Shown here: piece by piece, positions 1-64,000 of the stretch
How positions within the stretch are numbered: the first letter of the stretch is position 1
How the letters are laid out: each line of letters starts with the position of its first letter
From: an uncultured Acidobacteriota bacterium
GTDB lineage: Bacteria > Acidobacteriota > Thermoanaerobaculia > Thermoanaerobaculales > Thermoanaerobaculaceae
DNA: 64,000 nt
Assembly (NCBI GenBank): GCA_963789745.1
Contig: CAWBLW010000010.1
Span: 69,984-133,983 of the forward strand
Direction of reading: 5' to 3'
Position numbers and translations under genes: made by a program
Notes under the pieces: generated by a model
The model's database searches: none
Told to the model about the DNA's origin: nothing
What the model saw: only the letters and a program-made list of their open reading frames with translations

Positions 1-482
1 AGCGTGCCGACGACCTTGGCGGTCGCCGCGTCGATCGCGGTGGCGTCCTTGCTCCCGCCGTTGAAGGTGAAGACGCGGCGCGACGTCGGCTCGTAGAGGA
101 TCGCGTCGGGGTTGCTGCCGGTCACGGTCACGGTCGCGAGCGGGGCCAGCGTCTTGAGGTCGAACACGGTGACCGTACCGGCGCGGCCGTTGCTGGTGAA
201 CCCCCGCCCGAGCTCCGAAGCGATCGCGACGCCGTGCACGCCGAGCGTGTCCGGGATCTCGCCGACGACGGCGCCGTTGGCGGTGTCCACGACCTGCACC
301 TTGGTCGCGTGCGAAACGTAGAGGCGGTGCGCCGCGGGATCCGCGGTGACGTAGTCCCAAAAGCCCTCGCCGCCGAGCGCGATGGTGCGCGCGAGGCGGT
401 AACCGGCCGGCGCCGGCTGCGCCGCGGCGGCGGCGGCGACGATCAACGAGAGAGAGACGAGTGAAAGGCGGCGATGCATCAT
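1..482 (-). CDS. YncE/YVTN-type beta-propeller repeat protein, N-terminal part (gene runs off the window start)
   Basis: Absent from the ORF track because it has no stop inside the window. The reverse strand is open from ATG at 482 down to position 1: MMHRRLSLVSLSLIVAAAAAAQPAPAGYRLARTIALGGEGFWDYVTADPAAHRLYVSHATKVQVVDTANGAVVGEIPDTLGVHGVAIASELGRGFTSNGRAGTVTVFDLKTL... A signal-peptide-like N-terminus is followed by propeller-blade repeats like those of YncE-family proteins. Confidence 0.6.
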   Translation of the reverse strand, partial: MMHRRLSLVSLSLIVAAAAAAQPAPAGYRLARTIALGGEGFWDYVTADPAAHRLYVSHATKVQVVDTANGAVVGEIPDTLGVHGVAIASELGRGFTSNGRAGTVTVFDLKTLAPLATVTVTGSNPDAILYEPTSRRVFTFNGGSKDATAIDAATAKVVGT

Positions 483-531
483 CGGATTCCCCCCTTCCGA
501 CACCACACGCTGGAGAACATCGGCGGTGTCG

Positions 532-1812
532 TCATTCACTCCTGGGCTTCGTGCTCTTGTCCACAAGGATGGCCGCCCCCGGCGTGAGATCGCGCAGCGC
601 CTTGAACGGCCCGACGATCACGTCTTCGCCTTCCTTGAGGCCGCTCGTGACCTCCACGTCGAGCTCGCCCTTGATGCCGGTGACGACGGGGCGGAACTCG
701 GCCTTTCTGCCGGCCACGACGTAGACCCCCTCGATCTCTCGCGCGCGGGAGGCGACCGACTCCTTCCTGGTCGAGGTGGCGGCCGCGGCGGCATCCGGAG
801 CCGCGGGGACCGGTGTGCCCTTGGCCTCGGGCTGACGCAGCACGAGGGCGCCGATCGGAACCGTCAGCGCGCCGTTCGCGGTTGCGGTCGTAATGTCCGC
901 GGTGACCGTAAGGCCGGGGCGGATCCGCTCAGGGTGTTTCAGCAGGATCACCTTGACGGTGTAATCCGTGCCGGTCGCTGCGCCACCTAGCGCGGAGGTG
1001 CCCTGGATCGGGCTCGATCCGATCTCCGACACCGTGCCGGGGAAGCGCTCGTCGGAGAACGCGTCGATCCTTACGAGCGCGGGCTGCCCGATGCGGAGCT
1101 GCGGCACGTCGGTCTGATCAACCTCGAGGTCGGCCTCGATCGTGGACATGTCGGAGATCGTCATCAGCACGGTCCCCGGGTTGTTCATCGTGCCGGTGAC
1201 GATCACCTCGCCCTTTTCGATGTTACGGCGGGTGACGATCCCGTCCATCGGGGCGCGGATTTCGGTCTTCATGAGGGAATCGGCGGCCGACGCGAGGTCG
1301 GCGCGCGCCTGCTCGACCTGCCGCTTGGCGCGCTGCGTCGACGCCACGGCCTGCTCGTAGGTGCTCCGCGTGTGCTCCCGGTCGGCTTCGGCGAGGATCC
1401 CGTCCTTGAACTGCTGGTTGGCGCGGTCGAGGTCCCGCTTGGCCTGGGCGGTCGCCTCCTGCGAGCGGGTCAGCTCGGACTCGAGCGCCTGCAGGTTGTA
1501 TTTGGCGCTGTTGACCGCGGCGGCGTAGCGGGCCTGGTCGATCACCGCGAGCAGTTCGCCCTTGGTGACGCGGTCGCCCTCCTGCACGTTGAGCTCGGTG
1601 ACCTGCCCCATGATGTTGGCCGAGAGCTCGACCTTCGTTTTGGCCTGTACCGTGCCGTTGGCCGTCACCAGCTGGACGAGGTCCTTGCGGCTCACCTTCG
1701 CGGTGGTGACCAGGATCCCTTTACCTTTACGGCCGGCCACGACGCCCGCCACGACGGCGGCCGCCACGACCACCGCAAGCACTCCGATGATGACCTTCGT
1801 GCGCCGCTTCAT
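532..1812 (-). CDS. efflux transporter periplasmic adaptor subunit (HlyD/MacA-like membrane fusion protein)
   Basis: This is the inner part of ORF 532..2643. ATG at 1812 gives MKRRTKVIIGVLAVVVAAAVV, a single TM anchor. A lipoyl-like segment follows, then a long coiled coil (QARYAAAVNSAKYNLQALESELTRSQEATAQAKRDLDRANQQF) and beta-barrel regions typical of membrane fusion proteins. The upstream part of the ORF is Arg/Ala-rich GC artefact antisense to the next gene. Confidence 0.85.
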   Translation of the reverse strand: MKRRTKVIIGVLAVVVAAAVVAGVVAGRKGKGILVTTAKVSRKDLVQLVTANGTVQAKTKVELSANIMGQVTELNVQEGDRVTKGELLAVIDQARYAAAVNSAKYNLQALESELTRSQEATAQAKRDLDRANQQFKDGILAEADREHTRSTYEQAVASTQRAKRQVEQARADLASAADSLMKTEIRAPMDGIVTRRNIEKGEVIVTGTMNNPGTVLMTISDMSTIEADLEVDQTDVPQLRIGQPALVRIDAFSDERFPGTVSEIGSSPIQGTSALGGAATGTDYTVKVILLKHPERIRPGLTVTADITTATANGALTVPIGALVLRQPEAKGTPVPAAPDAAAAATSTRKESVASRAREIEGVYVVAGRKAEFRPVVTGIKGELDVEVTSGLKEGEDVIVGPFKALRDLTPGAAILVDKSTKPRSE

Positions 1813-1938
1813 TGCACGCTCCTCCATCCTTTTCCCGGCGGGGGTCGGCCGGTGGGCAAGCTCCCGATTCGACGATACTACGTACCGCGGCCGCAAAGGT
1901 TGCCGCGTCGAACCGCCGCAATTGAGTAGTATGCGCGC

Positions 1939-2676
1939 ATGGCGCCCGGCGTTCCAAGCCCCCGCACCGACACCGGCCACCTCGAGCTGGCGGTGGTCGT
2001 CCCGACGCTCGACGAGGAGCGCACGATCCGGGCGTGCTTGATCGCGGTCGGGGACGGCGCGGGGATCGAGACGGTGGTCTCCGACGGCGGCAGTCGCGAC
2101 GCCACCGTCGCCGTCGTGCGCCGGGAGTTCCCGCGGGCCCGCGTGGTCGAGGGCGCCGCGGGGCGCGGCATCCAGCTCAACCTGGGCGCGGCCACCGTCC
2201 GAGCCGAGGCGTACGTCTTCGTCCACGCCGACTGCCGCCTGCCGGAGGGGTGGGCGGCGGCGGTGGGCGCCGCGCTCGCCGACCCGGGCGTGGCGCTCGG
2301 CTGCTTTCGCCTGCACACGGAGCCGGCCGAGGGGGGCGGGGTCGGCCCCGTGGGGCGCTGGTGGTGGCGCCTGCTCGACCTGCGCAGCCGCGGCCTGGGC
2401 CTGCCGTACGGCGACCAGGCGCTGTTCGTGCGGCGGGAGGTGCTCGATGCGGTTGGCGGCTTTCCCGTGATCCCGTTGATGGAGGACGTCGAGTTCGTCC
2501 GCCGCTGTCTGCAGTACGGCCGCCTGGCGCGTCTGCCCCTGGCCGTCCGGACGACGGCGCGGCGCTTCGCCCGCCGCCCGCTGCGGGCGCGGCTGTGCAC
2601 GGCGACGTTTCCGCTCCTCTACCGGCTCGGCGTCAGCCCGCACCGCCTCGCCCGTTGGTACGGAGACGTGCGGTGA
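1939..2676 (+). CDS. family-2 glycosyltransferase of the 'rSAM/selenodomain-associated transferase 2' / arsenosugar-biosynthesis type
   Basis: 245 aa. It has a GT-A fold start (LAVVVPTLDEERTIRACL), then SDGGSRD, FVHADCRLP and a C-terminal RTTARRF...RLARWYG segment. This resembles the TIGR04283-type family as I recall it. Confidence 0.75.
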   Translation: MAPGVPSPRTDTGHLELAVVVPTLDEERTIRACLIAVGDGAGIETVVSDGGSRDATVAVVRREFPRARVVEGAAGRGIQLNLGAATVRAEAYVFVHADCRLPEGWAAAVGAALADPGVALGCFRLHTEPAEGGGVGPVGRWWWRLLDLRSRGLGLPYGDQALFVRREVLDAVGGFPVIPLMEDVEFVRRCLQYGRLARLPLAVRTTARRFARRPLRARLCTATFPLLYRLGVSPHRLARWYGDVR

Positions 2677-3320
2677 GGACCGACGTCGTCGTGTTCGGGC
2701 GGGCGCCGGAGGCGGGCCGGGTCAAGACGCGCCTGGCGGCGGCGCTCGGCGACGCGGCCGCGGCCGAAGCCTACCGGGCGGTTCTCGAGCACACCCTGCG
2801 CGAGGCGGTCGCCTCGGGGTTTTCGGTGGCGCTCGCGCTCGCCGAACCCGCTGGCCCCGGTGCGGCGTGGGCGCCGCCGCCGGGGGTCGGGGTCGAGCTG
2901 CAGCCGGCCGGGGACCTCGGCGTGCGGATGGCGGCTGCGTTCGCGGCGCACTTCGCCTCCGGCGCCGGGATCGTGGTGCTGGTGGGCTCGGACATCCCCC
3001 GTCTCGACGCCGGGGTGCTCCGGCGCGCGGCCCAGGCGTGTGGCCGCACGCCGGTCGTGCTCGGCCCCGCCGTGGACGGCGGCTACGTGCTCGTCGCACA
3101 GCGGGCGCCCGGCGTCGCGATGTTCGCCGGCGTCCCATGGTCGTCGCCTGGCACGCTGGCGGCGACGCGCGCGCGCCTGGGGAGGCTCGGCGTCAGCCAC
3201 GAGGAACTCGAAGCCCTCCGCGACATCGACACCGGCGACGACCTGGGCGCGGCGCTGGCCGATCCGGCGCTGGCCGGCGGACTGCGGCGCAGGCTCGAGG
3301 CGATCGTGCGGACGGTGCGG

Positions 3321-3332
<12 letters not shown>
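2673..3332 (+). CDS. DUF2064-type glycosyltransferase ('rSAM/selenodomain-associated transferase 1' / arsenosugar-biosynthesis type)
   Basis: GTG at 2673 overlaps the preceding TGA (GTGA). The product begins VRTDVVVFGRAPEAGRVKTRLAAALGDAAAAEAYRAVLEHTL and contains VLVGSDIPRLD and GPAVDGGYVLV, a CofC/MobA-like nucleotidyltransferase fold typical of DUF2064. The upstream part of ORF 2034..3332 is GC artefact. Confidence 0.75.
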
Positions 3333-5985
<2,653 letters not shown>

Positions 5986-6005
<20 letters not shown>

Positions 6006-7098
6006 TCTTGATCCCGGCGGGTGCGCCGACGAGGACGCCGGGCGCGTCCGCGATCGGGTAGCGTCCCGTGATGAGACGGTGCACGGCCCCGGGCCAGCGC
6101 GCCACAAACGCCGCGAGGTCCGCGATCGCGTTCTCGTACGCCCCCCGGCCCGCGTTGACCGTGCCGAACACGACCTGGTTCTTGAGCACCAGGTTGCGCA
6201 TGATGAGGTCGGTGTCGAGCTCGACCGGCCCCTTGCGTCCCGGCACGCCGGTGAAGACGAATACGCCGTTGGTGCCGAGCACCTCCATCAACTCGAACGC
6301 CACCAGGGACGCGCCGGTCGCCTCATAGACGAGGTCGATGTTGCCGACCGCCGCGGCGAGTTGGGCGAGGGTGTGATCCTCGGCGGCGAGGTAGGTGGCG
6401 CCGATCGCACCGACGAGGCCGGCCTTGTCGTGCGGCCCCGAGGCGCGTGAGTACACCGTCGTCGTGAAGCCGGCGTTGACCAGCACCATCGCGCCGAGCA
6501 GTCCCACCGGGCCCGCTCCGAGCACGACCGCCCGCAGCCCGTGCCCCGGCCCGGCGCCGGGCCGCCCCGGGGAGACCCAGGGAAGGCGCTGCTGGACCTG
6601 CCACACCTGCGTGATCGCCTTCTCGGCGATGGTCAGAGGCTCGGTCAGCACCGCCACGTCGCGCAGCGCCCCCGGCACAACGTTCATGTAGCGCTCGTCG
6701 TCGACCACTTGTTCGGTCATGAAGCCGTGCGCGCCGGAGATGCCGCGTTCGGTGAAGTCGCCGGTGTAGCAGAAGTCCTGGCGGCCGGCGCGGCACGCGA
6801 CGCACTCCGGGTGCGGGCACGGCCGCCGCACCATCGGGACCGCGAGGTCCCCGGGCTTGACGCGGGTCACTGCGGCGCCGACCTCGACGACCTCGCCCAG
6901 CGACTCGTGGCCGATCACGAGGTAGGGCGAGCCCGCCGGCGGGGTGCCGTACTGGAACGTCACGATCTCGCGGTCGGTGCCGCAAACGCCGACCTCGAGC
7001 ATCCGCAACCGGACGCTGGTGGGCGATGTGAGGACGGGCTCCGGGTGATCGACCACGCGGACCCGGCGTTCGGCGGGAAAGACGGCAACGGCTTTCAT
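5986..7098 (-). CDS. zinc-dependent glucose 1-dehydrogenase-like medium-chain dehydrogenase
   Basis: ATG at 7098 gives MKAVAVFPAERRVRVVDHPEP...EVGVCGTDREIV...LVIGHESLGEVVEVG...CPHPECVACRAGRQDFC (catalytic and structural Zn sites) and GAGPVGLLGAMV (Rossmann fold). The rest of the 1030-aa ORF is artefact. Confidence 0.85.
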
Positions 7099-7219
7099 CT
7101 CTGGCTTCCCTTCTGTTGGACGGTTCGAGTCTAGCGCCGCTCGCGCCGCGCATGAACGGTCGGCGCTGGTTCTCGCGGCGGCGCCGTACCCCACCTGCAA
7201 CACAGCCGGCGGCCGGCTC

Positions 7220-7235
7220 GTTCCCGCCCGGGAAC
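7220..7235. promoter_or_regulatory. 16-bp palindrome GTTCCCG-cc-CGGGAAC in a divergent promoter region (candidate operator)
   Basis: A perfect 7+2+7 inverted repeat sits in the 228-nt region between the divergent dehydrogenase start (7098) and photolyase start (7327). I know of no matching regulator motif. Confidence 0.2.
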
Positions 7236-7326
7236 GTGAGTAGACTGAACGGATGGTCGGACGTTCTCCGATTGCGCGGCGCGGCCTTCGCGCGGGGGCG
7301 GGATCCTGAGCGTTCCCGAGGTCCGC

Positions 7327-8805
7327 GTGCGCGCGTGCAACGAGCGGCCGGTGCGGCCGGACGGAGCGTACGTCCTCTACTGGATGACGGCGTTCCGCCG
7401 CACGGGGTGGAACTTCGCCCTGCAGCGGGCCGTGGAGAACGCCCGCTCGCTCGGCAAGCCGCTGGTCGTGCTCGAGGGGTTGCGGTGCGGTTACCGCTGG
7501 GCCTCGGACCGCCTGCACGCCTTCGTGATCCAGGGGATGACCGACAACGCGCGGGCGCTGCAGGGTGCGGCCGTCACCTACGTGCCCTACGTCGAGCCGA
7601 ACCCCGGGGCCGGGCGCGGCCTGCTGGAGGCGCTGGCCGCGCGGGCGTGCGTCGTCGTCGCCGACGACGCGCCCGTGTTCTTCCTGCCGCGCGCCCTCGC
7701 GGCGGCGGCGCGGATCCCGATCCGGCTCGAAGCCGTCGACTCCAACGGTTTGCTGCCGCTCGCCGCGACCGAGCGGGTCTTCCCGACCGCATTCGCGTTC
7801 CGGCGCTTCCTCCAGGCCGTGCTGGCGGCGCACCTCGAGCGGCTGCCCGACCCCGACCCGCTCGCGGGCGCCGCCCTGCCGCGGCTCGCCGCCCTCCCCG
7901 AGGAGGTCGCGCGGCGCTGGCCCCCCGCGTCGCCGGCGCTGCTCGCGGGAGAACCGGCCGCGCTCGCGGCGCTTCCCGTGGACCACGGGGTGGCGCCCGT
8001 GCCTGGGGTGCGCGGCGGCTCGTCGGCGAGCCGGAACATGCTCGCACGCTTCGTGGCCGAGCGCCTCGACCTCTACCCTGGAACGCGCAACCACCCCGAC
8101 GACGACGGCGGCAGCGGGCTCTCGCCCTACCTCCACTTTGGCCACCTCTCGGCCCACGAGGCGTTCGCCGCGGTGGCGGCGCAGGAGGGGTGGACGCACG
8201 AGCGCCTGGCGGCGAAGGCCTCCGGGCGACGCGCCGGGTGGTGGGGGATGGGCGAGGGGGCGGAGGCGTTCGTCGACCAGCTCGTGACCTGGCGCGAGCT
8301 GGGCTTCAACTTCGCCGCCCACCGCGACGACGCCGAACGCTTCGAGGCGCTGCCCGCGTGGGCGTTGGCGACGCTCGCCAAGCACGCCGCCGACCCGCGG
8401 CCGCACCTCTACTCGCTCGAACAGCTCGAACGGGCCGAGACGCACGACCCGCTCTGGAACGCCTGCCAGACCCAGCTCGTGCGCGAGGGCACGATGCACA
8501 ACTACCTCCGGATGCTCTGGGGCAAGAAGGTGCTCGAGTGGTCGCCGTCGCCGCCGGCGGCGCTCGCGGCGCTGCTCGAGCTCAACAACCGCTGGGCGCT
8601 CGACGGGCGCGACCCGAACTCGACCTCCGGGATCTTCTGGTGCCTCGGGCGGTACGATCGCCCCTGGGGCCCTGAGCGTCCGGTGTTCGGCACCGTCCGC
8701 TACATGTCGTCCGCGAACGCGGCGCGCAAGCTCCGCGTCAAGCGCTACCTCGCCCGTTACGCGAGCGGGCCGTGCGGCGCCGCGGGTGCAGGCTATCCTG
8801 ATTGA
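7327..8805 (+). CDS. phr: class II CPD deoxyribodipyrimidine photolyase
   Basis: 492 aa, starting at GTG. The C-terminal signature LWGKKVLEWSPSP...LNNRWALDGRDPNSTSGIFWCLGRYDRPWGPERPVFGTVRYMS is characteristic of class II photolyases. The N-terminal alpha/beta domain begins YVLYWMTAFRRTGWNFAL. Confidence 0.85.
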   Translation: MRACNERPVRPDGAYVLYWMTAFRRTGWNFALQRAVENARSLGKPLVVLEGLRCGYRWASDRLHAFVIQGMTDNARALQGAAVTYVPYVEPNPGAGRGLLEALAARACVVVADDAPVFFLPRALAAAARIPIRLEAVDSNGLLPLAATERVFPTAFAFRRFLQAVLAAHLERLPDPDPLAGAALPRLAALPEEVARRWPPASPALLAGEPAALAALPVDHGVAPVPGVRGGSSASRNMLARFVAERLDLYPGTRNHPDDDGGSGLSPYLHFGHLSAHEAFAAVAAQEGWTHERLAAKASGRRAGWWGMGEGAEAFVDQLVTWRELGFNFAAHRDDAERFEALPAWALATLAKHAADPRPHLYSLEQLERAETHDPLWNACQTQLVREGTMHNYLRMLWGKKVLEWSPSPPAALAALLELNNRWALDGRDPNSTSGIFWCLGRYDRPWGPERPVFGTVRYMSSANAARKLRVKRYLARYASGPCGAAGAGYPD

Positions 8806-8836
8806 GCGCGCGCCCCGCGCCGCGCCGGGGAGAACG

Positions 8837-9451
8837 ATGACCGACGACCGCCTGCAGCGCCAGCTACGCTTCATCATGGAGATCGACAAGCTCAAAGGCG
8901 TGCTGCGCCGCTCGTACCTCGTGGGGGCCGACCGGCGCGAGAACTCCGCCGAGCACTCCTGGCACGTGGCGGTGATGGCGGTGGTGCTGGCGGAGCACGC
9001 CGGCGCTCCGGTGAACGTGGGGCGGGTCGTCACGATGCTCCTGGTGCACGACATCGTCGAGGTGGACGCGGGCGACACCTACGTGTACGACCCGGCGGGC
9101 GGGGCCGACAAGGCCGAGCGCGAACGGCTCGCCGCAGACCGCCTCTTCGGGCTCCTGCCGCCCGACCAGGGGGCCGAGCTGCGGGAGCTGTGGGAGGAGT
9201 TCGAGGCAGCGACCACCGCCGACGCGCGCTTCGCCGCCGCCCTCGACCGGTTGATGCCCGTGCTGCACAACGTCCACACCGGCGGGCGGTCGTGGCGCGA
9301 GCACGGCATCACCGCGGACCAGGTGATCGCCCGCAACAGCCGCATGGCCGAGGGCTCGGAGGAACTCTGGCGCCACGCCCGCGCGTTGATCGAGGCGGCG
9401 GTGGCGGAGGGGAGCCTGGCGACGCCGGCGGAGGCGAACCCCGCGACGTGA
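8837..9451 (+). CDS. HD-domain phosphohydrolase (YfbR-like 5'-deoxynucleotidase family)
   Basis: ATG at 8837 gives MTDDRLQRQLRFIMEIDKLKGVLRRSY...ENSAEHSWHVAVMAVVL...LVHDIVEVDAGD (H...HD...D metal ligands). Confidence 0.8.
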   Translation: MTDDRLQRQLRFIMEIDKLKGVLRRSYLVGADRRENSAEHSWHVAVMAVVLAEHAGAPVNVGRVVTMLLVHDIVEVDAGDTYVYDPAGGADKAERERLAADRLFGLLPPDQGAELRELWEEFEAATTADARFAAALDRLMPVLHNVHTGGRSWREHGITADQVIARNSRMAEGSEELWRHARALIEAAVAEGSLATPAEANPAT

Positions 9452-9519
9452 TTCGCGGCGGTCGCGGCGGCATTGACAGGCCCCCCGCCGCCGTGCTCGC
9501 ATGCCGCAGGGGACGCCAC

Positions 9520-12500
9520 GTGAACGAGGAGAGCCGCGCCCGCTCGGGCGGGCGCATCAAGGTGGCCCGCGGCGCACGCGCCGTCGAGACGCTGGTGCTG
9601 GCCGACATCGAGGCGCTGCTGGCCGAGGCGGAGGCCGACCCCCGCCTGCTGGCGCGACCGGTGGTGGTCGTGGTCCCCTCGCGCTCGCTCCGCCTCCACC
9701 TGGCGGCCGCCGTTGTGGCTGCGCGCGGGCGGTCCGCGGCGGGGGTCGAGATCCTCACCCTGCACGGCCTCGCCGCCGACGTGGCGGCGCGCTGTGGCGA
9801 GCGCCGCCGGCCCGGGCGGCTGCTCTTCGGCGTTCTCGCCGGCCGCTTCGCGCGGCGCGAGCCCGCGCTGGCGCCGCTCGCTTCCGGGTTCGAGGACGGC
9901 GAACTCTCGGTCGTGGCGACGGTGCGCGACCTCCTCGACGCCGGCTTCGCGCCGGAAGGCGCCGAGGCGCTCGGCGACGTACTGGCCGGGCACGCCGACT
10001 CCGACGAGCGGACGCGCGCCGCGGCCCTCGTCCGCATCGCCGCCGGCGTCGCGCTCGCCCTCGACGCGGGCGGGTTCGACCTCCCCGGCGACCTGCTGCG
10101 GCGCGCCGCCCTCCTGATCGCGGAGGAGCCGACCCGAGCGCTGCCCGCGCGTGCCGTGCTGGTGCACGGCTTCGCCGACGCCACCGGCGTCGCGACCGAT
10201 CTGGTCCAGGCGCTGGTGCGGCACTGCGGCGCCGACGTCTACCTCGACGAGCCGCCCGACCCGGCCGAGCCGTCTCGCCCCGATCCCGGCGTCGCGTTCG
10301 GCCGGCGGCTCGCGGAGCGGCTGGAGGGCGCGGCGCCGGTGGAGCGGGACGAAGTCGTGCCGGCGCCGCCGCGCCTCGACCTGTTCGCCGCGCCGGGCGG
10401 GGAGGCGGAAGTGCGCGAGGTGGCGCGCCGGGTTCGCGCGCTGCTCGACGCCGGCGTGGCGCCGGAGCGGATCGGGGTGGTGGCGCGCGAGCTGGCGCCG
10501 TACGCGCGGCCGGTCCACCGCCACTTCGGCCGCCTGGGTGTCCCCTTCGCCATGCTCGACGGCCCGGGATCGGCCGACGCCGGGGCGCGCCGCGCCCGCG
10601 CCCTCGCCGAGTTGCTGCGGCGTCAGGCCGCGGCGTCGGCGGAGAGCTGGCTGGCCGCCGCCGGCGAGGACGGGGAGTACGACCTGCGGTTGGCGCTGCA
10701 CGCCTGCGGGGCGGCGCGCGTCCGCGACGTCGCCGCGCTCGACGCGGCGGCGGTCCTCGACGAGCGCGACGGCCTGCCGCTACCGGCGCGCACCGGCCTG
10801 GCGACGAGGGCCGCAGACGCGGATGCGGCCGTCGAGGACGAGGGAACGGACCGACCGGACGACGACGGCGGCGAGGTGGACGAGATCGCCGTCGCCCCCC
10901 GCCGCCGCCTCCGCGGCGTGCGGCTGCGCCGGGCGGTGGCGCGGGCCGCGGCGCTCGCGGCGCGGTTCGACGAATGGCCCCAGGAGGCGACGCTCGCCGC
11001 GCACGTGCGGCGACTGCGCCGCATGCTCGCGGACGACCTCGCCTTGCGCGACAAAACGCCCGAAGCGGCGGCGGTGACCGGCGTCGTGGCGGAGGTGGCA
11101 GGCGAGCTGCCCGACGGGTTTCGGCTCGCCCGCGACGAGTTCCTCCTGCTGCTGCGCCGCGCCCTGGCGGCGGTCGGCGGCGCACCGCTCGGCGGCCCCG
11201 GCGCCGGCGTGCAGGTGCTCTCGGTGACCGCGGCGCGGGCGCGCACGTTCGCGCACCTGTTCGTCGTCGGCCTCAACCGCGACGCGTTTCCCCGCCAGGT
11301 GCGCGAGGACCCGCTCCTACCCGACCGCGTGCGGCAGCCTCTCGCGGCGCTGCTGCCCGACATCCCGATCAAGCGCGGCGGCCTCGACGAGGAGCGCTTC
11401 CTCTTCGCCGAGCTGATCTCCGCCGCGGCGGAGGTGACGCTCTCGTGGCAGGCCTGCGACGACGACGGCCGGGCCCGGCCGGCCTCGCCGCTGGTGGAGC
11501 GGCTGCGCCTCGGCGCCGGCCTCGGCGAGCCGCGGGTCGCCCCGCCGGCGATCGCCGTGGAACCGGGCGGCGACCTCCGGCCGGCGCACGAGCACGCGGT
11601 GCTGGCGGGGGTGCACGCGCCGCGCGCCGCGTTCGCCGAGGCGTTCGCGCTCGCGTGCGGCGAGGCCGGCGACGAGACCCTGTCCGCCGGACGCCTGGCC
11701 GTGCTCGACGAGCTCGACCCGGAGCGCGGCACGGCGGCGGGACGGGCGAGGGCGCGCGAGCTGGGGCCGTACTTCGGATTCGTCGGGCCGGCGCTGGCAG
11801 CGGCCGACCCCCGCCGCCGCGGCCTCGCGGTCACCACGGCGGAGCAGGCGGCGGCTTGCCCGTGGCAGGCGTTCCTGCGGCGCCTGCTGCACCTCGAGCC
11901 TTCGCCCGACGCGCTCGCGGCGCCGCCCGGGGTGGAGGGTGCGGTCGTCGGGACGGCGGTGCACCGCGTGCTGGAGGGGATCGTTCGCGCGGCGATCCCG
12001 GCCGCGCCGGAGACGCTCGCCGAGGCGCTCGCCGCGCCAGGGGCGGCGGTGGCGTGGCCCGACGACGGTGCGCTGCAGGCGCTCGTCGGCGAGGTCTGTG
12101 CGCGACTTGCCCGCGAGAGTGGCCTCGCGCTCCCCGGCCTCGACCGAGTGCTGGCGCGGCAGGCGGCGCCGCTGCTCGAGTCGGCGCGCCGGCTTGCCTG
12201 GCCCGAGGCCGGCCCGGCGTCGGTCGCCGGGGCGGAGGTCAGCGGCGCGTTGGCGTTCGAGGGGCCGGAAGGGGAGCGCTCGCTCGCCTTTCGGGTCGAC
12301 CGCGTCGACGTCGCGGACGGCCGCGCCGTGCTGACCGACTTCAAGACCGGCGCGCCGATCGCGGAGGGCAAGCAGGAAGCGACCCGCCGCCGCCACCTGC
12401 TGCAGGCGGTGCGTCGCGGCTCGGCGCTGCAGGTCGCGGCGTACGCGCTGGCGGGCGGCGGCGGCGCCGAAGGGCGCTACCTGTTCCTGCGCCCCCAGCT

Positions 12501-12843
12501 CGATCCCGAGGTTGCGGCGGCGGTCGTGAGAGCGGACGACGGCGAGGTCGCGGCGGCGTTCGCGGCGGCGGCCGGAGCGGTGGCGAGCGCGTGGGAGCGC
12601 GGCGCGTTCTTCCCCCGTCTCGAGGAGCCGAACGGGGGCGACGAGCCGCGACGCTGCGCGAGTTGCGAGGTGCGCGACGCGTGCCTGCGGGGCGACAGCG
12701 GGTCCCGTCGGCGCCTGGCGTCGTGGGCGGCCGCGAACGCCGACGCGGACGGCCTCTCCGACACCGAGGCGGCGCTGCTCGCGGTCTGGCGCCTGCACGA
12801 GAAGGCGGCCGGCCAAGCGGCCTCCGCGGACGGCGGACGGTGA
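9520..12843 (+). CDS. addB: AddB-type helicase-nuclease subunit B (PD-(D/E)XK nuclease with iron-sulfur staple)
   Basis: GTG at 9520 is preceded by AGGGGA; GTG at 9493 is an alternative. The C-terminal RecB-like nuclease carries VLTDFKTG and the C-x2-C-x5-C cluster CASCEVRDAC, plus an upstream Cys (AACPWQAF). That arrangement matches AddB Fe-S nuclease domains. Confidence 0.75.
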   Translation: MNEESRARSGGRIKVARGARAVETLVLADIEALLAEAEADPRLLARPVVVVVPSRSLRLHLAAAVVAARGRSAAGVEILTLHGLAADVAARCGERRRPGRLLFGVLAGRFARREPALAPLASGFEDGELSVVATVRDLLDAGFAPEGAEALGDVLAGHADSDERTRAAALVRIAAGVALALDAGGFDLPGDLLRRAALLIAEEPTRALPARAVLVHGFADATGVATDLVQALVRHCGADVYLDEPPDPAEPSRPDPGVAFGRRLAERLEGAAPVERDEVVPAPPRLDLFAAPGGEAEVREVARRVRALLDAGVAPERIGVVARELAPYARPVHRHFGRLGVPFAMLDGPGSADAGARRARALAELLRRQAAASAESWLAAAGEDGEYDLRLALHACGAARVRDVAALDAAAVLDERDGLPLPARTGLATRAADADAAVEDEGTDRPDDDGGEVDEIAVAPRRRLRGVRLRRAVARAAALAARFDEWPQEATLAAHVRRLRRMLADDLALRDKTPEAAAVTGVVAEVAGELPDGFRLARDEFLLLLRRALAAVGGAPLGGPGAGVQVLSVTAARARTFAHLFVVGLNRDAFPRQVREDPLLPDRVRQPLAALLPDIPIKRGGLDEERFLFAELISAAAEVTLSWQACDDDGRARPASPLVERLRLGAGLGEPRVAPPAIAVEPGGDLRPAHEHAVLAGVHAPRAAFAEAFALACGEAGDETLSAGRLAVLDELDPERGTAAGRARARELGPYFGFVGPALAAADPRRRGLAVTTAEQAAACPWQAFLRRLLHLEPSPDALAAPPGVEGAVVGTAVHRVLEGIVRAAIPAAPETLAEALAAPGAAVAWPDDGALQALVGEVCARLARESGLALPGLDRVLARQAAPLLESARRLAWPEAGPASVAGAEVSGALAFEGPEGERSLAFRVDRVDVADGRAVLTDFKTGAPIAEGKQEATRRRHLLQAVRRGSALQVAAYALAGGGGAEGRYLFLRPQLDPEVAAAVVRADDGEVAAAFAAAAGAVASAWERGAFFPRLEEPNGGDEPRRCASCEVRDACLRGDSGSRRRLASWAAANADADGLSDTEAALLAVWRLHEKAAGQAASADGGR

Positions 12844-15800
12844 GCGCCGGGCCGATGCTCGACGCGGTGCGCGCCGCCGACGCCGCGGCGAGGCTTCGGG
12901 CGCAGACGTCGTTCGCAGGCGCGCTCGTGATCGAGGCCGGCGCCGGTACCGGGAAGACCGCAACGCTGGTGGCGCGGATCGTGGCGTGGTGCCTCGGGCC
13001 GGGCTGGCGGCGCGCGGCGGCCGAGTTGGCGGCGCAGCCGGCGCGCCCGCACCGCGCCGAGGCGCCGGCCGCCGAGAGGATCGCGGGGCGGGTGCTCGAC
13101 GCCGTGGTCGCGATCACCTTCACGGAGGCGGCGGCCGCCGAGATGGCGAGCCGGGTGGCGCAGGCGCTCGCCGAGGTCAGTGCCGGCAGGCTCCCGACCG
13201 GGCTGCTCCCCGAGGCGCTCGTCGTGGCGGACGGCGAGAGCGGGCCGCGGGCCGCGGCGCTGCTCGTCGCGCTCGACCACCTCGTGGTCGCCACGATCCA
13301 CGCCTTCTGTCGCCGCCTCCTGGCAGACGCCCCGCTCGAAGCCGGGCTGCACCCCGCGTTCACCGTGGACGCCGAGGGGCGGGTGGTGGACGAGGTCGCG
13401 AGGGAGACCGTCGAGTCGGCGTTCCGCGCGGCGCTGGCGAGCTCCGGAGATGAGCCGCTCGTGGCCCTGGCGGTGCGCGGCTTCGGCCCGGCCGAGGTCG
13501 CGGACGCGCTCGCCGAACTGGCGGCGGCCGGCGTCCCGCCGTCCGCGCTCGCCGAGGACCCGCTCGCGCCCGCCGCGGTGGCGGCGCTCGTCGGCCAGGT
13601 GCGCGGCGCCGCTGCGGAGGTGGACGCGCTCGTCGGGCGGCGAGTCGGGGGGCTGGGAAAGACCGCCAAGGCGATCAAGATCGCGAACGGGTGCGAGGCG
13701 CTCGGGGCGGCGGCCCTCGGGACGCTCGCGGAGTTGGCTGCGGCGGTGGCCGGCGCGCTGCCTGACAGCCTCGTCGAGCGCCTGGAGGAGTGGGGCCGGG
13801 GCAAGTCCACCGGGCGCGAGGCGGACGCGCTGGCGGACGTGGCGGCCGACCTGCGCGCGCCGGCCGGGCGCCTTGCCGTGCTCGCCGCACACGTCGCCCG
13901 CCTCGACCCCGAGCTGCTGGCGACCGCGTGGCGGGCGATCGGCCCCCTGTACGTCCAGCTCGACCGCACGATGCGTGCGCGCGGTGCGGAGACGTTCGCG
14001 GCGCTGTTGCGCGACGCGCGCAACCTGCTCGCGGACCGGCCCGCCGTTCGCGCCGCGGTGCGGGCGGGGATGACGCAGCTGCTCGTGGACGAGTTCCAGG
14101 ACACCGACCGGCTGCAGTGCGAGATCGTGCGCCTGCTCGCCCTCGACGGCCCGCCCGGCGAGCGCCCCGGCCTCTTCCTGATCGGGGACCCGAAGCAGTC
14201 GATCTACGGCTGGCGCAACGCCGACCTGGCGGCGTACGACGCCTTCCTCGACCTGGTGTGCGACGGCGGCGGCGAGGCGATGGGCCTCTCGGTCAACTTC
14301 CGGTCGCTGCCTCAGGTCCTCGACGAGGTGCGGCGGGTGGTGGAGCCGGCGATGGTGAGGCAGGCGGGCGTGCAGCCGGCGTTCCAGCCGCTCCTCCCGA
14401 GCGCGGCGCGTGCCGCGGCGCGGCCCGCCCCCGGCGGCCGCCGGGCGGCGGTCGAGCACTGGGTGTCGTGGGAGCGCGCCGAAGGTTCGGACGCGCTCGC
14501 GCCGGCGCGCGCCCGCGCGGCGGCGGAGATCGAAGCGCGCGCCCTGGCGGCGGACATCCGCGAGCTGCACGGCGATGGCGTCGCGTGGCGGGAGATCGGC
14601 GTCCTGCTGCGCACCACCGGCTCTCTCGACGTCGTCGTCGGCGCGTTGCGCGACGCGGGCGTGCCGCACGCCGTCGAGCGCGACCGCTCCTACTACCGTC
14701 GCCGCGAGGTCATCGAGGCGGCGGCGCTCGTGCGCACCGTCCTCGACCCCGGCGACCACCTCGCGCTGGTGACGGTGCTGCGCTCGGGCCTGGTCGGCGT
14801 GCCCGACGCCGCGCTCGTGCCGCTGTGGGCGCGCGGGCTGCCCGATCACGCCGGCGCGCTTCCAGCGCCGGACGAGGCGCGGCTCGGCCGCCTCGCGGCG
14901 CTCGTGGAGGAGGCCGCCGGCGCGCTTCCCGCGGGGATCCCCGGCCTCGCGCGCGTGACGGGGTGGGAGCGCAACCTGACGGCGTTCCTGGCGCGGCTGG
15001 CGGAGCTGCGCCGCTCGTTCGCGACCGAGCCCGCGGCCGTTTTCGTCGAACGCCTGCGCACCGCGACGCTGTTCGAGGCGAGCGAGGCGGCGCGCGCCCT
15101 GGGCGCGTACCGGACCGCCAACCTCGACCGCTTCTTCCGCACCCTGCTGGAGGGGATCGAGAGCGGGGGCGAGCCGCAGGCGATCGTGCGCGGCCTGCGG
15201 TCGAGCGTCGCCGAGGCGCGGGAGGCGCTCGAGGGGCGCCCCCTCGCGGCGGCCGAGGACGCGGTGCGGGTGATGACGATCCACAAGGCGAAGGGGTTGG
15301 ACTTCGCCCACGTCTACCTGCTGCAGGCGCACGGGCGGCCGCGCGGCGGCAGCAGGCTCGGCACCGGCGCCGAGGAGATCGGCGGCCGCTTCGAGTACGC
15401 CTTGCTCGGCGCCTGCACCCCCGGCTGGCACGAGGTGGAGGCGCGGCGGCGGCGGGTCGAGGAGGCGGAGCTGGTGCGGACGCTGTACGTCGCGATGACC
15501 CGCGCCAAGGACCGGCTGGTGGTGGCGGGGAGCTGGCCGGCCGCGCCGGCGGTTCATGTCCGACCGCGCTCGCACATGGACGTGCTGGCGCGCCGGGCGC
15601 CGGCGGAGGGGCTGGCTGCGGTCGCAGCGCGGGCGCGCGCCGCCGGCGGCCGCGACGCCGACGGCGACGGGGCGCGCTGGGTGTTCCCGGCGCTCGGCGG
15701 GTTGGAGGCCGGCCCGGCCGCGCCGGCGACGCCGGCGCCGGCACTGGCCACCCCGGAGCGTGTCGCGCGCGACGCCGAGCGACTGGCCACACTGCGGACC

Positions 15801-16469
15801 GAGGCCGCGGCCCACATGGCGACGGCGTTCTCCGCGCCGGCCTCGGAGGAGGCGCACCGGCGGCTGCTGGACGCGACCGCGACGGATCCGGACGGGGAGA
15901 GCGGCGGCGCCGCGTCGGCGCGCGCCCGCGAAAGCAGCGCGTCGCCCGCGGCGGCGGCCGGAGCGGCGGTCCACCGTGTCCTCGAGACGATCGACCTCGA
16001 GGCCGAGATCGGCGGCCAGCTCGCCGCCGCCCGGGGATTGCTCACCGCCCTGGTGGAAGGGTTGATCGGAGCCGACGGGCGGCGCGAGGCCGAGCGCCGG
16101 GCCGCGGAGGTCCTCACTTGCCTCGCCGCCGGTCCGCTGCTCGACCGCCTGCGCATGGTCGCGCCGCACGTGGTCGCGCGCGAGCTCGCGGTCCTGCTCC
16201 CGCCCGACGGGGGCCCGGCTGCGCCGGTCGGCTTCGTCTCCGGGGCGATCGACCTCCTCTACCGCGACCCCGAAACCGGCGACCTCGTCGTCGCCGACTA
16301 CAAGACCGACGACGTGACGGGCGCGGCCGAGCTCGCCGCCAGGGCCGCCACATACGCGCCGCAGGGTGCGGTCTACCGGCGTGCCCTCGAGGAGGCGCTG
16401 CGCCTGCCGCGTCGGCCGCGCTTCGAGCTGTGGTTCCTCCAGGCCGGCGCGATCGTCCGTATCCCGTGA
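12840..16469 (+). CDS. addA: AddA-type UvrD/Rep-family helicase-nuclease subunit A
   Basis: GTG at 12840 overlaps the addB stop (GTGA); ATG at 12855 is an alternative. It has Walker A (EAGAGTGKTATLV), helicase motifs (LLVDEFQDTD, GDPKQSIYGWRNAD, VMTIHKAKGLDF, YVAMTRAKDRL) and a C-terminal nuclease (IDLLYRDPETGDLVVADYKTD). Confidence 0.85.
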   Translation: MSAGPMLDAVRAADAAARLRAQTSFAGALVIEAGAGTGKTATLVARIVAWCLGPGWRRAAAELAAQPARPHRAEAPAAERIAGRVLDAVVAITFTEAAAAEMASRVAQALAEVSAGRLPTGLLPEALVVADGESGPRAAALLVALDHLVVATIHAFCRRLLADAPLEAGLHPAFTVDAEGRVVDEVARETVESAFRAALASSGDEPLVALAVRGFGPAEVADALAELAAAGVPPSALAEDPLAPAAVAALVGQVRGAAAEVDALVGRRVGGLGKTAKAIKIANGCEALGAAALGTLAELAAAVAGALPDSLVERLEEWGRGKSTGREADALADVAADLRAPAGRLAVLAAHVARLDPELLATAWRAIGPLYVQLDRTMRARGAETFAALLRDARNLLADRPAVRAAVRAGMTQLLVDEFQDTDRLQCEIVRLLALDGPPGERPGLFLIGDPKQSIYGWRNADLAAYDAFLDLVCDGGGEAMGLSVNFRSLPQVLDEVRRVVEPAMVRQAGVQPAFQPLLPSAARAAARPAPGGRRAAVEHWVSWERAEGSDALAPARARAAAEIEARALAADIRELHGDGVAWREIGVLLRTTGSLDVVVGALRDAGVPHAVERDRSYYRRREVIEAAALVRTVLDPGDHLALVTVLRSGLVGVPDAALVPLWARGLPDHAGALPAPDEARLGRLAALVEEAAGALPAGIPGLARVTGWERNLTAFLARLAELRRSFATEPAAVFVERLRTATLFEASEAARALGAYRTANLDRFFRTLLEGIESGGEPQAIVRGLRSSVAEAREALEGRPLAAAEDAVRVMTIHKAKGLDFAHVYLLQAHGRPRGGSRLGTGAEEIGGRFEYALLGACTPGWHEVEARRRRVEEAELVRTLYVAMTRAKDRLVVAGSWPAAPAVHVRPRSHMDVLARRAPAEGLAAVAARARAAGGRDADGDGARWVFPALGGLEAGPAAPATPAPALATPERVARDAERLATLRTEAAAHMATAFSAPASEEAHRRLLDATATDPDGESGGAASARARESSASPAAAAGAAVHRVLETIDLEAEIGGQLAAARGLLTALVEGLIGADGRREAERRAAEVLTCLAAGPLLDRLRMVAPHVVARELAVLLPPDGGPAAPVGFVSGAIDLLYRDPETGDLVVADYKTDDVTGAAELAARAATYAPQGAVYRRALEEALRLPRRPRFELWFLQAGAIVRIP

Positions 16470-16548
16470 AGGCGCGGACGGCGGCGGTTCGGCGCCCGGT
16501 TGTCTGTCCCGCGTCTCAAGCGCACAATTGGCGCGGTTGTGTGGGAAG

Positions 16549-17052
16549 ATGCGCGCGGAGGGGCCTGAAGTGTTCCGCAGGAAGGGCAAGATCGAGATCC
16601 GCCCGGTGAACGGGGAAAGGGATCTCGCCGAGGCCCGTACGCTCATGAAGGAGTACGCCTCATCGCTGGGGCGCGAGTTCTCCCTCCAGGACTTCGCCCG
16701 GGAGCTGGCGGAACTCCCGGGTGTCTACGCACCTCCGTCCGGGACGCTGCTGCTGGCCCGCTGCGACGGCCGCCTGGCGGGGTGCGTCGCGCTGCGCCCC
16801 CTCGGCGGCGGCGCCTGCCAGATGAGACGCCTGTTCGTCCGCCATCAGTTCCGGGGAAAGGGCGTCGGCAAGCGGCTGGCGCTCGCCGTGATCGGAGCCG
16901 CACGTGAGGCCGGTCACACGCTGATGCGCCTCGAGGTCGCGCCGTGGATGGAGGAGGCGATCGCGATGTACCGCTCGATGGGGTTCCGCCAGACCGAAAC
17001 ACATCCCGGCGCCGCCGGCGACCGCGTGTCGATGGAGCTTTCGCTCGTCTGA
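16549..17052 (+). CDS. GNAT-family N-acetyltransferase
   Basis: ATG at 16549. The acetyl-CoA binding motif is RLFVRHQFRGKGVGKRL, followed by YRSMGFR. Confidence 0.8.
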   Translation: MRAEGPEVFRRKGKIEIRPVNGERDLAEARTLMKEYASSLGREFSLQDFARELAELPGVYAPPSGTLLLARCDGRLAGCVALRPLGGGACQMRRLFVRHQFRGKGVGKRLALAVIGAAREAGHTLMRLEVAPWMEEAIAMYRSMGFRQTETHPGAAGDRVSMELSLV

Positions 17053-17058
17053 AGTGGC

Positions 17059-18330
17059 TCAGCCGCGCGCCGTCTTGCGCTTGAAGCGGATCGTCTTGAC
17101 CCAGGTCTGCTTCTCGCGCTTGACCACGTCCAGCCACAGTGCCCGCGCGACAACGGCGATCCACAGCTGGCAGTAGGTGAAATACGCCAGCACGATCAAG
17201 CCGATCTTGCCGAAGGAGTCCTCGCGGTCGTACGCGAGGGCGAGCAGGATCTCCATGATGAACAGCAGGAACGCGAGCAGCCACACGGCGGTGTACGGCC
17301 CCGGCAAGGGGATCGCGATGAGGCCGGCGAGGCTCGCCAGGAACAGCAGGTCGGAGACCAGGATGGCGACGAAGAAGACGTAGTAGAGCGAGAGCAGGTA
17401 CAGCACCTCGATCGCGAGCACCTTGTCCTTGAACGCCGGGATCCGCCGGAAGAACTTCGTCGCCACGTAGTTGTTGCCTCGCACCCAGCGTGTACGCTGC
17501 CTGAACCAGACCCTCCACGTCTCCGGCTCCTGCTCGTGGGTGACCGCGTACGGGATCACCTTGATCCGGAAGCCCTCCATGTAGATGCGGATCGACATCT
17601 CGGAGTCCTCGGTGATGGCGCTCTCGTCCCAACCTCCAAGATGGTCGAGGAGAGGGCGGCGGATGACGTAGTTCGTGCCGGGCAGCGTGGAGACCCGGAA
17701 CAGCGCCCACCTCCCGGCCTGCACGATGGACTGGAACGAGAGTGTCTCCACGTTGATGAAGCGCGTCAGCAGGTTGGTGTCCTTGTTGACGGTGCGGAAC
17801 TTCCCGATGCAGGCGCCGAGCTCGGGGTGGAGGAGGAGCTGCGCCACGAGGTAGCGCAGCGCGGCGGGTTCGGGCGTGTTGTCCGCGTCGTAGACGGCGA
17901 TGAGACCGGCGTCGGTGCGGGCGAGCCCGATGTTGAGGGCGCGCGACTTTCCCCGGCCGCCCTCGCCCGGGGGGACCTCGACGAGGCGGACCCGCCGGTC
18001 GCGGCGTGCGAATTCTGCGACGATTGCGCCGGTGTCGTCGGAGGAGCCGTCGTCGATCACCAGCACCTCGTAGCGCTGGAAAGGGTAGTCGAACGCGAGC
18101 ATGGCCTCCAGCGTGCGGCGGATTACGATCCCCTCGTTGTGCGCCGGGATCAGGACCGCGACGTCGGGCCAGTCGAACGTGAGGGCGTCGACCTCGCGCT
18201 TCTCCTTCGCGGAGCGCAGGACGTGGAAGAACCCCGCCACCGTGAGCACGAGCTGGTAGGCGATCATGAACCAGATCAGGATCACGGCCACGACGAAGAC
18301 AATGGAGAGGTCGAGCTGGAGGGCGCTCAC
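17059..18330 (-). CDS. processive family-2 glycosyltransferase, PgaC/IcaA/NodC-like polysaccharide synthase
   Basis: GTG at 18330 overlaps the upstream gene's stop (GTGA). 423 aa, with N-terminal TM helices, VAVLIPAHNEG, VIDDGSSDDT, VYDADN, ITEDSEM, the Q-x-x-R-W signature RQRTRWVRG, and four C-terminal TM helices. Confidence 0.85.
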   Translation of the reverse strand: MSALQLDLSIVFVVAVILIWFMIAYQLVLTVAGFFHVLRSAKEKREVDALTFDWPDVAVLIPAHNEGIVIRRTLEAMLAFDYPFQRYEVLVIDDGSSDDTGAIVAEFARRDRRVRLVEVPPGEGGRGKSRALNIGLARTDAGLIAVYDADNTPEPAALRYLVAQLLLHPELGACIGKFRTVNKDTNLLTRFINVETLSFQSIVQAGRWALFRVSTLPGTNYVIRRPLLDHLGGWDESAITEDSEMSIRIYMEGFRIKVIPYAVTHEQEPETWRVWFRQRTRWVRGNNYVATKFFRRIPAFKDKVLAIEVLYLLSLYYVFFVAILVSDLLFLASLAGLIAIPLPGPYTAVWLLAFLLFIMEILLALAYDREDSFGKIGLIVLAYFTYCQLWIAVVARALWLDVVKREKQTWVKTIRFKRKTARG

Positions 18331-21300
18331 GCGGGCCGCCGGCGGAGTTGCGGCCGCACGCGCACGATCAGGTAGAGGCTGACCAGCAGCCCGACCGCGA
18401 GGGCGCCGAAGATCTCGATCACGTACGACGACCAGAAGCTGGTGATGTCGACGCCGTACGACACGCCGCTCTGGGTCACCAGGAGCACGGTGTGCTGGCC
18501 GGGTGGAAGGATCACCGCGTCGCAGCCGCTGCCCTCGAGCGCCGTGAACGGCGTCTCGTGCCCGTCGACGAAGAGGGCGAACGGCTGCCTCGCCAGGGTC
18601 GCGATGCAGCGGTTCCCGGAGCGGTACCCGAACGTCACGCTGCGCTGCGAGCTCTTCTGGAACAGGAGGTCGCCCGTGATCGAGAGCAGGTGGGAGTCCG
18701 GCACGCCCGGCTGCAGCGCCTGCAGCGTCGGCTCCACATCGAGAACCGTGTAGCTCCCCGCCGGCAACAGGAAGCGCCCGCGGCCGACGGTGCGCACCCT
18801 CTGGTTGTCGCGCCAGATCTCCTGCGCGTCTGTCGCGAGCTGGAGCACGATCGGTGTCGGCGTGTCGATCGCCCAGCCGTCCTCGACCCGCTTGACCTTG
18901 GTGCGCGCGGCGTACGCCGAGGGGAGGAACGGGAGGTCCTGTTGGTTGATGCTCGACTCCGAGTAGATCGCGACCCGCTGCGCGCCGAGCGCGGCGGAGT
19001 GGACGAGCCAGGCCGCCTCCGTCCCGGTCTGGACGCGGGTGGGGAACGGCGTGATCGCGTTCGCGGCGCGGAACGAGAGGATGTTGAGGTCGAGCGCGAG
19101 GTGTTCCGGGTCCACCAGCCCCGCGTAACGGGCGGCGATCGCCTCGTACCGGCGGGGGTCCGACGACCACATGCTCTCCGGGTCCTCGACCTGAAGGCGG
19201 AAATCGAACCTCGAGCGCAGCGCCGCGATCTGCTTCGTGTCCACGCCAAGCCAGGTGCGCAGCTCCGGGGCGGCGAGGCTGTCGAGGACCGTCACCACGG
19301 TCTGGAACCCCGGCTTCCCCTGGGCGACCGAGGCGGCCATAGTGAGCATCGCCTCGTGGAGCTGGACGTTCTTCGCGACCCGGTAGCGGTCGAACGCGGC
19401 GAGCGCCGCGGGGTCGCGGCGCCAGTAGCGCGGCGACGCCGAGTCGAAGAGCTCGATCGGGTCGAAACCGTAGTGCTGTTTGAACTCGCGCCGGGCGGAG
19501 GGGTGCAGCGGTGTGACGAGCTGCGGGTCCTTCATGCCGCGACCGGCCTCGAAGTAGAGCTCGCCGATGTCGACGCCGTCCCAGTCGGCGCCGGTGAGCA
19601 GCGTGCGGTAGAACTCGGTCGCTGCGGCGAGGCACGCCGGGTCGGTGAGCGCAACCGGATAGCGCCAGGAAGGCCGGACGTCCTCGCCCTTGTAGTTCTT
19701 CTCCCGCCACTCGGGGTGGTCCTGCCAGAACTTCTGGCTCACCTGCGGCGGCTCCAGCCAGCAGTACACCAGGATGCCGTTGGCGTGGCAGAGAGCGATC
19801 AGCTTGGCGTAGTCGTAGGTCCACTTGGCGTACTCGTGCCACCCTCCGACGTGGAGGATGCGGATCCCGGCCGCGGCCCAGCGAACGACGAGTTGCTCGA
19901 TGCTCACCGTGTGCCGGTAACCGGGGTCGAAGAACATCTCGAGCTGCTCCCGGCGGACGAGCGGCGTCAGGTTGAAGAACCGCTGCACGTAGCTGGCGAG
20001 GTAGGGGTAGCGGGAGTACCCGCCCGTGCTCACAGGGTCGAAGCGAGTGCCGAACAGGATGAACCGCCCGGCGCCGTAGCGCCGCCCGATGACGACAGGG
20101 ACGCCCGTCACCTCGTCGGATGCGAGGACCTCGTCCTCGTCGGCGGTTTCGAACTTGTGCATCACCTCGCCGGAGTTCCAGTGCAACGGCTCGTCCGGGT
20201 AGAGGCGGTCGCGCACGCGCTCGATGAGCAGCGTCGAATCGAGGAAGCGGACGCCGAAGGCGGTGGCGAGGTCGTTGCGGAAGTCGGTGATCAGGTTGCC
20301 GCCGCCCTCCACGAAGCTCTTGAGAGCCCCGACCTGCCGTTCCGTAAGCGCCTCGGCGACCGAATACGGCACGATCACCAGATTGTGGTCGCGCGTGTCG
20401 ATGGCGAGCAACGGCGTCACCGGCGTCTGGTCTACCGGCATGTTCAAAGCGCGAAACGGCGCCGCGAGGCTCGCCTGGTCGTTGGCGGCACCCCCGGTGG
20501 CGTTCGGGTCGTAGAGGAATAGCACGTCGGCGGGGGCGTAGCGCTCCTCCCTCCTGGCGACCCTGGCGAGCAGGTCGCCGGCTTGGCCTTTCGCCTTCTC
20601 CCAGAACGAGAGCGGGCGTTCCCTGTACTCGCGAGGCTCGGCGACGTAGATCCAGCGCGGAGGAAGCTTCACGTCGCGTTCCACCTGGCCGCGGAGCCGC
20701 GTCGGGGAGACTTCGCGCCGCACCAGCTTTCCGTTGCCGTCGATCCACGACTCGCGCAGGTACTGGTCGGCGAGGGTCAGCTTGACGGTGGCGTTGCCGC
20801 TCACGATCGCCCGGTCGTCCATGACGACGGAGTTGGACATCTCGCGCACGTCCACGAACGTGTACCCGAGCGCCCGGATGCCGTCCACCAAACGGGCGAG
20901 GCACTCGATCGGGACGAACGGGTGGAAGAACGCCGACGCAAACCCGTCGCGCACCGCGAGGTCCGCTTTCGCGTAGGAGAGGAGCTTTTCGACGGACGCA
21001 TCCTCCTTGGCGATGTCGGGGTCGAGGGGGACGTAGCCGAGGTCCTCGGGGAGGATGCGCTCCCCGTACATGTCGCGCTTGATGATGTAGGGGAAGTACT
21101 GGCTGTAGTCGAGGTTGTCGAGCACCAGCCGCTGCTCCATCGCGGTCGAGAAGTGTTCGGCGAACACCGAGTAGTCGACCGTGGAGGCGCTGTAGTGCGG
21201 CGTCTCCCACACGAGGGGGTAGACGCCATTCTTGATGCACTCGGCCAACCCGATCCGCAGCTTCCGGTTGACGTACTCCCTGGAGTCCTCCGGCAGGATC

Positions 21301-22310
21301 CGGTTGCCGCTCTCGTCCCAGAACTCGTAGTCGGTCGCCGTCTCGCCCTTGTACTGATGGGTCACGCCGTGCATGACGATCGTGCCGCCGTGCTCCATCA
21401 TGTAATGCAGGGCGTCCACGTAGTCCGGCTTTTCCGACATCGCCACCCGCGTCTGCGTGGCCGGGTTGACGTAGAACGGGATCACCCCGACGAGGAACGG
21501 GATCTTGCGGGCGAACAGGAGGTCCGCCACGGCGCGCAGGCTCGCCGGGTCGGAGAACGGGTTGGTGTCCTCGATGCGGATGAGCGCCGAGTGGGAGTGC
21601 GGGTGGTCCTCGCCGAGGATGTCGTGCAGGAGGTCCGCGAAGTACAGGTAGCGGTCCGACTCCGTGGCGTAGGAGAACGGCGAGTCGGCCACACACCAGA
21701 ACGGGCCGGAGCGGACCACGTACGGCACCGTCCGGCGCGTCCTGCTCGACGTCGTGGCGGCAAGCACCTGGCAGCGGGCCGGGTCCACGACCTTGAGCAC
21801 GTTGGTGTTGGGTTCGGTCTTGGTGAAGCGGTCGTCACCGGCTTGGACGGAGTCGAAGACGGAGGTCGTGTCGAAACCCTCGTCCACGAACCCGAACCGT
21901 GCCCCGAGGTCGAACGCCCGCCCGAACTCGACCAGGCCGGTGTTGAGCCAGACGAACGTGCCCCCGTCCGAATAGGCGTCGCGCATGACCGCCGCGGGAG
22001 GGTCGAACGCCTTTGTGAATCCGACGACGAACGTGGCGTCCGCCATCGCCATCTCGCCCGCCCGGTAGGCGTCCGCCGACTCGAGGGTGACGGCCGTGGA
22101 GAAGTGGCCGAGGAGCTGCTGCAGCTGACGGGCGTCGCCGAGCCCGCTCGCCGCCGGCGTGGGGCCGGGCTCGTATACGATCAGCACCTTCTTGATTTTG
22201 ATCTCGTCGCCGGCCGCAAGGGAGGCAGCCGCGAGTGCGAGCGCCCCCAGTGCAACCGGAAGCGTCCATCCGATTCCGCCTGGGTGCCGCAGAGAATGGT
22301 TCGATCGCAT
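18327..22310 (-). CDS. large secreted, membrane-anchored polysaccharide-modifying protein (DUF2334/deacetylase-like plus glycoside-hydrolase-like TIM barrel)
   Basis: ATG at 22310 gives a signal peptide (MRSNHSLRHPGGIGWTLPVALGALALAAASLAAG). 1327 aa. A DUF2334-like block runs ALIRIEDTNPFSDP...IVMHGVTHQY...WETPHYSAS. A later TIM-barrel-like block is HVGGWHEYAKWTYDYAKLIALCHANGILVYCWLEPPQV...WDGVDIGELYFE. A C-terminal TM helix (IFGALAVGLLVSLYLIV) ends the protein. Confidence 0.75.
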   Translation of the reverse strand: MRSNHSLRHPGGIGWTLPVALGALALAAASLAAGDEIKIKKVLIVYEPGPTPAASGLGDARQLQQLLGHFSTAVTLESADAYRAGEMAMADATFVVGFTKAFDPPAAVMRDAYSDGGTFVWLNTGLVEFGRAFDLGARFGFVDEGFDTTSVFDSVQAGDDRFTKTEPNTNVLKVVDPARCQVLAATTSSRTRRTVPYVVRSGPFWCVADSPFSYATESDRYLYFADLLHDILGEDHPHSHSALIRIEDTNPFSDPASLRAVADLLFARKIPFLVGVIPFYVNPATQTRVAMSEKPDYVDALHYMMEHGGTIVMHGVTHQYKGETATDYEFWDESGNRILPEDSREYVNRKLRIGLAECIKNGVYPLVWETPHYSASTVDYSVFAEHFSTAMEQRLVLDNLDYSQYFPYIIKRDMYGERILPEDLGYVPLDPDIAKEDASVEKLLSYAKADLAVRDGFASAFFHPFVPIECLARLVDGIRALGYTFVDVREMSNSVVMDDRAIVSGNATVKLTLADQYLRESWIDGNGKLVRREVSPTRLRGQVERDVKLPPRWIYVAEPREYRERPLSFWEKAKGQAGDLLARVARREERYAPADVLFLYDPNATGGAANDQASLAAPFRALNMPVDQTPVTPLLAIDTRDHNLVIVPYSVAEALTERQVGALKSFVEGGGNLITDFRNDLATAFGVRFLDSTLLIERVRDRLYPDEPLHWNSGEVMHKFETADEDEVLASDEVTGVPVVIGRRYGAGRFILFGTRFDPVSTGGYSRYPYLASYVQRFFNLTPLVRREQLEMFFDPGYRHTVSIEQLVVRWAAAGIRILHVGGWHEYAKWTYDYAKLIALCHANGILVYCWLEPPQVSQKFWQDHPEWREKNYKGEDVRPSWRYPVALTDPACLAAATEFYRTLLTGADWDGVDIGELYFEAGRGMKDPQLVTPLHPSARREFKQHYGFDPIELFDSASPRYWRRDPAALAAFDRYRVAKNVQLHEAMLTMAASVAQGKPGFQTVVTVLDSLAAPELRTWLGVDTKQIAALRSRFDFRLQVEDPESMWSSDPRRYEAIAARYAGLVDPEHLALDLNILSFRAANAITPFPTRVQTGTEAAWLVHSAALGAQRVAIYSESSINQQDLPFLPSAYAARTKVKRVEDGWAIDTPTPIVLQLATDAQEIWRDNQRVRTVGRGRFLLPAGSYTVLDVEPTLQALQPGVPDSHLLSITGDLLFQKSSQRSVTFGYRSGNRCIATLARQPFALFVDGHETPFTALEGSGCDAVILPPGQHTVLLVTQSGVSYGVDITSFWSSYVIEIFGALAVGLLVSLYLIVRVRPQLRRRPA

Positions 22311-22426
22311 CGTGCCCCAACGCACCCCGCCACACCCGCCCTGGGGCGCCGGTGCGCAGTGTGAACGCCTTGACGGCCGCGATGTTAGCACGCGGGTGCC
22401 CCGCCGCCGTGTGCTACCGTCGCCGC

Positions 22427-24058
22427 GTGCGGGCGATCGGCGGAATCCGCAGGCGGTGGGCGCGGGCGCTCGCGGCGGCCGCCGCCGGGCTGACCCTTTG
22501 CGCGGCCGCTGCCGGCGCCGCGCAACTCGCGCCGGCGGGGTCCCTGCCCGGCGGGGTGGGCGAGCGCCCGCTGGTCGGGTTCACGGTGCACTGGGACTTC
22601 TTCGCGAGCCCCTCCGAGGCCGACCGGTTGGTGGCGTTCGCGATTGCGAACGGCGCCGAGATCCTCAACGTGGTGCCGCCGCCGCACATCTGGGAGCAGC
22701 CGGAAAGCCTCGCGGTGCTGCGGCGGATCTTTGCCACCGCCCGCAGGCACGGCGTCGGCGTCGTGCTCAGCCGCATCGACGGAAGCTCTTTCCCCGACGC
22801 CGCAGGCGAACGCCGCAACTGGCTGTACACCAACGTCCTGACCGAACGCGGCCGGCTGCCGTCCGGCAGGGAGACCCCCGACTTCTTCCTCGCGACGGTG
22901 GGCAACCCCGCGTACGAGCGCTGGCTCGCCGAGGAAACGGCGTATTACGCGAAGAACTTCTCCGCCGAGCCCGCCCTGATGGGTTTCGGCGTCGGCCTGT
23001 TCAACGAGCCGTTCGTCTCGCAGCGCGGCTCGCTGCTCTGCTTCGACCCGGCCACCGACTCCTACGAGATCGGCCAGTACACGCCGTACGCCGCGGCCGT
23101 CTGGCGGCGGTTCCTGACGGGAAGGTACGGCGGCATCGGCGGCGTGAACCGCGCCTACGGCACACGCTTTCCGGCGCTCGCCGCTGTGCCGATGCCGGTC
23201 AACGAGCGCGACCCCGGGTTTGCCAAGCCGGTCGCCGCGTACTTCGACTTCGTCTCGGCGGTCAACGGCTGGGTCGTGCGCCAGCTCGACCGCTGCAGGT
23301 CGATTTGGCGCGCGCGCGCCCGGCGGCGCGTGCCGTTCGTGCTGCAGTTCTCCGGATACGTGCCGGAGAAGTTCGAGAAGGGCCGGCCGGCGTTCGCGGC
23401 CCTCGACATCTTCGACTGGATGACCCGTGCGGACGCCCTCGGGCTGTCGGCATACACCAACTGCGAGTACCCCGACGGCGGCCACGCCTCGGACGCGGCG
23501 ATGGTCAACTTCCTCCGCCTCGGCGCCCTGCTGCGCAAGCCGGCGTACGTGCTCGAAGGCGGCAACGAGTGCGACGGCGCGGTCCTCGACCAGGACGAGC
23601 TGCACGTCTTCGCCACCGTCGCGGCGCCGCTCGCTCCGGCGAGCCTGATCTACGAGTTCCTGAAGGTCAGCTACGCGGAGGCCTTCGCCACGTCGGCGGG
23701 GAAGCTCCTCGGCGCCGACTGGAAACCGAGGCCCGACGCGGTGGCCGCGGTGCGCGCCGCCCTCGCCGAGGGTAAGGCGGCGCGGGGAGGCGGTTCGACC
23801 ACGTACGTCCTCGACGACCTCGCCGGCTTGCCGGACGACGCGGGACTGCTCGCCGCCCGGGCGCTCCTTGCGCGCGCCGCAATGGAGCGCCCGCTCACGT
23901 TCGTGCCGCCCGCAGCCATCGCCGGTTTGCCCACCGGCAGCACCCTCGTCGTCCCGTCGGAGCGGCGGCGCGTTGCCCTCGGCCCGGCGCTCGCCGCGCG
24001 GGGAATCGTGGTCGTGGGCGCGGACGGGCTGGTCGGGGTCCAGGCGACCGGTCGCTGA
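22427..24058 (+). CDS. secreted glycoside-hydrolase-like protein (TIM-barrel, NEP motif), function unknown
   Basis: GTG at 22427 gives VRAIGGIRRRWARALAAAAAGLTLCAAAAGAAQ, a signal peptide; ATG at 22382 is an alternative. The motifs GVGLFNEPF and YVLEGGNE are reminiscent of clan GH-A acid/base and nucleophile strands. The gene is divergent from the deacetylase-like gene. Confidence 0.55.
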   Translation: MRAIGGIRRRWARALAAAAAGLTLCAAAAGAAQLAPAGSLPGGVGERPLVGFTVHWDFFASPSEADRLVAFAIANGAEILNVVPPPHIWEQPESLAVLRRIFATARRHGVGVVLSRIDGSSFPDAAGERRNWLYTNVLTERGRLPSGRETPDFFLATVGNPAYERWLAEETAYYAKNFSAEPALMGFGVGLFNEPFVSQRGSLLCFDPATDSYEIGQYTPYAAAVWRRFLTGRYGGIGGVNRAYGTRFPALAAVPMPVNERDPGFAKPVAAYFDFVSAVNGWVVRQLDRCRSIWRARARRRVPFVLQFSGYVPEKFEKGRPAFAALDIFDWMTRADALGLSAYTNCEYPDGGHASDAAMVNFLRLGALLRKPAYVLEGGNECDGAVLDQDELHVFATVAAPLAPASLIYEFLKVSYAEAFATSAGKLLGADWKPRPDAVAAVRAALAEGKAARGGGSTTYVLDDLAGLPDDAGLLAARALLARAAMERPLTFVPPAAIAGLPTGSTLVVPSERRRVALGPALAARGIVVVGADGLVGVQATGR

Positions 24059-24094
24059 CCCTCCGATCCGCTACACTTGGGGCAGGGAGCCAAC

Positions 24095-24997
24095 ATGAGT
24101 CAGAATACGTCGCGCATTTTTCGGCCGGTGCCGGTCGTCGGGCCGGCGCGTATCTGGTTTGCGGCGCTGTCGGCCGCGGTCGCCGTGGCTGTCGTCGGGT
24201 TGCTCTTCTCGTTGTTGCGCACCCCGACAATCCGCTACGAGATCGACAGCCGGGCACTGACGATCACCAGCGTGCTGGGGTCAGAGCACCAGCAAAAGAC
24301 GATCGATCTCGCGCGCATCGCCGAGGCAAAGATCGAGTGGTTGCACGACGGCGCGCTGCGTTTCGGGACCGAGAAGCCCGGCTACTGCGTCGGCTTCTTC
24401 GCCTATCCGCGGCTCGGCGAGGTATGGCAGATCACCGACTGCTCCCAGCACGGCGTCGTGGTGACCTCGAGCGCCGAGGCCACGCCCGTCGCGGTGACGC
24501 CGTCGGACCCGGACGCCTTCTTGAAGGCGTTGCGAGAGGGCCGGCGAGCGGTGTTTACGCCCCCCGGGCGCCGGGGCGCGGCGTGGTGGGTCAACCTGTT
24601 CGTCGTGGCGGGCGTCGGCGCCCTCGCGATCGCCGCGCTCGCGGTCGTCCTCTTCGTCGCCCCGGCGCGCCTGCGCTATACCGTGGCCGGCGGCGCGCTC
24701 GAGGTGCGCATGCTGCTGCGGCGTCGGGTCGTGCCGCTCGCCGGCGTGCGGGCGCGGGCGCACCGGCCGCTGGCCGGCCACCGCCTGGCAGGACTTCCGC
24801 TGCCTGGTTACCGGGTCGGCTCGTGGGTGCTCGACACCATGGCCACGTCGGTGCTCGCCTCCGCGGCCGACGAAGGCGTGATGATCGAGGGCGACGGGCG
24901 GTTGTTCGTGAACCCGCAGGACCGGGAGGGGTTCCTGGCGGCGCTGGCAGCCGAGGGCGCCACGGTCATCACCGACACCACGTTGCACCGCCGCTAG
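24095..24997 (+). CDS. membrane protein with duplicated bacterial PH-like (bPH/YdbT-like) modules, function unknown
   Basis: ATG at 24095 is preceded by GGGAG. There are two TM segments (IWFAALSAAVAVAVVGLLF; WWVNLFVVAGVGALAIAALAVVLFV), each followed by a roughly 100-aa soluble module. Confidence 0.55.
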   Translation: MSQNTSRIFRPVPVVGPARIWFAALSAAVAVAVVGLLFSLLRTPTIRYEIDSRALTITSVLGSEHQQKTIDLARIAEAKIEWLHDGALRFGTEKPGYCVGFFAYPRLGEVWQITDCSQHGVVVTSSAEATPVAVTPSDPDAFLKALREGRRAVFTPPGRRGAAWWVNLFVVAGVGALAIAALAVVLFVAPARLRYTVAGGALEVRMLLRRRVVPLAGVRARAHRPLAGHRLAGLPLPGYRVGSWVLDTMATSVLASAADEGVMIEGDGRLFVNPQDREGFLAALAAEGATVITDTTLHRR

Positions 24998-25252
24998 GGG
25001 CGCCGCCGGCGTCGGACCTCTCGCTGCGTTGCGCCGCGCCGGTTCGCATCCTCACATAGCCTACGGCTATGCTCCGGTGCGACCGGCTTGCGCGCCTTGC
25101 GATAGGCCCAACGGCGGCGGCGCGGCTACACGCCGCAAGTGGCGAGGCCCTGCCTTTGGGGGAACGTGCGTCTTCGAGGTTGGCGCTCGGGGCTGCGCGG
25201 CCTGCGGCCGGCGCAGCCGGCTCGGACCACGGACCACGGACCACAGACCACG
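24998..25252. repeat. composite structured intergenic repeat, copy 1 (long hairpin module, second hairpin, GGACCAC heptamer array)
   Basis: It starts directly after the TAG at 24995-24997. Its ends are near-identical to the copies at 50230 and 54513 (GGCGCCGCCGGCGTCGGACCTCT ... ATAGGCCCAACGGCGGCGGCGCGGCTACACGCC). The apical hairpin is CATAGCC-tac-GGCTATG (25055-25071). The heptamer array lies at 25224-25252. Confidence 0.85.
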
Positions 25253-25383
25253 CATCTTCCGTACCCGGGCCAGCCTCGCGTCGGGGGGGCCGGCCTGACG
25301 GCGACCCGGAGGCCGAACTGTGGCACACTCGGGCGTGAGCGCCGTCGGTCGCGGGAGTGCGGATCTCGGATGGAGGTGAGGCC

Positions 25384-25962
25384 ATGCAGCGGCTGTTCTT
25401 GAGGACGGTTTTGGCGTTCGGGTCGTTGGTGGTGACGTCTGCGGCTTGGAGCCCGGCATCGGCGCAGGGCCCCACGGATCGCGCTGCGGAAGCCGGAGTC
25501 GTCAAGGTCGGCGAGCGGGCCCCCGACTTCTCGCTTCCTGCGGCGGACGGAAAGACCTATCGTCTCGCCGACCTGCGAGGCGGCAAACGTCTCGTGCTCG
25601 TGATCTTCCGCGGGGTGTGGTGAGTCTACTGCCGAATGCAGCTCGGCGAGCTGCAAGAGCACCTGTCGGAGTTCCGCGGCCTCGGTGCCGAGGTGTGGGC
25701 GATCAGCTCGACCGACCCCGTGGACAAGTTGACCACCTACGCGCAGGTCCGGGGTATCAAGTTCCCCTTGCTCGCGGACTCCGGCCTCGCGGTCACGAAG
25801 AGATACGGCGTACTCAACGAGGCGCGTCGCAACATGGCGTACCCGGCGACGCTGGTGATCGATCGCAAAGGAGTCGTCCGCTACGTCCGAATCGACGTCG
25901 ACTTCACGAAGCGGCCGCCTGTGACCGACCTGCTCGCATTTCTGAAGAAACTGGCGAAGTGA
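25384..25962 (+). CDS. secreted AhpC/TSA-family redoxin (peroxiredoxin/thiol-disulfide oxidoreductase-like), probable selenoprotein with UGA-encoded Sec at 25621-25623
   Basis: RBS GGAGGTGAG precedes ATG at 25384, and a signal peptide follows (MQRLFLRTVLAFGSLVVTSAAWSPASAQ). ORFs 25357..25623 and 25636..25962 share one frame. The TGA falls at the first Cys of the family's W-C-x-x-C motif: LVLVIFRGVW-[TGA]-VYCRMQLGELQ. A SECIS-like hairpin lies just downstream. Confidence 0.7.
25637..25655 (+). promoter_or_regulatory. candidate bacterial SECIS hairpin
   Basis: TGCAGCTC-GGC-GAGCTGCA is a perfect 8-bp stem with a G-rich apical loop. It starts 13 nt after the in-frame TGA, within the usual UGA-to-loop spacing for bacterial SECIS elements. 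Confidence 0.5.
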
Positions 25963-26024
25963 AGCGACCCGCAGCGGGGTCAGGCTCGCGTCGTCGGGTC
26001 TCTGCCCCTGCGCCTGTCTTCTTC

Positions 26025-26088
26025 GGACCGCGGACCATTGACCACTGACCACGTCGTTCCGGAGCCCGAACCCCGAGCCCCTGTTTCT
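26025..26088. repeat. heptamer-periodic array filling a convergent intergenic region
   Basis: Nine consecutive 7-nt units are in register: GGACCGC GGACCAT TGACCAC TGACCAC GTCGTTC CGGAGCC CGAACCC CGAGCCC CTGTTTC. The TAG stop of the minus-strand DUF4388 gene (26087-26089) lies in the conserved end of the element. Confidence 0.8.
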
Positions 26089-27247
26089 ATGTTCGCAGGC
26101 GCGGGGGGCCCTGGTGGCGGGTGATCTCCTGCGACTCGCGCAGCTGCACCACGCCGCGCTGGATCAGGTTGCGGATGATGAGCTGGTTGTGCAGCCTGAC
26201 GCCCGGAAGCACCGCGAGGATCTGGTTGGCGGTGTAGCGGCCGTTGATGCGTGAGAGGACGAAACCCTCCTCGGGGTCGCACTTGAGCTGGACGATGTCC
26301 CTGGGCGCCAGCGCCAGCTCGAGGATAGTGGAAGGGCCGATCGGGAGCCTTTCGACATCCTGGACGATTTCACGCTCGAGTTCATCGGCGGCCGCGAGCG
26401 CCTTCGGGATGCTCGGGTAGCGCTCGCGCACCTCGACCACCTTGCGGTAGGCCTCGAGAGCGTCGCCCAGGGCGAGGCTGCTCTCGGCCTCCTGGATGCG
26501 ATCGCGCCACGTCGAGCGCAGGAACCCAGGAATCCGCTTCGGCGGCAGCACTGGCGGCAGGAGCTCGAAAACGCCGTTGGTGACGCCCTGGAAAATGAAG
26601 CTGAGCACCGGGAACTCGGGCATCCGGCAGGCGAGGGCGATCTCCTCGATGCTCCTGGCGCCGTCGATTTCGCCCAGGACGGCGGTGCCCGCCGGGGTCA
26701 GGCGGCTCTCGTCGATCGCCTTGACCGCCCGGGGGATGGCGCCGGAGTCGGTAATGACCGCCGCGATGCGGCGGCGCTCGTCCACCTGCCGGGCGCCTTC
26801 GAGGATGAAGTGGTCGACCGGGAGCTGGAGCTCCTTGAAGTCGCGGCGGGGCTTGACGTCGTCGAGGAAGAAGAACTCCCCCTCCTCCCAGAGCATCAGG
26901 TCGTAGACGGTCTCCTCGGTTTTGACCCGCACCAGGTGGTCGACCTGCTCGCGGCTGAGGCGGTCGCTCTGAACCAGGAGCTCGCCGAGCATGACGTTGA
27001 GCTCCTTCTGGCGGTCGAGAACGTGCTCGAGCTCGTCCTCGGTGAGGATGGTCCAGCCGACCAGGTAGTAGCCGAGGTGCTCGCGCGGGTTGTTGGATGT
27101 GACTGCGGACACGAGGCCGTTCTGGAACAGGATCTTCTTGGTGTAGCGCTGCCCCTTGATCACGAGGGTGCCGGTCTTCCGACTCGCGGAGATCCACTGC
27201 ATGAGGTCCGGGAACGGCATCGTGCGGAGGTTGCCGGTGACCGCCAT
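26087..27247 (-). CDS. DUF4388 (PatA-N-like) domain protein
   Basis: ATG at 27247 gives MAVTGNLRTMPFPDLMQWISASRKTGTLVIKGQRYTKKILFQNGLVSA, a typical DUF4388 start. A second similar module follows (LILEGARQVDE...). Confidence 0.75.
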   Translation of the reverse strand: MAVTGNLRTMPFPDLMQWISASRKTGTLVIKGQRYTKKILFQNGLVSAVTSNNPREHLGYYLVGWTILTEDELEHVLDRQKELNVMLGELLVQSDRLSREQVDHLVRVKTEETVYDLMLWEEGEFFFLDDVKPRRDFKELQLPVDHFILEGARQVDERRRIAAVITDSGAIPRAVKAIDESRLTPAGTAVLGEIDGARSIEEIALACRMPEFPVLSFIFQGVTNGVFELLPPVLPPKRIPGFLRSTWRDRIQEAESSLALGDALEAYRKVVEVRERYPSIPKALAAADELEREIVQDVERLPIGPSTILELALAPRDIVQLKCDPEEGFVLSRINGRYTANQILAVLPGVRLHNQLIIRNLIQRGVVQLRESQEITRHQGPPRLRT

Positions 27248-27377
27248 CAACCCCCCAGGCCCGCCTGCGGGCCGGAACCCGCCGGGGCCGCCGCGGCAAC
27301 GAGAGAACGATTCGCCACGGTGCAACGATACCTTACTCGCGGCGGCGGCGCAGCGTCGGGCACGGGCAGTACCCCGC

Positions 27378-27884
27378 TCACTGCGTGCGGTAGTTCTCGA
27401 AGGCGAGCTCGATGCCGAAGTCCTCGCCCTTGACGAGCGCGATCACAGCCTGCAGCTCGTCGCGCGAGGGCGAGGAGACCCGCACCTGGTCGCCCTGGAT
27501 CGCGCACTGGACCTTCTTGAACTTGTGCTCCTTGACGAGCTTGACGATTGCCCGCGCGGTCTCGGAGGGCACGCCCTGCTGCAGGGTGACCTCCATCCGG
27601 ACGGTGCTTCCGGCAGCAGGCTGGATCGTGCCGGTCTTCAGGTTCTTGACCGGCACCCCCCGTCGGGTCATCTTGCCGAGCACCACGTCCCACATCGCCC
27701 GCAGCCTGAACTCGTCGGGGGCGGTCATCACGAGCAGGTTCTCCTTGCGGTCGAGGTCGATGGCGACCTTGAGCCCCTTGAAGTCGAAGCGCTGGCCGAT
27801 CTCCTTTGAGGCCTGGTTCACCGCGTTGTCGACCTCCTGGAGGTCGCACCCGCTCGTGATGTCGAACGACTGAACCGGAGTCAT
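27378..27884 (-). CDS. yajQ: YajQ-family cyclic-di-GMP/nucleotide-binding protein (UPF0234)
   Basis: 168 aa: MTPVQSFDITSGCDLQEVDNAVNQASKEIGQRFDFKG...FENYRTQ, with full-length resemblance to YajQ. Its ATG overlaps the stop of the upstream RNase gene (ATGA). Confidence 0.9.
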   Translation of the reverse strand: MTPVQSFDITSGCDLQEVDNAVNQASKEIGQRFDFKGLKVAIDLDRKENLLVMTAPDEFRLRAMWDVVLGKMTRRGVPVKNLKTGTIQPAAGSTVRMEVTLQQGVPSETARAIVKLVKEHKFKKVQCAIQGDQVRVSSPSRDELQAVIALVKGEDFGIELAFENYRTQ

Positions 27885-29836
27885 ACGGTCCCTCCCTCCT
27901 GGGCGGCCCCGTCGGTCCCCGCGGGCACCCGGCGGCGGCGATGCCGGCGGCGCTTCTTGCGGTCTCCAACTTCCTTGGCCGGGACCTGGGCCGACCCCTC
28001 GGACGACGGGGGGGGCTCGCCCGCCGGCTCGGCGCCGGCAGCGGGATCGCCGGCCGCCTGGCTCTCGTCTGGGGCGGCGGATCCTCCGCCCTTCTTGTGG
28101 CGGCGGCCGCCGCGGCGGCGCTTGCGCTTCTTCCCGGCGGCATCCTCCGCGGCGGGTGCGGCCTCGGCCTCGGCCTCGGCGTCCGGCGGCGCTACGCCCG
28201 GCTCGGTGGCGCTCTCGCCCGACGCCTGCTCGGGCTTCTCGTCCTTGCGGCGGCGTCCGCCGCGACGGCGCTTGTGGCGCTTCTCGCCGTCGGGCTGGTC
28301 GGGCGTCGCGCCGCCTCCGGTGAGGTCGGCCGCGCTCACGGCCGACGGCGCCTGTTGCCCGTGTCCAGCCGCCTCACGCACGACCCACTCGAGCTTCTCC
28401 TCGGAGCGGTGGAAGCTGGTCGTCGCGTTGATCTCGACGCGGATGTCGAACTCGCGCTCGAGGGCGGCGATCTCCTGGCGGCGCCCGTTCTGGAGGGCGT
28501 CCGCGAGTTCGGGGTGAAGGCCGACGCGCACCGCCTTGAGGCGGCCGTCGGCGGCGCGGGCCTCGATCCGCCGAAGCAGGTTGACACCCAGGAACTCTGG
28601 GGAAGGGATGGTGCCGGTGCCGGCGCAGGTCGGGCAGGGGCGGTGGGTGCGCAGCGCCAGCGCCTGCTTGACGCGCTGCCGGTTGATCTCGAGCAGGCCG
28701 TTTGGGCTGATGCGCCCGACCGTCGAGCGCGCCTTGTCGGCCTTCATCGCGTCGCGCATCGCCTTCTCGACCCCGTGCTGGTTCTTGCGCGGCCGCATGT
28801 CGATGAAGTCGACGACCACCAACCCGCCGATGTCGCGCAGCCGCAACTGGCGGGCGACCTCGTGAGCGGCCTCGAGGTTGACGGCGTAGATGCTGTCCTC
28901 CTGCGATGTCCCGTGCGAGGCCTTGCCCGAGTTGACGTCGATCGAAGTGAGGGCCTCGGTGGGGTCGATCACGATCGAACCGCCGCCCGGGAGCGGAACC
29001 GTGCGCTTGTAGATCCCCTCGATCTGGGGTTCGAGGTTGAAGCGCGAGAACAGGGGCATGCGCTCGGCGTAGCGAACCAGGCGCGTCTTGGAGCGCGGCA
29101 TCGAGGCCTGCATGTAGGCCTGCGCCTTCTCGAACACTGCGTCGTCGTCGACGAGCACCTCGTCGATCGAGCTGTCGAGGAGGTCGCGCAACGCCTGCAC
29201 GATGAGGTCCTGGTCGGAGTACAAGAGGCGCGGACCCTTGCCCTTCGCCATCTCGGCCTGCACCCGCTTCCACAGGCGCAGCAGCGCGGCGAGGTCTGCC
29301 TTGAGCGTCGTCTTGGTCTGGCCGAGGGCGTTGGTGCGCAGGATGATGCCGCACCCCTCGGGTACCTCGAGCTTGTCCGCCTGGTCGCGCATCGCGGCGC
29401 GGGTTTCCTCGTCCTCCACCTTGCGCGAGATGCCGCGGGTGTCCTCAAACGGCGTCAACACGAGGTAGCGGCCCGCGAAGCTCAGGTTGGTCGTGACCGC
29501 GGCGCCCTTGCTGCCCATCGGGTCCTTCGTCACCTGGACCAGCACGCTGCGGCCGCGTTCGATGATCCGGTCGATGCGCGGCGCGGCGTCGCCGGCGGGC
29601 GCGGCGCGGTGGTAGGCCTGCGGCACAACGTCGTGGGCGGGAAGCATCCCGTCGCGCTCGGCGCCGAAGTCCACGAACGCCGAGTTCAGGGCCGGATTGA
29701 CGTTCGCCACGACTCCACGGTAGACGTTGCCGCGGCAGAGGCCGGCTTCGGCCACCGCAATCTGGTACGTGTCGAGCGTGTCCTTGTTCACGATCGCGAC
29801 GCGCACCTCTTCGGCGCGCTGCGCGTTGATGAGCAT
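27881..29836 (-). CDS. RNase E/G-family endoribonuclease with Arg-rich C-terminal tail
   Basis: ATG at 29836 gives MLINAQRAEEVRVAIVNKDTLDTYQI...GNVYRGVVANVNPALNSAFVDFG (S1 domain), then IVIDPTEALTSIDVNSG and VVVDFIDM (catalytic core). The tail carries three KR-rich blocks: KRHKRRRGGRRRK, KKRKRRRGGRRHKKGG and KKRRRHRRRR. Confidence 0.9.
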   Translation of the reverse strand: MLINAQRAEEVRVAIVNKDTLDTYQIAVAEAGLCRGNVYRGVVANVNPALNSAFVDFGAERDGMLPAHDVVPQAYHRAAPAGDAAPRIDRIIERGRSVLVQVTKDPMGSKGAAVTTNLSFAGRYLVLTPFEDTRGISRKVEDEETRAAMRDQADKLEVPEGCGIILRTNALGQTKTTLKADLAALLRLWKRVQAEMAKGKGPRLLYSDQDLIVQALRDLLDSSIDEVLVDDDAVFEKAQAYMQASMPRSKTRLVRYAERMPLFSRFNLEPQIEGIYKRTVPLPGGGSIVIDPTEALTSIDVNSGKASHGTSQEDSIYAVNLEAAHEVARQLRLRDIGGLVVVDFIDMRPRKNQHGVEKAMRDAMKADKARSTVGRISPNGLLEINRQRVKQALALRTHRPCPTCAGTGTIPSPEFLGVNLLRRIEARAADGRLKAVRVGLHPELADALQNGRRQEIAALEREFDIRVEINATTSFHRSEEKLEWVVREAAGHGQQAPSAVSAADLTGGGATPDQPDGEKRHKRRRGGRRRKDEKPEQASGESATEPGVAPPDAEAEAEAAPAAEDAAGKKRKRRRGGRRHKKGGGSAAPDESQAAGDPAAGAEPAGEPPPSSEGSAQVPAKEVGDRKKRRRHRRRRVPAGTDGAAQEGGTV

Positions 29837-29940
29837 CTTGCGGTTCAAGCGGTCTCCAATCCGCGACCCGCGGCGCTCGCCTCGATGCCGTTCGCCGGCG
29901 CTGCGCCCGGCCGGCCCTGAGGCGGCCGCGGGTCCAGCCT

Positions 29941-31248
29941 TTAAGAGTAGCATCCTGCGGCGTTTCCCTCACGCCCGGGAGGATTTCGCCGAGGCGCACA
30001 CGCGGTCGCGCCCCCCCGCTTGGCGCGGTAGAGGGCGTCGTCGGCCGCCTTGACGACCTCCTCCGGCGAGGTGAGGCGCCCTGCCCGATCGGCGACCCCG
30101 ATGCTGACGGTGACCGCGATCTTCCTGTCCGGTTCCCGCTTCGTCGTGACGCGCTTGGGTTTGCGGGCCGGGCGGTCGGGCGCGCGCAGCACGAAACCGC
30201 TCGCGGCCACCGCGGCGCGCAGCGACTCCAGTTCGGCCATCACCTCCTTGGCCTGCCGTTTGGCGAAGACGATGGCGAACTCCTCGCCGCCGATGCGGTA
30301 CGCGCGCCCTCCGCTGCGGGCGGCCTCCAGTCGTGCCGCGACCATCCGCAGCACCTGGTCGCCGATGTCGTGGCCGTACTGGTCGTTGACGGCCTTGAAG
30401 TGGTCGATGTCCACCATCGCGATGGCGTAGCGGCCGGAGAGCTTGCCGACAGCCTCGTCGAACGCGCGCCGGCTCGGGAGCGACGTGAGACCGTCGCGGA
30501 AGGCCATGGCGAGCGTGGTCTCGAGCAGCGCGACGACCAGGATCAATCCGGCGGTCGCGAGGTACAGCGTTGTGAAGCGGGTAACGGCGAGACCAAGGAA
30601 CGATGCGAGGACCGCCCAGGCGAAGCCGGCGTCGAGCGTCGTGCGGCGCAGCGCCCAGACCAGGGTTACGGTCACGAGTGCAACGGCGTAGGCGAGCAAC
30701 GCCGGGTGAGCGACCCCACCCTCCGGCGAGGCCCGGCCGGGGAGGAAACGGCTCTCCAGCAGAGCCACGAGGCGGGGTTGGTACGACAGCCAGACGAACG
30801 CCGCAACCGCCGGCTGCAGCGCCAGCGCCCCCAGGCGGAGAAGGCCGGGTGCGGTGAACGTGCCGCGCTCGCGCACCACGGCGAGGCACGCGAGGTCGAG
30901 AGGCAACAGGAACGCCGCGGCGTTGAGCGCGTAGCGGCCGACCTCGAACCCGGCGGCGCCCGGACCGAAGCGGGCGAGCAGGAGATCGGTGACGGCCAGG
31001 GCGAGCATGGCGAGCACGACCCGGCCGCGCCGGAACCAGAGCCCGAGGATGACTCCGGCGGCCACCACGATCCCAGGGTAGACGCGCAGGAACGCGGTCA
31101 ACTCCTCCGGAAGCCGCCCGGCGGCGTGCGCCGCCAGCGCCGTGAGCGCCAGCAGGCACGCCGGCACGATCACCGTGGGGACCACCCTCACGCTGGTACG
31201 CCCGCCTTTCCCCGTCACCGCGAGGATACGCCGGCGCCGCGCCGTCAT
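29941..31248 (-). CDS. membrane-bound diguanylate cyclase (GGDEF domain); 3' end possibly frameshifted at a G7 run
   Basis: ATG at 31248 (MTARRRRILAV...). Multiple TM helices precede the GGDEF domain: RDGLTSLPSRRAF, IAMVDIDHFKAVNDQYGHDIGD, YRIGGEEFAIVF. The canonical ending YRAKRGG-RDRV is readable only in the adjacent frame, after the homopolymer at 30011-30017. Confidence 0.8.
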   Translation of the reverse strand: MTARRRRILAVTGKGGRTSVRVVPTVIVPACLLALTALAAHAAGRLPEELTAFLRVYPGIVVAAGVILGLWFRRGRVVLAMLALAVTDLLLARFGPGAAGFEVGRYALNAAAFLLPLDLACLAVVRERGTFTAPGLLRLGALALQPAVAAFVWLSYQPRLVALLESRFLPGRASPEGGVAHPALLAYAVALVTVTLVWALRRTTLDAGFAWAVLASFLGLAVTRFTTLYLATAGLILVVALLETTLAMAFRDGLTSLPSRRAFDEAVGKLSGRYAIAMVDIDHFKAVNDQYGHDIGDQVLRMVAARLEAARSGGRAYRIGGEEFAIVFAKRQAKEVMAELESLRAAVAASGFVLRAPDRPARKPKRVTTKREPDRKIAVTVSIGVADRAGRLTSPEEVVKAADDALYRAKRGGATACAPRRNPPGREGNAAGCYS

Positions 31249-31290
31249 CGTCAGGATCTGGTACCGTGTCGCGACGTCTGGGGGAACTGC

Positions 31291-32967
31291 ATGCGACACA
31301 TAGCTCGTTGTGCGGCAATCACGGCGGCCATCGCGGCCGCGGGCGTGGCACTGGCGGCGCCGCCGGCGCTGACGCTGCCGGCGGGGGCGGAACAGGCCGC
31401 AAAGGTCATCGACCGGGCGAGCCTCGCCGGTCCGGTGCGCTTTCTGGCGGACGACCTGCTCGAGGGGCGGGCGCCGTCGCACCGCGGCGACGCGCTCGCC
31501 AACCTTTACGTGGCGAGCGTCATGGAGTCGCTGGGGTTGCAGCCGGGGGGGCCGGGGGGCAGCTGGGAGCAGCGCTTCCCGCTCGTAGGAATCACCACCA
31601 AGGCCCCCGACGCCTGGACGTTCCGCGCCGGCGGCAACGACGTCGCGCTCAAGTTCTGGCAGGACTACATCGCCGCCTCCGGCGTTCAGGCCCCGGCTGC
31701 GGCGATCACCGACGCCCCGCTTGTCTTCGTCGGGTACGGCATCCAGGCGCCCGAGTACGGCTGGGACGACTTCAAGGGGGCGGACCTCAAGGGCAAGGTT
31801 CTGCTGATGTTGAACAACGACCCGGATTGGGACCCCGCCCTGTTCGGGGGCGCTCGCCGGCTGTACTACGGGCGTTGGTCGTACAAGTACGAGAGCGCTG
31901 CCCGCGAGGGCGCCGTCGGCGCGATCATTATCCACACGACGCCATCGGCCGGGTACGGCTGGCAGGTCGTGCAGAACTCATGGACCGGCGAACAGTTCGA
32001 GCTGCCGGCCGGACCTGAGCCCCGCCTGCAGGTGCGCGCCTGGACCACCGAGGACGCGACCCGTCGGCTGCTCGCAGCCGCCGGCCTCGACCTCGACCGC
32101 CTCATCGCGCAGGCGCGCAGCCGCGACTTCAAGCCGGTGGACCTCGGCATCCGCACGTCGCTCGCGCTCGCCAACACCCTGACGCACGGGGAGACCGCGA
32201 ACGTGCTCGGACTCATCCCCGGAAGCGATCCCGCCTTGAAGGATGAGGTCGTCATCTTCTCCGCCCACCACGACCACCTGGGCATCGGGAAGCCCGACGC
32301 GAGCGGGGACACGATCTACAACGGCGCCGTGGACAACGCCAGCGGGGTGGCGCAGGTGCTCGCCATCGCCAAAGCGTTCATGGCGCTGCCGGAGCGGCCG
32401 CGGCGGTCGGTACTGTTCGCCATCGTGAGCTGCGAGGAGTCGGGGCTGCTCGGGTCCGCGTACTACGCCGCCCACCCCACGTTCGCGCCGGGGAAGATCG
32501 CGGCGGACATCAACTTCGACGCGGGCAACATCTTCGGCAGGACGCGCGACGTCGCCCTCGTCGGCAAGGGCAAGTCCACGCTCGACGCGGTGGTCGAGGC
32601 GGCGGCCGCTCTGCAAGGGCGCGTGGTCACCGACGAGTCGTTCCCCGACCGCGGCGCCTACTACCGCTCCGACCAGTTCAGCTTCGCCAGGATCGGCGTG
32701 CCCGGGCTCTACTTCAGGGGCGGCCTCGACTACGTCGGGCGCGAGCGCGGTTGGGGGGAGAGGGTCAACGACGAGTGGCTGAAGGCCCACTACCATCAGC
32801 CGAGCGACGAGTTCTCCGAGAGCTGGAACTTCGACGGGATGATCGAGGACACTCAACTCGGCTTCCTCGCCGGCCTCAGCGTGGCGCAGGCGAACGCGAT
32901 GCCGGCGTGGCTGCCGGGGGACGAGTTCGCGAAGCTCCGCGCGCCGGCGCCGGGCGGGAGCAAGTAG
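31291..32967 (+). CDS. secreted M28-family aminopeptidase with PA domain
   Basis: ATG at 31291 follows GGGGGAA and gives a signal peptide (MRHIARCAAITAAIAAAGVALAAP). Zn ligand regions are FSAHHDHLG, YNGAVDNASGVA and SCEESGLLGS, plus HYHQPSDE. Confidence 0.85.
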   Translation: MRHIARCAAITAAIAAAGVALAAPPALTLPAGAEQAAKVIDRASLAGPVRFLADDLLEGRAPSHRGDALANLYVASVMESLGLQPGGPGGSWEQRFPLVGITTKAPDAWTFRAGGNDVALKFWQDYIAASGVQAPAAAITDAPLVFVGYGIQAPEYGWDDFKGADLKGKVLLMLNNDPDWDPALFGGARRLYYGRWSYKYESAAREGAVGAIIIHTTPSAGYGWQVVQNSWTGEQFELPAGPEPRLQVRAWTTEDATRRLLAAAGLDLDRLIAQARSRDFKPVDLGIRTSLALANTLTHGETANVLGLIPGSDPALKDEVVIFSAHHDHLGIGKPDASGDTIYNGAVDNASGVAQVLAIAKAFMALPERPRRSVLFAIVSCEESGLLGSAYYAAHPTFAPGKIAADINFDAGNIFGRTRDVALVGKGKSTLDAVVEAAAALQGRVVTDESFPDRGAYYRSDQFSFARIGVPGLYFRGGLDYVGRERGWGERVNDEWLKAHYHQPSDEFSESWNFDGMIEDTQLGFLAGLSVAQANAMPAWLPGDEFAKLRAPAPGGSK

Positions 32968-33015
32968 CTGCCGCGACGCGACAGCCGGGTGCTGCAAGGA
33001 GGGAGGAGGGCGACG

Positions 33016-33345
33016 ATGAACCACGCGATGACCACGACGACGTTCGAGATCCCGGGCAGCCGGGTCGTGCGCAACCTCGGGGTGGTGCGCGGGATCACCG
33101 TTCGCTCGCGCTCGATCTTCGGCACGATCGGCGGGTCGCTGCAGACCCTCGTGGGCGGCAACATCTCGCTCTTCACCGAGCTGTGCGAGAAGACCCGCGC
33201 CGAGGCGTTCGACATGATGGTCAGACATGCGGAGCAAGTCGGCGCCAACGCCGTGGTCGGCATCCGCTACGACGCGACCGAGGTGATGCAGGGCGTGACC
33301 GAAATGGTCTGCTACGGGACCGCGGTCGTTGTCCAGCCGGCGTGA
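33016..33345 (+). CDS. ybjQ: YbjQ-family (UPF0145) protein
   Basis: RBS GGGAGGAGGG precedes ATG at 33016. The product includes MNHAMTTTTFEIPGSRVVRNLGVVRGITVRSRSIFG...ANAVVGIRYDATEV...YGTAVVV. Confidence 0.85.
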   Translation: MNHAMTTTTFEIPGSRVVRNLGVVRGITVRSRSIFGTIGGSLQTLVGGNISLFTELCEKTRAEAFDMMVRHAEQVGANAVVGIRYDATEVMQGVTEMVCYGTAVVVQPA

Positions 33346-33505
33346 GCCGGCCGCGCGCCGCGGTCGGGGCGTTCCACCTCGAGGGTTCGGATCTCATCGC
33401 CCGGCCACCCTCGTGCCCAGGCGCGAGGGCGGCAGCCGGCTGACCGTCCCCACACACGCCTCCGACCTCGCCGTTCCGGAGGGGTGAGCGAACGCCGCAG
33501 CCGGC

Positions 33506-34753
33506 TCAACCCTCGTCGATCGCGAGAACGGCAGCGATCGCGTCGAGATCGGGCGGAACCGGATCGGGGATGCGGATCCGGCGCGAGGCGGCGGCGATGT
33601 CCTTGAGGCCGGTCCCGGTGAGGAGCAGCACCGCGCGATCGTCGCGCGCCACCAACCCCTCGTCGAGGGCGGCGAGCAAGCCGGCCAGCGCCGCGGCCGC
33701 GGCCGGCTCGCAGAAGACGCCCGTGGTGCCGGCGAGCAACGGGATCGCGTCGAGGATCGCTGAGTCGCTCACGATCACCCCGGAGCCGCCGGAGGCGCGT
33801 ACCGCCGCGAGCGCCATGACCGCGTTGCGCGGCGCGCCGACCACGAGCGAATCGGCGACGCTGGCGGCGTCCGGCACCGGCGTGATCTCGGTCGCGCCGG
33901 CGCGCAGCGCCCGTGCGAGCGCGGCGGAGCCCTCCGGCTGGACGACGAGCAAGCGCGGCGCGCGCCGCAGCAGTCGGCACCGCACGAGGTCGGCGAAACC
34001 CTTTGCGACGCCCGCCACGATGACGCCGTCCCCGGCCGGGACGATCACGACGTCGGGCCACTCCGGTGCGAGGTCGGCCGCGACCTCGATCGCCGCGGTC
34101 TTCTTCCCCTCGATCGTGAACGGGTTGAACGCGGTGTTGCGGTTGTACCAGCCGAAGCGCTCGCAGGCGGCGAGCGAAAGCTCGAACGCGTCGTCGTAAC
34201 TCCCGGCCACCGGCACGACGCGCGCCCCGTAACTCGCCATCTGCACGAGCTTGGCGGGCGGGGCCGCGGCCGGCACGAAGACGACGGCGCGCACGCCCGC
34301 GGCTGCAGCGACCGCGGCGAGCGCCGAGGCGGCGTTGCCGGTCGAGGCGGTGGCGATGGTGCCGTACCCGTACTCGACGGCCTTGGCGACGACCAGGAGC
34401 GAGGCGCGGTCCTTGGTGGAGCCGGAGGGGTTGCGGGTGTCGTCCTTGGCCCACAGCCGCGGCATCCCGAGCCGGCGCCGCAGCTGCGGCACCGGGAGCA
34501 GCGGCGTGCCGCCGACCCTGAGCGCGGGTAGAGAGACCGGCGACGCGATCGGCAGGAACGCCGTCAGCGCGCCGGGGTCGTTGACGCGGGCCTCCGGCCA
34601 GCGCGCCGGCAGCTCGTCGATCTCGACCCGGAGCACGCCGCGCGTCACGCCGCCGGGACGCTGCTGCCGGGTGCAGACGGGACAGACGTAGCGCACCTCG
34701 CCCTCGGGGTAGCGCGCCCCGCACTCGCCGCAGACGAAGGTGAAGGTCGCCAT
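33506..34753 (-). CDS. threonine-synthase-like fold-type-II PLP enzyme with N-terminal zinc ribbon
   Basis: ATG at 34753 gives MATFTFVCGECGARYPEGEVRYVCPVC (a Cys4 ribbon), then the PLP-lysine region NPSGSTKDRAS and a glycine-rich loop (VPAGDGVIVAG). Confidence 0.75.
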   Translation of the reverse strand: MATFTFVCGECGARYPEGEVRYVCPVCTRQQRPGGVTRGVLRVEIDELPARWPEARVNDPGALTAFLPIASPVSLPALRVGGTPLLPVPQLRRRLGMPRLWAKDDTRNPSGSTKDRASLLVVAKAVEYGYGTIATASTGNAASALAAVAAAAGVRAVVFVPAAAPPAKLVQMASYGARVVPVAGSYDDAFELSLAACERFGWYNRNTAFNPFTIEGKKTAAIEVAADLAPEWPDVVIVPAGDGVIVAGVAKGFADLVRCRLLRRAPRLLVVQPEGSAALARALRAGATEITPVPDAASVADSLVVGAPRNAVMALAAVRASGGSGVIVSDSAILDAIPLLAGTTGVFCEPAAAAALAGLLAALDEGLVARDDRAVLLLTGTGLKDIAAASRRIRIPDPVPPDLDAIAAVLAIDEG

Positions 34754-34861
34754 CGGGTTCCCGTGGGGCGGGCGCCCTCGCCGACCCCGCTTCTGTGGGG
34801 CGGGCGCCCTCGCCCGCCCACCTCTATTCTCTCCGCGCGGCCGGGGGCGGCCGCGCCACAC

Positions 34862-35839
34862 TCACATGGTCAGCGCCATCAGCGCCTTCTGCACGTGCAG
34901 CCGGTTCTCCGCCTCATCGTAGACCACCGACTGCGGCCCGTCGATCACCTCGTCGGTGACCTCGCGGCCGCGGTCGGCCGGGAGCGGGTGCATGTAGATC
35001 ATGCGCTTCTTGCCGAGGGCCATGTGCGCAGCGTCGCAGCGCCACGCGGGGTACTTCTCGATCAGCCCCAACCCCTCCTTCTTGTCGGTGGTGTGCATGA
35101 GCGGGCCCCACGACTTCGGGATCACGATGTCGGCGTCGGCAAACGCCGCCTCGAAGTCGTCCACGATCTCGAACTTGGCTCCCGCCGCGGCGGCGTTGGC
35201 CCGTGCCTGGTCCTCGATCTCGGGCATGAGCCTGAACTCGGGGGGGCAGGCGAACGTGACGTCGAGGCCGAAGCGCGGCATCATCAGGATGAGGCTCTGC
35301 GGCACGGAGATCGGGCGGATGTAGTTGGGCGCCGAGGTCCACGCCACGCCGATCTTGAGGCCGCGGGTATTGGCCCCGAACTTCTCCCGGATGGTCATGT
35401 AGTCGGCCATGATCTGGCACGGGTGGTAGACGTCGCACTGCATGTTGAGGACCGGGACCGTGGACCAGCGCGCGACCTCGCGCAGGTACGGGTTCCCCTC
35501 GCGGAACGCGCAGTGGCGGATCGCGATCCCATCGCCGTAGCGCGACAGCACCGAGGCGGTGTCCTTCGCGTTCTCCCCGTGCGAGATCTGCATCTTGTCG
35601 GGGGAGAGGAAGATCCCGTGGCCGCCGAGCTGCGTGATCCCGGTCTCGAACGAGTTGCGCGTCCGCGTCGAGGAGTCGAAGAAGATCATGTAGAGCGTCT
35701 TGTCCTCGAGCAACCGCATCCTCTTGCCGGCGGCCTTGGCGACCTTGAGGTCGCGAGCCAGCTCGAGCACGGTCTCGAGCTCGTCGGTGGTCCAATCCTG
35801 CGTGGTGATGAAGTGTTTGCCCCTGAGTTTGGTCTGCAT
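34862..35839 (-). CDS. ygeW: YgeW-like (knotted) carbamoyltransferase
   Basis: ATG at 35839. Motifs are FDSSTRTRNSFE, QISHGENAKDTA, NMQCDVYHPCQIMADY, IGVAWTSAPNYIRPISVPQSLILMMPRFGLDVTF, DADIVIPKSWGP and YMHPLPADRG. These align block for block with E. coli YgeW as I remember it. Confidence 0.75.
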   Translation of the reverse strand: MQTKLRGKHFITTQDWTTDELETVLELARDLKVAKAAGKRMRLLEDKTLYMIFFDSSTRTRNSFETGITQLGGHGIFLSPDKMQISHGENAKDTASVLSRYGDGIAIRHCAFREGNPYLREVARWSTVPVLNMQCDVYHPCQIMADYMTIREKFGANTRGLKIGVAWTSAPNYIRPISVPQSLILMMPRFGLDVTFACPPEFRLMPEIEDQARANAAAAGAKFEIVDDFEAAFADADIVIPKSWGPLMHTTDKKEGLGLIEKYPAWRCDAAHMALGKKRMIYMHPLPADRGREVTDEVIDGPQSVVYDEAENRLHVQKALMALTM

Positions 35840-35926
35840 GTGCGCTCCCGAAGAGTCAAAAGTCAAAAAGCCGAAGGTCGAGACTGTCAATCGACAGCGT
35901 GCGGCTGACAGCCACGAGACGAAAAG

Positions 35927-37150
35927 CTACGAGCCGAGGGGCGGCGTCTTCAGGCGCTGCGCCAGCTCCTCGGGGATGAGCGAGTACACCGCTGTGGCCG
36001 TGACCAGGTCCGCGACCTCGACCCACTCGTCGGTGGTGTGGGCGAGCTCCTCACGGCCCGGCGCGAAACCAACCGTCGGAATCCCGAGCCGCCCCATCGT
36101 CGCCACGCCGTTGGTGGAAAATACCCAGCGCGAGATCCCCGGCGCGCGCCCGAGCACGGCCCGCGCGGAGGCCGCCACCCCCTGCACGAGCGGGTGCGCC
36201 TCGGGGACGACCCAGGTGGGGAAGATCTGCTCCTGGCGGGCGGGCTCGCCGGTCCACGCCTGGCCCTCCCAGGAGAGGACGCGCACCTCGGCGTCGCCGA
36301 GGTGCGGCAGCGCGCGGATCTCCTCCAGCGCGCTCTCGGGCGACTCGCCGGCGGTGAGGCGGCGGTCGAGCACGATCCGCGCTTCGTCCGGCACAGCGTT
36401 GAGCGACGCGGTCTTGCAGTCGATGAACGACACAGTGACGGTGCCCTTGCCGAGGAAGTCGTCGGCACGCAGCGTCGCGTTGAGCGCCTCGATGTCGGCG
36501 ACGATCGGCGCCATCTTGTACACCGCGTTGACCCCGCGCTCGCAGTGGGCGCCGTGGGCGGAGACCCCCTTGGTCACGACCTCGACCGACATCCGCCCGC
36601 GGTGGCCGCGGTAGACGTCGAGGTTGGTGGGCTCGCCGAGGATGACGGCGTCCGGCCGTACGCCCTCCGCCTCGATGAGGTGCATAAGGGGATAACCGTC
36701 ACACGACTCCTCCATGACCGACGCCACGAGGACGAGCTGCACGCCGGGGGGCAGGCCGCGCTCCAGCATCAGCTTGGCGCCGTACGCCATGCACGCGACC
36801 GCGGGAAGCTCGTCCACCGCGCCGCGCCCGTGCACCTTGCCGCCCTCGAGCTTCCCGGCAAACGGGTCGTACCGCCACGCCTGCGGGTCGCCGATGCCGA
36901 CGCAGTCGATGTGGCCGTCCATCATGATCACGAGCGGCCCGTCGCCGACGCGGGCGACGACGCTGCCGATGCGGTCGAAGTGGACGTCGGCGAACCCCAA
37001 CGCCTCGTACTCGGCCTTGACGCGCTCGCAGCGCTCGCGCTCGCGGCCGCTCTCTGCCGGGATCGCGATCATCTCGCGCAGGAAGCGCACGATCTGGGTC
37101 TCGTACCGTTTCGCCGCCGCCAACGCTTCTGCACCCCGTAGCGTCGTCAT
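35927..37150 (-). CDS. ygeY: YgeY-family M20 metallohydrolase ('selenium metabolism-linked' hydrolase)
   Basis: 407 aa: IVRFLREMIAIPAESGRE..., MMDGHIDCVG, GRGAVDE, VMEESCDG, GEPTNL...GHRG. This is the M20/ArgE/DapE fold in the YgeY pattern. Its ATG overlaps the upstream gene's stop (ATGA). Confidence 0.8.
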   Translation of the reverse strand: MTTLRGAEALAAAKRYETQIVRFLREMIAIPAESGRERERCERVKAEYEALGFADVHFDRIGSVVARVGDGPLVIMMDGHIDCVGIGDPQAWRYDPFAGKLEGGKVHGRGAVDELPAVACMAYGAKLMLERGLPPGVQLVLVASVMEESCDGYPLMHLIEAEGVRPDAVILGEPTNLDVYRGHRGRMSVEVVTKGVSAHGAHCERGVNAVYKMAPIVADIEALNATLRADDFLGKGTVTVSFIDCKTASLNAVPDEARIVLDRRLTAGESPESALEEIRALPHLGDAEVRVLSWEGQAWTGEPARQEQIFPTWVVPEAHPLVQGVAASARAVLGRAPGISRWVFSTNGVATMGRLGIPTVGFAPGREELAHTTDEWVEVADLVTATAVYSLIPEELAQRLKTPPLGS

Positions 37151-38631
37151 GACCGTGCCTCTTCCCGGACCCCGAGCCCCGAGTCCCGAACCCCGGTGTC
37201 TCTATTGAACGCCTCGATCGCCTCGTCCCACGCCGGCAGCTCGGCCTGCAGGTCGGTCCAGAACGTCGGCGACCACAGCGCGTTGAGCTCCGACACGGTT
37301 TTGCCCTGCTGCTCGACCCAGGTGAAGTACTTGAGGTTGTGGATCGCCTTGCGGTCGGGGTAGGTGAGCTCCTTGACGTGGTCCGTGGTGGCGCCGAGCA
37401 GGTAGCGCTCGAAGTCGATCTCGGCCTGGCGCTCGGTGTACGTCCCCCGCTCGGCCGTCAGCTCGGCGAGACGCGTCTGGTACAGCGCCGCGGAGTCGGT
37501 GAAGCAGGTCACGAGCACGTCGTCGGCGTCCAGCTCGTAATGACGAGCGGTCTTGATCGCCGCCAGCAGGTTGCAGATCGAGGAGATGCCGAGCAGCGGC
37601 AGTTGGTTGACGAGGTCGTAGGCGACGCCGCGGCCGAGCAGCGCCTCTCGCCCCGCCGGCTCGTTGAACACCCGCAGCAGCCGCATCGTCGCCTCGTCGT
37701 CGATCGCCGCGACGAAGTCGGTCGTGCGGACGTTGTGGATCCACGGCACGTGCTTGTCGCCGATCCCCTCGATGCGGTGGCCGCCGAACCCGGACGCCAG
37801 CAGCGTCGGGCATTGCAGCGCCTCGGCCACCGTTGTCGTGCACCCCGGGAACGTGCGCTTGAGGAAGTCGCCGGCGCCCAGCGTGCCGGCGGAGCCGGAG
37901 GCGCCCACCCACGCGGCCAGCCGACCGCGCGGGCCGGCGACGGCGGCGAACGCCTCCTCGGCTGCGGGGCCGGTGACGCCGAAGTGCCAGAGGTAGTTGC
38001 CGAACTCGTCGAACTGGTTGAAGATCACCGCCTGCGGCTGGGTCTTCCGGATCTCCCAGCAGGCGTCGAAGATCTCCTTCACGTTGGACTCGCAACCCGG
38101 CGTCGCGATCACCTCGGCGCCGATCGAGGCGAGCCACTCGAAGCGCTCGCGGCTCATCTCCTCGGGGAGGATCGCCACCGCGTGGCAACCCAGGAGCGCC
38201 GAGTCGAACGCGCCGCCGCGGCAGTAGTTGCCGGTCGAGGGCCACACCGCCTTTTGCGTCACCGGGTCGAACCCTCCCGCGACCAGGCGGGGCACGAGGC
38301 ATCCGAACGCCGCGCCGACCTTGTGCGCGCCGGTCGGGAAGTGGCGCCCGACGAGGCCGACGATGCGGGCCGGCACCCCGGACAGTTCGGGGGGGATCAC
38401 GAGGGCGTTCACCGGGCCGAAGCCGCCGGTCGCCGGGTCGTTGTGCCACGTGATGCGGAAGAGGTTGAGGGGGTCAACGGCCTGCATGTCGATCCCCGGC
38501 AGCCGTTCGGCGATGGCGGCGTCGATCGTTTTCGGGTCGCGCTGCTGGGCGATGGTCGGGATCACGATGCCGCGCTCCCGGCAGCGCTCCACCGCGTGTG
38601 CGCGCGCGCGTCGTTTCGTTTCGTCGGTCAC
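37147..38631 (-). CDS. fold-type-II PLP-dependent enzyme (tryptophan-synthase-beta/cysteine-synthase superfamily)
   Basis: GTG at 38631. 494 aa. The PLP-lysine region is FPTGAHKVGAAFG and the glycine loop is GASGSAGTLG. The last ~17 aa (DTGVRDSGLGVREEARS) are encoded by a CTCGGGG-type heptamer array (37167-37201). Confidence 0.7.
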   Translation of the reverse strand: MTDETKRRARAHAVERCRERGIVIPTIAQQRDPKTIDAAIAERLPGIDMQAVDPLNLFRITWHNDPATGGFGPVNALVIPPELSGVPARIVGLVGRHFPTGAHKVGAAFGCLVPRLVAGGFDPVTQKAVWPSTGNYCRGGAFDSALLGCHAVAILPEEMSRERFEWLASIGAEVIATPGCESNVKEIFDACWEIRKTQPQAVIFNQFDEFGNYLWHFGVTGPAAEEAFAAVAGPRGRLAAWVGASGSAGTLGAGDFLKRTFPGCTTTVAEALQCPTLLASGFGGHRIEGIGDKHVPWIHNVRTTDFVAAIDDEATMRLLRVFNEPAGREALLGRGVAYDLVNQLPLLGISSICNLLAAIKTARHYELDADDVLVTCFTDSAALYQTRLAELTAERGTYTERQAEIDFERYLLGATTDHVKELTYPDRKAIHNLKYFTWVEQQGKTVSELNALWSPTFWTDLQAELPAWDEAIEAFNRDTGVRDSGLGVREEARS

Positions 38632-38724
38632 GTCTGTCGCTCCCGGAGCGCATTGTATCGGTTTTGCCGCGTTCGGGCACGACGAGTCTCAAACTAAACA
38701 CAGGCATTCCGGGACCGCTCCCGG

Positions 38725-41325
38725 GTGCGGACCCCTGTGCTAGGCTCGTTCCTCTTGGGGGGTCCATTGACGCTGAGAAGCCCCTTCACCCTGACCGACG
38801 CCCGGCTCACAGCCGAGGTCGCGAGGTGCGAGTACTGCGAGGAAAAGCCGTGCCAGGCCGCCTGCCCCGCCGACTGCTCCCCGGCTGACTTCATCATGGC
38901 GGTGCGCGTCGGCGCGCCGTCCGATTTCCGTCGCGCCGCCGGGATGATCATGGCGGCGAACCCGCTCGGCGGCGTGTGCGGCGCCGTGTGCCCCGAGACC
39001 CACTGCATGGCGGCGTGCGCCCGGGCGACGTTCGACACGCCAATCGAGATCCCCGCGGTCCAGGCGACGATCATCGCGAAGGCGCGGGAGTTGGGCGTGA
39101 TGCCGGCGTTCGCGTTCGCGACGCCCGGCGGACGGCGCGTGGCGGTCGTCGGCGGCGGGCCGGCGGGCGCGGGCGCCGCGGCGGTGCTCGCGCAGGCCGG
39201 CTGCCGGGTGGAGGTCTTCGAGGCGCGCGCTGCGGGCGGGATGGCCGGGCTGATCCCGTCGTTCCGGCTCGAAGCCGAGGTGCTCGCCGCCGACCTCGCG
39301 TTCGTAACCGCGCTCGGCGACGTGCGCGTGCACGAGAGGGAGGTGGCCGATCCGGCGGTGCTGCTCGGCGAGGGCTACGACGCGGTCGTGGTCGCGACGG
39401 GGCTGTCGCAGCCGCTCCGCCTCGGCATCCCAGGCGAGGAGTTGGCCCAGCCGTGGACCTCGTTCCTGGCCGACCGCACGGGTCGCAGCGCGGCCGGACG
39501 GCGGGTGGCGGTGATCGGCGGGGGCGCTGTCGCGGCCGACTGCGCCGAGACGGCGGCTGCTGCGGGCGCCGAGCATGTCGAACTGTTCGCCCTCGAGAAG
39601 CTCTCGGAGATGCCGCTGACGGCGAAGGAGCGCGCGGGGCTGATGCGGGCGGGTGTCCAGGTCTCGGGCCGCACGCGCGTGGCGGCGGTCCTCGCCGACG
39701 GCGGCGCCGTGCGCGGCGTGCTGACGCGCAAGGTTGCCCTCCCCGCGGGGCAGGCGTTCCACCCGCGCCGGGTGGAGGACGTCATCGGCAGCGAGCAGAC
39801 GCGCGGCGACATCGACACCGTGGTCGTCGCGATCGGGGCGCGGGCGGCTGCGCCGCGCGAGGCTCGGCCGGGTCTTGTGTTCGCCGGCGACGCGGTCAAC
39901 GGCCCGACCACCGTGGTCGAAGCGGTCGCGGCGGGCAAGAACGCCGCCCTCGAGGTGCTCGCCGGTCTCGGGGTTCGGGTTTCGGGGTTCGGGGCTGGGA
40001 ACCAAACCGCCGCCGAACAGACGACGCGAGCCCGGACGAGCCCCGAGTCCCGAGCCCCGAGTCCCGCGCGGGTCAAGAGCTTCGCGATCCTGCCCGGCTT
40101 CCGGCGCCTTCCGGTGCCGCTCGACGCCGACTTCTTCGGCCGGCCGATCGCCTCGCCGTTCCTGCTCTCGGCGGCGCCGCCGACCGACGGCTACGAGCAG
40201 ATGCGCAAGGCGTACGCGGCCGGTTGGGCGGGCGGCGTGATGAAGACGGCGTTCGACGGCGTCCCGATCCACATCCCGTCGCGCTACATGTTCGCGTTCG
40301 ACAAGACGACGTTCGCCAACTGCGACAACGTCTCCGGCCATGCGCTCGAGCGCGTCTGCCGCGAGGTCGAACGGCTGCGCCGCGAGTTTCCCGACCGGCT
40401 GACGCTCGCCTCGACCGGAGGTCCGGTCACCGGCCACGACGAGTTCGACCGCCGCGGCTGGCAGGCGAACACGGCGAAGCTCGAGGCGGCCGGGGCCTGC
40501 GGCATCGAGTACTCGCTCTCCTGCCCGCAGGGGGGCGACGGCACCAAGGGCGACATCGTCTCGCAGGATGCCGCGCTGACCGCGAAGATCGTCGGCTGGG
40601 TGCTGGAGACCGGCGACCCCGGCGTCCCCAAGCTCTTCAAGCTCACCGGCGCGGTGACGGCGATCGCCCCGATCGTGACGGCGATCCGGGAGGTGCTGGA
40701 CCGCCATCCCGCCGCCAAGGCCGGGGTGACGCTCGCGAACACCTTCCCGACCCTCGCGTTCCGGCCCGGGCGTCGCGAGCGCTGGGACGAGGGGATCGTC
40801 GTCGGGATGAGCGGCGCGGGGGTGACCCCGATCTCCAACCTCACCCTGGCCAAGGTTGCGGACCTCGGGGTGGTGGTCTCCGGGAACGGCGGCCCGATGG
40901 ACTACATGGCGGCCGCCAACTTCCTCGCCCTCGGCGCCCGCACGGTGCAGTTCTGCTCCGCGGTGATGAAGTACGGCTACGGGGTGGTCGGCGAGCTGCA
41001 CTCCGGCCTCTCGCACCTGCTCGAGGCCCGCGGCCTCGCCTCGGTCGCCGAGCTGATCGGGCGCGCGCTGCCCGGTCCGGTGACCGACTTCATGGAACTG
41101 CCCGCGGTCAAGCAGATCTCGCACGCCGAGCCTTCGCTTTGCGTGCACTGCGGCAACTGCACGCGCTGCCCGTACCTGGCGATCGCGCTGGACGCCGAGG
41201 GGGTGCCGCACACCGACCCCGAGCGCTGCGTCGGCTGCTCGTTCTGCACCCTGATGTGCTTCACCGGCGCGCTCGCGATGCGCGACCGCACGCCCACCGA
41301 GGCGGCGGCGCTGCGCGAGGCGTGA
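38725..41325 (+). CDS. dihydropyrimidine-dehydrogenase-like fusion: GltD/PreT-like FAD/NAD(P) oxidoreductase, PreA/DHOD-like FMN TIM barrel and 2x[4Fe-4S] ferredoxin
   Basis: The N-terminal Fe-S region is CEYCEEKPCQAACP...VCGAVCPETHCMAAC, followed by VAVVGGGPAGAGAA and VAVIGGGAVAADCA (two Rossmann folds). After a repeat-encoded linker comes a DHOD-like barrel (FGRPIASPFLLSAAPP...GIEYSLSCPQ...VSGNGGP). The C-terminus is CVHCGNCTRCP...CVGCSFCTLMC. The start is uncertain: GTG 38725, TTG 38755 or TTG 38767. Confidence 0.8.
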   Translation: MRTPVLGSFLLGGPLTLRSPFTLTDARLTAEVARCEYCEEKPCQAACPADCSPADFIMAVRVGAPSDFRRAAGMIMAANPLGGVCGAVCPETHCMAACARATFDTPIEIPAVQATIIAKARELGVMPAFAFATPGGRRVAVVGGGPAGAGAAAVLAQAGCRVEVFEARAAGGMAGLIPSFRLEAEVLAADLAFVTALGDVRVHEREVADPAVLLGEGYDAVVVATGLSQPLRLGIPGEELAQPWTSFLADRTGRSAAGRRVAVIGGGAVAADCAETAAAAGAEHVELFALEKLSEMPLTAKERAGLMRAGVQVSGRTRVAAVLADGGAVRGVLTRKVALPAGQAFHPRRVEDVIGSEQTRGDIDTVVVAIGARAAAPREARPGLVFAGDAVNGPTTVVEAVAAGKNAALEVLAGLGVRVSGFGAGNQTAAEQTTRARTSPESRAPSPARVKSFAILPGFRRLPVPLDADFFGRPIASPFLLSAAPPTDGYEQMRKAYAAGWAGGVMKTAFDGVPIHIPSRYMFAFDKTTFANCDNVSGHALERVCREVERLRREFPDRLTLASTGGPVTGHDEFDRRGWQANTAKLEAAGACGIEYSLSCPQGGDGTKGDIVSQDAALTAKIVGWVLETGDPGVPKLFKLTGAVTAIAPIVTAIREVLDRHPAAKAGVTLANTFPTLAFRPGRRERWDEGIVVGMSGAGVTPISNLTLAKVADLGVVVSGNGGPMDYMAAANFLALGARTVQFCSAVMKYGYGVVGELHSGLSHLLEARGLASVAELIGRALPGPVTDFMELPAVKQISHAEPSLCVHCGNCTRCPYLAIALDAEGVPHTDPERCVGCSFCTLMCFTGALAMRDRTPTEAAALREA
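39967..40065. repeat. inverted heptamer-array element lying in-frame inside the DPD-like gene
   Basis: The left arm is CTCGGGG TTCGGGT TTCGGGG TTCGGGG (39967-39994). The right arm is GAGCCCC GAGTCCC GAGCCCC GAGTCCC (40038-40065). They are separated by 43 nt, and the arms are approximate reverse complements. Confidence 0.8.
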
Positions 41326-41354
41326 CGGCCGGAATCCGGATCGGAGGAGGGGAC

Positions 41355-42686
41355 GTGAACAGCCTGCTGATCTCGAACGGCACGGTCGTCACGCTCGGGG
41401 CGGCCGGCCGCGTCCTGCACCGCCACGACGTGCTCTGCGAGGGGGGGCGGATCGCGCGGATCGCGCCTCACGGCACCGTCGCGGGCGGCACGGCGAGGGT
41501 CATCGACGCCGCCGGCAAGCTCGTGATGCCGGGGTTCATCAACGCGCACACGCACTTCTACTCGGCGTTCGCGCGCGGCCTCGGCAAGGCGGCGCCGTCG
41601 ACGTCGTTCCGCGAGGTGCTGGAGCACCTGTGGTGGCGGCTCGACCGCGCCCTCGACCTCGAGGACTGCCGCCTCTCGGCGCTGGTCACGGCGATCGACG
41701 CCGTGCGTCACGGGACAACGACGCTGATCGATCACCACGCAAGCCCGCACGCGGTGCGCGGCTCGCTCGACGCGCTCGCCGCGGCGGTCACCGAGGTGGG
41801 CGTGCGCGCCTGTCTGTGCTACGAGATCTCCGACCGCGACGGCGAGGCGATCGCCCGCGAGGGGATCGCGGAGAACGCGGCGTTCGCGGCGCGTTGCCGG
41901 CGGGAGAGCGACCCGCACCTCGCCGCGATGTTCGGCCTGCACGCGGCGTTCACCCTCTCGGACGCGACGGTCGAGCGCGCCGCGGCGGCCGCGCGCGAGC
42001 ACGGCGCCGGCTTCCACGTCCACGTGGCCGAGGCGGCCTCCGACGAGGAGCACTCGATGCGCGAGCACGGCGAGCGGGTGGTGGAGCGGCTGCACCGCCT
42101 CGGCGTCCTCGGCCCCGCCACGATCGCCGCCCACTGCGTCCACATCGACGGCCACGAGGCGGCGCTGCTCGCCGAGACCGGCACCGCGGTCGTCCACAAC
42201 CCGCAGTCCAACATGAACAACGCGGTCGGCGTCGCGGCCGTGCCGGCGATGCTGGCCGCCGGCCTGCTCGTCGGCCTCGGCACGGACGCCATGACCACCG
42301 ACATGCTCGAGGAGTTGCGCGCCGCACTGTTCGTGCGCCACCTCGCCGCCGGCGACCCGTCGTGCGGCTTCATGGAGACGGTCTCGCTGCTGGTGTCGGG
42401 CAACGCCCGGATCGCGGAACGGTTCTGGCCGGAGGAAGGCCTCGGCGAGCTGGCCGAGGGGCGCGCGGCGGACGTCGTGCTCGTGGACTACGACCCGCCG
42501 ACGCCGCTCGACGAGGGCACCCTGTTCGGTCATCTCGTGTTCGGCGTGTCGCAGGCGGCCGTGGACACGACCGTTGTTGGCGGCCGCGTGTTGATGGCAG
42601 GGAAGAAACTGGAGCTGGATCTCGACGAGGCCGGACTCATGGCGGCGGCGCGCGAGCGCGCGGCGGCGTTGTGGGAGAGGTTTTGA
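41355..42686 (+). CDS. ssnA: SsnA-type aminohydrolase (amidohydrolase superfamily, chlorohydrolase/deaminase-like)
   Basis: RBS GGAGGAGG precedes GTG at 41355. The product begins VNSLLISNGTVVTLGAAGRVLHRHDVLCEGGRIARI, then PGFINAHTHFYSAFARG (HxH), HVHVAE, AHCVH and GLGTDA. Confidence 0.8.
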   Translation: MNSLLISNGTVVTLGAAGRVLHRHDVLCEGGRIARIAPHGTVAGGTARVIDAAGKLVMPGFINAHTHFYSAFARGLGKAAPSTSFREVLEHLWWRLDRALDLEDCRLSALVTAIDAVRHGTTTLIDHHASPHAVRGSLDALAAAVTEVGVRACLCYEISDRDGEAIAREGIAENAAFAARCRRESDPHLAAMFGLHAAFTLSDATVERAAAAAREHGAGFHVHVAEAASDEEHSMREHGERVVERLHRLGVLGPATIAAHCVHIDGHEAALLAETGTAVVHNPQSNMNNAVGVAAVPAMLAAGLLVGLGTDAMTTDMLEELRAALFVRHLAAGDPSCGFMETVSLLVSGNARIAERFWPEEGLGELAEGRAADVVLVDYDPPTPLDEGTLFGHLVFGVSQAAVDTTVVGGRVLMAGKKLELDLDEAGLMAAARERAAALWERF

Positions 42687-44062
42687 AGGGCGGGGCTCGG
42701 GGCTCGGGGCTTGGGGCCCGGGGACGGTCAGGCGTTCTGATCCGGGGGGGGACGGTGTGGACGCCGGAGGGGGCGCGGCGCGCCGACCTCCGCGTGGTCG
42801 GCGAGGCGATCGCAGAGATCGGCGATCTCTCGCCGCTCCCGGGGGAGACCGTTGTCGAGGCGGCGGGGCTGCACGTGCTGCCGGGGATGATCGACGTGCA
42901 CGTGCACGTCGACGACGTGATCGGCCCGTACACGCTCGCCGACACCTTTCCGACCGCGTCCGCTTTGGCGCTCGCGACCGGCGTCACCACGCTCGGCGGT
43001 TTCGTCACCCAGCATCCCGGCGAGACGCTGACCGGGGCCGTCGAGCGCTGCCGGGCGCGCGCGCGTGGCCGTAGCCATTGCGAGGTTCACTTCCACCTGA
43101 CGCCGACGACGTGGCCGTGGGACGAAGTCGGGCGCCTCGTGGCCGCCGGTTGCACCACGTTCAAGCTCTACACGACGTACCGCGAGGCCGGGCTGTTCAC
43201 CGACTACGAGCGGCTGGCCGTGGTGATGGAGCGCCTCGCCCCGCTCGGCGCGCGGCTGCTCGTGCACTGCGAGGACGACGACGTCCTGCACGCGGTGGAC
43301 GCGTCCACGCTCGATCCGGGCGACGCGCACGAGTACGCGCGGCTGCGCCCCGAGGCCGCCGAGGTCGCCGCGGTCGAGCGCGTCATCGACCTCGCCGCGC
43401 GCACCGGCTGTCCGGTACACATCGTCCACGTCTCCACCGCGGACGCCGTCGCAAGGATCGCGGCCGCGCGCTCGCGCGCCGCGATCACCTGCGAAACCGC
43501 GCCCCACTACCTGTTGCTCACCGATGCGGCCCTTTCGGGACGCAACGGCCACCGCTTGCTGTGCACGCCGCCGCTGCGCCCCGCGGCGACGCGCGCCCGG
43601 CTCGAGGCGGCCGCCGCCGCAGGCGCGTTCGACCTGTTCGCAACCGACCACTGCGCGTTCACCAAAGCCGACAAGGATGCGCGGCGTGACGATTTTCGCG
43701 CGGTCCCGAGCGGCGTCGCCGGGGTCGGCGCGCTCGTGCCGATGCTCTTCGAGCTGCTGGTGACGCGGCAGCGCCTCGGGCTCGGGGAGCTGGCAACGCG
43801 TCTCGCCGCCAACCCGGCGAAGCTCCTCGGGATCTACCCGCGCAAGGGAGCGATCGCGGTGGGCTCCGATGCGGACCTCGCCGTGGTCGATCCCGCCGGC
43901 CCGCAGCGGCCGGTGGTCTCGACGCTCGCCGACGCGTACGAGACCTACCCCGGCCGCACGACGACCTGGGACGTTCGCCGCGTGCTGCTGCGCGGTGAGA
44001 CGGTGATCGTGGACGGCGCGCTCGCCGAACCCGGCCACCCGACCGGCCATCTTCTGGCGTGA
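42683..44062 (+). CDS. dihydropyrimidinase/D-hydantoinase-family cyclic amidohydrolase
   Basis: The conserved domain starts at VLIRGGTVWTPEG (42734). It has GMIDVHVHV, TFKLYTTY (the carboxylated-Lys region), LVHCED, VHIVHVS and ATDHCAF. The start is uncertain. TTG at 42683 overlaps the ssnA stop and would add LKGGARGSGLGARGRSG, encoded by a heptamer array (42689-42723). CTG at 42737 is an alternative. Confidence 0.8.
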   Translation: MKGGARGSGLGARGRSGVLIRGGTVWTPEGARRADLRVVGEAIAEIGDLSPLPGETVVEAAGLHVLPGMIDVHVHVDDVIGPYTLADTFPTASALALATGVTTLGGFVTQHPGETLTGAVERCRARARGRSHCEVHFHLTPTTWPWDEVGRLVAAGCTTFKLYTTYREAGLFTDYERLAVVMERLAPLGARLLVHCEDDDVLHAVDASTLDPGDAHEYARLRPEAAEVAAVERVIDLAARTGCPVHIVHVSTADAVARIAAARSRAAITCETAPHYLLLTDAALSGRNGHRLLCTPPLRPAATRARLEAAAAAGAFDLFATDHCAFTKADKDARRDDFRAVPSGVAGVGALVPMLFELLVTRQRLGLGELATRLAANPAKLLGIYPRKGAIAVGSDADLAVVDPAGPQRPVVSTLADAYETYPGRTTTWDVRRVLLRGETVIVDGALAEPGHPTGHLLA

Positions 44063-44066
44063 GGCG

Positions 44067-44702
44067 ATGGGCGCCGACGTGCTTGCGGTCGCGCTGATCG
44101 CCGTGGTCGTGGCGGCGACGGCCGCGCTCGTGGCGGCGGAGATGCGCGGGCAACGCCGCCTGGCCGTGGTCGCCAAGGTGACCGCGTCGCTCGGGTTCGT
44201 GCTCCTCGGCTTGTGCCGGGCCCACGTGGCGACCCCGTACGACGCGTGGGTGCTGCTGGCCCTCGGCCTCTGCTTGGCCGGCGACGTACTCCTCGCGCTG
44301 CCGCGCGGCCTCGCGGCCGGCCTCGTCTGCTTCCTGGTGGGACACCTCGCGTACGCCGCGGCGTTCTCGACGCTCGTGCCGCTCGCCGCCTGGCCGTGGC
44401 CGGTCGCGGCGGCGATGACGGTCCCGAGCGCCGCGGCGGCCGCGTGGCTGTGGCCACACCTCGGACGGATGCGCGCCGCGGTGCTCGCCTACATCGTGGT
44501 GATCACCGCGATGGCGTGGGGCGCGCTCTCGGTGGCGGGGCACGCGCCGTGGATGGTGTGGGCGGGGGCGCTCTTGTTCTACCTCTCCGACCTTGCGGTC
44601 GCGCGCGACCGTTTCGTCGTCCGCCGCTTCGCGAGCCGCGCCTGGGGCCTCCCCGCCTACTACCTCGCCCAGGTCCTCCTCGCCCTCACCCTCGGGCGCT
44701 GA
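44067..44702 (+). CDS. YhhN-family (lysoplasmalogenase-like) membrane protein
   Basis: 211 aa with about 7-8 TM helices. It carries the YhhN-like motifs GLCLAGDVLLAL, FLVGHLAYA and LFYLSDLAVARDRF. Confidence 0.75.
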   Translation: MGADVLAVALIAVVVAATAALVAAEMRGQRRLAVVAKVTASLGFVLLGLCRAHVATPYDAWVLLALGLCLAGDVLLALPRGLAAGLVCFLVGHLAYAAAFSTLVPLAAWPWPVAAAMTVPSAAAAAWLWPHLGRMRAAVLAYIVVITAMAWGALSVAGHAPWMVWAGALLFYLSDLAVARDRFVVRRFASRAWGLPAYYLAQVLLALTLGR

Positions 44703-44756
44703 GCCCTCACCTCGCCGTGCCTCCCCCTTTGCGGTTGTGCGCGACACCGGTCCCAT

Positions 44757-44839
44757 GTAGGGGCGGGGCTTGCCCCCGCCCGCCGCCGCCCCCTCAACGC
44801 CCCCGCTCGCCCGCGGGCGGCCGCAAGGGCCGCCCCTAC
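44757..44839. repeat. nested GC hairpin element (GTAGGGGCGG...CCGCCCCTAC)
   Basis: The outer arms are GTAGGGGCGG and CCGCCCCTAC. They enclose the hairpins GGGCGGGG-cttg-CCCCCGCCC and GGGCGGCC-gcaag-GGCCGCCC. Confidence 0.75.
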
Positions 44840-44856
44840 GCAAGAACCCATCGACT

Positions 44857-44887
44857 GCGCGCCCGGCGGTCGCGCCCCACAATAGAG
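44857..44887. repeat. roughly 30-nt motif GCGCGCCCGGCGGTCGCGCCCCACA(A)TAGAG, copy 1
   Basis: It recurs in direct orientation at 45065-45094. It also recurs in inverted orientation at 54691-54716 (ATGTGGGGCGCGACCGCCGGGCGCGC), inside repeat copy 3. Confidence 0.85.
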
Positions 44888-44970
44888 CGAGGTTATGTCG
44901 TGCCTTGTATGTGTGGGGCTCACGCGCCGCGCGAGCGGTCGCTTGACCGCCGCCAGCATCGCCTTGGTCT

Positions 44971-45094
44971 CTGTAGCGGCCGATGCTCGCATCGGCCGAC
45001 GAGCCGAGACGGCGCCGCACAAGGCCGGCGTTTGCAAGCAAACGCAGCTACAGAAGCAACAGAAGCGCGCCCGGCGGTCGCGCCCCACATAGAG
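44971..45094. repeat. multi-hairpin cassette, copy A
   Basis: The sequence is TGTAGCGGCCGATGCTCGCATCGGCCGA...GGCGTTTGCAAGCAAACGC.GCTAC.GAAGCAAC. A 28-nt identical block and about 80% overall similarity link it to 56171-56290. It contains the perfect hairpins GGCCGATGC-tcg-CATCGGCC and GCGTTTGC-aa-GCAAACGC. Confidence 0.85.
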
Positions 45095-45107
45095 ACAAGA
45101 ACGTCGG

Positions 45108-46442
45108 TCAGCGCGAGGTGCGGGCCTCGCGCACGACGCCACGCGCCAGGAACACCTGTGTGACGCCGGGGGCGAGTGTGACGCTTTGCGGCAGGTAGCT
45201 GCCCACGAGCCAGACGATGCGCTGCGCCGCGAGCGCGTTCTGCAGCCTGGCGACGGCGCCCTGGAGCTGCAGGTCGGTGGAGATATCGTCGGGGACGCCC
45301 CACCCGGGCAGGGAGAGCCCCGCGATCCGCCGCTCCGGGGTCCAGATGAACAGCGGTACGGTGAGGCTCTCGAGGTAGGCGCGTGCGGCGGTGACGGAGA
45401 TCGTGCTGGCGTCCGCGGGCGCCTCGCCGACGATGAGCACGACGCCGCGACGGCGGCCGAGGGCGGCGGCCTCCATCCCCGCGGCCGCCACCGCGTTGGC
45501 GAGCTGCTGCTGCCGCGGAGGGGCGGCGGGGAAGTTGAAGCGGAAGATGAGCGTGCGCACGTCGTCGACGTCGGTGTCGAGGGGGATCGAGAGCGGGAAC
45601 AGCCCGGGCGCCGCGCCGCGGCCGCCCTGGCCCGGCTGCGGCACGGCCCAGAGCCCGTAGAGCCGGTTGCCTCCCTTGCTCGGTTGGATCGGGATCGCGG
45701 TGGTCATGGCGGCGGAGAACGGGTTGGGCGGGGTGATGCCGCGGAACCGCCCGGCGCAGTCCTGGTCGAAGACGATGACCGCGTCGGTGTGGCCCTCCTC
45801 GACACCGACGACCCGCAGCGGCCGGCCGCCGCTCTTGAACCACCCCTGCATCGCCTCGACAGGCGGCAGCGTCTGGCCGGGGCGCACGACGACGGCGACT
45901 CCGGTGAGCTCGGTCGCGGCGTTGGCCGCGACGTCGCCGCCGAGGCTGGTCTCCGCCCGCGCCACGACGCCCTTGGGGAAGACGACCTCGACGGCGAGGA
46001 AGTGCGGCCGCTTGAAGTCGACGCGGGGGAGCGGGATCCGCTCCGGGTCTTTGACTGGGAGCTCCTGGCCGTCGAGCGTGACGTCGAAGCGCTTCGGCCG
46101 CGCGTTGTCGATGGTGTGCCAAGCCAGGCGCGCGAACGCGGGCGCGCCGTCGGCGCCCGCTTCCACCAGGACGCGGGCCTCGGCGGAAGGCCGGGGCAGG
46201 TTGACCCACTGGCGGACGCGGGCGACCTCGTTCCCCTTGGCGTCGCGCCCGACGGCGACGAGCTCGTGGGGGAGCGGCGAGTTGCCGAAGCCGCACCCCA
46301 CCTCCCACGGCGCGGCGCGCACCGTCCCGAGCGAGACGCCGTCGAGGAAGACCTCGGCCGAAACGACGGGAGGGCTCACCATGACCTGGACGGGACCGAA
46401 CCCGAACACGAGACCGAGGAACAGGGTCTGAAAGGCGATCAA
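45108..46442 (-). CDS. hypothetical exported/membrane-anchored protein (possibly VWA-like C-terminal domain)
   Basis: 444 aa. A hydrophobic N-terminus (MIAFQTLFLGLVFGFGPVQVMV) precedes beta-rich repeats and a C-terminal alpha/beta region (GVVLIVGEAPADAS...LFIWTPE). I recognise no firm family. Confidence 0.55.
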   Translation of the reverse strand: MIAFQTLFLGLVFGFGPVQVMVSPPVVSAEVFLDGVSLGTVRAAPWEVGCGFGNSPLPHELVAVGRDAKGNEVARVRQWVNLPRPSAEARVLVEAGADGAPAFARLAWHTIDNARPKRFDVTLDGQELPVKDPERIPLPRVDFKRPHFLAVEVVFPKGVVARAETSLGGDVAANAATELTGVAVVVRPGQTLPPVEAMQGWFKSGGRPLRVVGVEEGHTDAVIVFDQDCAGRFRGITPPNPFSAAMTTAIPIQPSKGGNRLYGLWAVPQPGQGGRGAAPGLFPLSIPLDTDVDDVRTLIFRFNFPAAPPRQQQLANAVAAAGMEAAALGRRRGVVLIVGEAPADASTISVTAARAYLESLTVPLFIWTPERRIAGLSLPGWGVPDDISTDLQLQGAVARLQNALAAQRIVWLVGSYLPQSVTLAPGVTQVFLARGVVREARTSR

Positions 46443-46548
46443 GGGCCTGCCTCCGGGGCGCCCGATGCGGGCGGCGCCTGAGCAGCAAGGATAGACCCGG
46501 TGCGGCGCCGGGGCGGATCGCCACGCCGGCGCCGCCCCTGGCCGGGGC

Positions 46549-48975
<2,427 letters not shown>

Positions 48976-49049
48976 CTTGGTTGCTCCCATTGCGGCTCGG
49001 TGGATCAGCGCTTCCTGCCGGCGCCGCCCACTCCGGCCTCAATCCACGA

Positions 49050-49077
49050 ACATGAGTATACATCACTAAAATTCCAA
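49050..49077 (-). promoter_or_regulatory. possible sigma-32-like heat-shock promoter upstream of lon
   Basis: On the minus strand the sequence reads TTGGAA-14 nt-ACTCATGT, a weak resemblance to CTTGAA-N13-15-CCCCATNT. It sits in an unusually AT-rich island at 49040-49190. Confidence 0.2.
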
Positions 49078-49186
49078 CGTCGCCAGAGGTTCGTAATCTT
49101 CGTCGTTAAATAGCAGCTTCCTTTGTGATCCCGGACACCGCGAGGAGATGCCCATCGTGTTAGAAACAAAACTGATAGGAGCAACA

Positions 49187-50230
49187 ATGCCGGACGTCGG
49201 AAGGCGACCTCACGGTGTCCGCGTCGCCGGAGCGATTCTGCTGAGTGCGGGTACCCTGCTCGGTGTGGCGCCGACACACGCCGCAGACGATGGGCTCGGC
49301 GCCCGAGCGCGGGTGCGGCGCCACCTGCAGCGCTCCTCCGCCGCTGTGGCCGGCCCAACGCTCGCGGGGTGCCGGATCTTCCCGGCGGACAACGTATGGA
49401 ACGCCCGGGTCGACCTCCTGCCCGTGGACCCGCGCTCCGCCGACTACATCGCCACGATCGGGCCGGGCACCGCCCTCCACCCCGACTTCGGCTCCGGCAC
49501 CTGGGACGGCGGGCCGATCGGCATCCCGTTCGCGGTGGTGCCTGGAAGCCAGGCGCCCGTGCCGGTGAGCTTCGAGTACGCCGACGAGAGCGACCCGGGC
49601 CCCTACCCGGTGCCGGCGGACGCGCCGATCGAGGGCGGACCCGCGAGCGCCGGCGACCGCCACGTGCTGCTCGTGGACAGCGGCCGCTGCCTCCTCTACG
49701 AGCTCTACGCCGCCTACCCGCAGCCGGACGGGAGCTGGCGCGCTGGCTCGGGCGCCGTTTTCGACCTGCGCGGCAACGCGCTGCGCCCGGCGACCTGGAC
49801 CTCGGCGGACGCCGCCGGCCTGCCGATCCTGCCGGGCCTGGTGCGCTACGACGAGGTGGCCGCGGGTGCGATCCGCCACGCGCTGCGCTTCACCGTCGCC
49901 CACACCCGCAACGAGTTCATCTGGCCGGCGCGCCACCGGGCCTCGAGCAGCAGCAACCCCGCGTACCCGCCGATGGGGCAGCGGTTCCGCCTCAAGGCGG
50001 GTTTCGACGTCTCGCGCTTCCCGAGAAGCGTGCAGGTGATCCTTGTGGCGCTCAAGTTCTACGGCATGTTCGTGGCGGACAACGGCTCGAACTGGTACAT
50101 CTCGGGCGCGCCCGACGAGCGCTGGAACAACGACGAGTTGCACCTGTTGAGCCAGGTCCACGGCAGCGACTTCGAAGCGGTGGAGGAATCGGGGCTCATG
50201 GTGAGCCCCGATTCGGCCCAGGTGCGCTAG
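49187..50230 (+). CDS. conserved secreted hypothetical protein
   Basis: ATG at 49187 follows TAGGAG and gives a signal peptide (MPDVGRRPHGVRVAGAILLSAGTLLGVAPTHAA). Conserved-looking blocks are RIFPADNVWNARVD, GDRHVLLVDSGRCLLYELY, WTSADAAGLPILPGLVRYDEV, IRHALRFT and FVADNGSNWYISG. I recognise no family name. Confidence 0.6.
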   Translation: MPDVGRRPHGVRVAGAILLSAGTLLGVAPTHAADDGLGARARVRRHLQRSSAAVAGPTLAGCRIFPADNVWNARVDLLPVDPRSADYIATIGPGTALHPDFGSGTWDGGPIGIPFAVVPGSQAPVPVSFEYADESDPGPYPVPADAPIEGGPASAGDRHVLLVDSGRCLLYELYAAYPQPDGSWRAGSGAVFDLRGNALRPATWTSADAAGLPILPGLVRYDEVAAGAIRHALRFTVAHTRNEFIWPARHRASSSSNPAYPPMGQRFRLKAGFDVSRFPRSVQVILVALKFYGMFVADNGSNWYISGAPDERWNNDELHLLSQVHGSDFEAVEESGLMVSPDSAQVR

Positions 50231-50548
50231 GCGCCGCCGGCGTCGGACCTCTGGCTGCGTTGCGCTCGCCGGTTCGCATCCTCACGTACCCTCCGGGTAC
50301 GCTCCGGTGCGACCGGCTCGCGCGCCTTGCCATAGGCCCAACGGCGGCGGCGCGGCTACACGCCCCAAGTTGCAACGGCCTGCCTTCGGTGGAGTGTTCG
50401 TCTTCGAGGGAGGCGCTCGGGGCTGCGCGGCCTGCGGCCGGCGCGGCCGGCTCGCGCGACGGACCAGGGGCCAGTTGTCCTTGCGCCTTGACCCTGCGTT
50501 TTCAGTCTTCGCGGACCCCGAGCCCCGAACCCCGAGCCCCGGTTTCTC
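50230..50548. repeat. composite structured intergenic repeat, copy 2 (ends in a CCCCGAG heptamer array)
   Basis: It starts on the last base of the TAG at 50228-50230. The apical hairpin is CGTACCC-tcc-GGGTACG. The heptamer array at 50513-50547 overlaps the 3' end of the minus-strand yaiI-like gene. Confidence 0.85.
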
Positions 50549-51002
50549 CATCGGTGCGGCGGCGGATGGCGTTGATCGATTCGTCGAGGCGTTGCAGGAA
50601 GGACGAACGGTCGCGCTTCGTGAACGGCGGCGGGCCGCCGGTCATCTCGCCCAGGTCGCGCAGCTCCGCCAGCAGGCCGCGCGTGGCGAGGGCGTCGCCG
50701 ATGTTGGCGGCGGTGAACGGCGGGCCCGCGTAGCCGATGACCGTCGCGCCGCGGGCGAGGCAGCGCGCGGCGAGGGGGATGTCCGCCGTGACCACGATGT
50801 CGCCGGCTCCGACGTGCTCGGCGATCCAGTCGTCGGCGACGTCGATCCCTTCCCCGACGACCTCGAGCCGGATGCGCGGGTTCTCGGGCTTGCGCATCCA
50901 CGACCCGGCGACCAGCGTGACGTCGAGGCCGTAGCGCTCCGCCACCCGGTAGACCTCACCCTTCACCGGGCAGGCGTCGGCGTCGACGTAGATGTGGAGC
51001 AC
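50502..51002 (-). CDS. yaiI: YaiI/YqxD-family protein (UPF0178/DUF188)
   Basis: 166 aa: MLHIYVDADACPVKGEVYRVAERYGLDVTLVA...IVVTADIPLAARCL. The C-terminal ETGARGSGLGVRED is encoded by the heptamer array. Confidence 0.85.
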   Translation of the reverse strand: MLHIYVDADACPVKGEVYRVAERYGLDVTLVAGSWMRKPENPRIRLEVVGEGIDVADDWIAEHVGAGDIVVTADIPLAARCLARGATVIGYAGPPFTAANIGDALATRGLLAELRDLGEMTGGPPPFTKRDRSSFLQRLDESINAIRRRTDGETGARGSGLGVRED

Positions 51003-51048
51003 GCGGTCCCCTTCCGCAGGCGATCATACTGCGGCGCCGACGAGGCGG

Positions 51049-53778
<2,730 letters not shown>

Positions 53779-53891
53779 CGCGCCCGTCCCCCCGTTTGCA
53801 TACTACCCGCTCGGTCGCCGCTGAATTCCTCTGCCGCGCCGCGCCCGCACGCGTTCCGGAGCCTGCGGTGGCATGCTATCGTTTGACCACC

Positions 53892-54512
53892 ATGGCATTG
53901 CACGTCGTCGACCACCCCGTCCTGCAGGACATCCTGACCCGCTTGCGCGACCGGACGACCCACTGCGAGGAGTTCCGCATCCTCGCGCACCGCATCTCCC
54001 TGCTGCTGGTTGCCGAGGCGACCCGCGACATCCCGACGGTGGCCGGCACGGTCGACACCCCACTCGAGACCACCGCGGCGCAGCGGGTCGCGGCCCGCGT
54101 CGTCGCGGTGCCGGTGCTGCGCGCCGGGCTCGGGATGCTGCAGGCGTTCCTCGACCTCGTGCCCTCGGCCGAGGTCGGGTACTTCGGCCTCGAGCGCGAC
54201 GAGACGACCGCCGTGGCCCGTCGCTACTACGAGAAGGTCCCCGCCGACCTCGGCAGCGCGGTGGTGTTCCTGCTCGACCCGATGCTCGCCACCGGCGGCT
54301 CCGCCGCGATGGCGGTCGAGGGCCTCGAGGGGATGGGCGCGCGCAAGGTACGCCTCGTTTCGATCGTCGCCGCGCCGGAAGGGGTGGAGCGCTTGCAGCG
54401 CGCGGCGCCCGGCGTCGAGATCTACACCGCGGCCGTCGACCGGCAGCTCGACGGCCGCAAGTACATCCTCCCGGGTCTCGGCGACTTCGGCGACCGCCTC
54501 TACGGCACCTGA
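53892..54512 (+). CDS. upp: uracil phosphoribosyltransferase
   Basis: ATG at 53892 gives MALHVVDHPVLQDILTRLRD..., then VAVPVLRAGLGM, the PRPP loop VVFLLDPMLATGGSA, and YILPGLGDFGDRLYGT. Confidence 0.9.
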   Translation: MALHVVDHPVLQDILTRLRDRTTHCEEFRILAHRISLLLVAEATRDIPTVAGTVDTPLETTAAQRVAARVVAVPVLRAGLGMLQAFLDLVPSAEVGYFGLERDETTAVARRYYEKVPADLGSAVVFLLDPMLATGGSAAMAVEGLEGMGARKVRLVSIVAAPEGVERLQRAAPGVEIYTAAVDRQLDGRKYILPGLGDFGDRLYGT

Positions 54513-54840
54513 GGGCGCCGCCGGCGTCGGACCTCTCGCTGCGTTGCGCTCGCCCCGCTCGCGTCCTCATGTAGCCTCCGGCTACACTCCGGCGCGGCGG
54601 GGTTCGCGCGCCTTGCGATAGGCCCAACGGCGGCGGCGCGGCTACACGCCCCAAGCTGCTGCGCCCTGCCTGTCGGCGTCGTTCATCCTAATGTGGGGCG
54701 CGACCGCCGGGCGCGCTTCTTTGTCTTCGAGGGAGACGCTCGAGGCCGCGCGGCCTGCGGCCGGCGCAGCCGGCTCCGACCACGGACCACTGACCACGGA
54801 CCACGTCTTTTCGGTGCCCGGACCCCGGTCTTTTCCGGCC
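54513..54840. repeat. composite structured intergenic repeat, copy 3 (carries a nested 26-nt motif and a GGACCAC array)
   Basis: It starts directly after the upp TGA. The apical hairpin is TGTAGCC-tcc-GGCTACA. The subapical stem is CCCCGCtCGCG/CGCGGCGGGG. The insert ATGTGGGGCGCGACCGCCGGGCGCGC lies at 54691-54716, and the heptamer array at 54777-54804 continues in degenerate units. Confidence 0.85.
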
Positions 54841-54865
54841 ACCGGCCGCGGGCCACGCCTCTGCT

Positions 54866-56074
54866 TCAGTAGTCGCTCGTCATGATGAACAGGGGCTTGG
54901 CTTCGAAGCGCTCGTAGATCGGGCGCAGGCGGTCGGTGAGGTAGAACTTGCGCACGTCCACGGTCTTCTTGCGGCTGGTGACGACGTCGATCGGGACGTT
55001 GTCGTAGCGCCCGTTGCGGACGTTGACGAGACGGCCGGCGATGCCGTCGAGCACGAGGTCCATGGCGAGGTTGCCGAACGCCATCGGCACGATCGAGTCG
55101 AGGGCGTCGGGGTTGCCGCAGCGCACGAGGTAGCCGAGACGCTGGTTGATGACGTTGATGCGCCGGCCGTTGTTGTACTTCGGCGAGAGGTCGCGGAGCA
55201 CACGCGAGACGCGGTCGCCGATCCCGCCCAGCTTCTTGTGCCCGAAGGCGTCGATCTCCTGGTCCTCGTACACCATCTCGTCCATGCCCTTGAACGTGGC
55301 GCCTTCGGAGACCAGCACCACGCTGTACTTGGAGGGGTTGGTGTGCCGGTCGGCGGTGAGCAGCTCGCAGAGGTGCTCGATGTCGAACACGTGTTCGGGG
55401 ATGACGCAGCGGTTGGCGGCCCCGGCCATGGTGGGCAGCAGCGCGGTGAACCCGGCATAGCGGCCGAACACCTCGATCACGAGGAAGCGTTCGTGGCTCC
55501 CGGCCGAGGTGCGCAGGGCGTGGGTCATCTCGATCGTGCGGGTCACGCACGTCGAGAAGCCGATGCAGTAGTCCGTCCCCGGCACGTCGTTGTCCATCGT
55601 CTTCGGGATCGCGATGACTCGCACCCCCTCCTTGTGCAGGCGCACACCGTACGAGAGCGTGTCGTCTCCGCCGATCGGGATGAGGGTGTCGATCCCCAGC
55701 CACTCGAGGTTGGCGAGCACCTCGGGGGTGACGTCCACGACGTCGCCGGGGTACTTCTCCCTGAGGTGCGGCGGCAGCTGCGCCTGGGCGACCCGGGACG
55801 GGTTGGTACGCGAGGTGTGGAGGAAGGTGCCGCCGGTGCGCCCGACCTTGTTCACGACCTCCTCGGAGAGCTCGATCACGTGCTCGTCGTGGGAAACCGC
55901 CTTGTCGCGCTCGAGCTCGACGATCCCCGCCCAGCCGTGCCGGATCCCGAGCACCCTGTACCCGTCGCGCACCGCGCGCACGGTGAGGGCGCGGATCGCG
56001 GGGTTCAGGCCCGGGACGTCGCCGCCGCCGGTCAGGATCGCGATGGTTCCCTTCGATTTGGAAGCGTTGCTCAT
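54866..56074 (-). CDS. 6-phosphofructokinase (PfkA superfamily; ATP- versus PPi-dependence not resolvable by eye)
   Basis: ATG at 56074 gives MSNASKSKGTIAILTGGGDVPGLNPAIRA, then IPIGGDDTLSYG, IPKTMDNDV and VFGRYAGF. The rest of the 931-aa ORF is artefact. Confidence 0.9.
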   Translation of the reverse strand: MSNASKSKGTIAILTGGGDVPGLNPAIRALTVRAVRDGYRVLGIRHGWAGIVELERDKAVSHDEHVIELSEEVVNKVGRTGGTFLHTSRTNPSRVAQAQLPPHLREKYPGDVVDVTPEVLANLEWLGIDTLIPIGGDDTLSYGVRLHKEGVRVIAIPKTMDNDVPGTDYCIGFSTCVTRTIEMTHALRTSAGSHERFLVIEVFGRYAGFTALLPTMAGAANRCVIPEHVFDIEHLCELLTADRHTNPSKYSVVLVSEGATFKGMDEMVYEDQEIDAFGHKKLGGIGDRVSRVLRDLSPKYNNGRRINVINQRLGYLVRCGNPDALDSIVPMAFGNLAMDLVLDGIAGRLVNVRNGRYDNVPIDVVTSRKKTVDVRKFYLTDRLRPIYERFEAKPLFIMTSDY

Positions 56075-56170
56075 GTTCGGCTCCGATCCGCCGCGATGGT
56101 AGCGCAACGGCCATTCCGGGGAAGGGGCCGCCCGGTCCCCGAATTCCGCAGTTGCGAACCGGCGCCGCCC

Positions 56171-56290
56171 ATGTAGCGGCCGATGCTCGCATCGGCCGAG
56201 GGGTCGAGGGGTACCCGGAGAAGCCCGGCGTTTGCAAGCAAACGCCGCTACGGAAGCAACGGCCGCGCGTCCGGCGGCCGCGCCGCGCAC
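56171..56290. repeat. multi-hairpin cassette, copy B
   Basis: It has the same architecture as 44971-45094. It sits in the divergent pfk/cydA promoter region. Confidence 0.85.
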
Positions 56291-56353
56291 GAACCCCTGT
56301 TGCGCCGGCGGGGCCGGGTGCCTATGCTCGCGCGAGCGGAGGTTGCAACGGTC

Positions 56354-57799
56354 ATGGAAGCGGTCCTCCTCGCGCGACTGCAGTTCGCCTTCACCCTCAT
56401 GTTCCATTACCTGTTCCCGCCGGTGACGATCGGCCTGGGTCTCCTGTTGGTCGTGATGGAGGGGCTGTACCTCAGGACCCGGGACCTCCACTACGAAGCG
56501 ATGGCGAGGTTCTGGACGAAGATCTTCGCGGTGAACTTTGCGATGGGCGTGGCGACCGGGATCGTGATGGAGTTCCAGTTCGGGACGAACTGGGCGACGT
56601 ACTCCCGGTTCGTGGGCGACGTCTTCGGCTCCGCCCTGGCGGCCGAGGGGATCTTCGCGTTCTTCCTCGAGTCGGGGTTCCTCGCCGTGCTGGTGTTCGG
56701 GTGGGACCGGGTGTCGCCGGGGATGCACTTTTTCGCGACGGTGATGGTCGCGCTCGGGTCGATGTTCTCCGCCGTGTGGATCGTGGTCGCAAACTCGTGG
56801 CAGCAGACGCCGGCCGGCTTCCACATCGTCGGGGTCGGCGCGGCGGCCCGCGCCGAGATCACCGACTTCTGGGCGATGGTGTTCAACCCCTCGAGCGTGG
56901 AGCGGCTCGTGCACGTCCTGCTCGGCGCATTCATCGTCGGGGCGTTCGTGGTGCTGAGCGTCTCGGCGTTCTACCTGCTCAAGGGGCGGCACCTTGAGTT
57001 CGCGCGCCGCAGCTTCACGATCGCGCTCGTGATCGCCGCCGCGGCTTCGGTCGCCGAGATCGTCTCCGGCGACTCCCAGGCGCGCACGCTCGCCACCACC
57101 CAACCCGCCAAGCTCGCCGCGTTCGAAGGGCTGTACGCGACGAGTCCCGGCGGCACGCGGTTGACCGTAATGGGGTTCCCAGACACGGCGGAGCAACGGG
57201 TTCGGGGGGAGATCGCGGTCCCCGGGCTTCTCTCGTTCCTGGTCTGGGGGGACTGGAACAAGCCCGTGGCGGGCCTCGACCGGGTGCCGCGCGCGGACTG
57301 GCCGCCGGTGGCGCTTCCGTTTCAGACGTACCACATCATGGTGGGGCTGGGGTTCCTCTTCGGCACGCTGACGCTCGTCGCGCTCGTCATGCGCTGGCGC
57401 GGGACGCTGTTCGAGGCGCGCTGGATGCTGTGGGCGTTCGTCTTCGCCGTGCTGGGCCCGTTTGCCGCGAACGAACTCGGCTGGGTCGCGGCGGAGGTCG
57501 GGCGCCAGCCTTGGGTGGTGTACGGCCTGCTGCGAACGTCGGACGCCACATCCAAGAGCGTGCCGGCGGGACAGGTGCTCGCGTCGTTGGTCATGTTCGC
57601 CGTCATCTACGCCCTCCTGTTCGCGGTGTACGTGTTCGTGCTGAACGACAAGATCCAGCACGGTCCGGACGAACCGGCGGCGCCGCCGCCGGCGACGACG
57701 GGCAAGGGGCTGCTGGCGGCGGCAAGGGCCCTCGCAGGCCAGGGTGGGGAGTCGCTCACCGCGGCCGGCGGCGGGGCCGGCCGCGCCGGCGGGGAGTGA
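56354..57799 (+). CDS. cydA: cytochrome bd ubiquinol oxidase subunit I
   Basis: ATG at 56354 gives [31 protein letters not shown]..., then [16 protein letters not shown] and the Q-loop region. ATG at 56324 is an alternative start. Confidence 0.9.
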
Positions 57800-57804
57800 C
57801 GGCG

Positions 57805-58821
57805 ATGGACCTGCACCTGTTCTGGTTCGCCCTTCTCGGTGCGCTGCTCACCGGCTACGCGATCCTCGACGGCTTCGACCTCGGCGTCGGGATCGTGCAT
57901 CTGGCGGCCCGCGGCGACGACGAGCGGCGGGTGCTCATGAACGCCATCGGGCCGCTGTGGGACGGGAACGAGGTCTGGCTGGTGACGTTCGGCGGCGCGC
58001 TCTTCGCGGCGTTCCCCCGCGCCTACGCGACGGTCTTCTCGGCGTTCTACCTGCCGTTCATGTTGTTGCTGTTCGCGCTCATCTTCCGCGCGGTCTCGAT
58101 GGAGTTCCGCAGCAAGCACGAGGGCGCGGCGTGGCGCCGCTTCTGGGACTGGGCGTTCTTCGCCGCGAGCACCGTTGCGACGTTCCTGATGGGCGTCGCG
58201 GTCGGGGACTCGATGCTCGGCATCCCGATCGGCCCGGAAGGCGACTACACCGGCGGGGTCGCGGAGCTGCTTCGCCCCTACGCCCTCCTGGTCGGCGTTC
58301 TGGCGGTGGCGACGTTCGCCATGCACGGTTCGATCTACCTTCACCTCAAGACCGGCGGCGAGCTCCAACGGCGCATCCACGGCTGGATGTGGCGGACGTT
58401 CGGCTTCTTCCTGGTGGCATACATGATGGTCACGATCGTGACCCTGGTGACGCTGCCCGGCGCGACGCGCAACTTCACGCGCCTGCCGTGGGCGTGGGTG
58501 GTCGTGCTGCTCAACATCCTCGCGGTCGCCAACATCCCTCGGGCCATCTTCAAGGGCAAGCCGCTCGGCGCGTTCGTCTCGTCCTCGTGTTCGATCGCAG
58601 CCCTCGTGTTCCTGTTCGGCGTCGCGCTCTTCCCCAATCTGCTCGTGTCGAGCAGCGACCCGGCGTGGAGCCTGACGATCGTCAACGCCGCCTCCTCGGA
58701 GAAGACCCTTGGCATCATGCGGACGATCGCCCTCCTCGGGATGCCGTTCGTCGCCGCGTACACGGCGGTCGTGTACTGGGTGTTCCGCGGCAAGGTCGAG
58801 CTCGGCAAGTTCAGCTACTAG
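57805..58821 (+). CDS. cydB: cytochrome bd ubiquinol oxidase subunit II
   Basis: ATG at 57805 gives MDLHLFWFALLGALLTGYAILDGFDLGVGI..., then GPLWDGNEVWLV. 338 aa with multiple TM helices. Confidence 0.9.
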   Translation: MDLHLFWFALLGALLTGYAILDGFDLGVGIVHLAARGDDERRVLMNAIGPLWDGNEVWLVTFGGALFAAFPRAYATVFSAFYLPFMLLLFALIFRAVSMEFRSKHEGAAWRRFWDWAFFAASTVATFLMGVAVGDSMLGIPIGPEGDYTGGVAELLRPYALLVGVLAVATFAMHGSIYLHLKTGGELQRRIHGWMWRTFGFFLVAYMMVTIVTLVTLPGATRNFTRLPWAWVVVLLNILAVANIPRAIFKGKPLGAFVSSSCSIAALVFLFGVALFPNLLVSSSDPAWSLTIVNAASSEKTLGIMRTIALLGMPFVAAYTAVVYWVFRGKVELGKFSY

Positions 58822-59038
58822 GGCTCGCGCCTGGCGTGTCGCATTCGGTCGCGGCCGCTTCCGAAGTGGTGAAGCGAAGGCTCCTTGGAGGGGCGGCAGG
58901 TTGCGGGCGCCCTGGGCGAACCTTGACGGCGGCTCTCGCGGCGCTAGCATTGGCAGAAATGGAGAGCACGCGCTTTTCCTCGTACGGAACGGTTGGACGC
59001 GCAAGCCGTCGGCGGGCCGGACGCGCCGAGGCCGGTTC

Positions 59039-59710
59039 GTGAGGGCCGCTCTGCCGCCCGAACGCCTGCGCGCGGTCTACGACCGGGCCGCCGGACACTA
59101 CGACTGGGAGCATGGTCTGCTGACGCTGCGAGCGGATCAACGCGGACGGCGTCTTCTCGTTCGCCACGCCGTGCGCGAGGGCGATCGGATTCTGGACTGC
59201 GGGGCCGGTACTGGGACGACCGGTCTGATGGCGCTGCGCGCGGCCGGGCCGCAGGCGAAGCTGACGCTGTTCGACCTCAGCGACGGCATGCTGGAACAGG
59301 CGCGTGCGAAGGCGGGGCGGCTCGGCGTGGCCGATCGCGTGGACTCCTCCACCGGCGACCTGGCGGCGCTGCCGTATCCGGACGGCGCGTTCGACTGCGT
59401 GCTCTCGACCTACAGCCTGTGCCCGGTTGTGGAGCCGGCACGCGGGGCGATCGAGATGTACCGCACGGTCCGGCCGGGCGGCCGGCTCGGGATCGCTCAC
59501 TCGACCGAGGCGCGTGCCGGCCTGGTGCGCACACTTGCCGACGCGGTCGAGAATTTCGCGTGGCGCCTTCCGGGCATCTCGCTGGGCTGTCGTGCCGTGT
59601 CGGTGGCGCCGGCGCTGCGCCGGGCCGGCGCGCGCCTGCTCTTCGAGCGCCGCATCGGCGTGCCGCTGTATCCGTTCCTCGTGCTCGTGCTCGAGAAGCC
59701 ACGCGATTGA
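59039..59710 (+). CDS. class I SAM-dependent methyltransferase (UbiE/COQ5-like fold)
   Basis: GTG at 59039; the start is uncertain. Motif I is ILDCGAGTGTTG, followed by the acidic loop LFDLSDGM and post-I/II regions (DGAFDCVLSTYSL, RPGGRL). Confidence 0.7.
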   Translation: MRAALPPERLRAVYDRAAGHYDWEHGLLTLRADQRGRRLLVRHAVREGDRILDCGAGTGTTGLMALRAAGPQAKLTLFDLSDGMLEQARAKAGRLGVADRVDSSTGDLAALPYPDGAFDCVLSTYSLCPVVEPARGAIEMYRTVRPGGRLGIAHSTEARAGLVRTLADAVENFAWRLPGISLGCRAVSVAPALRRAGARLLFERRIGVPLYPFLVLVLEKPRD

Positions 59711-59813
59711 GCGCGGCGCCGGCGGGGGGTGGTTCAGCGGTTGCAAAGGCTTCGGCTTCTCCGACCCGTCGGGGGCCGGCGGCCCGCCCGTGTTCCAGGC
59801 CTGAGGCGGGCCG

Positions 59814-62800
59814 TCAGCCCGCGGACGGCAGGAGCGCGACGAGCGCGGCCGCGGCGCGCGCCGGGTCGCGCTCGGCGAGCGGCAGGCGCAGCACGCCGGC
59901 GGGGGTGAGGACGGCGTCCGGTGCGGCGGCCAGGAGGGTCATGACGGCCGGGTGCGCCGCCGGGTGCGCCGGGTCGAACGTCAACTCCCAGGCGAGCGGG
60001 CCGCGCTTGACCCTGGTGACGCCCAACGCCTCGGCGCGCCGGCGCACGCGCTGGTGCAGGAGGAGGTTGTCGAGCTGCGCGGGTGCGGAGCCGAACCGCT
60101 CGCTGAACTCCTGCCTGAGGCTCGCGAGCTCTTCGTCGGTGCGGCCGCCGGCGATCCTGCGGTACACCGCCAGCCGCAGCGTCTCCTCGCCGATGTAGCG
60201 CTCCGGGAGGCGCAGGTCGAGGCCGAGGCGCAACTCGACCGTCGTCGGCGGCGCCGGCGCCGCCTCGCCGCGCAGCTCGCGTACGGCCTCCTCCAAAAGG
60301 TGGCAGTAGGTCTCGAAACCCACCGCCCGCAGGTGACCGTGCTGCTCGGCGCCGAGCAGGTTGCCGGCGCCACGGATCTCCAGGTCGCGCGCGGCGATGC
60401 GGAAGCCGGCGCCGAGGTCGGCGAACTCGAGGATCGCGGCCAGGCGCGCGCGCGCTTCCTTGGTGAGCGAGCGCTCCGGCGGCACCAGCAGATAGGTGAA
60501 CGCGAGACGGTCGGAGCGCCCCACCCGCCCGCGCAGCTGATAGAGCTGGGCGAGGCCGAAGCGGTCGGCGCGGTTGACGATCAGCGTGTTGGCGTTGGGG
60601 ATGTCGAGGCCGTTCTCGATGATCGCCGTCGCCACGAGGACGTCGGCCTCGCCGCCGAGGAACGCATCCATCGCCTTCTCGAGCTGGCGTTCGTCCATCT
60701 GACCGTGCGCCATCACCACCCGCGCCTCGGGCGCGACTTCGCGGACGAGCGCCGCCATCGCCGCGATCGAAGCCACCCGGTTGTGCACGAAGAACACTTG
60801 CCCGCCGCGCGCCAACTCCGTCGTGATCGCCTCGCGCACGGCCTCGCGGCGGAACGGCAGCACGTGCGTCTGGACGGCCAGCCGGTCGCGGGGCGGGGTC
60901 TCGATGACCGAGACGTCGCGCAGGCCGAGCAGCCCGAGGTTGAGGGTGCGCGGGATCGGCGTCGCCGACATCGCGAGCACGTCCACGCTCGCCTTGAGCG
61001 CCTTCAACCGCTCCTTCTGGGCCACGCCGAACCGTTGCTCCTCGTCCACGATCAGCAGCCCGAGGTCGCGGAAGCGCACGTCCTTGGCGAGCAGGCGGTG
61101 TGTGCCGATCACGATGTCCACCGTTCCCTCGGCGATCCCCGCGACCACGATCTTCTGGTCGGGGGCGGGGACGAAGCGCGACAGCCAGCGGATCTCGACC
61201 GGGAAACCCGCAAAGCGGCGCGCGAACGTGCGGACGTGCTGCTCGGCCAGAATCGTGGTCGGCGCCAGCACCGCCACCTGCTTGCCGTCCATCACCGCCT
61301 TGAACGCCGCGCGCATTGCGACCTCGGTCTTGCCGTACCCGACGTCGCCGACCACGAGACGGTCCATCGGACGCGGCGACTCCATGTCGCGCTTCGCCTC
61401 CGCGATCGCCTGTCCCTGGTCGGCGGTGGGCTCGTATTCGAACGCCTCCTCGAACTGGCGTTGCCACGGCGAGTCCTTCGAGAACGAGAAGCCGGCCGCG
61501 AGCTCGCGCGTGGCCTGCACCTTGAGCAGCTCCTCGGCCATGTCCTTGAGGGCGCGCTTGACCTTCGACTTGGTGCGCGCCCAGCTCGTGCCGCCCAGGC
61601 GGTCGAGCCTGGGTGCCGTCCCCTCGGCGCCTGCGTACTTCTCCAACACGTCGGCGCGCTCGAGGGGGACGAGCAGCTTGCCGCCGCCGGCATACTCGAG
61701 TTCGACGCACTCGTGCTCCTCGCTCTCGAGCGCGAGGGTACGGAAGCCGGCGAAGCGGCCGATGCCGTGGTCGGCGTGGACGACGAAATCGCCGACGGCG
61801 AGGTCGCGCATCTCGGCGAGGACGCGGGCCAGCGACCGGCGCTGCCGGGCAGGTGCCGGGAGGCTCGTGAGGTCGGCACGCCCCCAGACCACCAGCCCCG
61901 TCTCCGGGAACGAGAACCCGCGCTCGAGGCGCCCGTCGACGATGCCGATGATCGTGTCCAGCGACCACCCCTGCCGCACCGGCAGCTCGGCCTCGGTGAG
62001 CAGGTGCGTCAGGCGCTGCGCCTCGCCGTGCGAGGCGGCGACGAGCACCTGCGACCGGCGCTCGGCGACCCCGACGCGCAACTCCTCGGCGAGCGCCTGG
62101 GGGCGGGACGCCAGGTTTGGTGTCGGGGCGGTCGCGACCCGGACCCATGGGGTTCCGTCCTCGATCGCGAGCGACTCGATCCGGTCGGCGGCCGCCAGCG
62201 CGTCGGCGCAGCGAGCGGCGCTGGCGAGCCACGCGGCGGGGGTGGGGAGGACGGTGCCCTCCCGCGCGGCGGTGTCGCGCGCGCGGCCCAGCGCCTGGAA
62301 CACCCGCTCCAGCTCGGCCCGCACCGCGTCGGTCTCGCATACGACAAGGCGCGGCGCCAGCTCCCATCCGTGGGTGTGCGCCTCGGTCCAGCCGAGGAAA
62401 CCTTCCCAGAGCTCCGGGCCGGTTCCGGCGCGGGCGGCGGCGGCCGCCCCGGCGCACCCTTCCTGCGTGAGTCGGGAGGCGAGCGTCTCCCGGGCATCCT
62501 CGCCAACGGCGAACAGGCGCAGCGGCGGGATCGCAACCTCATCGAGGGCCGCGCCGGAACGCTGGGTGGCGGGGTCGAACTCGTGCACCGCCTCGACGGT
62601 GTCCACGTCGAGCACGACGCGAACGAAGCGTTCGGGCGTGGCGACGTCCACGACCTGGCCGCGCAGAGCGAAGTCCCCGGCCTCGTCGACCACTTCGACC
62701 CGGCGGTAGCCGCTGCCCGTGAGCGCGTGGGCGAACTCGCCGGGATCGAGCCGCGCGCCCGGAACGATGCGCGGCGAACGGGCGACAAGCGAGGCGGGCG

Positions 62801-63101
62801 GCGGGAGAGGGTACGGCAGCACGCGGGCAGGGATCACGACGACGCGTACGGCGCCGGAGGCCAGGCCCCCGAGCGCGCTCGCCGCCGCGGAGGTCGCTCC
62901 CAGCGGTGGCGTTCGCCCTAGGTACGCCTCGACGGCCTCGGCCGGGAGAACCGCGGCGGCAAGGTCAGGGGCGAGGAGATCGAGGCCGGCGGCCAGCTCT
63001 TCGGCGTCGCGCTCGGTCGGGACCACCACGGCGACGGTGCCGTCGCCGGTCGCGAGCGCGGCGAGCGCCAGCGAGCGCGCCGCCGGGCACACCCCTGCCA
63101 C
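59814..63101 (-). CDS. mfd: transcription-repair coupling factor Mfd
   Basis: 1095 aa. It has a CarD/RNAP-interaction domain (VGDFVVHADHGIGRFAG), SF2 translocase motifs (LVVGDVGYGKTEVA, LLIVDEEQRFG, MSATPIPRT, ETPPRDR) and a TRG/C-terminal domain. The N-terminus looks short relative to typical Mfd. Confidence 0.9.
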   Translation of the reverse strand: MAGVCPAARSLALAALATGDGTVAVVVPTERDAEELAAGLDLLAPDLAAAVLPAEAVEAYLGRTPPLGATSAAASALGGLASGAVRVVVIPARVLPYPLPPPASLVARSPRIVPGARLDPGEFAHALTGSGYRRVEVVDEAGDFALRGQVVDVATPERFVRVVLDVDTVEAVHEFDPATQRSGAALDEVAIPPLRLFAVGEDARETLASRLTQEGCAGAAAAARAGTGPELWEGFLGWTEAHTHGWELAPRLVVCETDAVRAELERVFQALGRARDTAAREGTVLPTPAAWLASAARCADALAAADRIESLAIEDGTPWVRVATAPTPNLASRPQALAEELRVGVAERRSQVLVAASHGEAQRLTHLLTEAELPVRQGWSLDTIIGIVDGRLERGFSFPETGLVVWGRADLTSLPAPARQRRSLARVLAEMRDLAVGDFVVHADHGIGRFAGFRTLALESEEHECVELEYAGGGKLLVPLERADVLEKYAGAEGTAPRLDRLGGTSWARTKSKVKRALKDMAEELLKVQATRELAAGFSFSKDSPWQRQFEEAFEYEPTADQGQAIAEAKRDMESPRPMDRLVVGDVGYGKTEVAMRAAFKAVMDGKQVAVLAPTTILAEQHVRTFARRFAGFPVEIRWLSRFVPAPDQKIVVAGIAEGTVDIVIGTHRLLAKDVRFRDLGLLIVDEEQRFGVAQKERLKALKASVDVLAMSATPIPRTLNLGLLGLRDVSVIETPPRDRLAVQTHVLPFRREAVREAITTELARGGQVFFVHNRVASIAAMAALVREVAPEARVVMAHGQMDERQLEKAMDAFLGGEADVLVATAIIENGLDIPNANTLIVNRADRFGLAQLYQLRGRVGRSDRLAFTYLLVPPERSLTKEARARLAAILEFADLGAGFRIAARDLEIRGAGNLLGAEQHGHLRAVGFETYCHLLEEAVRELRGEAAPAPPTTVELRLGLDLRLPERYIGEETLRLAVYRRIAGGRTDEELASLRQEFSERFGSAPAQLDNLLLHQRVRRRAEALGVTRVKRGPLAWELTFDPAHPAAHPAVMTLLAAAPDAVLTPAGVLRLPLAERDPARAAAALVALLPSAG

Positions 63102-63221
63102 CGCGTGCGGCGCTCCCCCGGGGGGAGCTTGGCGCGCACGCGGGCAATGGCAGCGGCTACGACGTCCGGCGCTTCGCTCGCGCTTGCCTCCGCCGGCCCG
63201 GCGGCCGGGTCGAACAGGATT

Positions 63222-63335
63222 GTAGATGGTACAGGGAAAGGGAAGAAGGGAGAGGTTAGAGGGAAGACAGTGAAGGCGATACCGTTGTCTACCGTCTTTC
63301 CCCTTCCGTCTACCGTCTACCTTCTACCCTTCTCC
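63222..63335. repeat. low-GC purine-arm/pyrimidine-arm heptamer-periodic element
   Basis: The left arm is GTAGATG GTACAGG GAAAGGG AAGAAGG GAGAGGT TAGAGGG AAGACAG. After a 16-nt spacer, the right arm is GTCTACC GTCTTTC CCCTTCC GTCTACC GTCTACC TTCTACC CTTCTCC. The element abuts the TAG of the desulfurase gene. Confidence 0.75.
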
Positions 63336-64000
63336 TACTCTTTTTGCCTCCGCCAGAGCGGGGAGCTCTCACGCAGGCGGGCAACCTCGCGCACCACGGC
63401 GCCGGCGACGGTCTCGACCTCCTCGGCGGTATTGCCGCGACCGAGCGAGAAGCGCAGGCTGGCGTTGGCGAGAGCCTTGCTCCGTCCCATCGCCAGGAGA
63501 ACGTGCGAGGGCCTCGGGTCGGCCGAGGTGCACGCCGACCCCGACGCAACCGCGACCTCGCGCACGCCGACGAGCAGCGCCCCGCCGTCCACGCCCGCGA
63601 ACGAGAGGTTGAGCGTGTTCGGGAGGCGGTGCTCGCGGTCGCCGTTGACGGTGACGGCCTCGAGGCGCGAGCAGATCGCCTCCTGCAGCCGATCGCGCAG
63701 CGCCGCGAGGCTTGCGCTTTCGGCAGGCATCGCCTCGAGGGCGATCTCCAGCGCGCGCGCGAAGCCGACGATGCCGGGGACGTTGAGCGTGCCGGAACGC
63801 ATTCCCTGCTCGTGGCCGCCGCCGTCGAGGATCGGGACGAGGTGGAGGCGCGGCGCGCGTCGGCGCACGTAGAGCGCGCCGACCCCTTTCGGCCCGTAGA
63901 GCTTGTGGGCGGAGAGCGACAACAGGTCCACGGCGAGCGTGTTGACGTCGACCGGCACCTTGCCGGCGGCCTGGGTGGCGTCGCAGTGCAGCACGACCCC
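63335..64000 (-). CDS. class V aminotransferase-fold cysteine desulfurase (IscS/NifS-like), C-terminal part (gene continues past window end)
   Basis: The PLP-lysine region is SLSAHKLYGPKGVGALY, followed by GGHEQGMRSGTLNVPGIVG and the active-site Cys loop VASGSACTSA. The C-terminus is RFSLGRGNTAEEV. Confidence 0.85.
   Translation of the reverse strand, partial: GVVLHCDATQAAGKVPVDVNTLAVDLLSLSAHKLYGPKGVGALYVRRRAPRLHLVPILDGGGHEQGMRSGTLNVPGIVGFARALEIALEAMPAESASLAALRDRLQEAICSRLEAVTVNGDREHRLPNTLNLSFAGVDGGALLVGVREVAVASGSACTSADPRPSHVLLAMGRSKALANASLRFSLGRGNTAEEVETVAGAVVREVARLRESSPLWRRQKE

Follow-up and report, generated by a model that had tools for sequence, protein, structure and literature searches.

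Three stretches of similar sequence in the window (the whole 64,000-nt piece of Thermoanaerobaculaceae DNA that was analysed) each start at the stop codon of a plus-strand gene and fold into a long hairpin. This raises the question of what kind of element they represent, how it comes to lie directly behind genes, and whether its fold serves the gene, the element or both. The copies in the window, the wider family to which they belong, the placement of the family relative to genes and the traces of mobility were examined in turn, and the possible explanations were weighed against them.

Three composite repeats in the window

A sequence-only reading of the window had reported three copies in the same orientation, and all three were recovered on the plus strand at the places it gave, both from the sequence itself and with a covariance model of the leading hairpin, module A, which found exactly three matches in the window (132–145 bits). 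The copies had been called near-identical; their real identity is 80–90%. The stop codons were as described (Table 1), and the conserved GCGCCGCC begins 2, 0 and 2 nt after the stops in copies 1, 2 and 3, respectively. The quoted apical stems (CATAGCC/GGCTATG, CGTACCC/GGGTACG and TGTAGCC/GGCTACA) and subapical stems with a bulged T were also correct. All three sites had been placed between convergent genes, which holds for copies 2 and 3, where the DUF188 and PFK genes are convergent, but not for copy 1, which is followed by a co-directional redoxin-like ORF beginning at 25384. Module D, the second hairpin, is present as reported, and so are the heptamer arrays, except that the 50516–50541 array, counted there as the tail of copy 2, lies in DUF188 codons and is probably outside the composite. 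Copy 3 contains an insert of ~37 nt that is absent from copies 1 and 2, and its heptamer arrays end ~10 nt short of the stop codon of the convergent PFK gene. The repeated core of this insert, module E, occurs elsewhere in the window and in related loci.

Table 1. Components of the three composite repeats and the stop codons that they adjoin (coordinates of the window)
Feature	Coordinates	Strand	Remarks
TAG stop, bPH_5-domain gene (24077–24997)	24995..24997	+	adjoined by copy 1
Copy 1 module A, 124-nt imperfect hairpin (GCGCCGCCGGCGTCGGACC...GGCCCAACGGCGGCGGCGC)	25000..25123	+	covariance model match 145.1 bits; fold; alignment
Copy 1 module B, GGCTACACGCC-N-GCCCTGCC	25124..25154	+	
Copy 1 module C (GTCTTCGAGG..GCGCTCGGG)	25170..25191	+	
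Copy 1 module D, second hairpin GCTGCGCGGCC-tgc-GGCCGGCGCAGC	25192..25217	+	
Copy 1 heptamer array, CGGACCA x4.3	25223..25252	+	
TAG stop, 360-aa gene (49148–50230)	50228..50230	+	adjoined by copy 2
Copy 2 module A hairpin	50231..50353	+	covariance model match 143.4 bits
Copy 2 module B	50354..50384	+	
Copy 2 modules C (50400–50422) and D hairpin (50422–50447)	50400..50447	+	D: U.G wobble on plus strand
CCCCGAG x3.7 array	50516..50541	.	inside last codons of minus-strand DUF188 gene (50502–51002)
TGA stop, upp (uracil phosphoribosyltransferase)	54510..54512	+	adjoined by copy 3; native stop position
Copy 3 module A hairpin	54515..54639	+	covariance model match 132.3 bits
Copy 3 module B	54640..54670	+	
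Module E (TGTGGGGCGCGACCGCCGGGCGCGC), repeated core of the extra insert in copy 3	54692..54716	+	
Copy 3 modules C (54723–54745) and D hairpin (54745–54770)	54723..54770	+	D: C.A mismatch on plus strand
Copy 3 heptamer arrays, GACCACG x4 (54778–54805) and CCGGCCA x3.1 (54835–54856)	54778..54856	+	

The module A family and its fold

Module A belongs to a family of at least 100 copies spread across ~15 MAGs of uncultured Thermoanaerobaculaceae (Acidobacteriota). A 20-mer from the 3' arm matched 105 stretches, 98 of them in Acidobacteriota/Thermoanaerobaculaceae MAGs, and the covariance model, made from the family, found ~105 copies in addition to the three of the window. Module A was seen at about 5–20 copies per MAG, with carrier genes numbering a few tens per genome, and the family contains subfamilies as well as identical paralogs inside one genome. 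Several copies were located at the ends of MAG contigs.

Searches of Rfam 15 at the gathering score returned no matches in the window, and around copy 1 a threshold of E <= 10 gave chance-level matches only (E 4.9 and 6.7). A copy carrying an insert within module A (insert X, described below) also had no match at gathering or permissive thresholds. Module A therefore matches no Rfam family, and no signature of a known IS or MITE with terminal inverted repeats and TSD was found, these being the two identities that the sequence-only reading had set against its own claim. No paper connecting the Thermoanaerobaculaceae lineage with such repeats was found in the literature searched, and the protein encoded immediately before copy 2 had no exact match on record. 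An exact 20-mer of module A had no match in IMG/VR, nor did the 255-nt copy 1 when used as a blastn query against PLSDB plasmids and GenBank phages, so nothing links module A to known mobile replicons. By the Rfam and literature searches, module A is a previously undescribed repeat family. The paired changes that preserve its fold make it a new relative of the enteric REP/ERIC repeats.

Module A forms an imperfect hairpin of ~125 nt with a consensus of 42 pairs, and its complementary arms, GCGCCGCCGGCGTCGGACC and GGCCCAACGGCGGCGGCGC, constitute terminal inverted repeats. In 62 distinct copies 98.2% of cells were paired, compared with 89.1% in shuffles, and compensatory double changes were present at 15 of the 42 pairs. 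The number of double-change cells was 207 against 58 in the shuffles, and the covariation score was 0.236 against 0.080; none of 500 shuffles reached the observed value of either, and slid controls gave scores of 0.043 or less. Among the pairs, one is CG in 33 copies and UA in 29 and another is CG in 41 and GC in 21, with none broken in either. The covariation first noticed between the three copies is thus far above chance once ~100 further copies are included, and module A is under selection for secondary structure rather than coding, as the sequence-only reading had held.

The constraint differs along the hairpin. In the inner stems the sequence is free to vary and the pairing is maintained, whereas in the outer 25-bp stem the sequence itself is strongly conserved and four mismatches are fixed, so primary sequence also matters there. 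Next to covarying stems, the apical region has unpaired nucleotides (UCCUCA ... UCC ... CUCCGG) that hardly differ between subfamilies. The heptamers GTCGGAC (5') and GCCCAAC (3') are paired within module A. The computed fold has a stability of about -80 to -89 kcal/mol, and in 61 of 62 copies the antisense hairpin is ~8.7 kcal/mol more stable than that of the plus strand, because the two fixed C.A and A.C mismatches of the plus strand become U.G and G.U on the minus strand. At variable pairs, G.U and A.C intermediates were near-equal in number (~19 and 19 in module A, 4 and 6 in hairpin D), and such counts proved uninformative on the strand of function. A pair of module D that varies between T-A, C-G and G-C likewise has both T.G and C.A intermediates, and the wobble statistics do not favour the mRNA strand.

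Placement at stop codons and retention across genomes

Among the 87 copies with an upstream ORF, the base of the stem was ≤3 nt from the upstream stop in 54 and ≤15 nt from it in 79 (91%), with one copy at 16–29 nt and a median distance of ~2 nt. A stem of at least 7 bp starting ≤3 nt after the stop was found in 41 of 382 other genes, a control that scanned 90-nt downstream segments and is valid only for genes without module A, which is longer than the segment. The spacer between stop and stem consists of 0–3 variable nt without a fixed target sequence. The upstream neighbour shared the strand of module A in 93 cases and lay on the other strand in seven; the ~7% of copies that violate this polarity include the one in locus L197. 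The downstream gene was convergent for 56 of 96 copies and co-directional for the other 40, sometimes within 13–80 nt, which suggests operon-internal positions. In loci L040, L012, L043, L047 and L091, oppositely oriented copies separated by between a few hundred nt and a few kb each follow a gene of their own. Orientation therefore tracks the gene and not the direction of replication, and these pairs exclude a replication-strand bias as its source. The host genes belong to 55 unrelated housekeeping families, amongst them glnA, ftsH, an aminoacyl-tRNA synthetase gene, hemH and upp.

The adjoined stops were TAG, TGA and TAA in 29, 20 and 6 cases, respectively, compared with 143, 276 and 34 in the background (p about 9e-4), and TAG precedes module A in 59% of copies (55% of sites). 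This excess could reflect an insertion preference rather than function. The possibility that the element supplies the stop codon was ruled out for upp, as Upp terminates at the same residue in orthologs with and without module A. Orthologous copies of module A are, moreover, preceded by TAG, TAA or TGA.

Module A is kept at orthologous gene ends across species, and its identity is usually equal to or higher than that of the 300-nt upstream flank (0.99 vs 0.87; 0.95–0.97 vs 0.80). The ortholog of copy 2 in locus L090 differs at 1 of 127 nt, next to a 300-nt upstream flank that is 87% identical, and sites were retained between genomes with flanks only 71–80% identical. An A-family element was present in all nine orthologous upp loci fetched, which encode proteins 82–95% identical to the Upp of the window, and these nine sites hold different subfamilies. 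A search for an empty site at upp gave no clean boundary, the orthologs without module A being at most 77% identical with unalignable flanks, and no empty/filled site was seen among genome pairs at 86–97% identity.

In its wider context, module A leads a BIME-like mosaic in which modules B, C, D and E and the heptamer arrays appear in changing combinations. Module B comes next in most copies and is also found in tandem units without module A, and alternative modules may also directly follow module A. The 97-nt insert X is nested in module A, site-specific and without TSD, and is polymorphic between sister genomes at four orthologous sites. Partial 5' arms were found upstream of full copies in four loci (L071, L088, L026 and L190).

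Pfam scans of ~40 ORFs of the window revealed neither a transposase nor an integrase, consistent with the earlier statement that the window contains no transposase. In ~1 Mb of sampled loci no transposase flanked by module A arms and no IS with A-like ends was seen, and tblastn of these loci with approximate IS200, RAYT and IS608 queries produced no matches, which is weak evidence given such queries and the ~1 Mb covered. A search beyond the window for RAYT or IS200/IS605 TnpA genes, as the sequence-only reading had proposed, yielded no RAYT in the ~1 Mb of loci and a single TnpA of the IS200/IS605 type, in the upp-PFK spacer of locus L195. This TnpA scored 157 bits with the IS200 model NF033573 and 40.6 bits with the RAYT model (cut-off 80), is not flanked by module A arms, and carries its own hairpins, which differ from module A. 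Its location indicates that Y1 transposases exist in the lineage and land in this mosaic. No TSD was detected, the left flank of module A being the stop and its variable spacer and the right flank being module B or another module. A TA or CTAG target with TA duplication in the style of IS630 was not supported, as the left spacer is variable and the right side reads GGCTAC or GGCTGC, which is not a duplicated flank.

Possible origin and role of module A

The reading that we prefer, with confidence that is about even, is that module A is the lead unit of a lineage-specific group of GC-rich, REP/BIME/ERIC-like intergenic hairpin repeats of mobile origin, transcribed as 3' UTR and probably serving as a 3'-end barrier coupled to the terminating ribosome; we infer both the function and the mobiliser. 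Module A would be transcribed as the 3' UTR of the upstream gene, where its hairpin would form a very stable terminal structure that blocks 3'-to-5' exonucleases and sets the mRNA end. A ribosome positioned on the stop codon would already cover the start of the stem, and every terminating ribosome would therefore have to melt the stem base; this melting may tie translation termination to the fate of the mRNA. At the DNA level, copying in trans, gene conversion from one site to another, or both would produce the copies and keep them alike, and would account for the subfamilies, for the remnant partial 5' arms and for the nested inserts. With only a few tens of carrier genes in a genome, module A does not serve gene 3' ends in general, and the conservation of the outer stem with its fixed mismatches would equally be expected of a protein-recognised DNA hairpin. 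Of the explanations offered by the sequence-only reading, a REP/BIME-like repeat and a 3'-UTR structured RNA are each compatible with the findings and probably describe one element from two sides, and a terminator or insulator between convergent genes is disfavoured.

A tentative alternative, of less than even probability, is that module A is a non-autonomous, purely selfish DNA element similar in kind to REPINs or IS200/IS605 PATEs, in which a hairpin in ssDNA is recognised by an HUH (Y1) or other transposase acting in trans. Its pairing would be maintained because the enzyme needs it, and its position at stop codons would result from a preference for TAG-like targets and the purging of harmful insertions, without any service to the host. 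REP/RAYT and IS608 ends resemble module A in having a sequence-conserved outer stem with fixed mismatches and an interior that is only paired, and the multi-copy family with its subfamilies and identical paralogs, the partial 5' arms and the lack of strand bias in the wobble intermediates are all consistent with such an element. The TAG enrichment also fits, but the short spacer has no fixed target sequence and no DNA transposition mechanism is known that responds to the orientation of a gene and to each of the three stop codons. Insert X behaves as expected in being nested, site-specific, TSD-less and polymorphic between sister genomes, whereas presence/absence polymorphism of module A itself was not seen between close genomes and sites persist where the flanks have diverged to 71–80% identity. 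The TnpA in the upp-PFK spacer of L195 counts in favour, but it scores as an IS200 transposase and not as a RAYT, its hairpins are different, and no transposase flanked by module A arms was found in the ~1 Mb sampled. It is distinctly unlikely that module A is a dedicated cis-acting sensor of, or brake on, translation termination, for which adjoining the stop codon would be the very purpose and which would work with the terminating ribosome and have a free inner helix and an outer helix and loops read by protein, or else a mobile element that homes to the 3' boundaries of ORFs by a mechanism new for bacterial transposons. UAG and UAA are enriched among the stops, a hint that RF1 could be involved in such a device. 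If true, a termination device or ORF-end homing element would be a new category and not another REP-like repeat.

The remaining explanations are weaker. It is very unlikely that module A is a factor-independent or bidirectional terminator or insulator that halts RNA polymerase where genes end, above all where two genes converge, and that stands in for canonical U-tract terminators, which this GC-rich organism would lack. The stability of the hairpin, its place at gene ends with a convergent gene downstream of 56 of 96 copies, and the better folding of the antisense strand, as expected for stopping incoming convergent transcription, would suit this role, but no U-tract follows the hairpin on either strand (module A is followed by GGCUACACGCC) and a terminator scan of 24800–25700 and 50100–55000 found no terminator-like site. 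Moreover, the next gene is co-directional for 40 of 96 copies and sometimes only 13–80 nt away, convergent pairs may carry two facing copies (L040 and L012), which a symmetric terminator does not need, and a small share of genes carries module A. Very improbable, and entirely speculative, is a trans-acting or cis-antisense small RNA, either a 3'-UTR fragment with pyrimidine-rich loops (UCC apical; UCA/CUCC internal) that pair with Shine-Dalgarno sequences or an RNA of the minus strand whose GGA/GGAG loops would titrate ribosomes or a CsrA-like protein. The near invariance of the apical unpaired nucleotides next to covarying stems and the more stable minus-strand fold agree with such an RNA, but no promoter-like site was found in or near module A (scans of 24800–25700 and 50100–55000), there is no Rfam relative, and nothing would call for a trans-acting RNA to adjoin stop codons in a single orientation. 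The reading of module A as a folded, attC-like site at which gene cassettes recombine, suggested by an imperfect hairpin directly after and co-oriented with an ORF, by conserved outer boxes around a variable yet paired centre and by the resemblance of the paired GTCGGAC and GCCCAAC to GTTRRRY and RYYYAAC, has a negligible probability. The order of the boxes is reversed (GTYRRRY 5', RYYYAAC 3'), the genes upstream belong to the housekeeping core and have conserved, syntenic locations, neighbours are often convergent and hence do not form cassette arrays, and the window contains no integrase; box order and gene context effectively refute this reading.

Comparison with known repeats bears on the preferred reading, that of a REP/BIME/ERIC-like repeat. 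Module A resembles ERIC (IRU) elements in size (125 nt vs 127 bp), in forming a single long imperfect hairpin next to the end of the upstream gene, and in occurring in tens of copies within a genome, all in intergenic DNA that is transcribed in the case of ERIC and probably also in that of module A. Larger ERIC variants contain internal insertions at fixed sites, comparable to insert X. However, the two share no sequence similarity and come from different phyla, and ERIC has TA-flanked termini with TSD and lies in both orientations, whereas module A has no TSD, is ~93% co-oriented with the upstream gene, is mostly ≤3 nt from the stop and has sites retained across species. ERIC hairpins in Yersinia alter the stability of upstream mRNA in an orientation- and ribosome-dependent way, according to PMC2229807 (citing De Gregorio 2005). 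With the REP/BIME repeats of Escherichia coli, module A has in common that both are GC-rich extragenic palindromes at the 3' ends of genes, in mosaics with other motifs. REPs that start <16 nt after a stop cause ribosomes to stall at termination and reduce expression (PMC12306157, citing Liang, Rudd and Deutscher); 91% of module A copies fall within this distance, compared with only 11–52% of the REPs in E. coli. Module A is likewise extragenic, palindromic and repeated, but it is 125 nt long with nested helices and was seen at only about 5–20 copies per MAG, whereas REPs are 20–40 nt, number hundreds to thousands, alternate in orientation and are linked to RAYTs, of which none was found in the window or in ~1 Mb of loci. 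REPs also carry a GTAG or CGTC tag (PMC3733652); module A has no fixed tag and no unpaired GTAG or CGTC, the CGTC within GGCGTCGG lying in a stem.

REPIN-RAYT systems (Pseudomonas and others) are similar in that two inverted arms make one hairpin with preserved pairing and, as reported for them, in their within-genome subfamily populations and long vertical persistence. They differ in that REPINs are not bound to stop codons or gene orientation, and no RAYT was detected with module A in the loci sampled, the sole Y1 gene seen being an ordinary IS200 with unrelated hairpins. Correia/NEMIS, RUP and other MITEs are small, non-coding, hairpin-forming elements that are co-transcribed with their neighbours and can affect mRNA processing (PMC2229807), properties that module A may share by analogy. 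MITEs have terminal inverted repeats, TSD and a cognate IS, whereas neither TSD nor a cognate IS was seen for module A, and the inner stems of module A evolve by compensatory change, which plain terminal-inverted-repeat elements do not need.

Module A repeats break MAG contigs and can mislead gene calls at 3' ends. As far as these searches show, module A adds a well-defined structured repeat family to a phylum with none described. Its positional rule, with the stem base on the gene strand 0–3 nt past the native stop, is much stricter than that of REP or ERIC and so offers a clean natural test of whether hairpins in the footprint of the terminating ribosome regulate termination or mRNA fate outside E. 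coli. As the family keeps its places at orthologous gene ends while its subfamilies turn over and its paired bases change together, it is also a useful system for examining how repeats of mobile origin become fixed parts of bacterial genes.

Copies and spread of the family

Comparison of the window with related genomes established a family of hairpin repeats, its structure, polarity, abutment to stop codons, retention and nested mobility. Three elements, all on the plus strand, lie where a sequence-only reading of the window had placed them, and a covariance-model search of the window returned exactly these three. They had been called near-identical, but their pairwise identity is 80–90%. The aligned copies share a lead hairpin of ~125 nt (module A), the short module B (GGCTACACGCC...GCCCTGCC), module C, another hairpin (D) and arrays of heptamers. 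In copy 3 an additional ~37 nt is inserted, with one more repeat module, E, at its core. A CCCCGAG array that had been assigned to copy 2 lies instead within the 3'-terminal codons of the convergent DUF188 gene. All three spacers had been described as convergent, but the ORF following copy 1 is co-directional. As proposed, the element starts at stop codons, the conserved GCGCCGCC lying 2, 0 and 2 nt past the stops of copies 1, 2 and 3. The whole of copy 1 folds at -143.8 kcal/mol (z = -2.7).

A 20-mer from the 3' arm of A (AGGCCCAACGGCGGCGGCGC) matched 105 stretches in one-genome-per-species contigs, 98 of them in about 15 Thermoanaerobaculaceae/Acidobacteriota MAGs and 7 by chance in other phyla. 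The best-sampled MAG, MFD01872.bin.2.203, had 19 exact-match loci, and one of its contigs (L090) is orthologous to 43.6-50.4 kb of the window at 86–88% identity. When trained on 62 distinct copies, a covariance model found about 105 copies in the related-genome loci, a set gathered via one exact 20-mer and the model derived from its matches. Eleven lacked the 20-mer, and several of these fall into a second subfamily, A', whose arms are GCCGCCGATAGCGGACCGTCTGC and GCATCYGGCCCACTCTCGGCGGC. The related sequences are MAG contigs throughout, with home-made gene calls. The family matches none in Rfam, and searches of IMG/VR, PLSDB plasmids and GenBank phages gave zero matches to the element.

Hairpin structure and covariation

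In the RNAalifold consensus A forms a single long hairpin with 42 pairs, and compensatory double changes occur at 15 of these. Columns 59/75 (CG in 33 copies, UA in 29) and 43/91 (CG in 41, GC in 21) have zero broken pairs, while columns 25/107 are CG in 42 and GC in 18. On the named structure 98.2% of cells are paired, against 89.1% in shuffles. The compensatory differences quoted earlier for the apical and subapical stems are correct, and covariation is borne out in the larger set by a score of 0.236 versus 0.080 in shuffles (0/500 shuffles) and at most 0.043 in slid registers. Double-change cells number 207 versus 58 in shuffles, counted without phylogenetic correction and with many changes dividing subfamilies rather than single copies; despite this, three or four pair types occur at several pairs.

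The outer 25-bp stem is nearly invariant in sequence and has four fixed mismatches (G.G, C.A, A.C and C.U). For the 3' arm this invariance is to some extent built in because that arm supplied the search word, and the 5' arm is the independent evidence for conservation. Between A and A', adjacent outer-stem pairs differ compensatorily and the CGGACC/GGCCCA core is kept with its two mismatches. Near-invariance extends to the apical internal loop (UCA/CUCC) and to the UCC loop. This invariance, together with a freely varying paired interior, suggests that outer stem and loops may be read by a protein, with the interior needing only to be helical.

A conserved U.G pair is present on the plus strand in 58 of 62 copies. 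On the minus strand, G.U and U.G pairs replace the two fixed A.C and C.A mismatches, so that the antisense hairpin is the more stable, by a mean of 8.7 kcal/mol and in 61 of the 62 copies. Sporadic G.U and A.C cells in A are equally frequent, and hairpin D has switched from T-A to C-G via both T.G and C.A intermediates.

Position, polarity and retention of sites

Position and polarity are the most striking property of A. As judged by a crude GC3-based gene caller, element and upstream neighbour shared a strand in 93 cases and lay on opposite strands in 7. A stricter test required an ORF of at least 80 codons ending just upstream. Among the 87 copies that qualified, the base of the stem was at most 3 nt from the stop in 54 and at most 15 nt in 79; one was at 16–29 nt and seven at 30–37 nt. 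By comparison, a stem of at least 7 bp that starts within 3 nt of the stop was found in only 41 of 382 other genes in the same loci. The 87 copies cover 55 unrelated gene families, and therefore at least 55 independent sites. Hosts are ordinary core genes, among them glnA, ftsH, class II aminoacyl-tRNA synthetase, hemH, SDR, aldehyde dehydrogenase, cox3, upp and response regulators.

The 3' end of A never adjoins the stop of a convergent gene (minimum gap 53 nt). Copies in opposite orientation are found at separations from a few hundred nt up to a few kb, each after its own gene, so orientation tracks the gene and not the replichore; L040 and L012 each have a facing pair of copies in the spacer of two convergent genes. 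Downstream of the element lies a convergent gene in 56 cases and a co-directional one, at times just 13–80 nt away, in 40, and the element is thus not specific to convergent spacers. The stop codon is native, as Upp ends ...GDRLYGT with or without the element. Per site, TAG is enriched at abutted stops (TAG 29, TGA 20, TAA 6) relative to background (143/276/34; chi-square p about 9e-4), and the stop shifts among the three codons inside ortholog groups.

One A-family copy (L197:1062-1189, minus strand) breaks the polarity rule: it sits in antisense orientation within a co-directional gene pair, and its 5' end precedes the upp start codon by 12 nt. Beside distant Upp orthologs (70–73% identity), at L114:3119-3200 and L117:3119-3300, a different GC-rich hairpin repeat (GAGCWGGGGGGCGCTGCGTCGCGCCCCCC...) starts 1–2 nt past the upp stop codon, so the setting of hairpin repeats against stop codons may be a habit wider than family A.

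Many sites are orthologous across species, and element identity is usually at least that of the 300-nt upstream flank (0.99 and 0.87 for copy 2 versus L090, 0.97 and 0.81 for L024/L085, 0.95 and 0.80 for L012/L020). Spacer DNA without function would be expected to show lower conservation than coding DNA. An ortholog of copy 1 is present in L047, where the flanking gene is just 71% identical. At upp, an A-family element was found 2–4 nt past the stop in 9/9 orthologous loci fetched, with proteins 82–95% identical to the window Upp, and its type varies by genome (canonical A, A' or A with the insert X). Upp orthologs of at most 77% identity had zero elements, in flanks too diverged for a clean empty site. 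Retention with differing element types indicates sites that are old and stable, in which the sequence turns over, perhaps through compensatory changes arising in place or through gene conversion by copies elsewhere. Remnants of 5' arms upstream of full copies (for example TAGGCGCC-n5-TAGGCGCCGCC in L071 and a 17-nt arm fragment in L190) point to repeated replacement at the same spot at the DNA level.

Mosaic structure, mobility and interpretation

A is followed by varying combinations of modules B, C, D and E with heptamer arrays of several kinds. B is also found as tandem units without A, and an alternative module, CGCTGCCGCGGGCAGAAAC, sometimes directly follows A. Insert X, of ~97 nt (ATCTATCCGGGCGGGGGG...GGAGCCGCG), is found in about 18 copies in the 5' arm of A, between GGACC and TCTCGC, and contributes two hairpins as a side branch. 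Two loci (L040, L099) have X at other positions and two (L017, L079) a different insert, Y. Sister genomes differ in the presence of X at four orthologous A sites. No target duplication surrounds it, and for three of these four pairs the rest of the A body is the same with and without X. This pattern marks X as a site-specific mobile or excisable unit and shows that the repeat system is dynamic at the DNA level.

Features of the repeat system in the window and in related-genome loci (L-numbers)
Feature	Location	Strand	Detail
Stop abutted by copy 1	24995-24997	+	TAG
Stop abutted by copy 2	50228-50230	+	TAG
Stop abutted by copy 3	54510-54512	+	TGA
Module E, small hairpin repeat	54692-54716		TGTGGGGCGCGACCGCCGGGCGCGC
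Module E	about 44830-44860	-	
Module E	45070-45095		
Module E	56270-56290		
Module E, related loci	L086, L014, L021, L052, L068		
G-rich/C-rich heptamer arrays	39968-39994, 40037-40066		inverted pair within long ORF 38698-41322
Heptamer array	37170-37195		
Heptamer array	50516-50541		
X, filled sites	L010, L028, L053		
X, empty sites	L013, L095, L046/L069		
X, further loci	L009, L015, L034, L038, L059, L070, L076, L077, L097, L105, L189		

The reverse complement of E ends another repeat pair (44972-45089 and 56172-56289, 83% identical), which also has hairpins GCGGCCGATGCTCGCATCGGCCG and GGCGTTTGCAAGCAAACGC. At L090:5560-6840 (CAVVEO ortholog) an insertion of ~1.3 kb, probably an IS, has a long ORF on the reverse strand and lies inside hairpin GGGCGGGGGCAAGCCCCGCCCC, possibly flanked by a GCAAGC duplication; window position about 44780 is the empty site.

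Structure-forming repeats other than A in this window are also found at gene 3' ends in sense orientation, in keeping with a use by the host of stable structures at 3' ends. (GGGGCUC)x5 at 42691-42723, with G-quadruplex potential, begins 5 nt past the amidohydrolase TGA at 42684-42686, and at several loci reverse-complement heptamer arrays lie 3–10 nt past the stops of genes in convergent orientation. The CCCCGAG arrays, two in number with 87% identity over 46 nt, encode similar C-terminal tails (..SGLGVRE..) in unrelated minus-strand genes (PALP, 37147-38688; DUF188, 50502-51002). A 198-nt direct repeat (53302-53499 and 53530-53727, 72% identical) in a minus-strand P-type ATPase gene is an ordinary coding duplication of N-terminal metal-binding domains (YHS/HMBD). 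An AhpC/TSA-redoxin-like ORF with a signal peptide (25384-25962, plus strand) has an in-frame TGA (25621-25623) in the motif GVW-[TGA]-VYC (UxxC) and a GCAGCUC-GGC-GAGCUGC hairpin about 15 nt downstream. It looks like a selenoprotein gene with a candidate bacterial SECIS element rather than two ORFs or a pseudogene.

The reported absence of a transposase from the window held in Pfam scans of about 40 window ORFs, which gave housekeeping genes only. A tblastn search of about 1 Mb of loci with approximate Y1 sequences gave zero matches. A 145-aa Y1 gene was found at L195:2177-2614 in the upp-PFK spacer, 227 nt past an A' element; the left flank of L196 (150 nt available) is identical, and the gene is missing from sister loci L190-L194. 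Its product scored 157 bits as an IS200/IS605 transposase and 40.6 bits as a RAYT, under the 80-bit cut-off, so it was rejected as a RAYT. The gene has its own subterminal hairpins, unlike A. This shows that HUH transposases exist in this lineage and land in the A mosaic; it is no evidence that they move A.

Anatomically, the nearest counterparts of A are ERIC, a hairpin of 127 bp found in transcribed spacers, and the REP/BIME mosaics. Its positional rule is that of E. coli REPs less than 16 nt from a stop, which stall the terminating ribosome according to PMC12306157 (citing Liang et al.), and is reminiscent of Yersinia ERICs, whose effect on the upstream mRNA depends on orientation and on ribosomes (PMC2229807).

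The main rival, a purely selfish single-stranded DNA hairpin moved by a putative HUH-type enzyme, would account for the conserved mismatched outer stem and the missing strand bias, but leaves the gene-linked polarity and the long retention unexplained, and we consider it unlikely. Readings of A as a terminator or insulator, a trans-acting sRNA or an attC-like element are less likely. Transcription of A, its function at the RNA level and its mode of spread we infer. The reading we prefer, and to which we give an even chance of being right, is that A originated as a mobile hairpin repeat and has been kept as the 3'-UTR structure of the upstream gene, where it would act as an exonuclease barrier whose base would have to be melted by each terminating ribosome.

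Follow-up and report, generated by a model that had tools for sequence, protein, structure and literature searches.

Prx-like thiol:disulfide oxidoreductases are a selenoprotein family described by Kryukov & Gladyshev in 2004, listed with the PF00578 domain and a UxxC or UxxU motif and represented by WP_010940744.1 of Geobacter sulfurreducens (PMC13188914 Table 1). The members originally reported came mostly from Deltaproteobacteria and from marine metagenomes (PMC1794560, PMC1088965), and selenoproteins have already been recorded for Acidobacteria (PMC1794560, Table 2). The published model of the bacterial SECIS element (bSECIS) specifies a loop of 3-9 nt with G in the first two loop positions, a stem of 4-16 bp, a distance of 16-37 nt from the UGA and an MFE <= -7.5 kcal/mol (PMC13188914 Fig. 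2). Here we describe a locus at 25384-25962 of the window (the whole 64-kb stretch of DNA that was analysed) that is very probably a single selenoprotein gene, its product predicted to be exported to the periplasm, with UGA decoded as selenocysteine (Sec) via a bacterial SECIS; its internal UGA almost certainly encodes Sec.

Analysis of the reading frame revealed that, as the initial annotation had proposed, a single gene was split in two by the ORF track. The two ORFs (25357..25623 and 25636..25962) share one frame and are separated by TGA 25621-25623 followed by GTC TAC TGC CGA, and the region from ATG 25384 forms one 192-codon frame with this TGA as its sole interruption. Read-through yields 192 residues (...FRGVW-[TGA]-VYCRMQLGELQ...), which, with Cys placed at the TGA, match the Pfam AhpC-TSA profile over its full length (1-124/124, E=1.2e-33). 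The coordinates and sequences that the initial annotation gave for the redoxin locus all agreed with our reading, including the strong ribosome-binding site before the start codon (Table 1). A GGAGGT-type Shine-Dalgarno (SD) sequence precedes the start codon in 10 of the 12 orthologues examined, the other two matching at 5/6 positions, and the SD, a signal-like N-terminus and 78-80 codons ahead of the UGA are conserved among orthologues. Consensus scans of 24950-26150 for sigma-70 promoters and intrinsic terminators found nothing.

Table 1. Features of the proposed redoxin selenoprotein locus (window positions)
Feature	Position	Strand	Remarks
Shine-Dalgarno sequence GGAGGTGAG	25372..25380	+	read from sequence; ends 3 nt before start codon
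Complete selenoprotein CDS	25384..25962	+	192 codons including Sec80, plus own TGA stop 25960-25962
Predicted signal peptide, residues 1-27, MQRLFLRTVLAFGSLVVTSAAWSPASA / QGP	25384..25464	+	prediction from sequence features alone
In-frame UGA, codon 80, proposed selenocysteine codon	25621..25623	+	TGA column conserved in orthologues
U-V-Y-C redox motif (Sec80...Cys83)	25621..25632	+	Cys83 invariant
SECIS-type hairpin TGCAGCTC-GGC-GAGCTGCA	25637-25655	+	arms 25637-25644 and 25648-25655; loop GGC 25645-25647
Pro154 codon, motif A-Y-P-A-T	25843..25845	+	aligns with AhpE Arg116, the Prx catalytic Arg

Recoding of the internal UGA appears to be local, since TGA serves as the stop of 25 of the 30 Pfam-supported genes in the window, the redoxin gene included. 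This use of TGA also ruled out a genome-wide reassignment of UGA (code 4 or 25). When the window was screened for further in-frame TGAs with coding-like sequence on both sides, one emerged, at 3323 on the minus strand, which looks like an ordinary gene end; the filter was so strict that it missed even the redoxin TGA, and the screen is thus no dependable negative.

In all of the Sec-type loci retrieved, gene callers had divided the gene, giving products of 79 aa and 108 aa, or slightly different fragment lengths in a few divergent loci. The corresponding view, that the gene is truly split and yields two polypeptides, a secreted one of 79 residues from the N-terminal part and one of 108 residues with its own start from the C-terminal part, agrees with the two genes called in public annotations and with the presence in every sequence of a possible start after the TGA (mostly ATG at +5 codons, and ATG or GTG at +1 in three loci, L036-L038), but we consider it very unlikely. 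The restart position is not conserved, ATG 25636 being replaced by ACG or GCG in the same three loci, and the conserved strong SD is that of the upstream start, with no comparable GGAGG-type SD between the TGA and ATG 25636. The predicted signal peptide is found on the N-terminal fragment only, so that the two halves would reach different compartments. A true split would also fall inside the CxxC motif, with loss of the nucleophile, and would leave the conservation of the hairpin described below unexplained.

Comparison with homologues supported the proposal of the initial annotation that the UGA stands for the first Cys of a W-C-x-x-C motif: in the alignments the UGA and the redox Cys share a column. 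The homologue search returned 28 clusters of 107-114 aa that cover no more of the query than its C-terminal 55-58%, the pattern left by a conserved in-frame stop, as well as two full-length 192-aa relatives of Cys type (P0001 and P0002), with WCIYC and WCIFC at the UGA site; Cys occupies the UGA column in the closest full-length relatives. TGA was found in one column in 13 distinct orthologous sequences (56-100% identity), which represent at least five gene neighbourhoods and independent ENA, JGI, NCBI and Logan assemblies, and TGC was found in this column in the Cys-type relatives L030-L032. Selenoproteins are defined by just this signature, a UGA at a redox-active column that interchanges with Cys during evolution. 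Two of these Cys-type relatives, L030 and L031, are nested within the Sec clade (199/200 bootstraps), and the Cys forms are derived, not ancestral.

These comparisons also bear on whether the stop is a recent nonsense mutation in a pseudogene or a miscalled TGC or TGT. TGA and TGC are one base apart and Cys-type relatives exist, as either event would require, yet the TGA is present in 13 distinct sequences from independent assemblies that have diverged to 56% identity, both halves of the gene are under purifying selection, and the Cys forms are the derived ones. Values of dN/dS were 0.08-0.48 on either side of the UGA, in comparisons that reached saturation of dS and showed no indels, and the half downstream of the UGA is without frameshifts or further stops. 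The initial annotation had noted that relatives with the same stop and no conserved hairpin would mark a pseudogene, and that the codon might be an assembly error; the orthologues carry the stop together with a conserved hairpin, and the TGA recurs in 13 independent assemblies. A pseudogene or a sequencing or assembly error is thus effectively refuted.

The perfect 8-bp hairpin that starts 13 nt after the TGA, which the initial annotation had considered well placed for a SECIS element, lies within the published bSECIS limits (PMC13188914) on all four counts: a loop of GGC (or C-GGC-G), a stem of 7-8 bp, a UGA-to-loop distance of 21 nt and an MFE of -11.7 kcal/mol when folded alone. It was seen in MFE and centroid folds alike. 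The gene's own TGA stop at 25960 is followed by no such hairpin. A 66-nt segment was no more stable than its shuffles (z=-0.30), indicating that stability alone is no evidence in DNA of 72% GC, and synonymous-site conservation was used instead. A perfect hairpin of SECIS-compatible geometry follows 0.9% (8 bp) or 2.8% (7 bp) of all window positions. No SECIS or other family was matched in Rfam, either across the whole window at the gathering threshold or in 25560-25720 at E<=10, a negative that carries no information, bacterial SECIS elements being both short and heterogeneous.

The decisive evidence that the hairpin is not a chance structure is comparative. Its 18-nt core, CAG CTC GGC GAG CTG CAA, is invariant in the 13 Sec-type sequences, synonymous sites included. 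Among 51 degenerate codons whose amino acid is invariant, only 16 are invariant as codons, and 8 of these 16 occupy codon positions +2, +3 and +6 to +11 counted from the UGA (p=2e-5 for this set and p=2e-4 for the hairpin codons alone, by Fisher's test). L030 and L031, both of Cys type, have changed exactly the frozen codons, with a GAG>GAC change that leaves a C.C mismatch in the stem and a folding energy of -5.0 kcal/mol. The same QLGEL peptide is encoded in a distant Cys-type outgroup (P0031) by CAA CTC GGT GAG CTT, which forms no hairpin (-0.2 kcal/mol); P0031 served as the codon control, none of the distant metagenome and genome loci L008-L029 having a WCxxC...QLGEL form. The stem is invariant across the Sec-type sequences, with no compensatory base changes, and selection on the hairpin at the RNA level is indicated by the missing synonymous variation only. 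The SECIS of Escherichia coli fdhF has a bulged U; the hairpin described here is without one of that type.

Of the genes that would be expected to act on this element, no selA, selB, selD or tRNA-Sec was found in the window or in 22 related loci. Pfam searches of about 40 candidate window frames gave no SelA, SelB or SelD, and ARAGORN returned no tRNA of any kind from the window and the 22 loci, and so says nothing on tRNA-Sec. The selenium-linked context that the initial annotation saw in two other gene sets of the window proved weaker than claimed. NCBIfam names the 1939-3332 pair arsenosugar glycosyltransferases, and YgeY and SsnA are part of the SelD-dependent Se-cofactor and purine pathway, which is distinct from the Sec-decoding trait (PMC2276186; bioRxiv 10.1101/2025.04.24.650524).

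With no Sec machinery found in these loci, it could be argued that the UGA is read through without such machinery, the hairpin being a stimulator only, to give a full-length, selenium-free product. Such read-through might be due to an opal suppressor of the acidobacterial allo-tRNA type, to a tRNA(Cys) resembling SelC* that is delivered by SelB, or to near-cognate insertion of Trp or Cys; allo-tRNAs of Acidobacteria may act as nonsense suppressors, and the SelC* tRNA(Cys) of other phyla may be opal suppressors (PMC5389517). We regard read-through of this kind as unlikely, given that the UGA falls exactly at the redox-active Cys column, where it interchanges with Cys, and that the SelB-type bSECIS model accommodates both the geometry of the hairpin and its G-G loop. 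With a general suppressor, the TGA stops of 25 of the 30 window genes would be read through too, and SelC* tRNAs are described from Firmicutes, Thermodesulfobacteria, Nitrospirae and Proteobacteria, not Acidobacteria (PMC5389517). Hairpin-dependent recoding of UGA in this acidobacterial clade by a non-canonical tRNA of the kinds reported from Acidobacteria and other soil bacteria (an opal-suppressing allo-tRNA, or a tRNA-Cys like SelC*), in place of the canonical SelA/SelB/tRNA-Sec system, is quite unlikely; if true, UGA would be recoded in an exported redox enzyme in a site-specific and structure-guided way, without selenium.

We propose instead that translation starts at ATG 25384 and that Sec is inserted at UGA 25621-25623, with no termination, because the mRNA hairpin (7-8 bp stem, apical GGC loop) would act as a bacterial SECIS. 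This element would recruit the Sec-specific elongation factor SelB with Sec-tRNA(Sec), and the ribosome would run on to the gene's own stop. Cleavage of the predicted signal peptide would then yield an exported protein. The N-terminus has a basic n-region, a hydrophobic core whose mean Kyte-Doolittle value over 12 residues is 2.0-2.6, and an end of the A-x-A type, heuristic features that are conserved in orthologues, and residues 1-40 are low-confidence and unstructured in the AlphaFold model of a Cys orthologue.

The protein has a peroxiredoxin fold with a thioredoxin-type active site. In the model of the Cys orthologue the domain has a pLDDT >95, and its top Foldseek matches are Bcp4 and AhpE (TM(target) 0.90, rmsd 1.5-1.8 A); AhpE is also the best PDB sequence match (E about 1e-16). 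In this model helix 81-92 has residue 80 as its N-terminal cap, and Pro154 lies just ahead of strand 155-159. In sequence alignments U80 falls on the Thr of the TxxC motif of Prx and Cys83 on the peroxidatic Cys of these enzymes, AhpE among them, so that in place of the canonical P-x-x-x-T-x-x-C(U) the protein reads R-G-V-W-U-V-Y-C, with Arg for Pro and Sec for Thr. The canonical catalytic Arg is absent, Pro154 standing in its place; the Pro154 column of alignment A1 holds Pro in all CxxC-type rows and Arg in TxxC-type rows, and among the AhpE structures PDB 4xih was identified as the R116A mutant. The assignment by the initial annotation to an AhpC/TSA redoxin with a U-x-x-C centre stands, with the amendment that the active site is thioredoxin-like and not peroxidatic, the UGA corresponding to the Prx Thr and the catalytic Arg to Pro.

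On this AhpE/BCP-like Prx scaffold, with an active site converted to the thioredoxin type and Sec80-x-x-Cys83 at the N-terminus of helix alpha-1, the mature protein would most likely function in selenol/thiol-disulfide oxidoreduction. The reaction would begin with attack by Sec80 on a disulfide of the substrate or on an oxidised Cys/Met-type target, and Cys83 would resolve the intermediate to give a selenenylsulfide, which a DsbD/CcdA-type membrane electron shuttle may re-reduce. The Cys-type outgroup gene has DsbD as its divergent neighbour, and no Sec-type gene lies beside DsbD.

The redoxin gene leaves the current understanding of Sec decoding unchanged. It does provide sequence-level evidence that a peat/palsa lineage of Acidobacteriota decodes Sec and puts selenium in a redox enzyme predicted to be exported, which bears on the use of selenium in soil. 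Essentially all public annotations of the clade carry the protein split into 79-aa and 108-aa products, entries that a dedicated model would repair. The clade also offers a natural experiment, in which secondary conversion of Sec to Cys was followed by decay of exactly those codons that form the SECIS; it shows the constraint that a SECIS places on coding sequence and could calibrate SECIS predictors.

Comparison with described proteins suggested both how far the gene is familiar and where it departs. Mycobacterium tuberculosis AhpE (Rv2238c; a 1-Cys Prx; PDB 1xvw, 4x1u) shares the fold (TM 0.90, rmsd 1.6 A, for the Cys-orthologue model), but has P-x-x-x-T-x-x-C and Arg116, without Sec or a signal peptide, whereas the window protein has R-G-V-W-U-V-Y-C and Pro154. 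PrxU (NF040737, TxxU) is likewise a bacterial selenoprotein of the same Pfam family and fold. In PrxU, however, Sec replaces the peroxidatic Cys, whereas in the window protein Sec replaces Thr, the peroxidatic-equivalent position stays Cys, and the Prx Pro and Arg are missing; membership was rejected at 45.3 bits against a cutoff of 270. SelL-type UxxU proteins, including the SelL-related family (NF040769), share a Prx-like thioredoxin fold with Sec in a CxxC-equivalent motif, but have two Sec where the window protein has one, and the NF040769 score was 41.3 bits against a cutoff of 120. The WAxxUGC NCBIfam model scored far below its cutoff, and none of the NCBIfam selenoprotein models reached its own.

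ResA, the best NCBIfam match, belongs with TlpA and CcmG to proteins that resemble the modelled window protein in having W-C-x-x-C at a helix N-terminus and a conserved Pro before the next beta-strand; a putative export signal and an expected dependence on DsbD/CcdA would be further likenesses. The scaffold of the window protein is nearer to Prx than to TlpA, and the scores (NF002854, 63.3 bits against 170; NF047696, 33.3 against 230) excluded ResA/TlpA membership; no cytochrome-maturation or copper-chaperone genes were found in the gene context.

The known family that the protein matches, to judge by its PF00578 domain (E=1.2e-33) and UxxC motif, is that of the Prx-like thiol:disulfide oxidoreductase selenoproteins. 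The likeness extends to the AhpC/TSA domain, a distant homology to Prx, the thioredoxin-like UxxC that replaces the TxxC/TxxU of Prx, and a probable SECIS directly downstream inside the coding region, and it is well supported that the gene is an ordinary addition to a family known since 2004. The chances are about even that it also represents a previously uncatalogued acidobacterial subfamily of UxxC Prx-like selenoproteins that bear a signal peptide and have no curated model, a reading much more likely than recoding by a non-canonical tRNA. Compared by description with the Prx-like family, the window gene differs in being of an acidobacterial, 72% GC subfamily with a predicted signal peptide.

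Public annotations cut the redoxin gene at 25384-25962 in two, but it is a genuine and conserved selenoprotein gene. ORFs 25357..25623 and 25636..25962 lie in a single frame, with only a TGA (25621-25623) and four sense codons between them, as the initial annotation had stated. Readthrough from the ATG, which does follow a strong ribosome binding site, gives the claimed product of 192 residues, containing ...FRGVW-[TGA]-VYCRMQLGELQ.... With Cys placed at the TGA, the joined protein matched the entire Pfam AhpC-TSA profile (1-124/124, E=1.2e-33) and also the Redoxin profile, as expected from the domain first assigned to it. Among 30 genes of the window with Pfam support, 25 end in TGA, including the redoxin gene itself (25960-25962), indicating that UGA is not reassigned genome-wide and that recoding is local.

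Features of the window with position, strand and basis
Feature	Position	Strand	Basis or remark
Glycosyltransferase-2 and DUF2064 pair	1939-2676 and about 2680-3332	+	TIGR04283/TIGR04282
Region of very high first-codon-position GC, where very long ORFs overlap on the two strands	8806-16469	+	
Tandem heptamer arrays GGACCAC / CGGACCA, 3-4 copies	25223-25252, 26025-26052, 54777-54804	+	
Shine-Dalgarno-type GGAGGTGAG	5' of ATG 25384	+	read from sequence
Hairpin TGCAGCTC-GGC-GAGCTGCA	25637-25655	+	13 nt after TGA; in MFE and centroid folds
Purine / uric-acid catabolism-type cluster	33509-44059	both	Pfam/NCBIfam
P-type heavy-metal ATPase, N-terminal two YHS and HMBD domains	51052-53802	-	Pfam

Searching for homologues of the joined protein yielded 28 clusters of 107-114 aa, confined to its C-terminal 55-58%, and two full-length 192-aa relatives, whose WCIYC and WCIFC place Cys in the UGA column and confirm that the UGA occupies the first Cys position of the CxxC. 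In the DNA compared, comprising the loci of the truncated proteins together with genome and metagenome loci, every fetched locus carried TGA in the identical column. The 13 distinct TGA-bearing sequences (56-100% protein identity) came from ENA, JGI, NCBI and Logan assemblies and represented at least five different gene neighbourhoods. Pairwise comparison of orthologues with the window gave dN/dS values of 0.08-0.48 on either side of the UGA (38 codons before it, 108 after it), with dS up to saturation and zero indels, thus ruling out a pseudogene as well as an assembly error.

Close orthologues, from Acidobacteriota MAGs of peat and palsa, retain the synteny of the window, with bPH_5 upstream and PatA_N/DUF4388, YajQ and RNase E/G downstream. 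The neighbourhood of three other loci (L033-L035), which represent one Sec-type lineage, is unlike that of the window, with an IS110-family transposase immediately upstream of the Sec-type (TGA-bearing) gene and a Macro-domain gene downstream, indicating that the gene moved or its flanks were rearranged. No conserved operon partner of the redoxin family was found across the loci compared.

Folding recovered the 8-bp hairpin first noticed downstream of the TGA, and its geometry (loop GGC or C-GGC-G, stem 7-8 bp, 21 nt spacing, MFE -11.7 kcal/mol) lies within the bSECIS limits of PMC13188914 on all four counts (loop of 3-9 nt with G in its first two positions, stem of 4-16 bp, 16-37 nt from the UGA, MFE <= -7.5 kcal/mol). 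The 66-nt segment showed no excess stability over shuffles (z=-0.30), so that in 72% GC DNA stability alone is no evidence. Of all window positions, 0.9% are followed by a perfect 8-bp hairpin of SECIS-compatible geometry and 2.8% by a 7-bp one, so that what is seen in this one sequence suggests a SECIS element but does not settle the matter. Across the 13 Sec-type sequences, an 18-nt core, CAG CTC GGC GAG CTG CAA, was identical in every one while the surrounding codons drift. Because the QLGELQ peptide is itself conserved, synonymous sites were tested. Codon-invariant columns made up 16 of the 51 amino-acid-invariant degenerate columns, and half of them (8/16) lay at +2, +3 and +6 to +11 after the UGA, with no invariant Leu or Gly codon column outside this block (Fisher's exact p=2e-5 for the block, 2e-4 when restricted to the six hairpin codons, both ignoring phylogenetic non-independence). 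No Rfam SECIS family matched the window element, and the stem, being invariant across Sec-type sequences, offered zero compensatory changes to score. A stop retained in relatives without a conserved hairpin had been taken in advance as the mark of a pseudogene; the orthologues keep the TGA together with the hairpin core.

Cys-type genes, with Cys in the UGA column, provided natural controls. Two of them, L030 and L031, are nested inside the Sec clade (NJ, 199/200 bootstraps), indicating that Sec and the hairpin are ancestral and Cys a secondary conversion. In both, the codons changed are exactly the frozen ones (TAC>TTC, TGC>TGT, GGC>GGT and GAG>GAC), the last producing a C.C stem mismatch and a hairpin of -5.0 kcal/mol, short of the bSECIS threshold. 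The distant Cys-type P0031 encodes Q-L-G-E-L as CAA CTC GGT GAG CTT, and its equivalent segment is unfolded (-0.2 kcal/mol), demonstrating that the hairpin codons are not dictated by the peptide.

The conserved TGA, purifying selection and frozen SECIS-type hairpin thus uphold the original reading of a mis-split selenoprotein gene, and Sec decoding at UGA 25621-25623 is highly probable. The main surviving alternative, that the UGA is suppressed without Sec machinery, draws on allo-tRNAs reported in Acidobacteria (PMC5389517) but is at odds with Sec/Cys interchange at the redox Cys, with a hairpin geometry of the SelB type and with the many genes that use TGA as their ordinary stop, and we consider it quite improbable. 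Neither selA, selB, selD nor tRNA-Sec was found within the 64-kb window or 22 related loci.

The nearest solved structure by sequence is the 1-Cys peroxiredoxin AhpE of M. tuberculosis (E about 1e-16). Alignment sets F-R-G-V-W-U-V-Y-C opposite F-P-L-A-F-T-G-I-C of AhpE, so that the UGA column corresponds to Thr of the Prx P-x-x-x-T-x-x-C motif, Cys83 to the peroxidatic Cys, and an Arg to the motif Pro. Pro154 (A-Y-P-A-T) lies opposite AhpE Arg116, a residue identity confirmed by PDB 4xih, the R116A mutant. In an alignment of 31 sequences, this column holds Arg in TxxC-type relatives and Pro in CxxC-type rows (the Sec/Cys clade of the window, P0031-33 and TlpA-like sequences). The AlphaFold model of P0001, a Cys-type orthologue of the same length (70% identical; mean pLDDT 87, domain >95), has residue 80 capping the N-terminus of helix 81-92, Pro154 immediately ahead of strand 155-159, and Bcp4 and AhpE as best structural matches (TM 0.90, rmsd 1.5-1.8 A). 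Alignment and model together indicate a predicted peroxiredoxin scaffold whose U-x-x-C active site is of the thioredoxin type, and argue that the protein is no canonical peroxidase. A strong SD is conserved in all orthologues, as is the distance of 78-80 codons from the start to the UGA, and their N-termini share a basic n-region, followed by a hydrophobic core and an A-x-A-type end, from which we infer export by the Sec pathway.

Building on established bacterial Sec decoding and thioredoxin-fold chemistry, we propose that SelB with Sec-tRNA(Sec) would bind the hairpin when the ribosome meets UGA80, leading to Sec insertion. In the exported enzyme, Sec80 would be the nucleophile and Cys83 the resolving residue of a cycle via a selenenylsulfide, with re-reduction by a DsbD/CcdA-type shuttle. 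As it lacks the Prx Thr and Arg, the enzyme would more probably repair disulfides or oxidised proteins of the cell envelope than reduce peroxide. In locus L044, the P0031 redoxin gene (1501-2121) has as divergent neighbour a full DsbD (DsbD_N, DsbD_TM, Thioredoxin_7; 1-1285, minus strand) and, on its other flank, an HD-domain protein fused to thioredoxin domains, which suggests a periplasmic reductive module in the lineage of P0031. DsbD beside this Cys-type outgroup gene would fit a reductive pathway in the periplasm; none of the Sec-type loci compared has DsbD as a neighbour.

Two other gene sets had been called selenium-linked, a view that held only in part. The glycosyltransferase pair scored 180.6 bits with TIGR04283 (cutoff 182, just under) and 164.5 with TIGR04282 (cutoff 134), both now named 'arsenosugar biosynthesis glycosyltransferase' in NCBIfam; the older label 'selenodomain-associated' is historical. 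No radical-SAM ArsS-like partner adjoins the pair in the window. YgeY (TIGR03526, 432.8 vs cutoff 321.5) and SsnA (TIGR03314, 487.8 vs 455.5) were confirmed. These are uric-acid / 2,8-dioxopurine pathway enzymes whose selenium link, through SelD-dependent molybdenum hydroxylases, is a Se-cofactor trait separate from Sec decoding (PMC2276186; bioRxiv 10.1101/2025.04.24.650524), and they are at most a hint of selD in the genome. Their cluster also includes ThrC-like and CysK-like PLP enzymes, an OTCase-like carbamoyltransferase (under the YgeW cutoff), a GltD/PreA-like Fe-S flavoprotein fusion whose YgfK-like region scored only 123 bits vs 835, and a dihydropyrimidinase-like amidohydrolase. Neither xdh nor yqeB nor yqeC was seen in the window. 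The cluster is similar, but not identical, to that of the 2,8-dioxopurine pathway (bioRxiv 10.1101/2025.04.24.650524).

Some YHS-domain proteins and E1-E2 ATPases count as selenoprotein families (PMC13188914 Table 1); in the heavy-metal ATPase gene, elsewhere in the window, no in-frame TGA stood out. The GC-rich region encodes, by Pfam, an AddB-like PD-(D/E)XK nuclease (about 11.8-12.7 kb) followed by an AddA-like UvrD-type helicase (from about 12.9 kb); its 2322-aa giant ORF was rejected as a gene, being an artefact of stop-poor GC-rich sequence. The selenoprotein gene has a heptamer array in each of its intergenic flanks, about 130 nt before the ATG and about 63 nt past the stop, both in one orientation; a third array is found at 54.8 kb. 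In the close orthologous loci L001-L003, L006 and L017, comparable arrays stand at the corresponding places on either side of the gene, whereas L004, L005, L007 and L018 show weaker matches on one side. The window-wide 14-mer count was not above shuffles, and the three arrays are the sole near-perfect ones; they may serve as binding sites of a regulator or represent a REP-like element.

No NCBIfam model reached its curated cutoff on the redoxin, including ResA (63 bits vs 170), PrxU (45 vs 270), SelL-related (41 vs 120) and WAxxUGC (34 vs 300). The clade is thus captured by no curated selenoprotein model, which explains its systematic mis-annotation. The 2006 bacterial census listed three families and four selenoproteins for Acidobacteria (PMC1794560, Table 2). 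By family description, the protein agrees with the 'Prx-like thiol:disulfide oxidoreductase' selenoproteins (PF00578; UxxC/UxxU), graded as predicted with high confidence (PMC13188914 Table 1), and the gene appears to be a fresh member of this known family, which numbered eight selenoprotein genes in the census (PMC1794560, Table 1) and is listed there for Geobacter, Syntrophus and Desulfotalea and, as a distant form, for Syntrophomonas (PMC1794560, Table 3).
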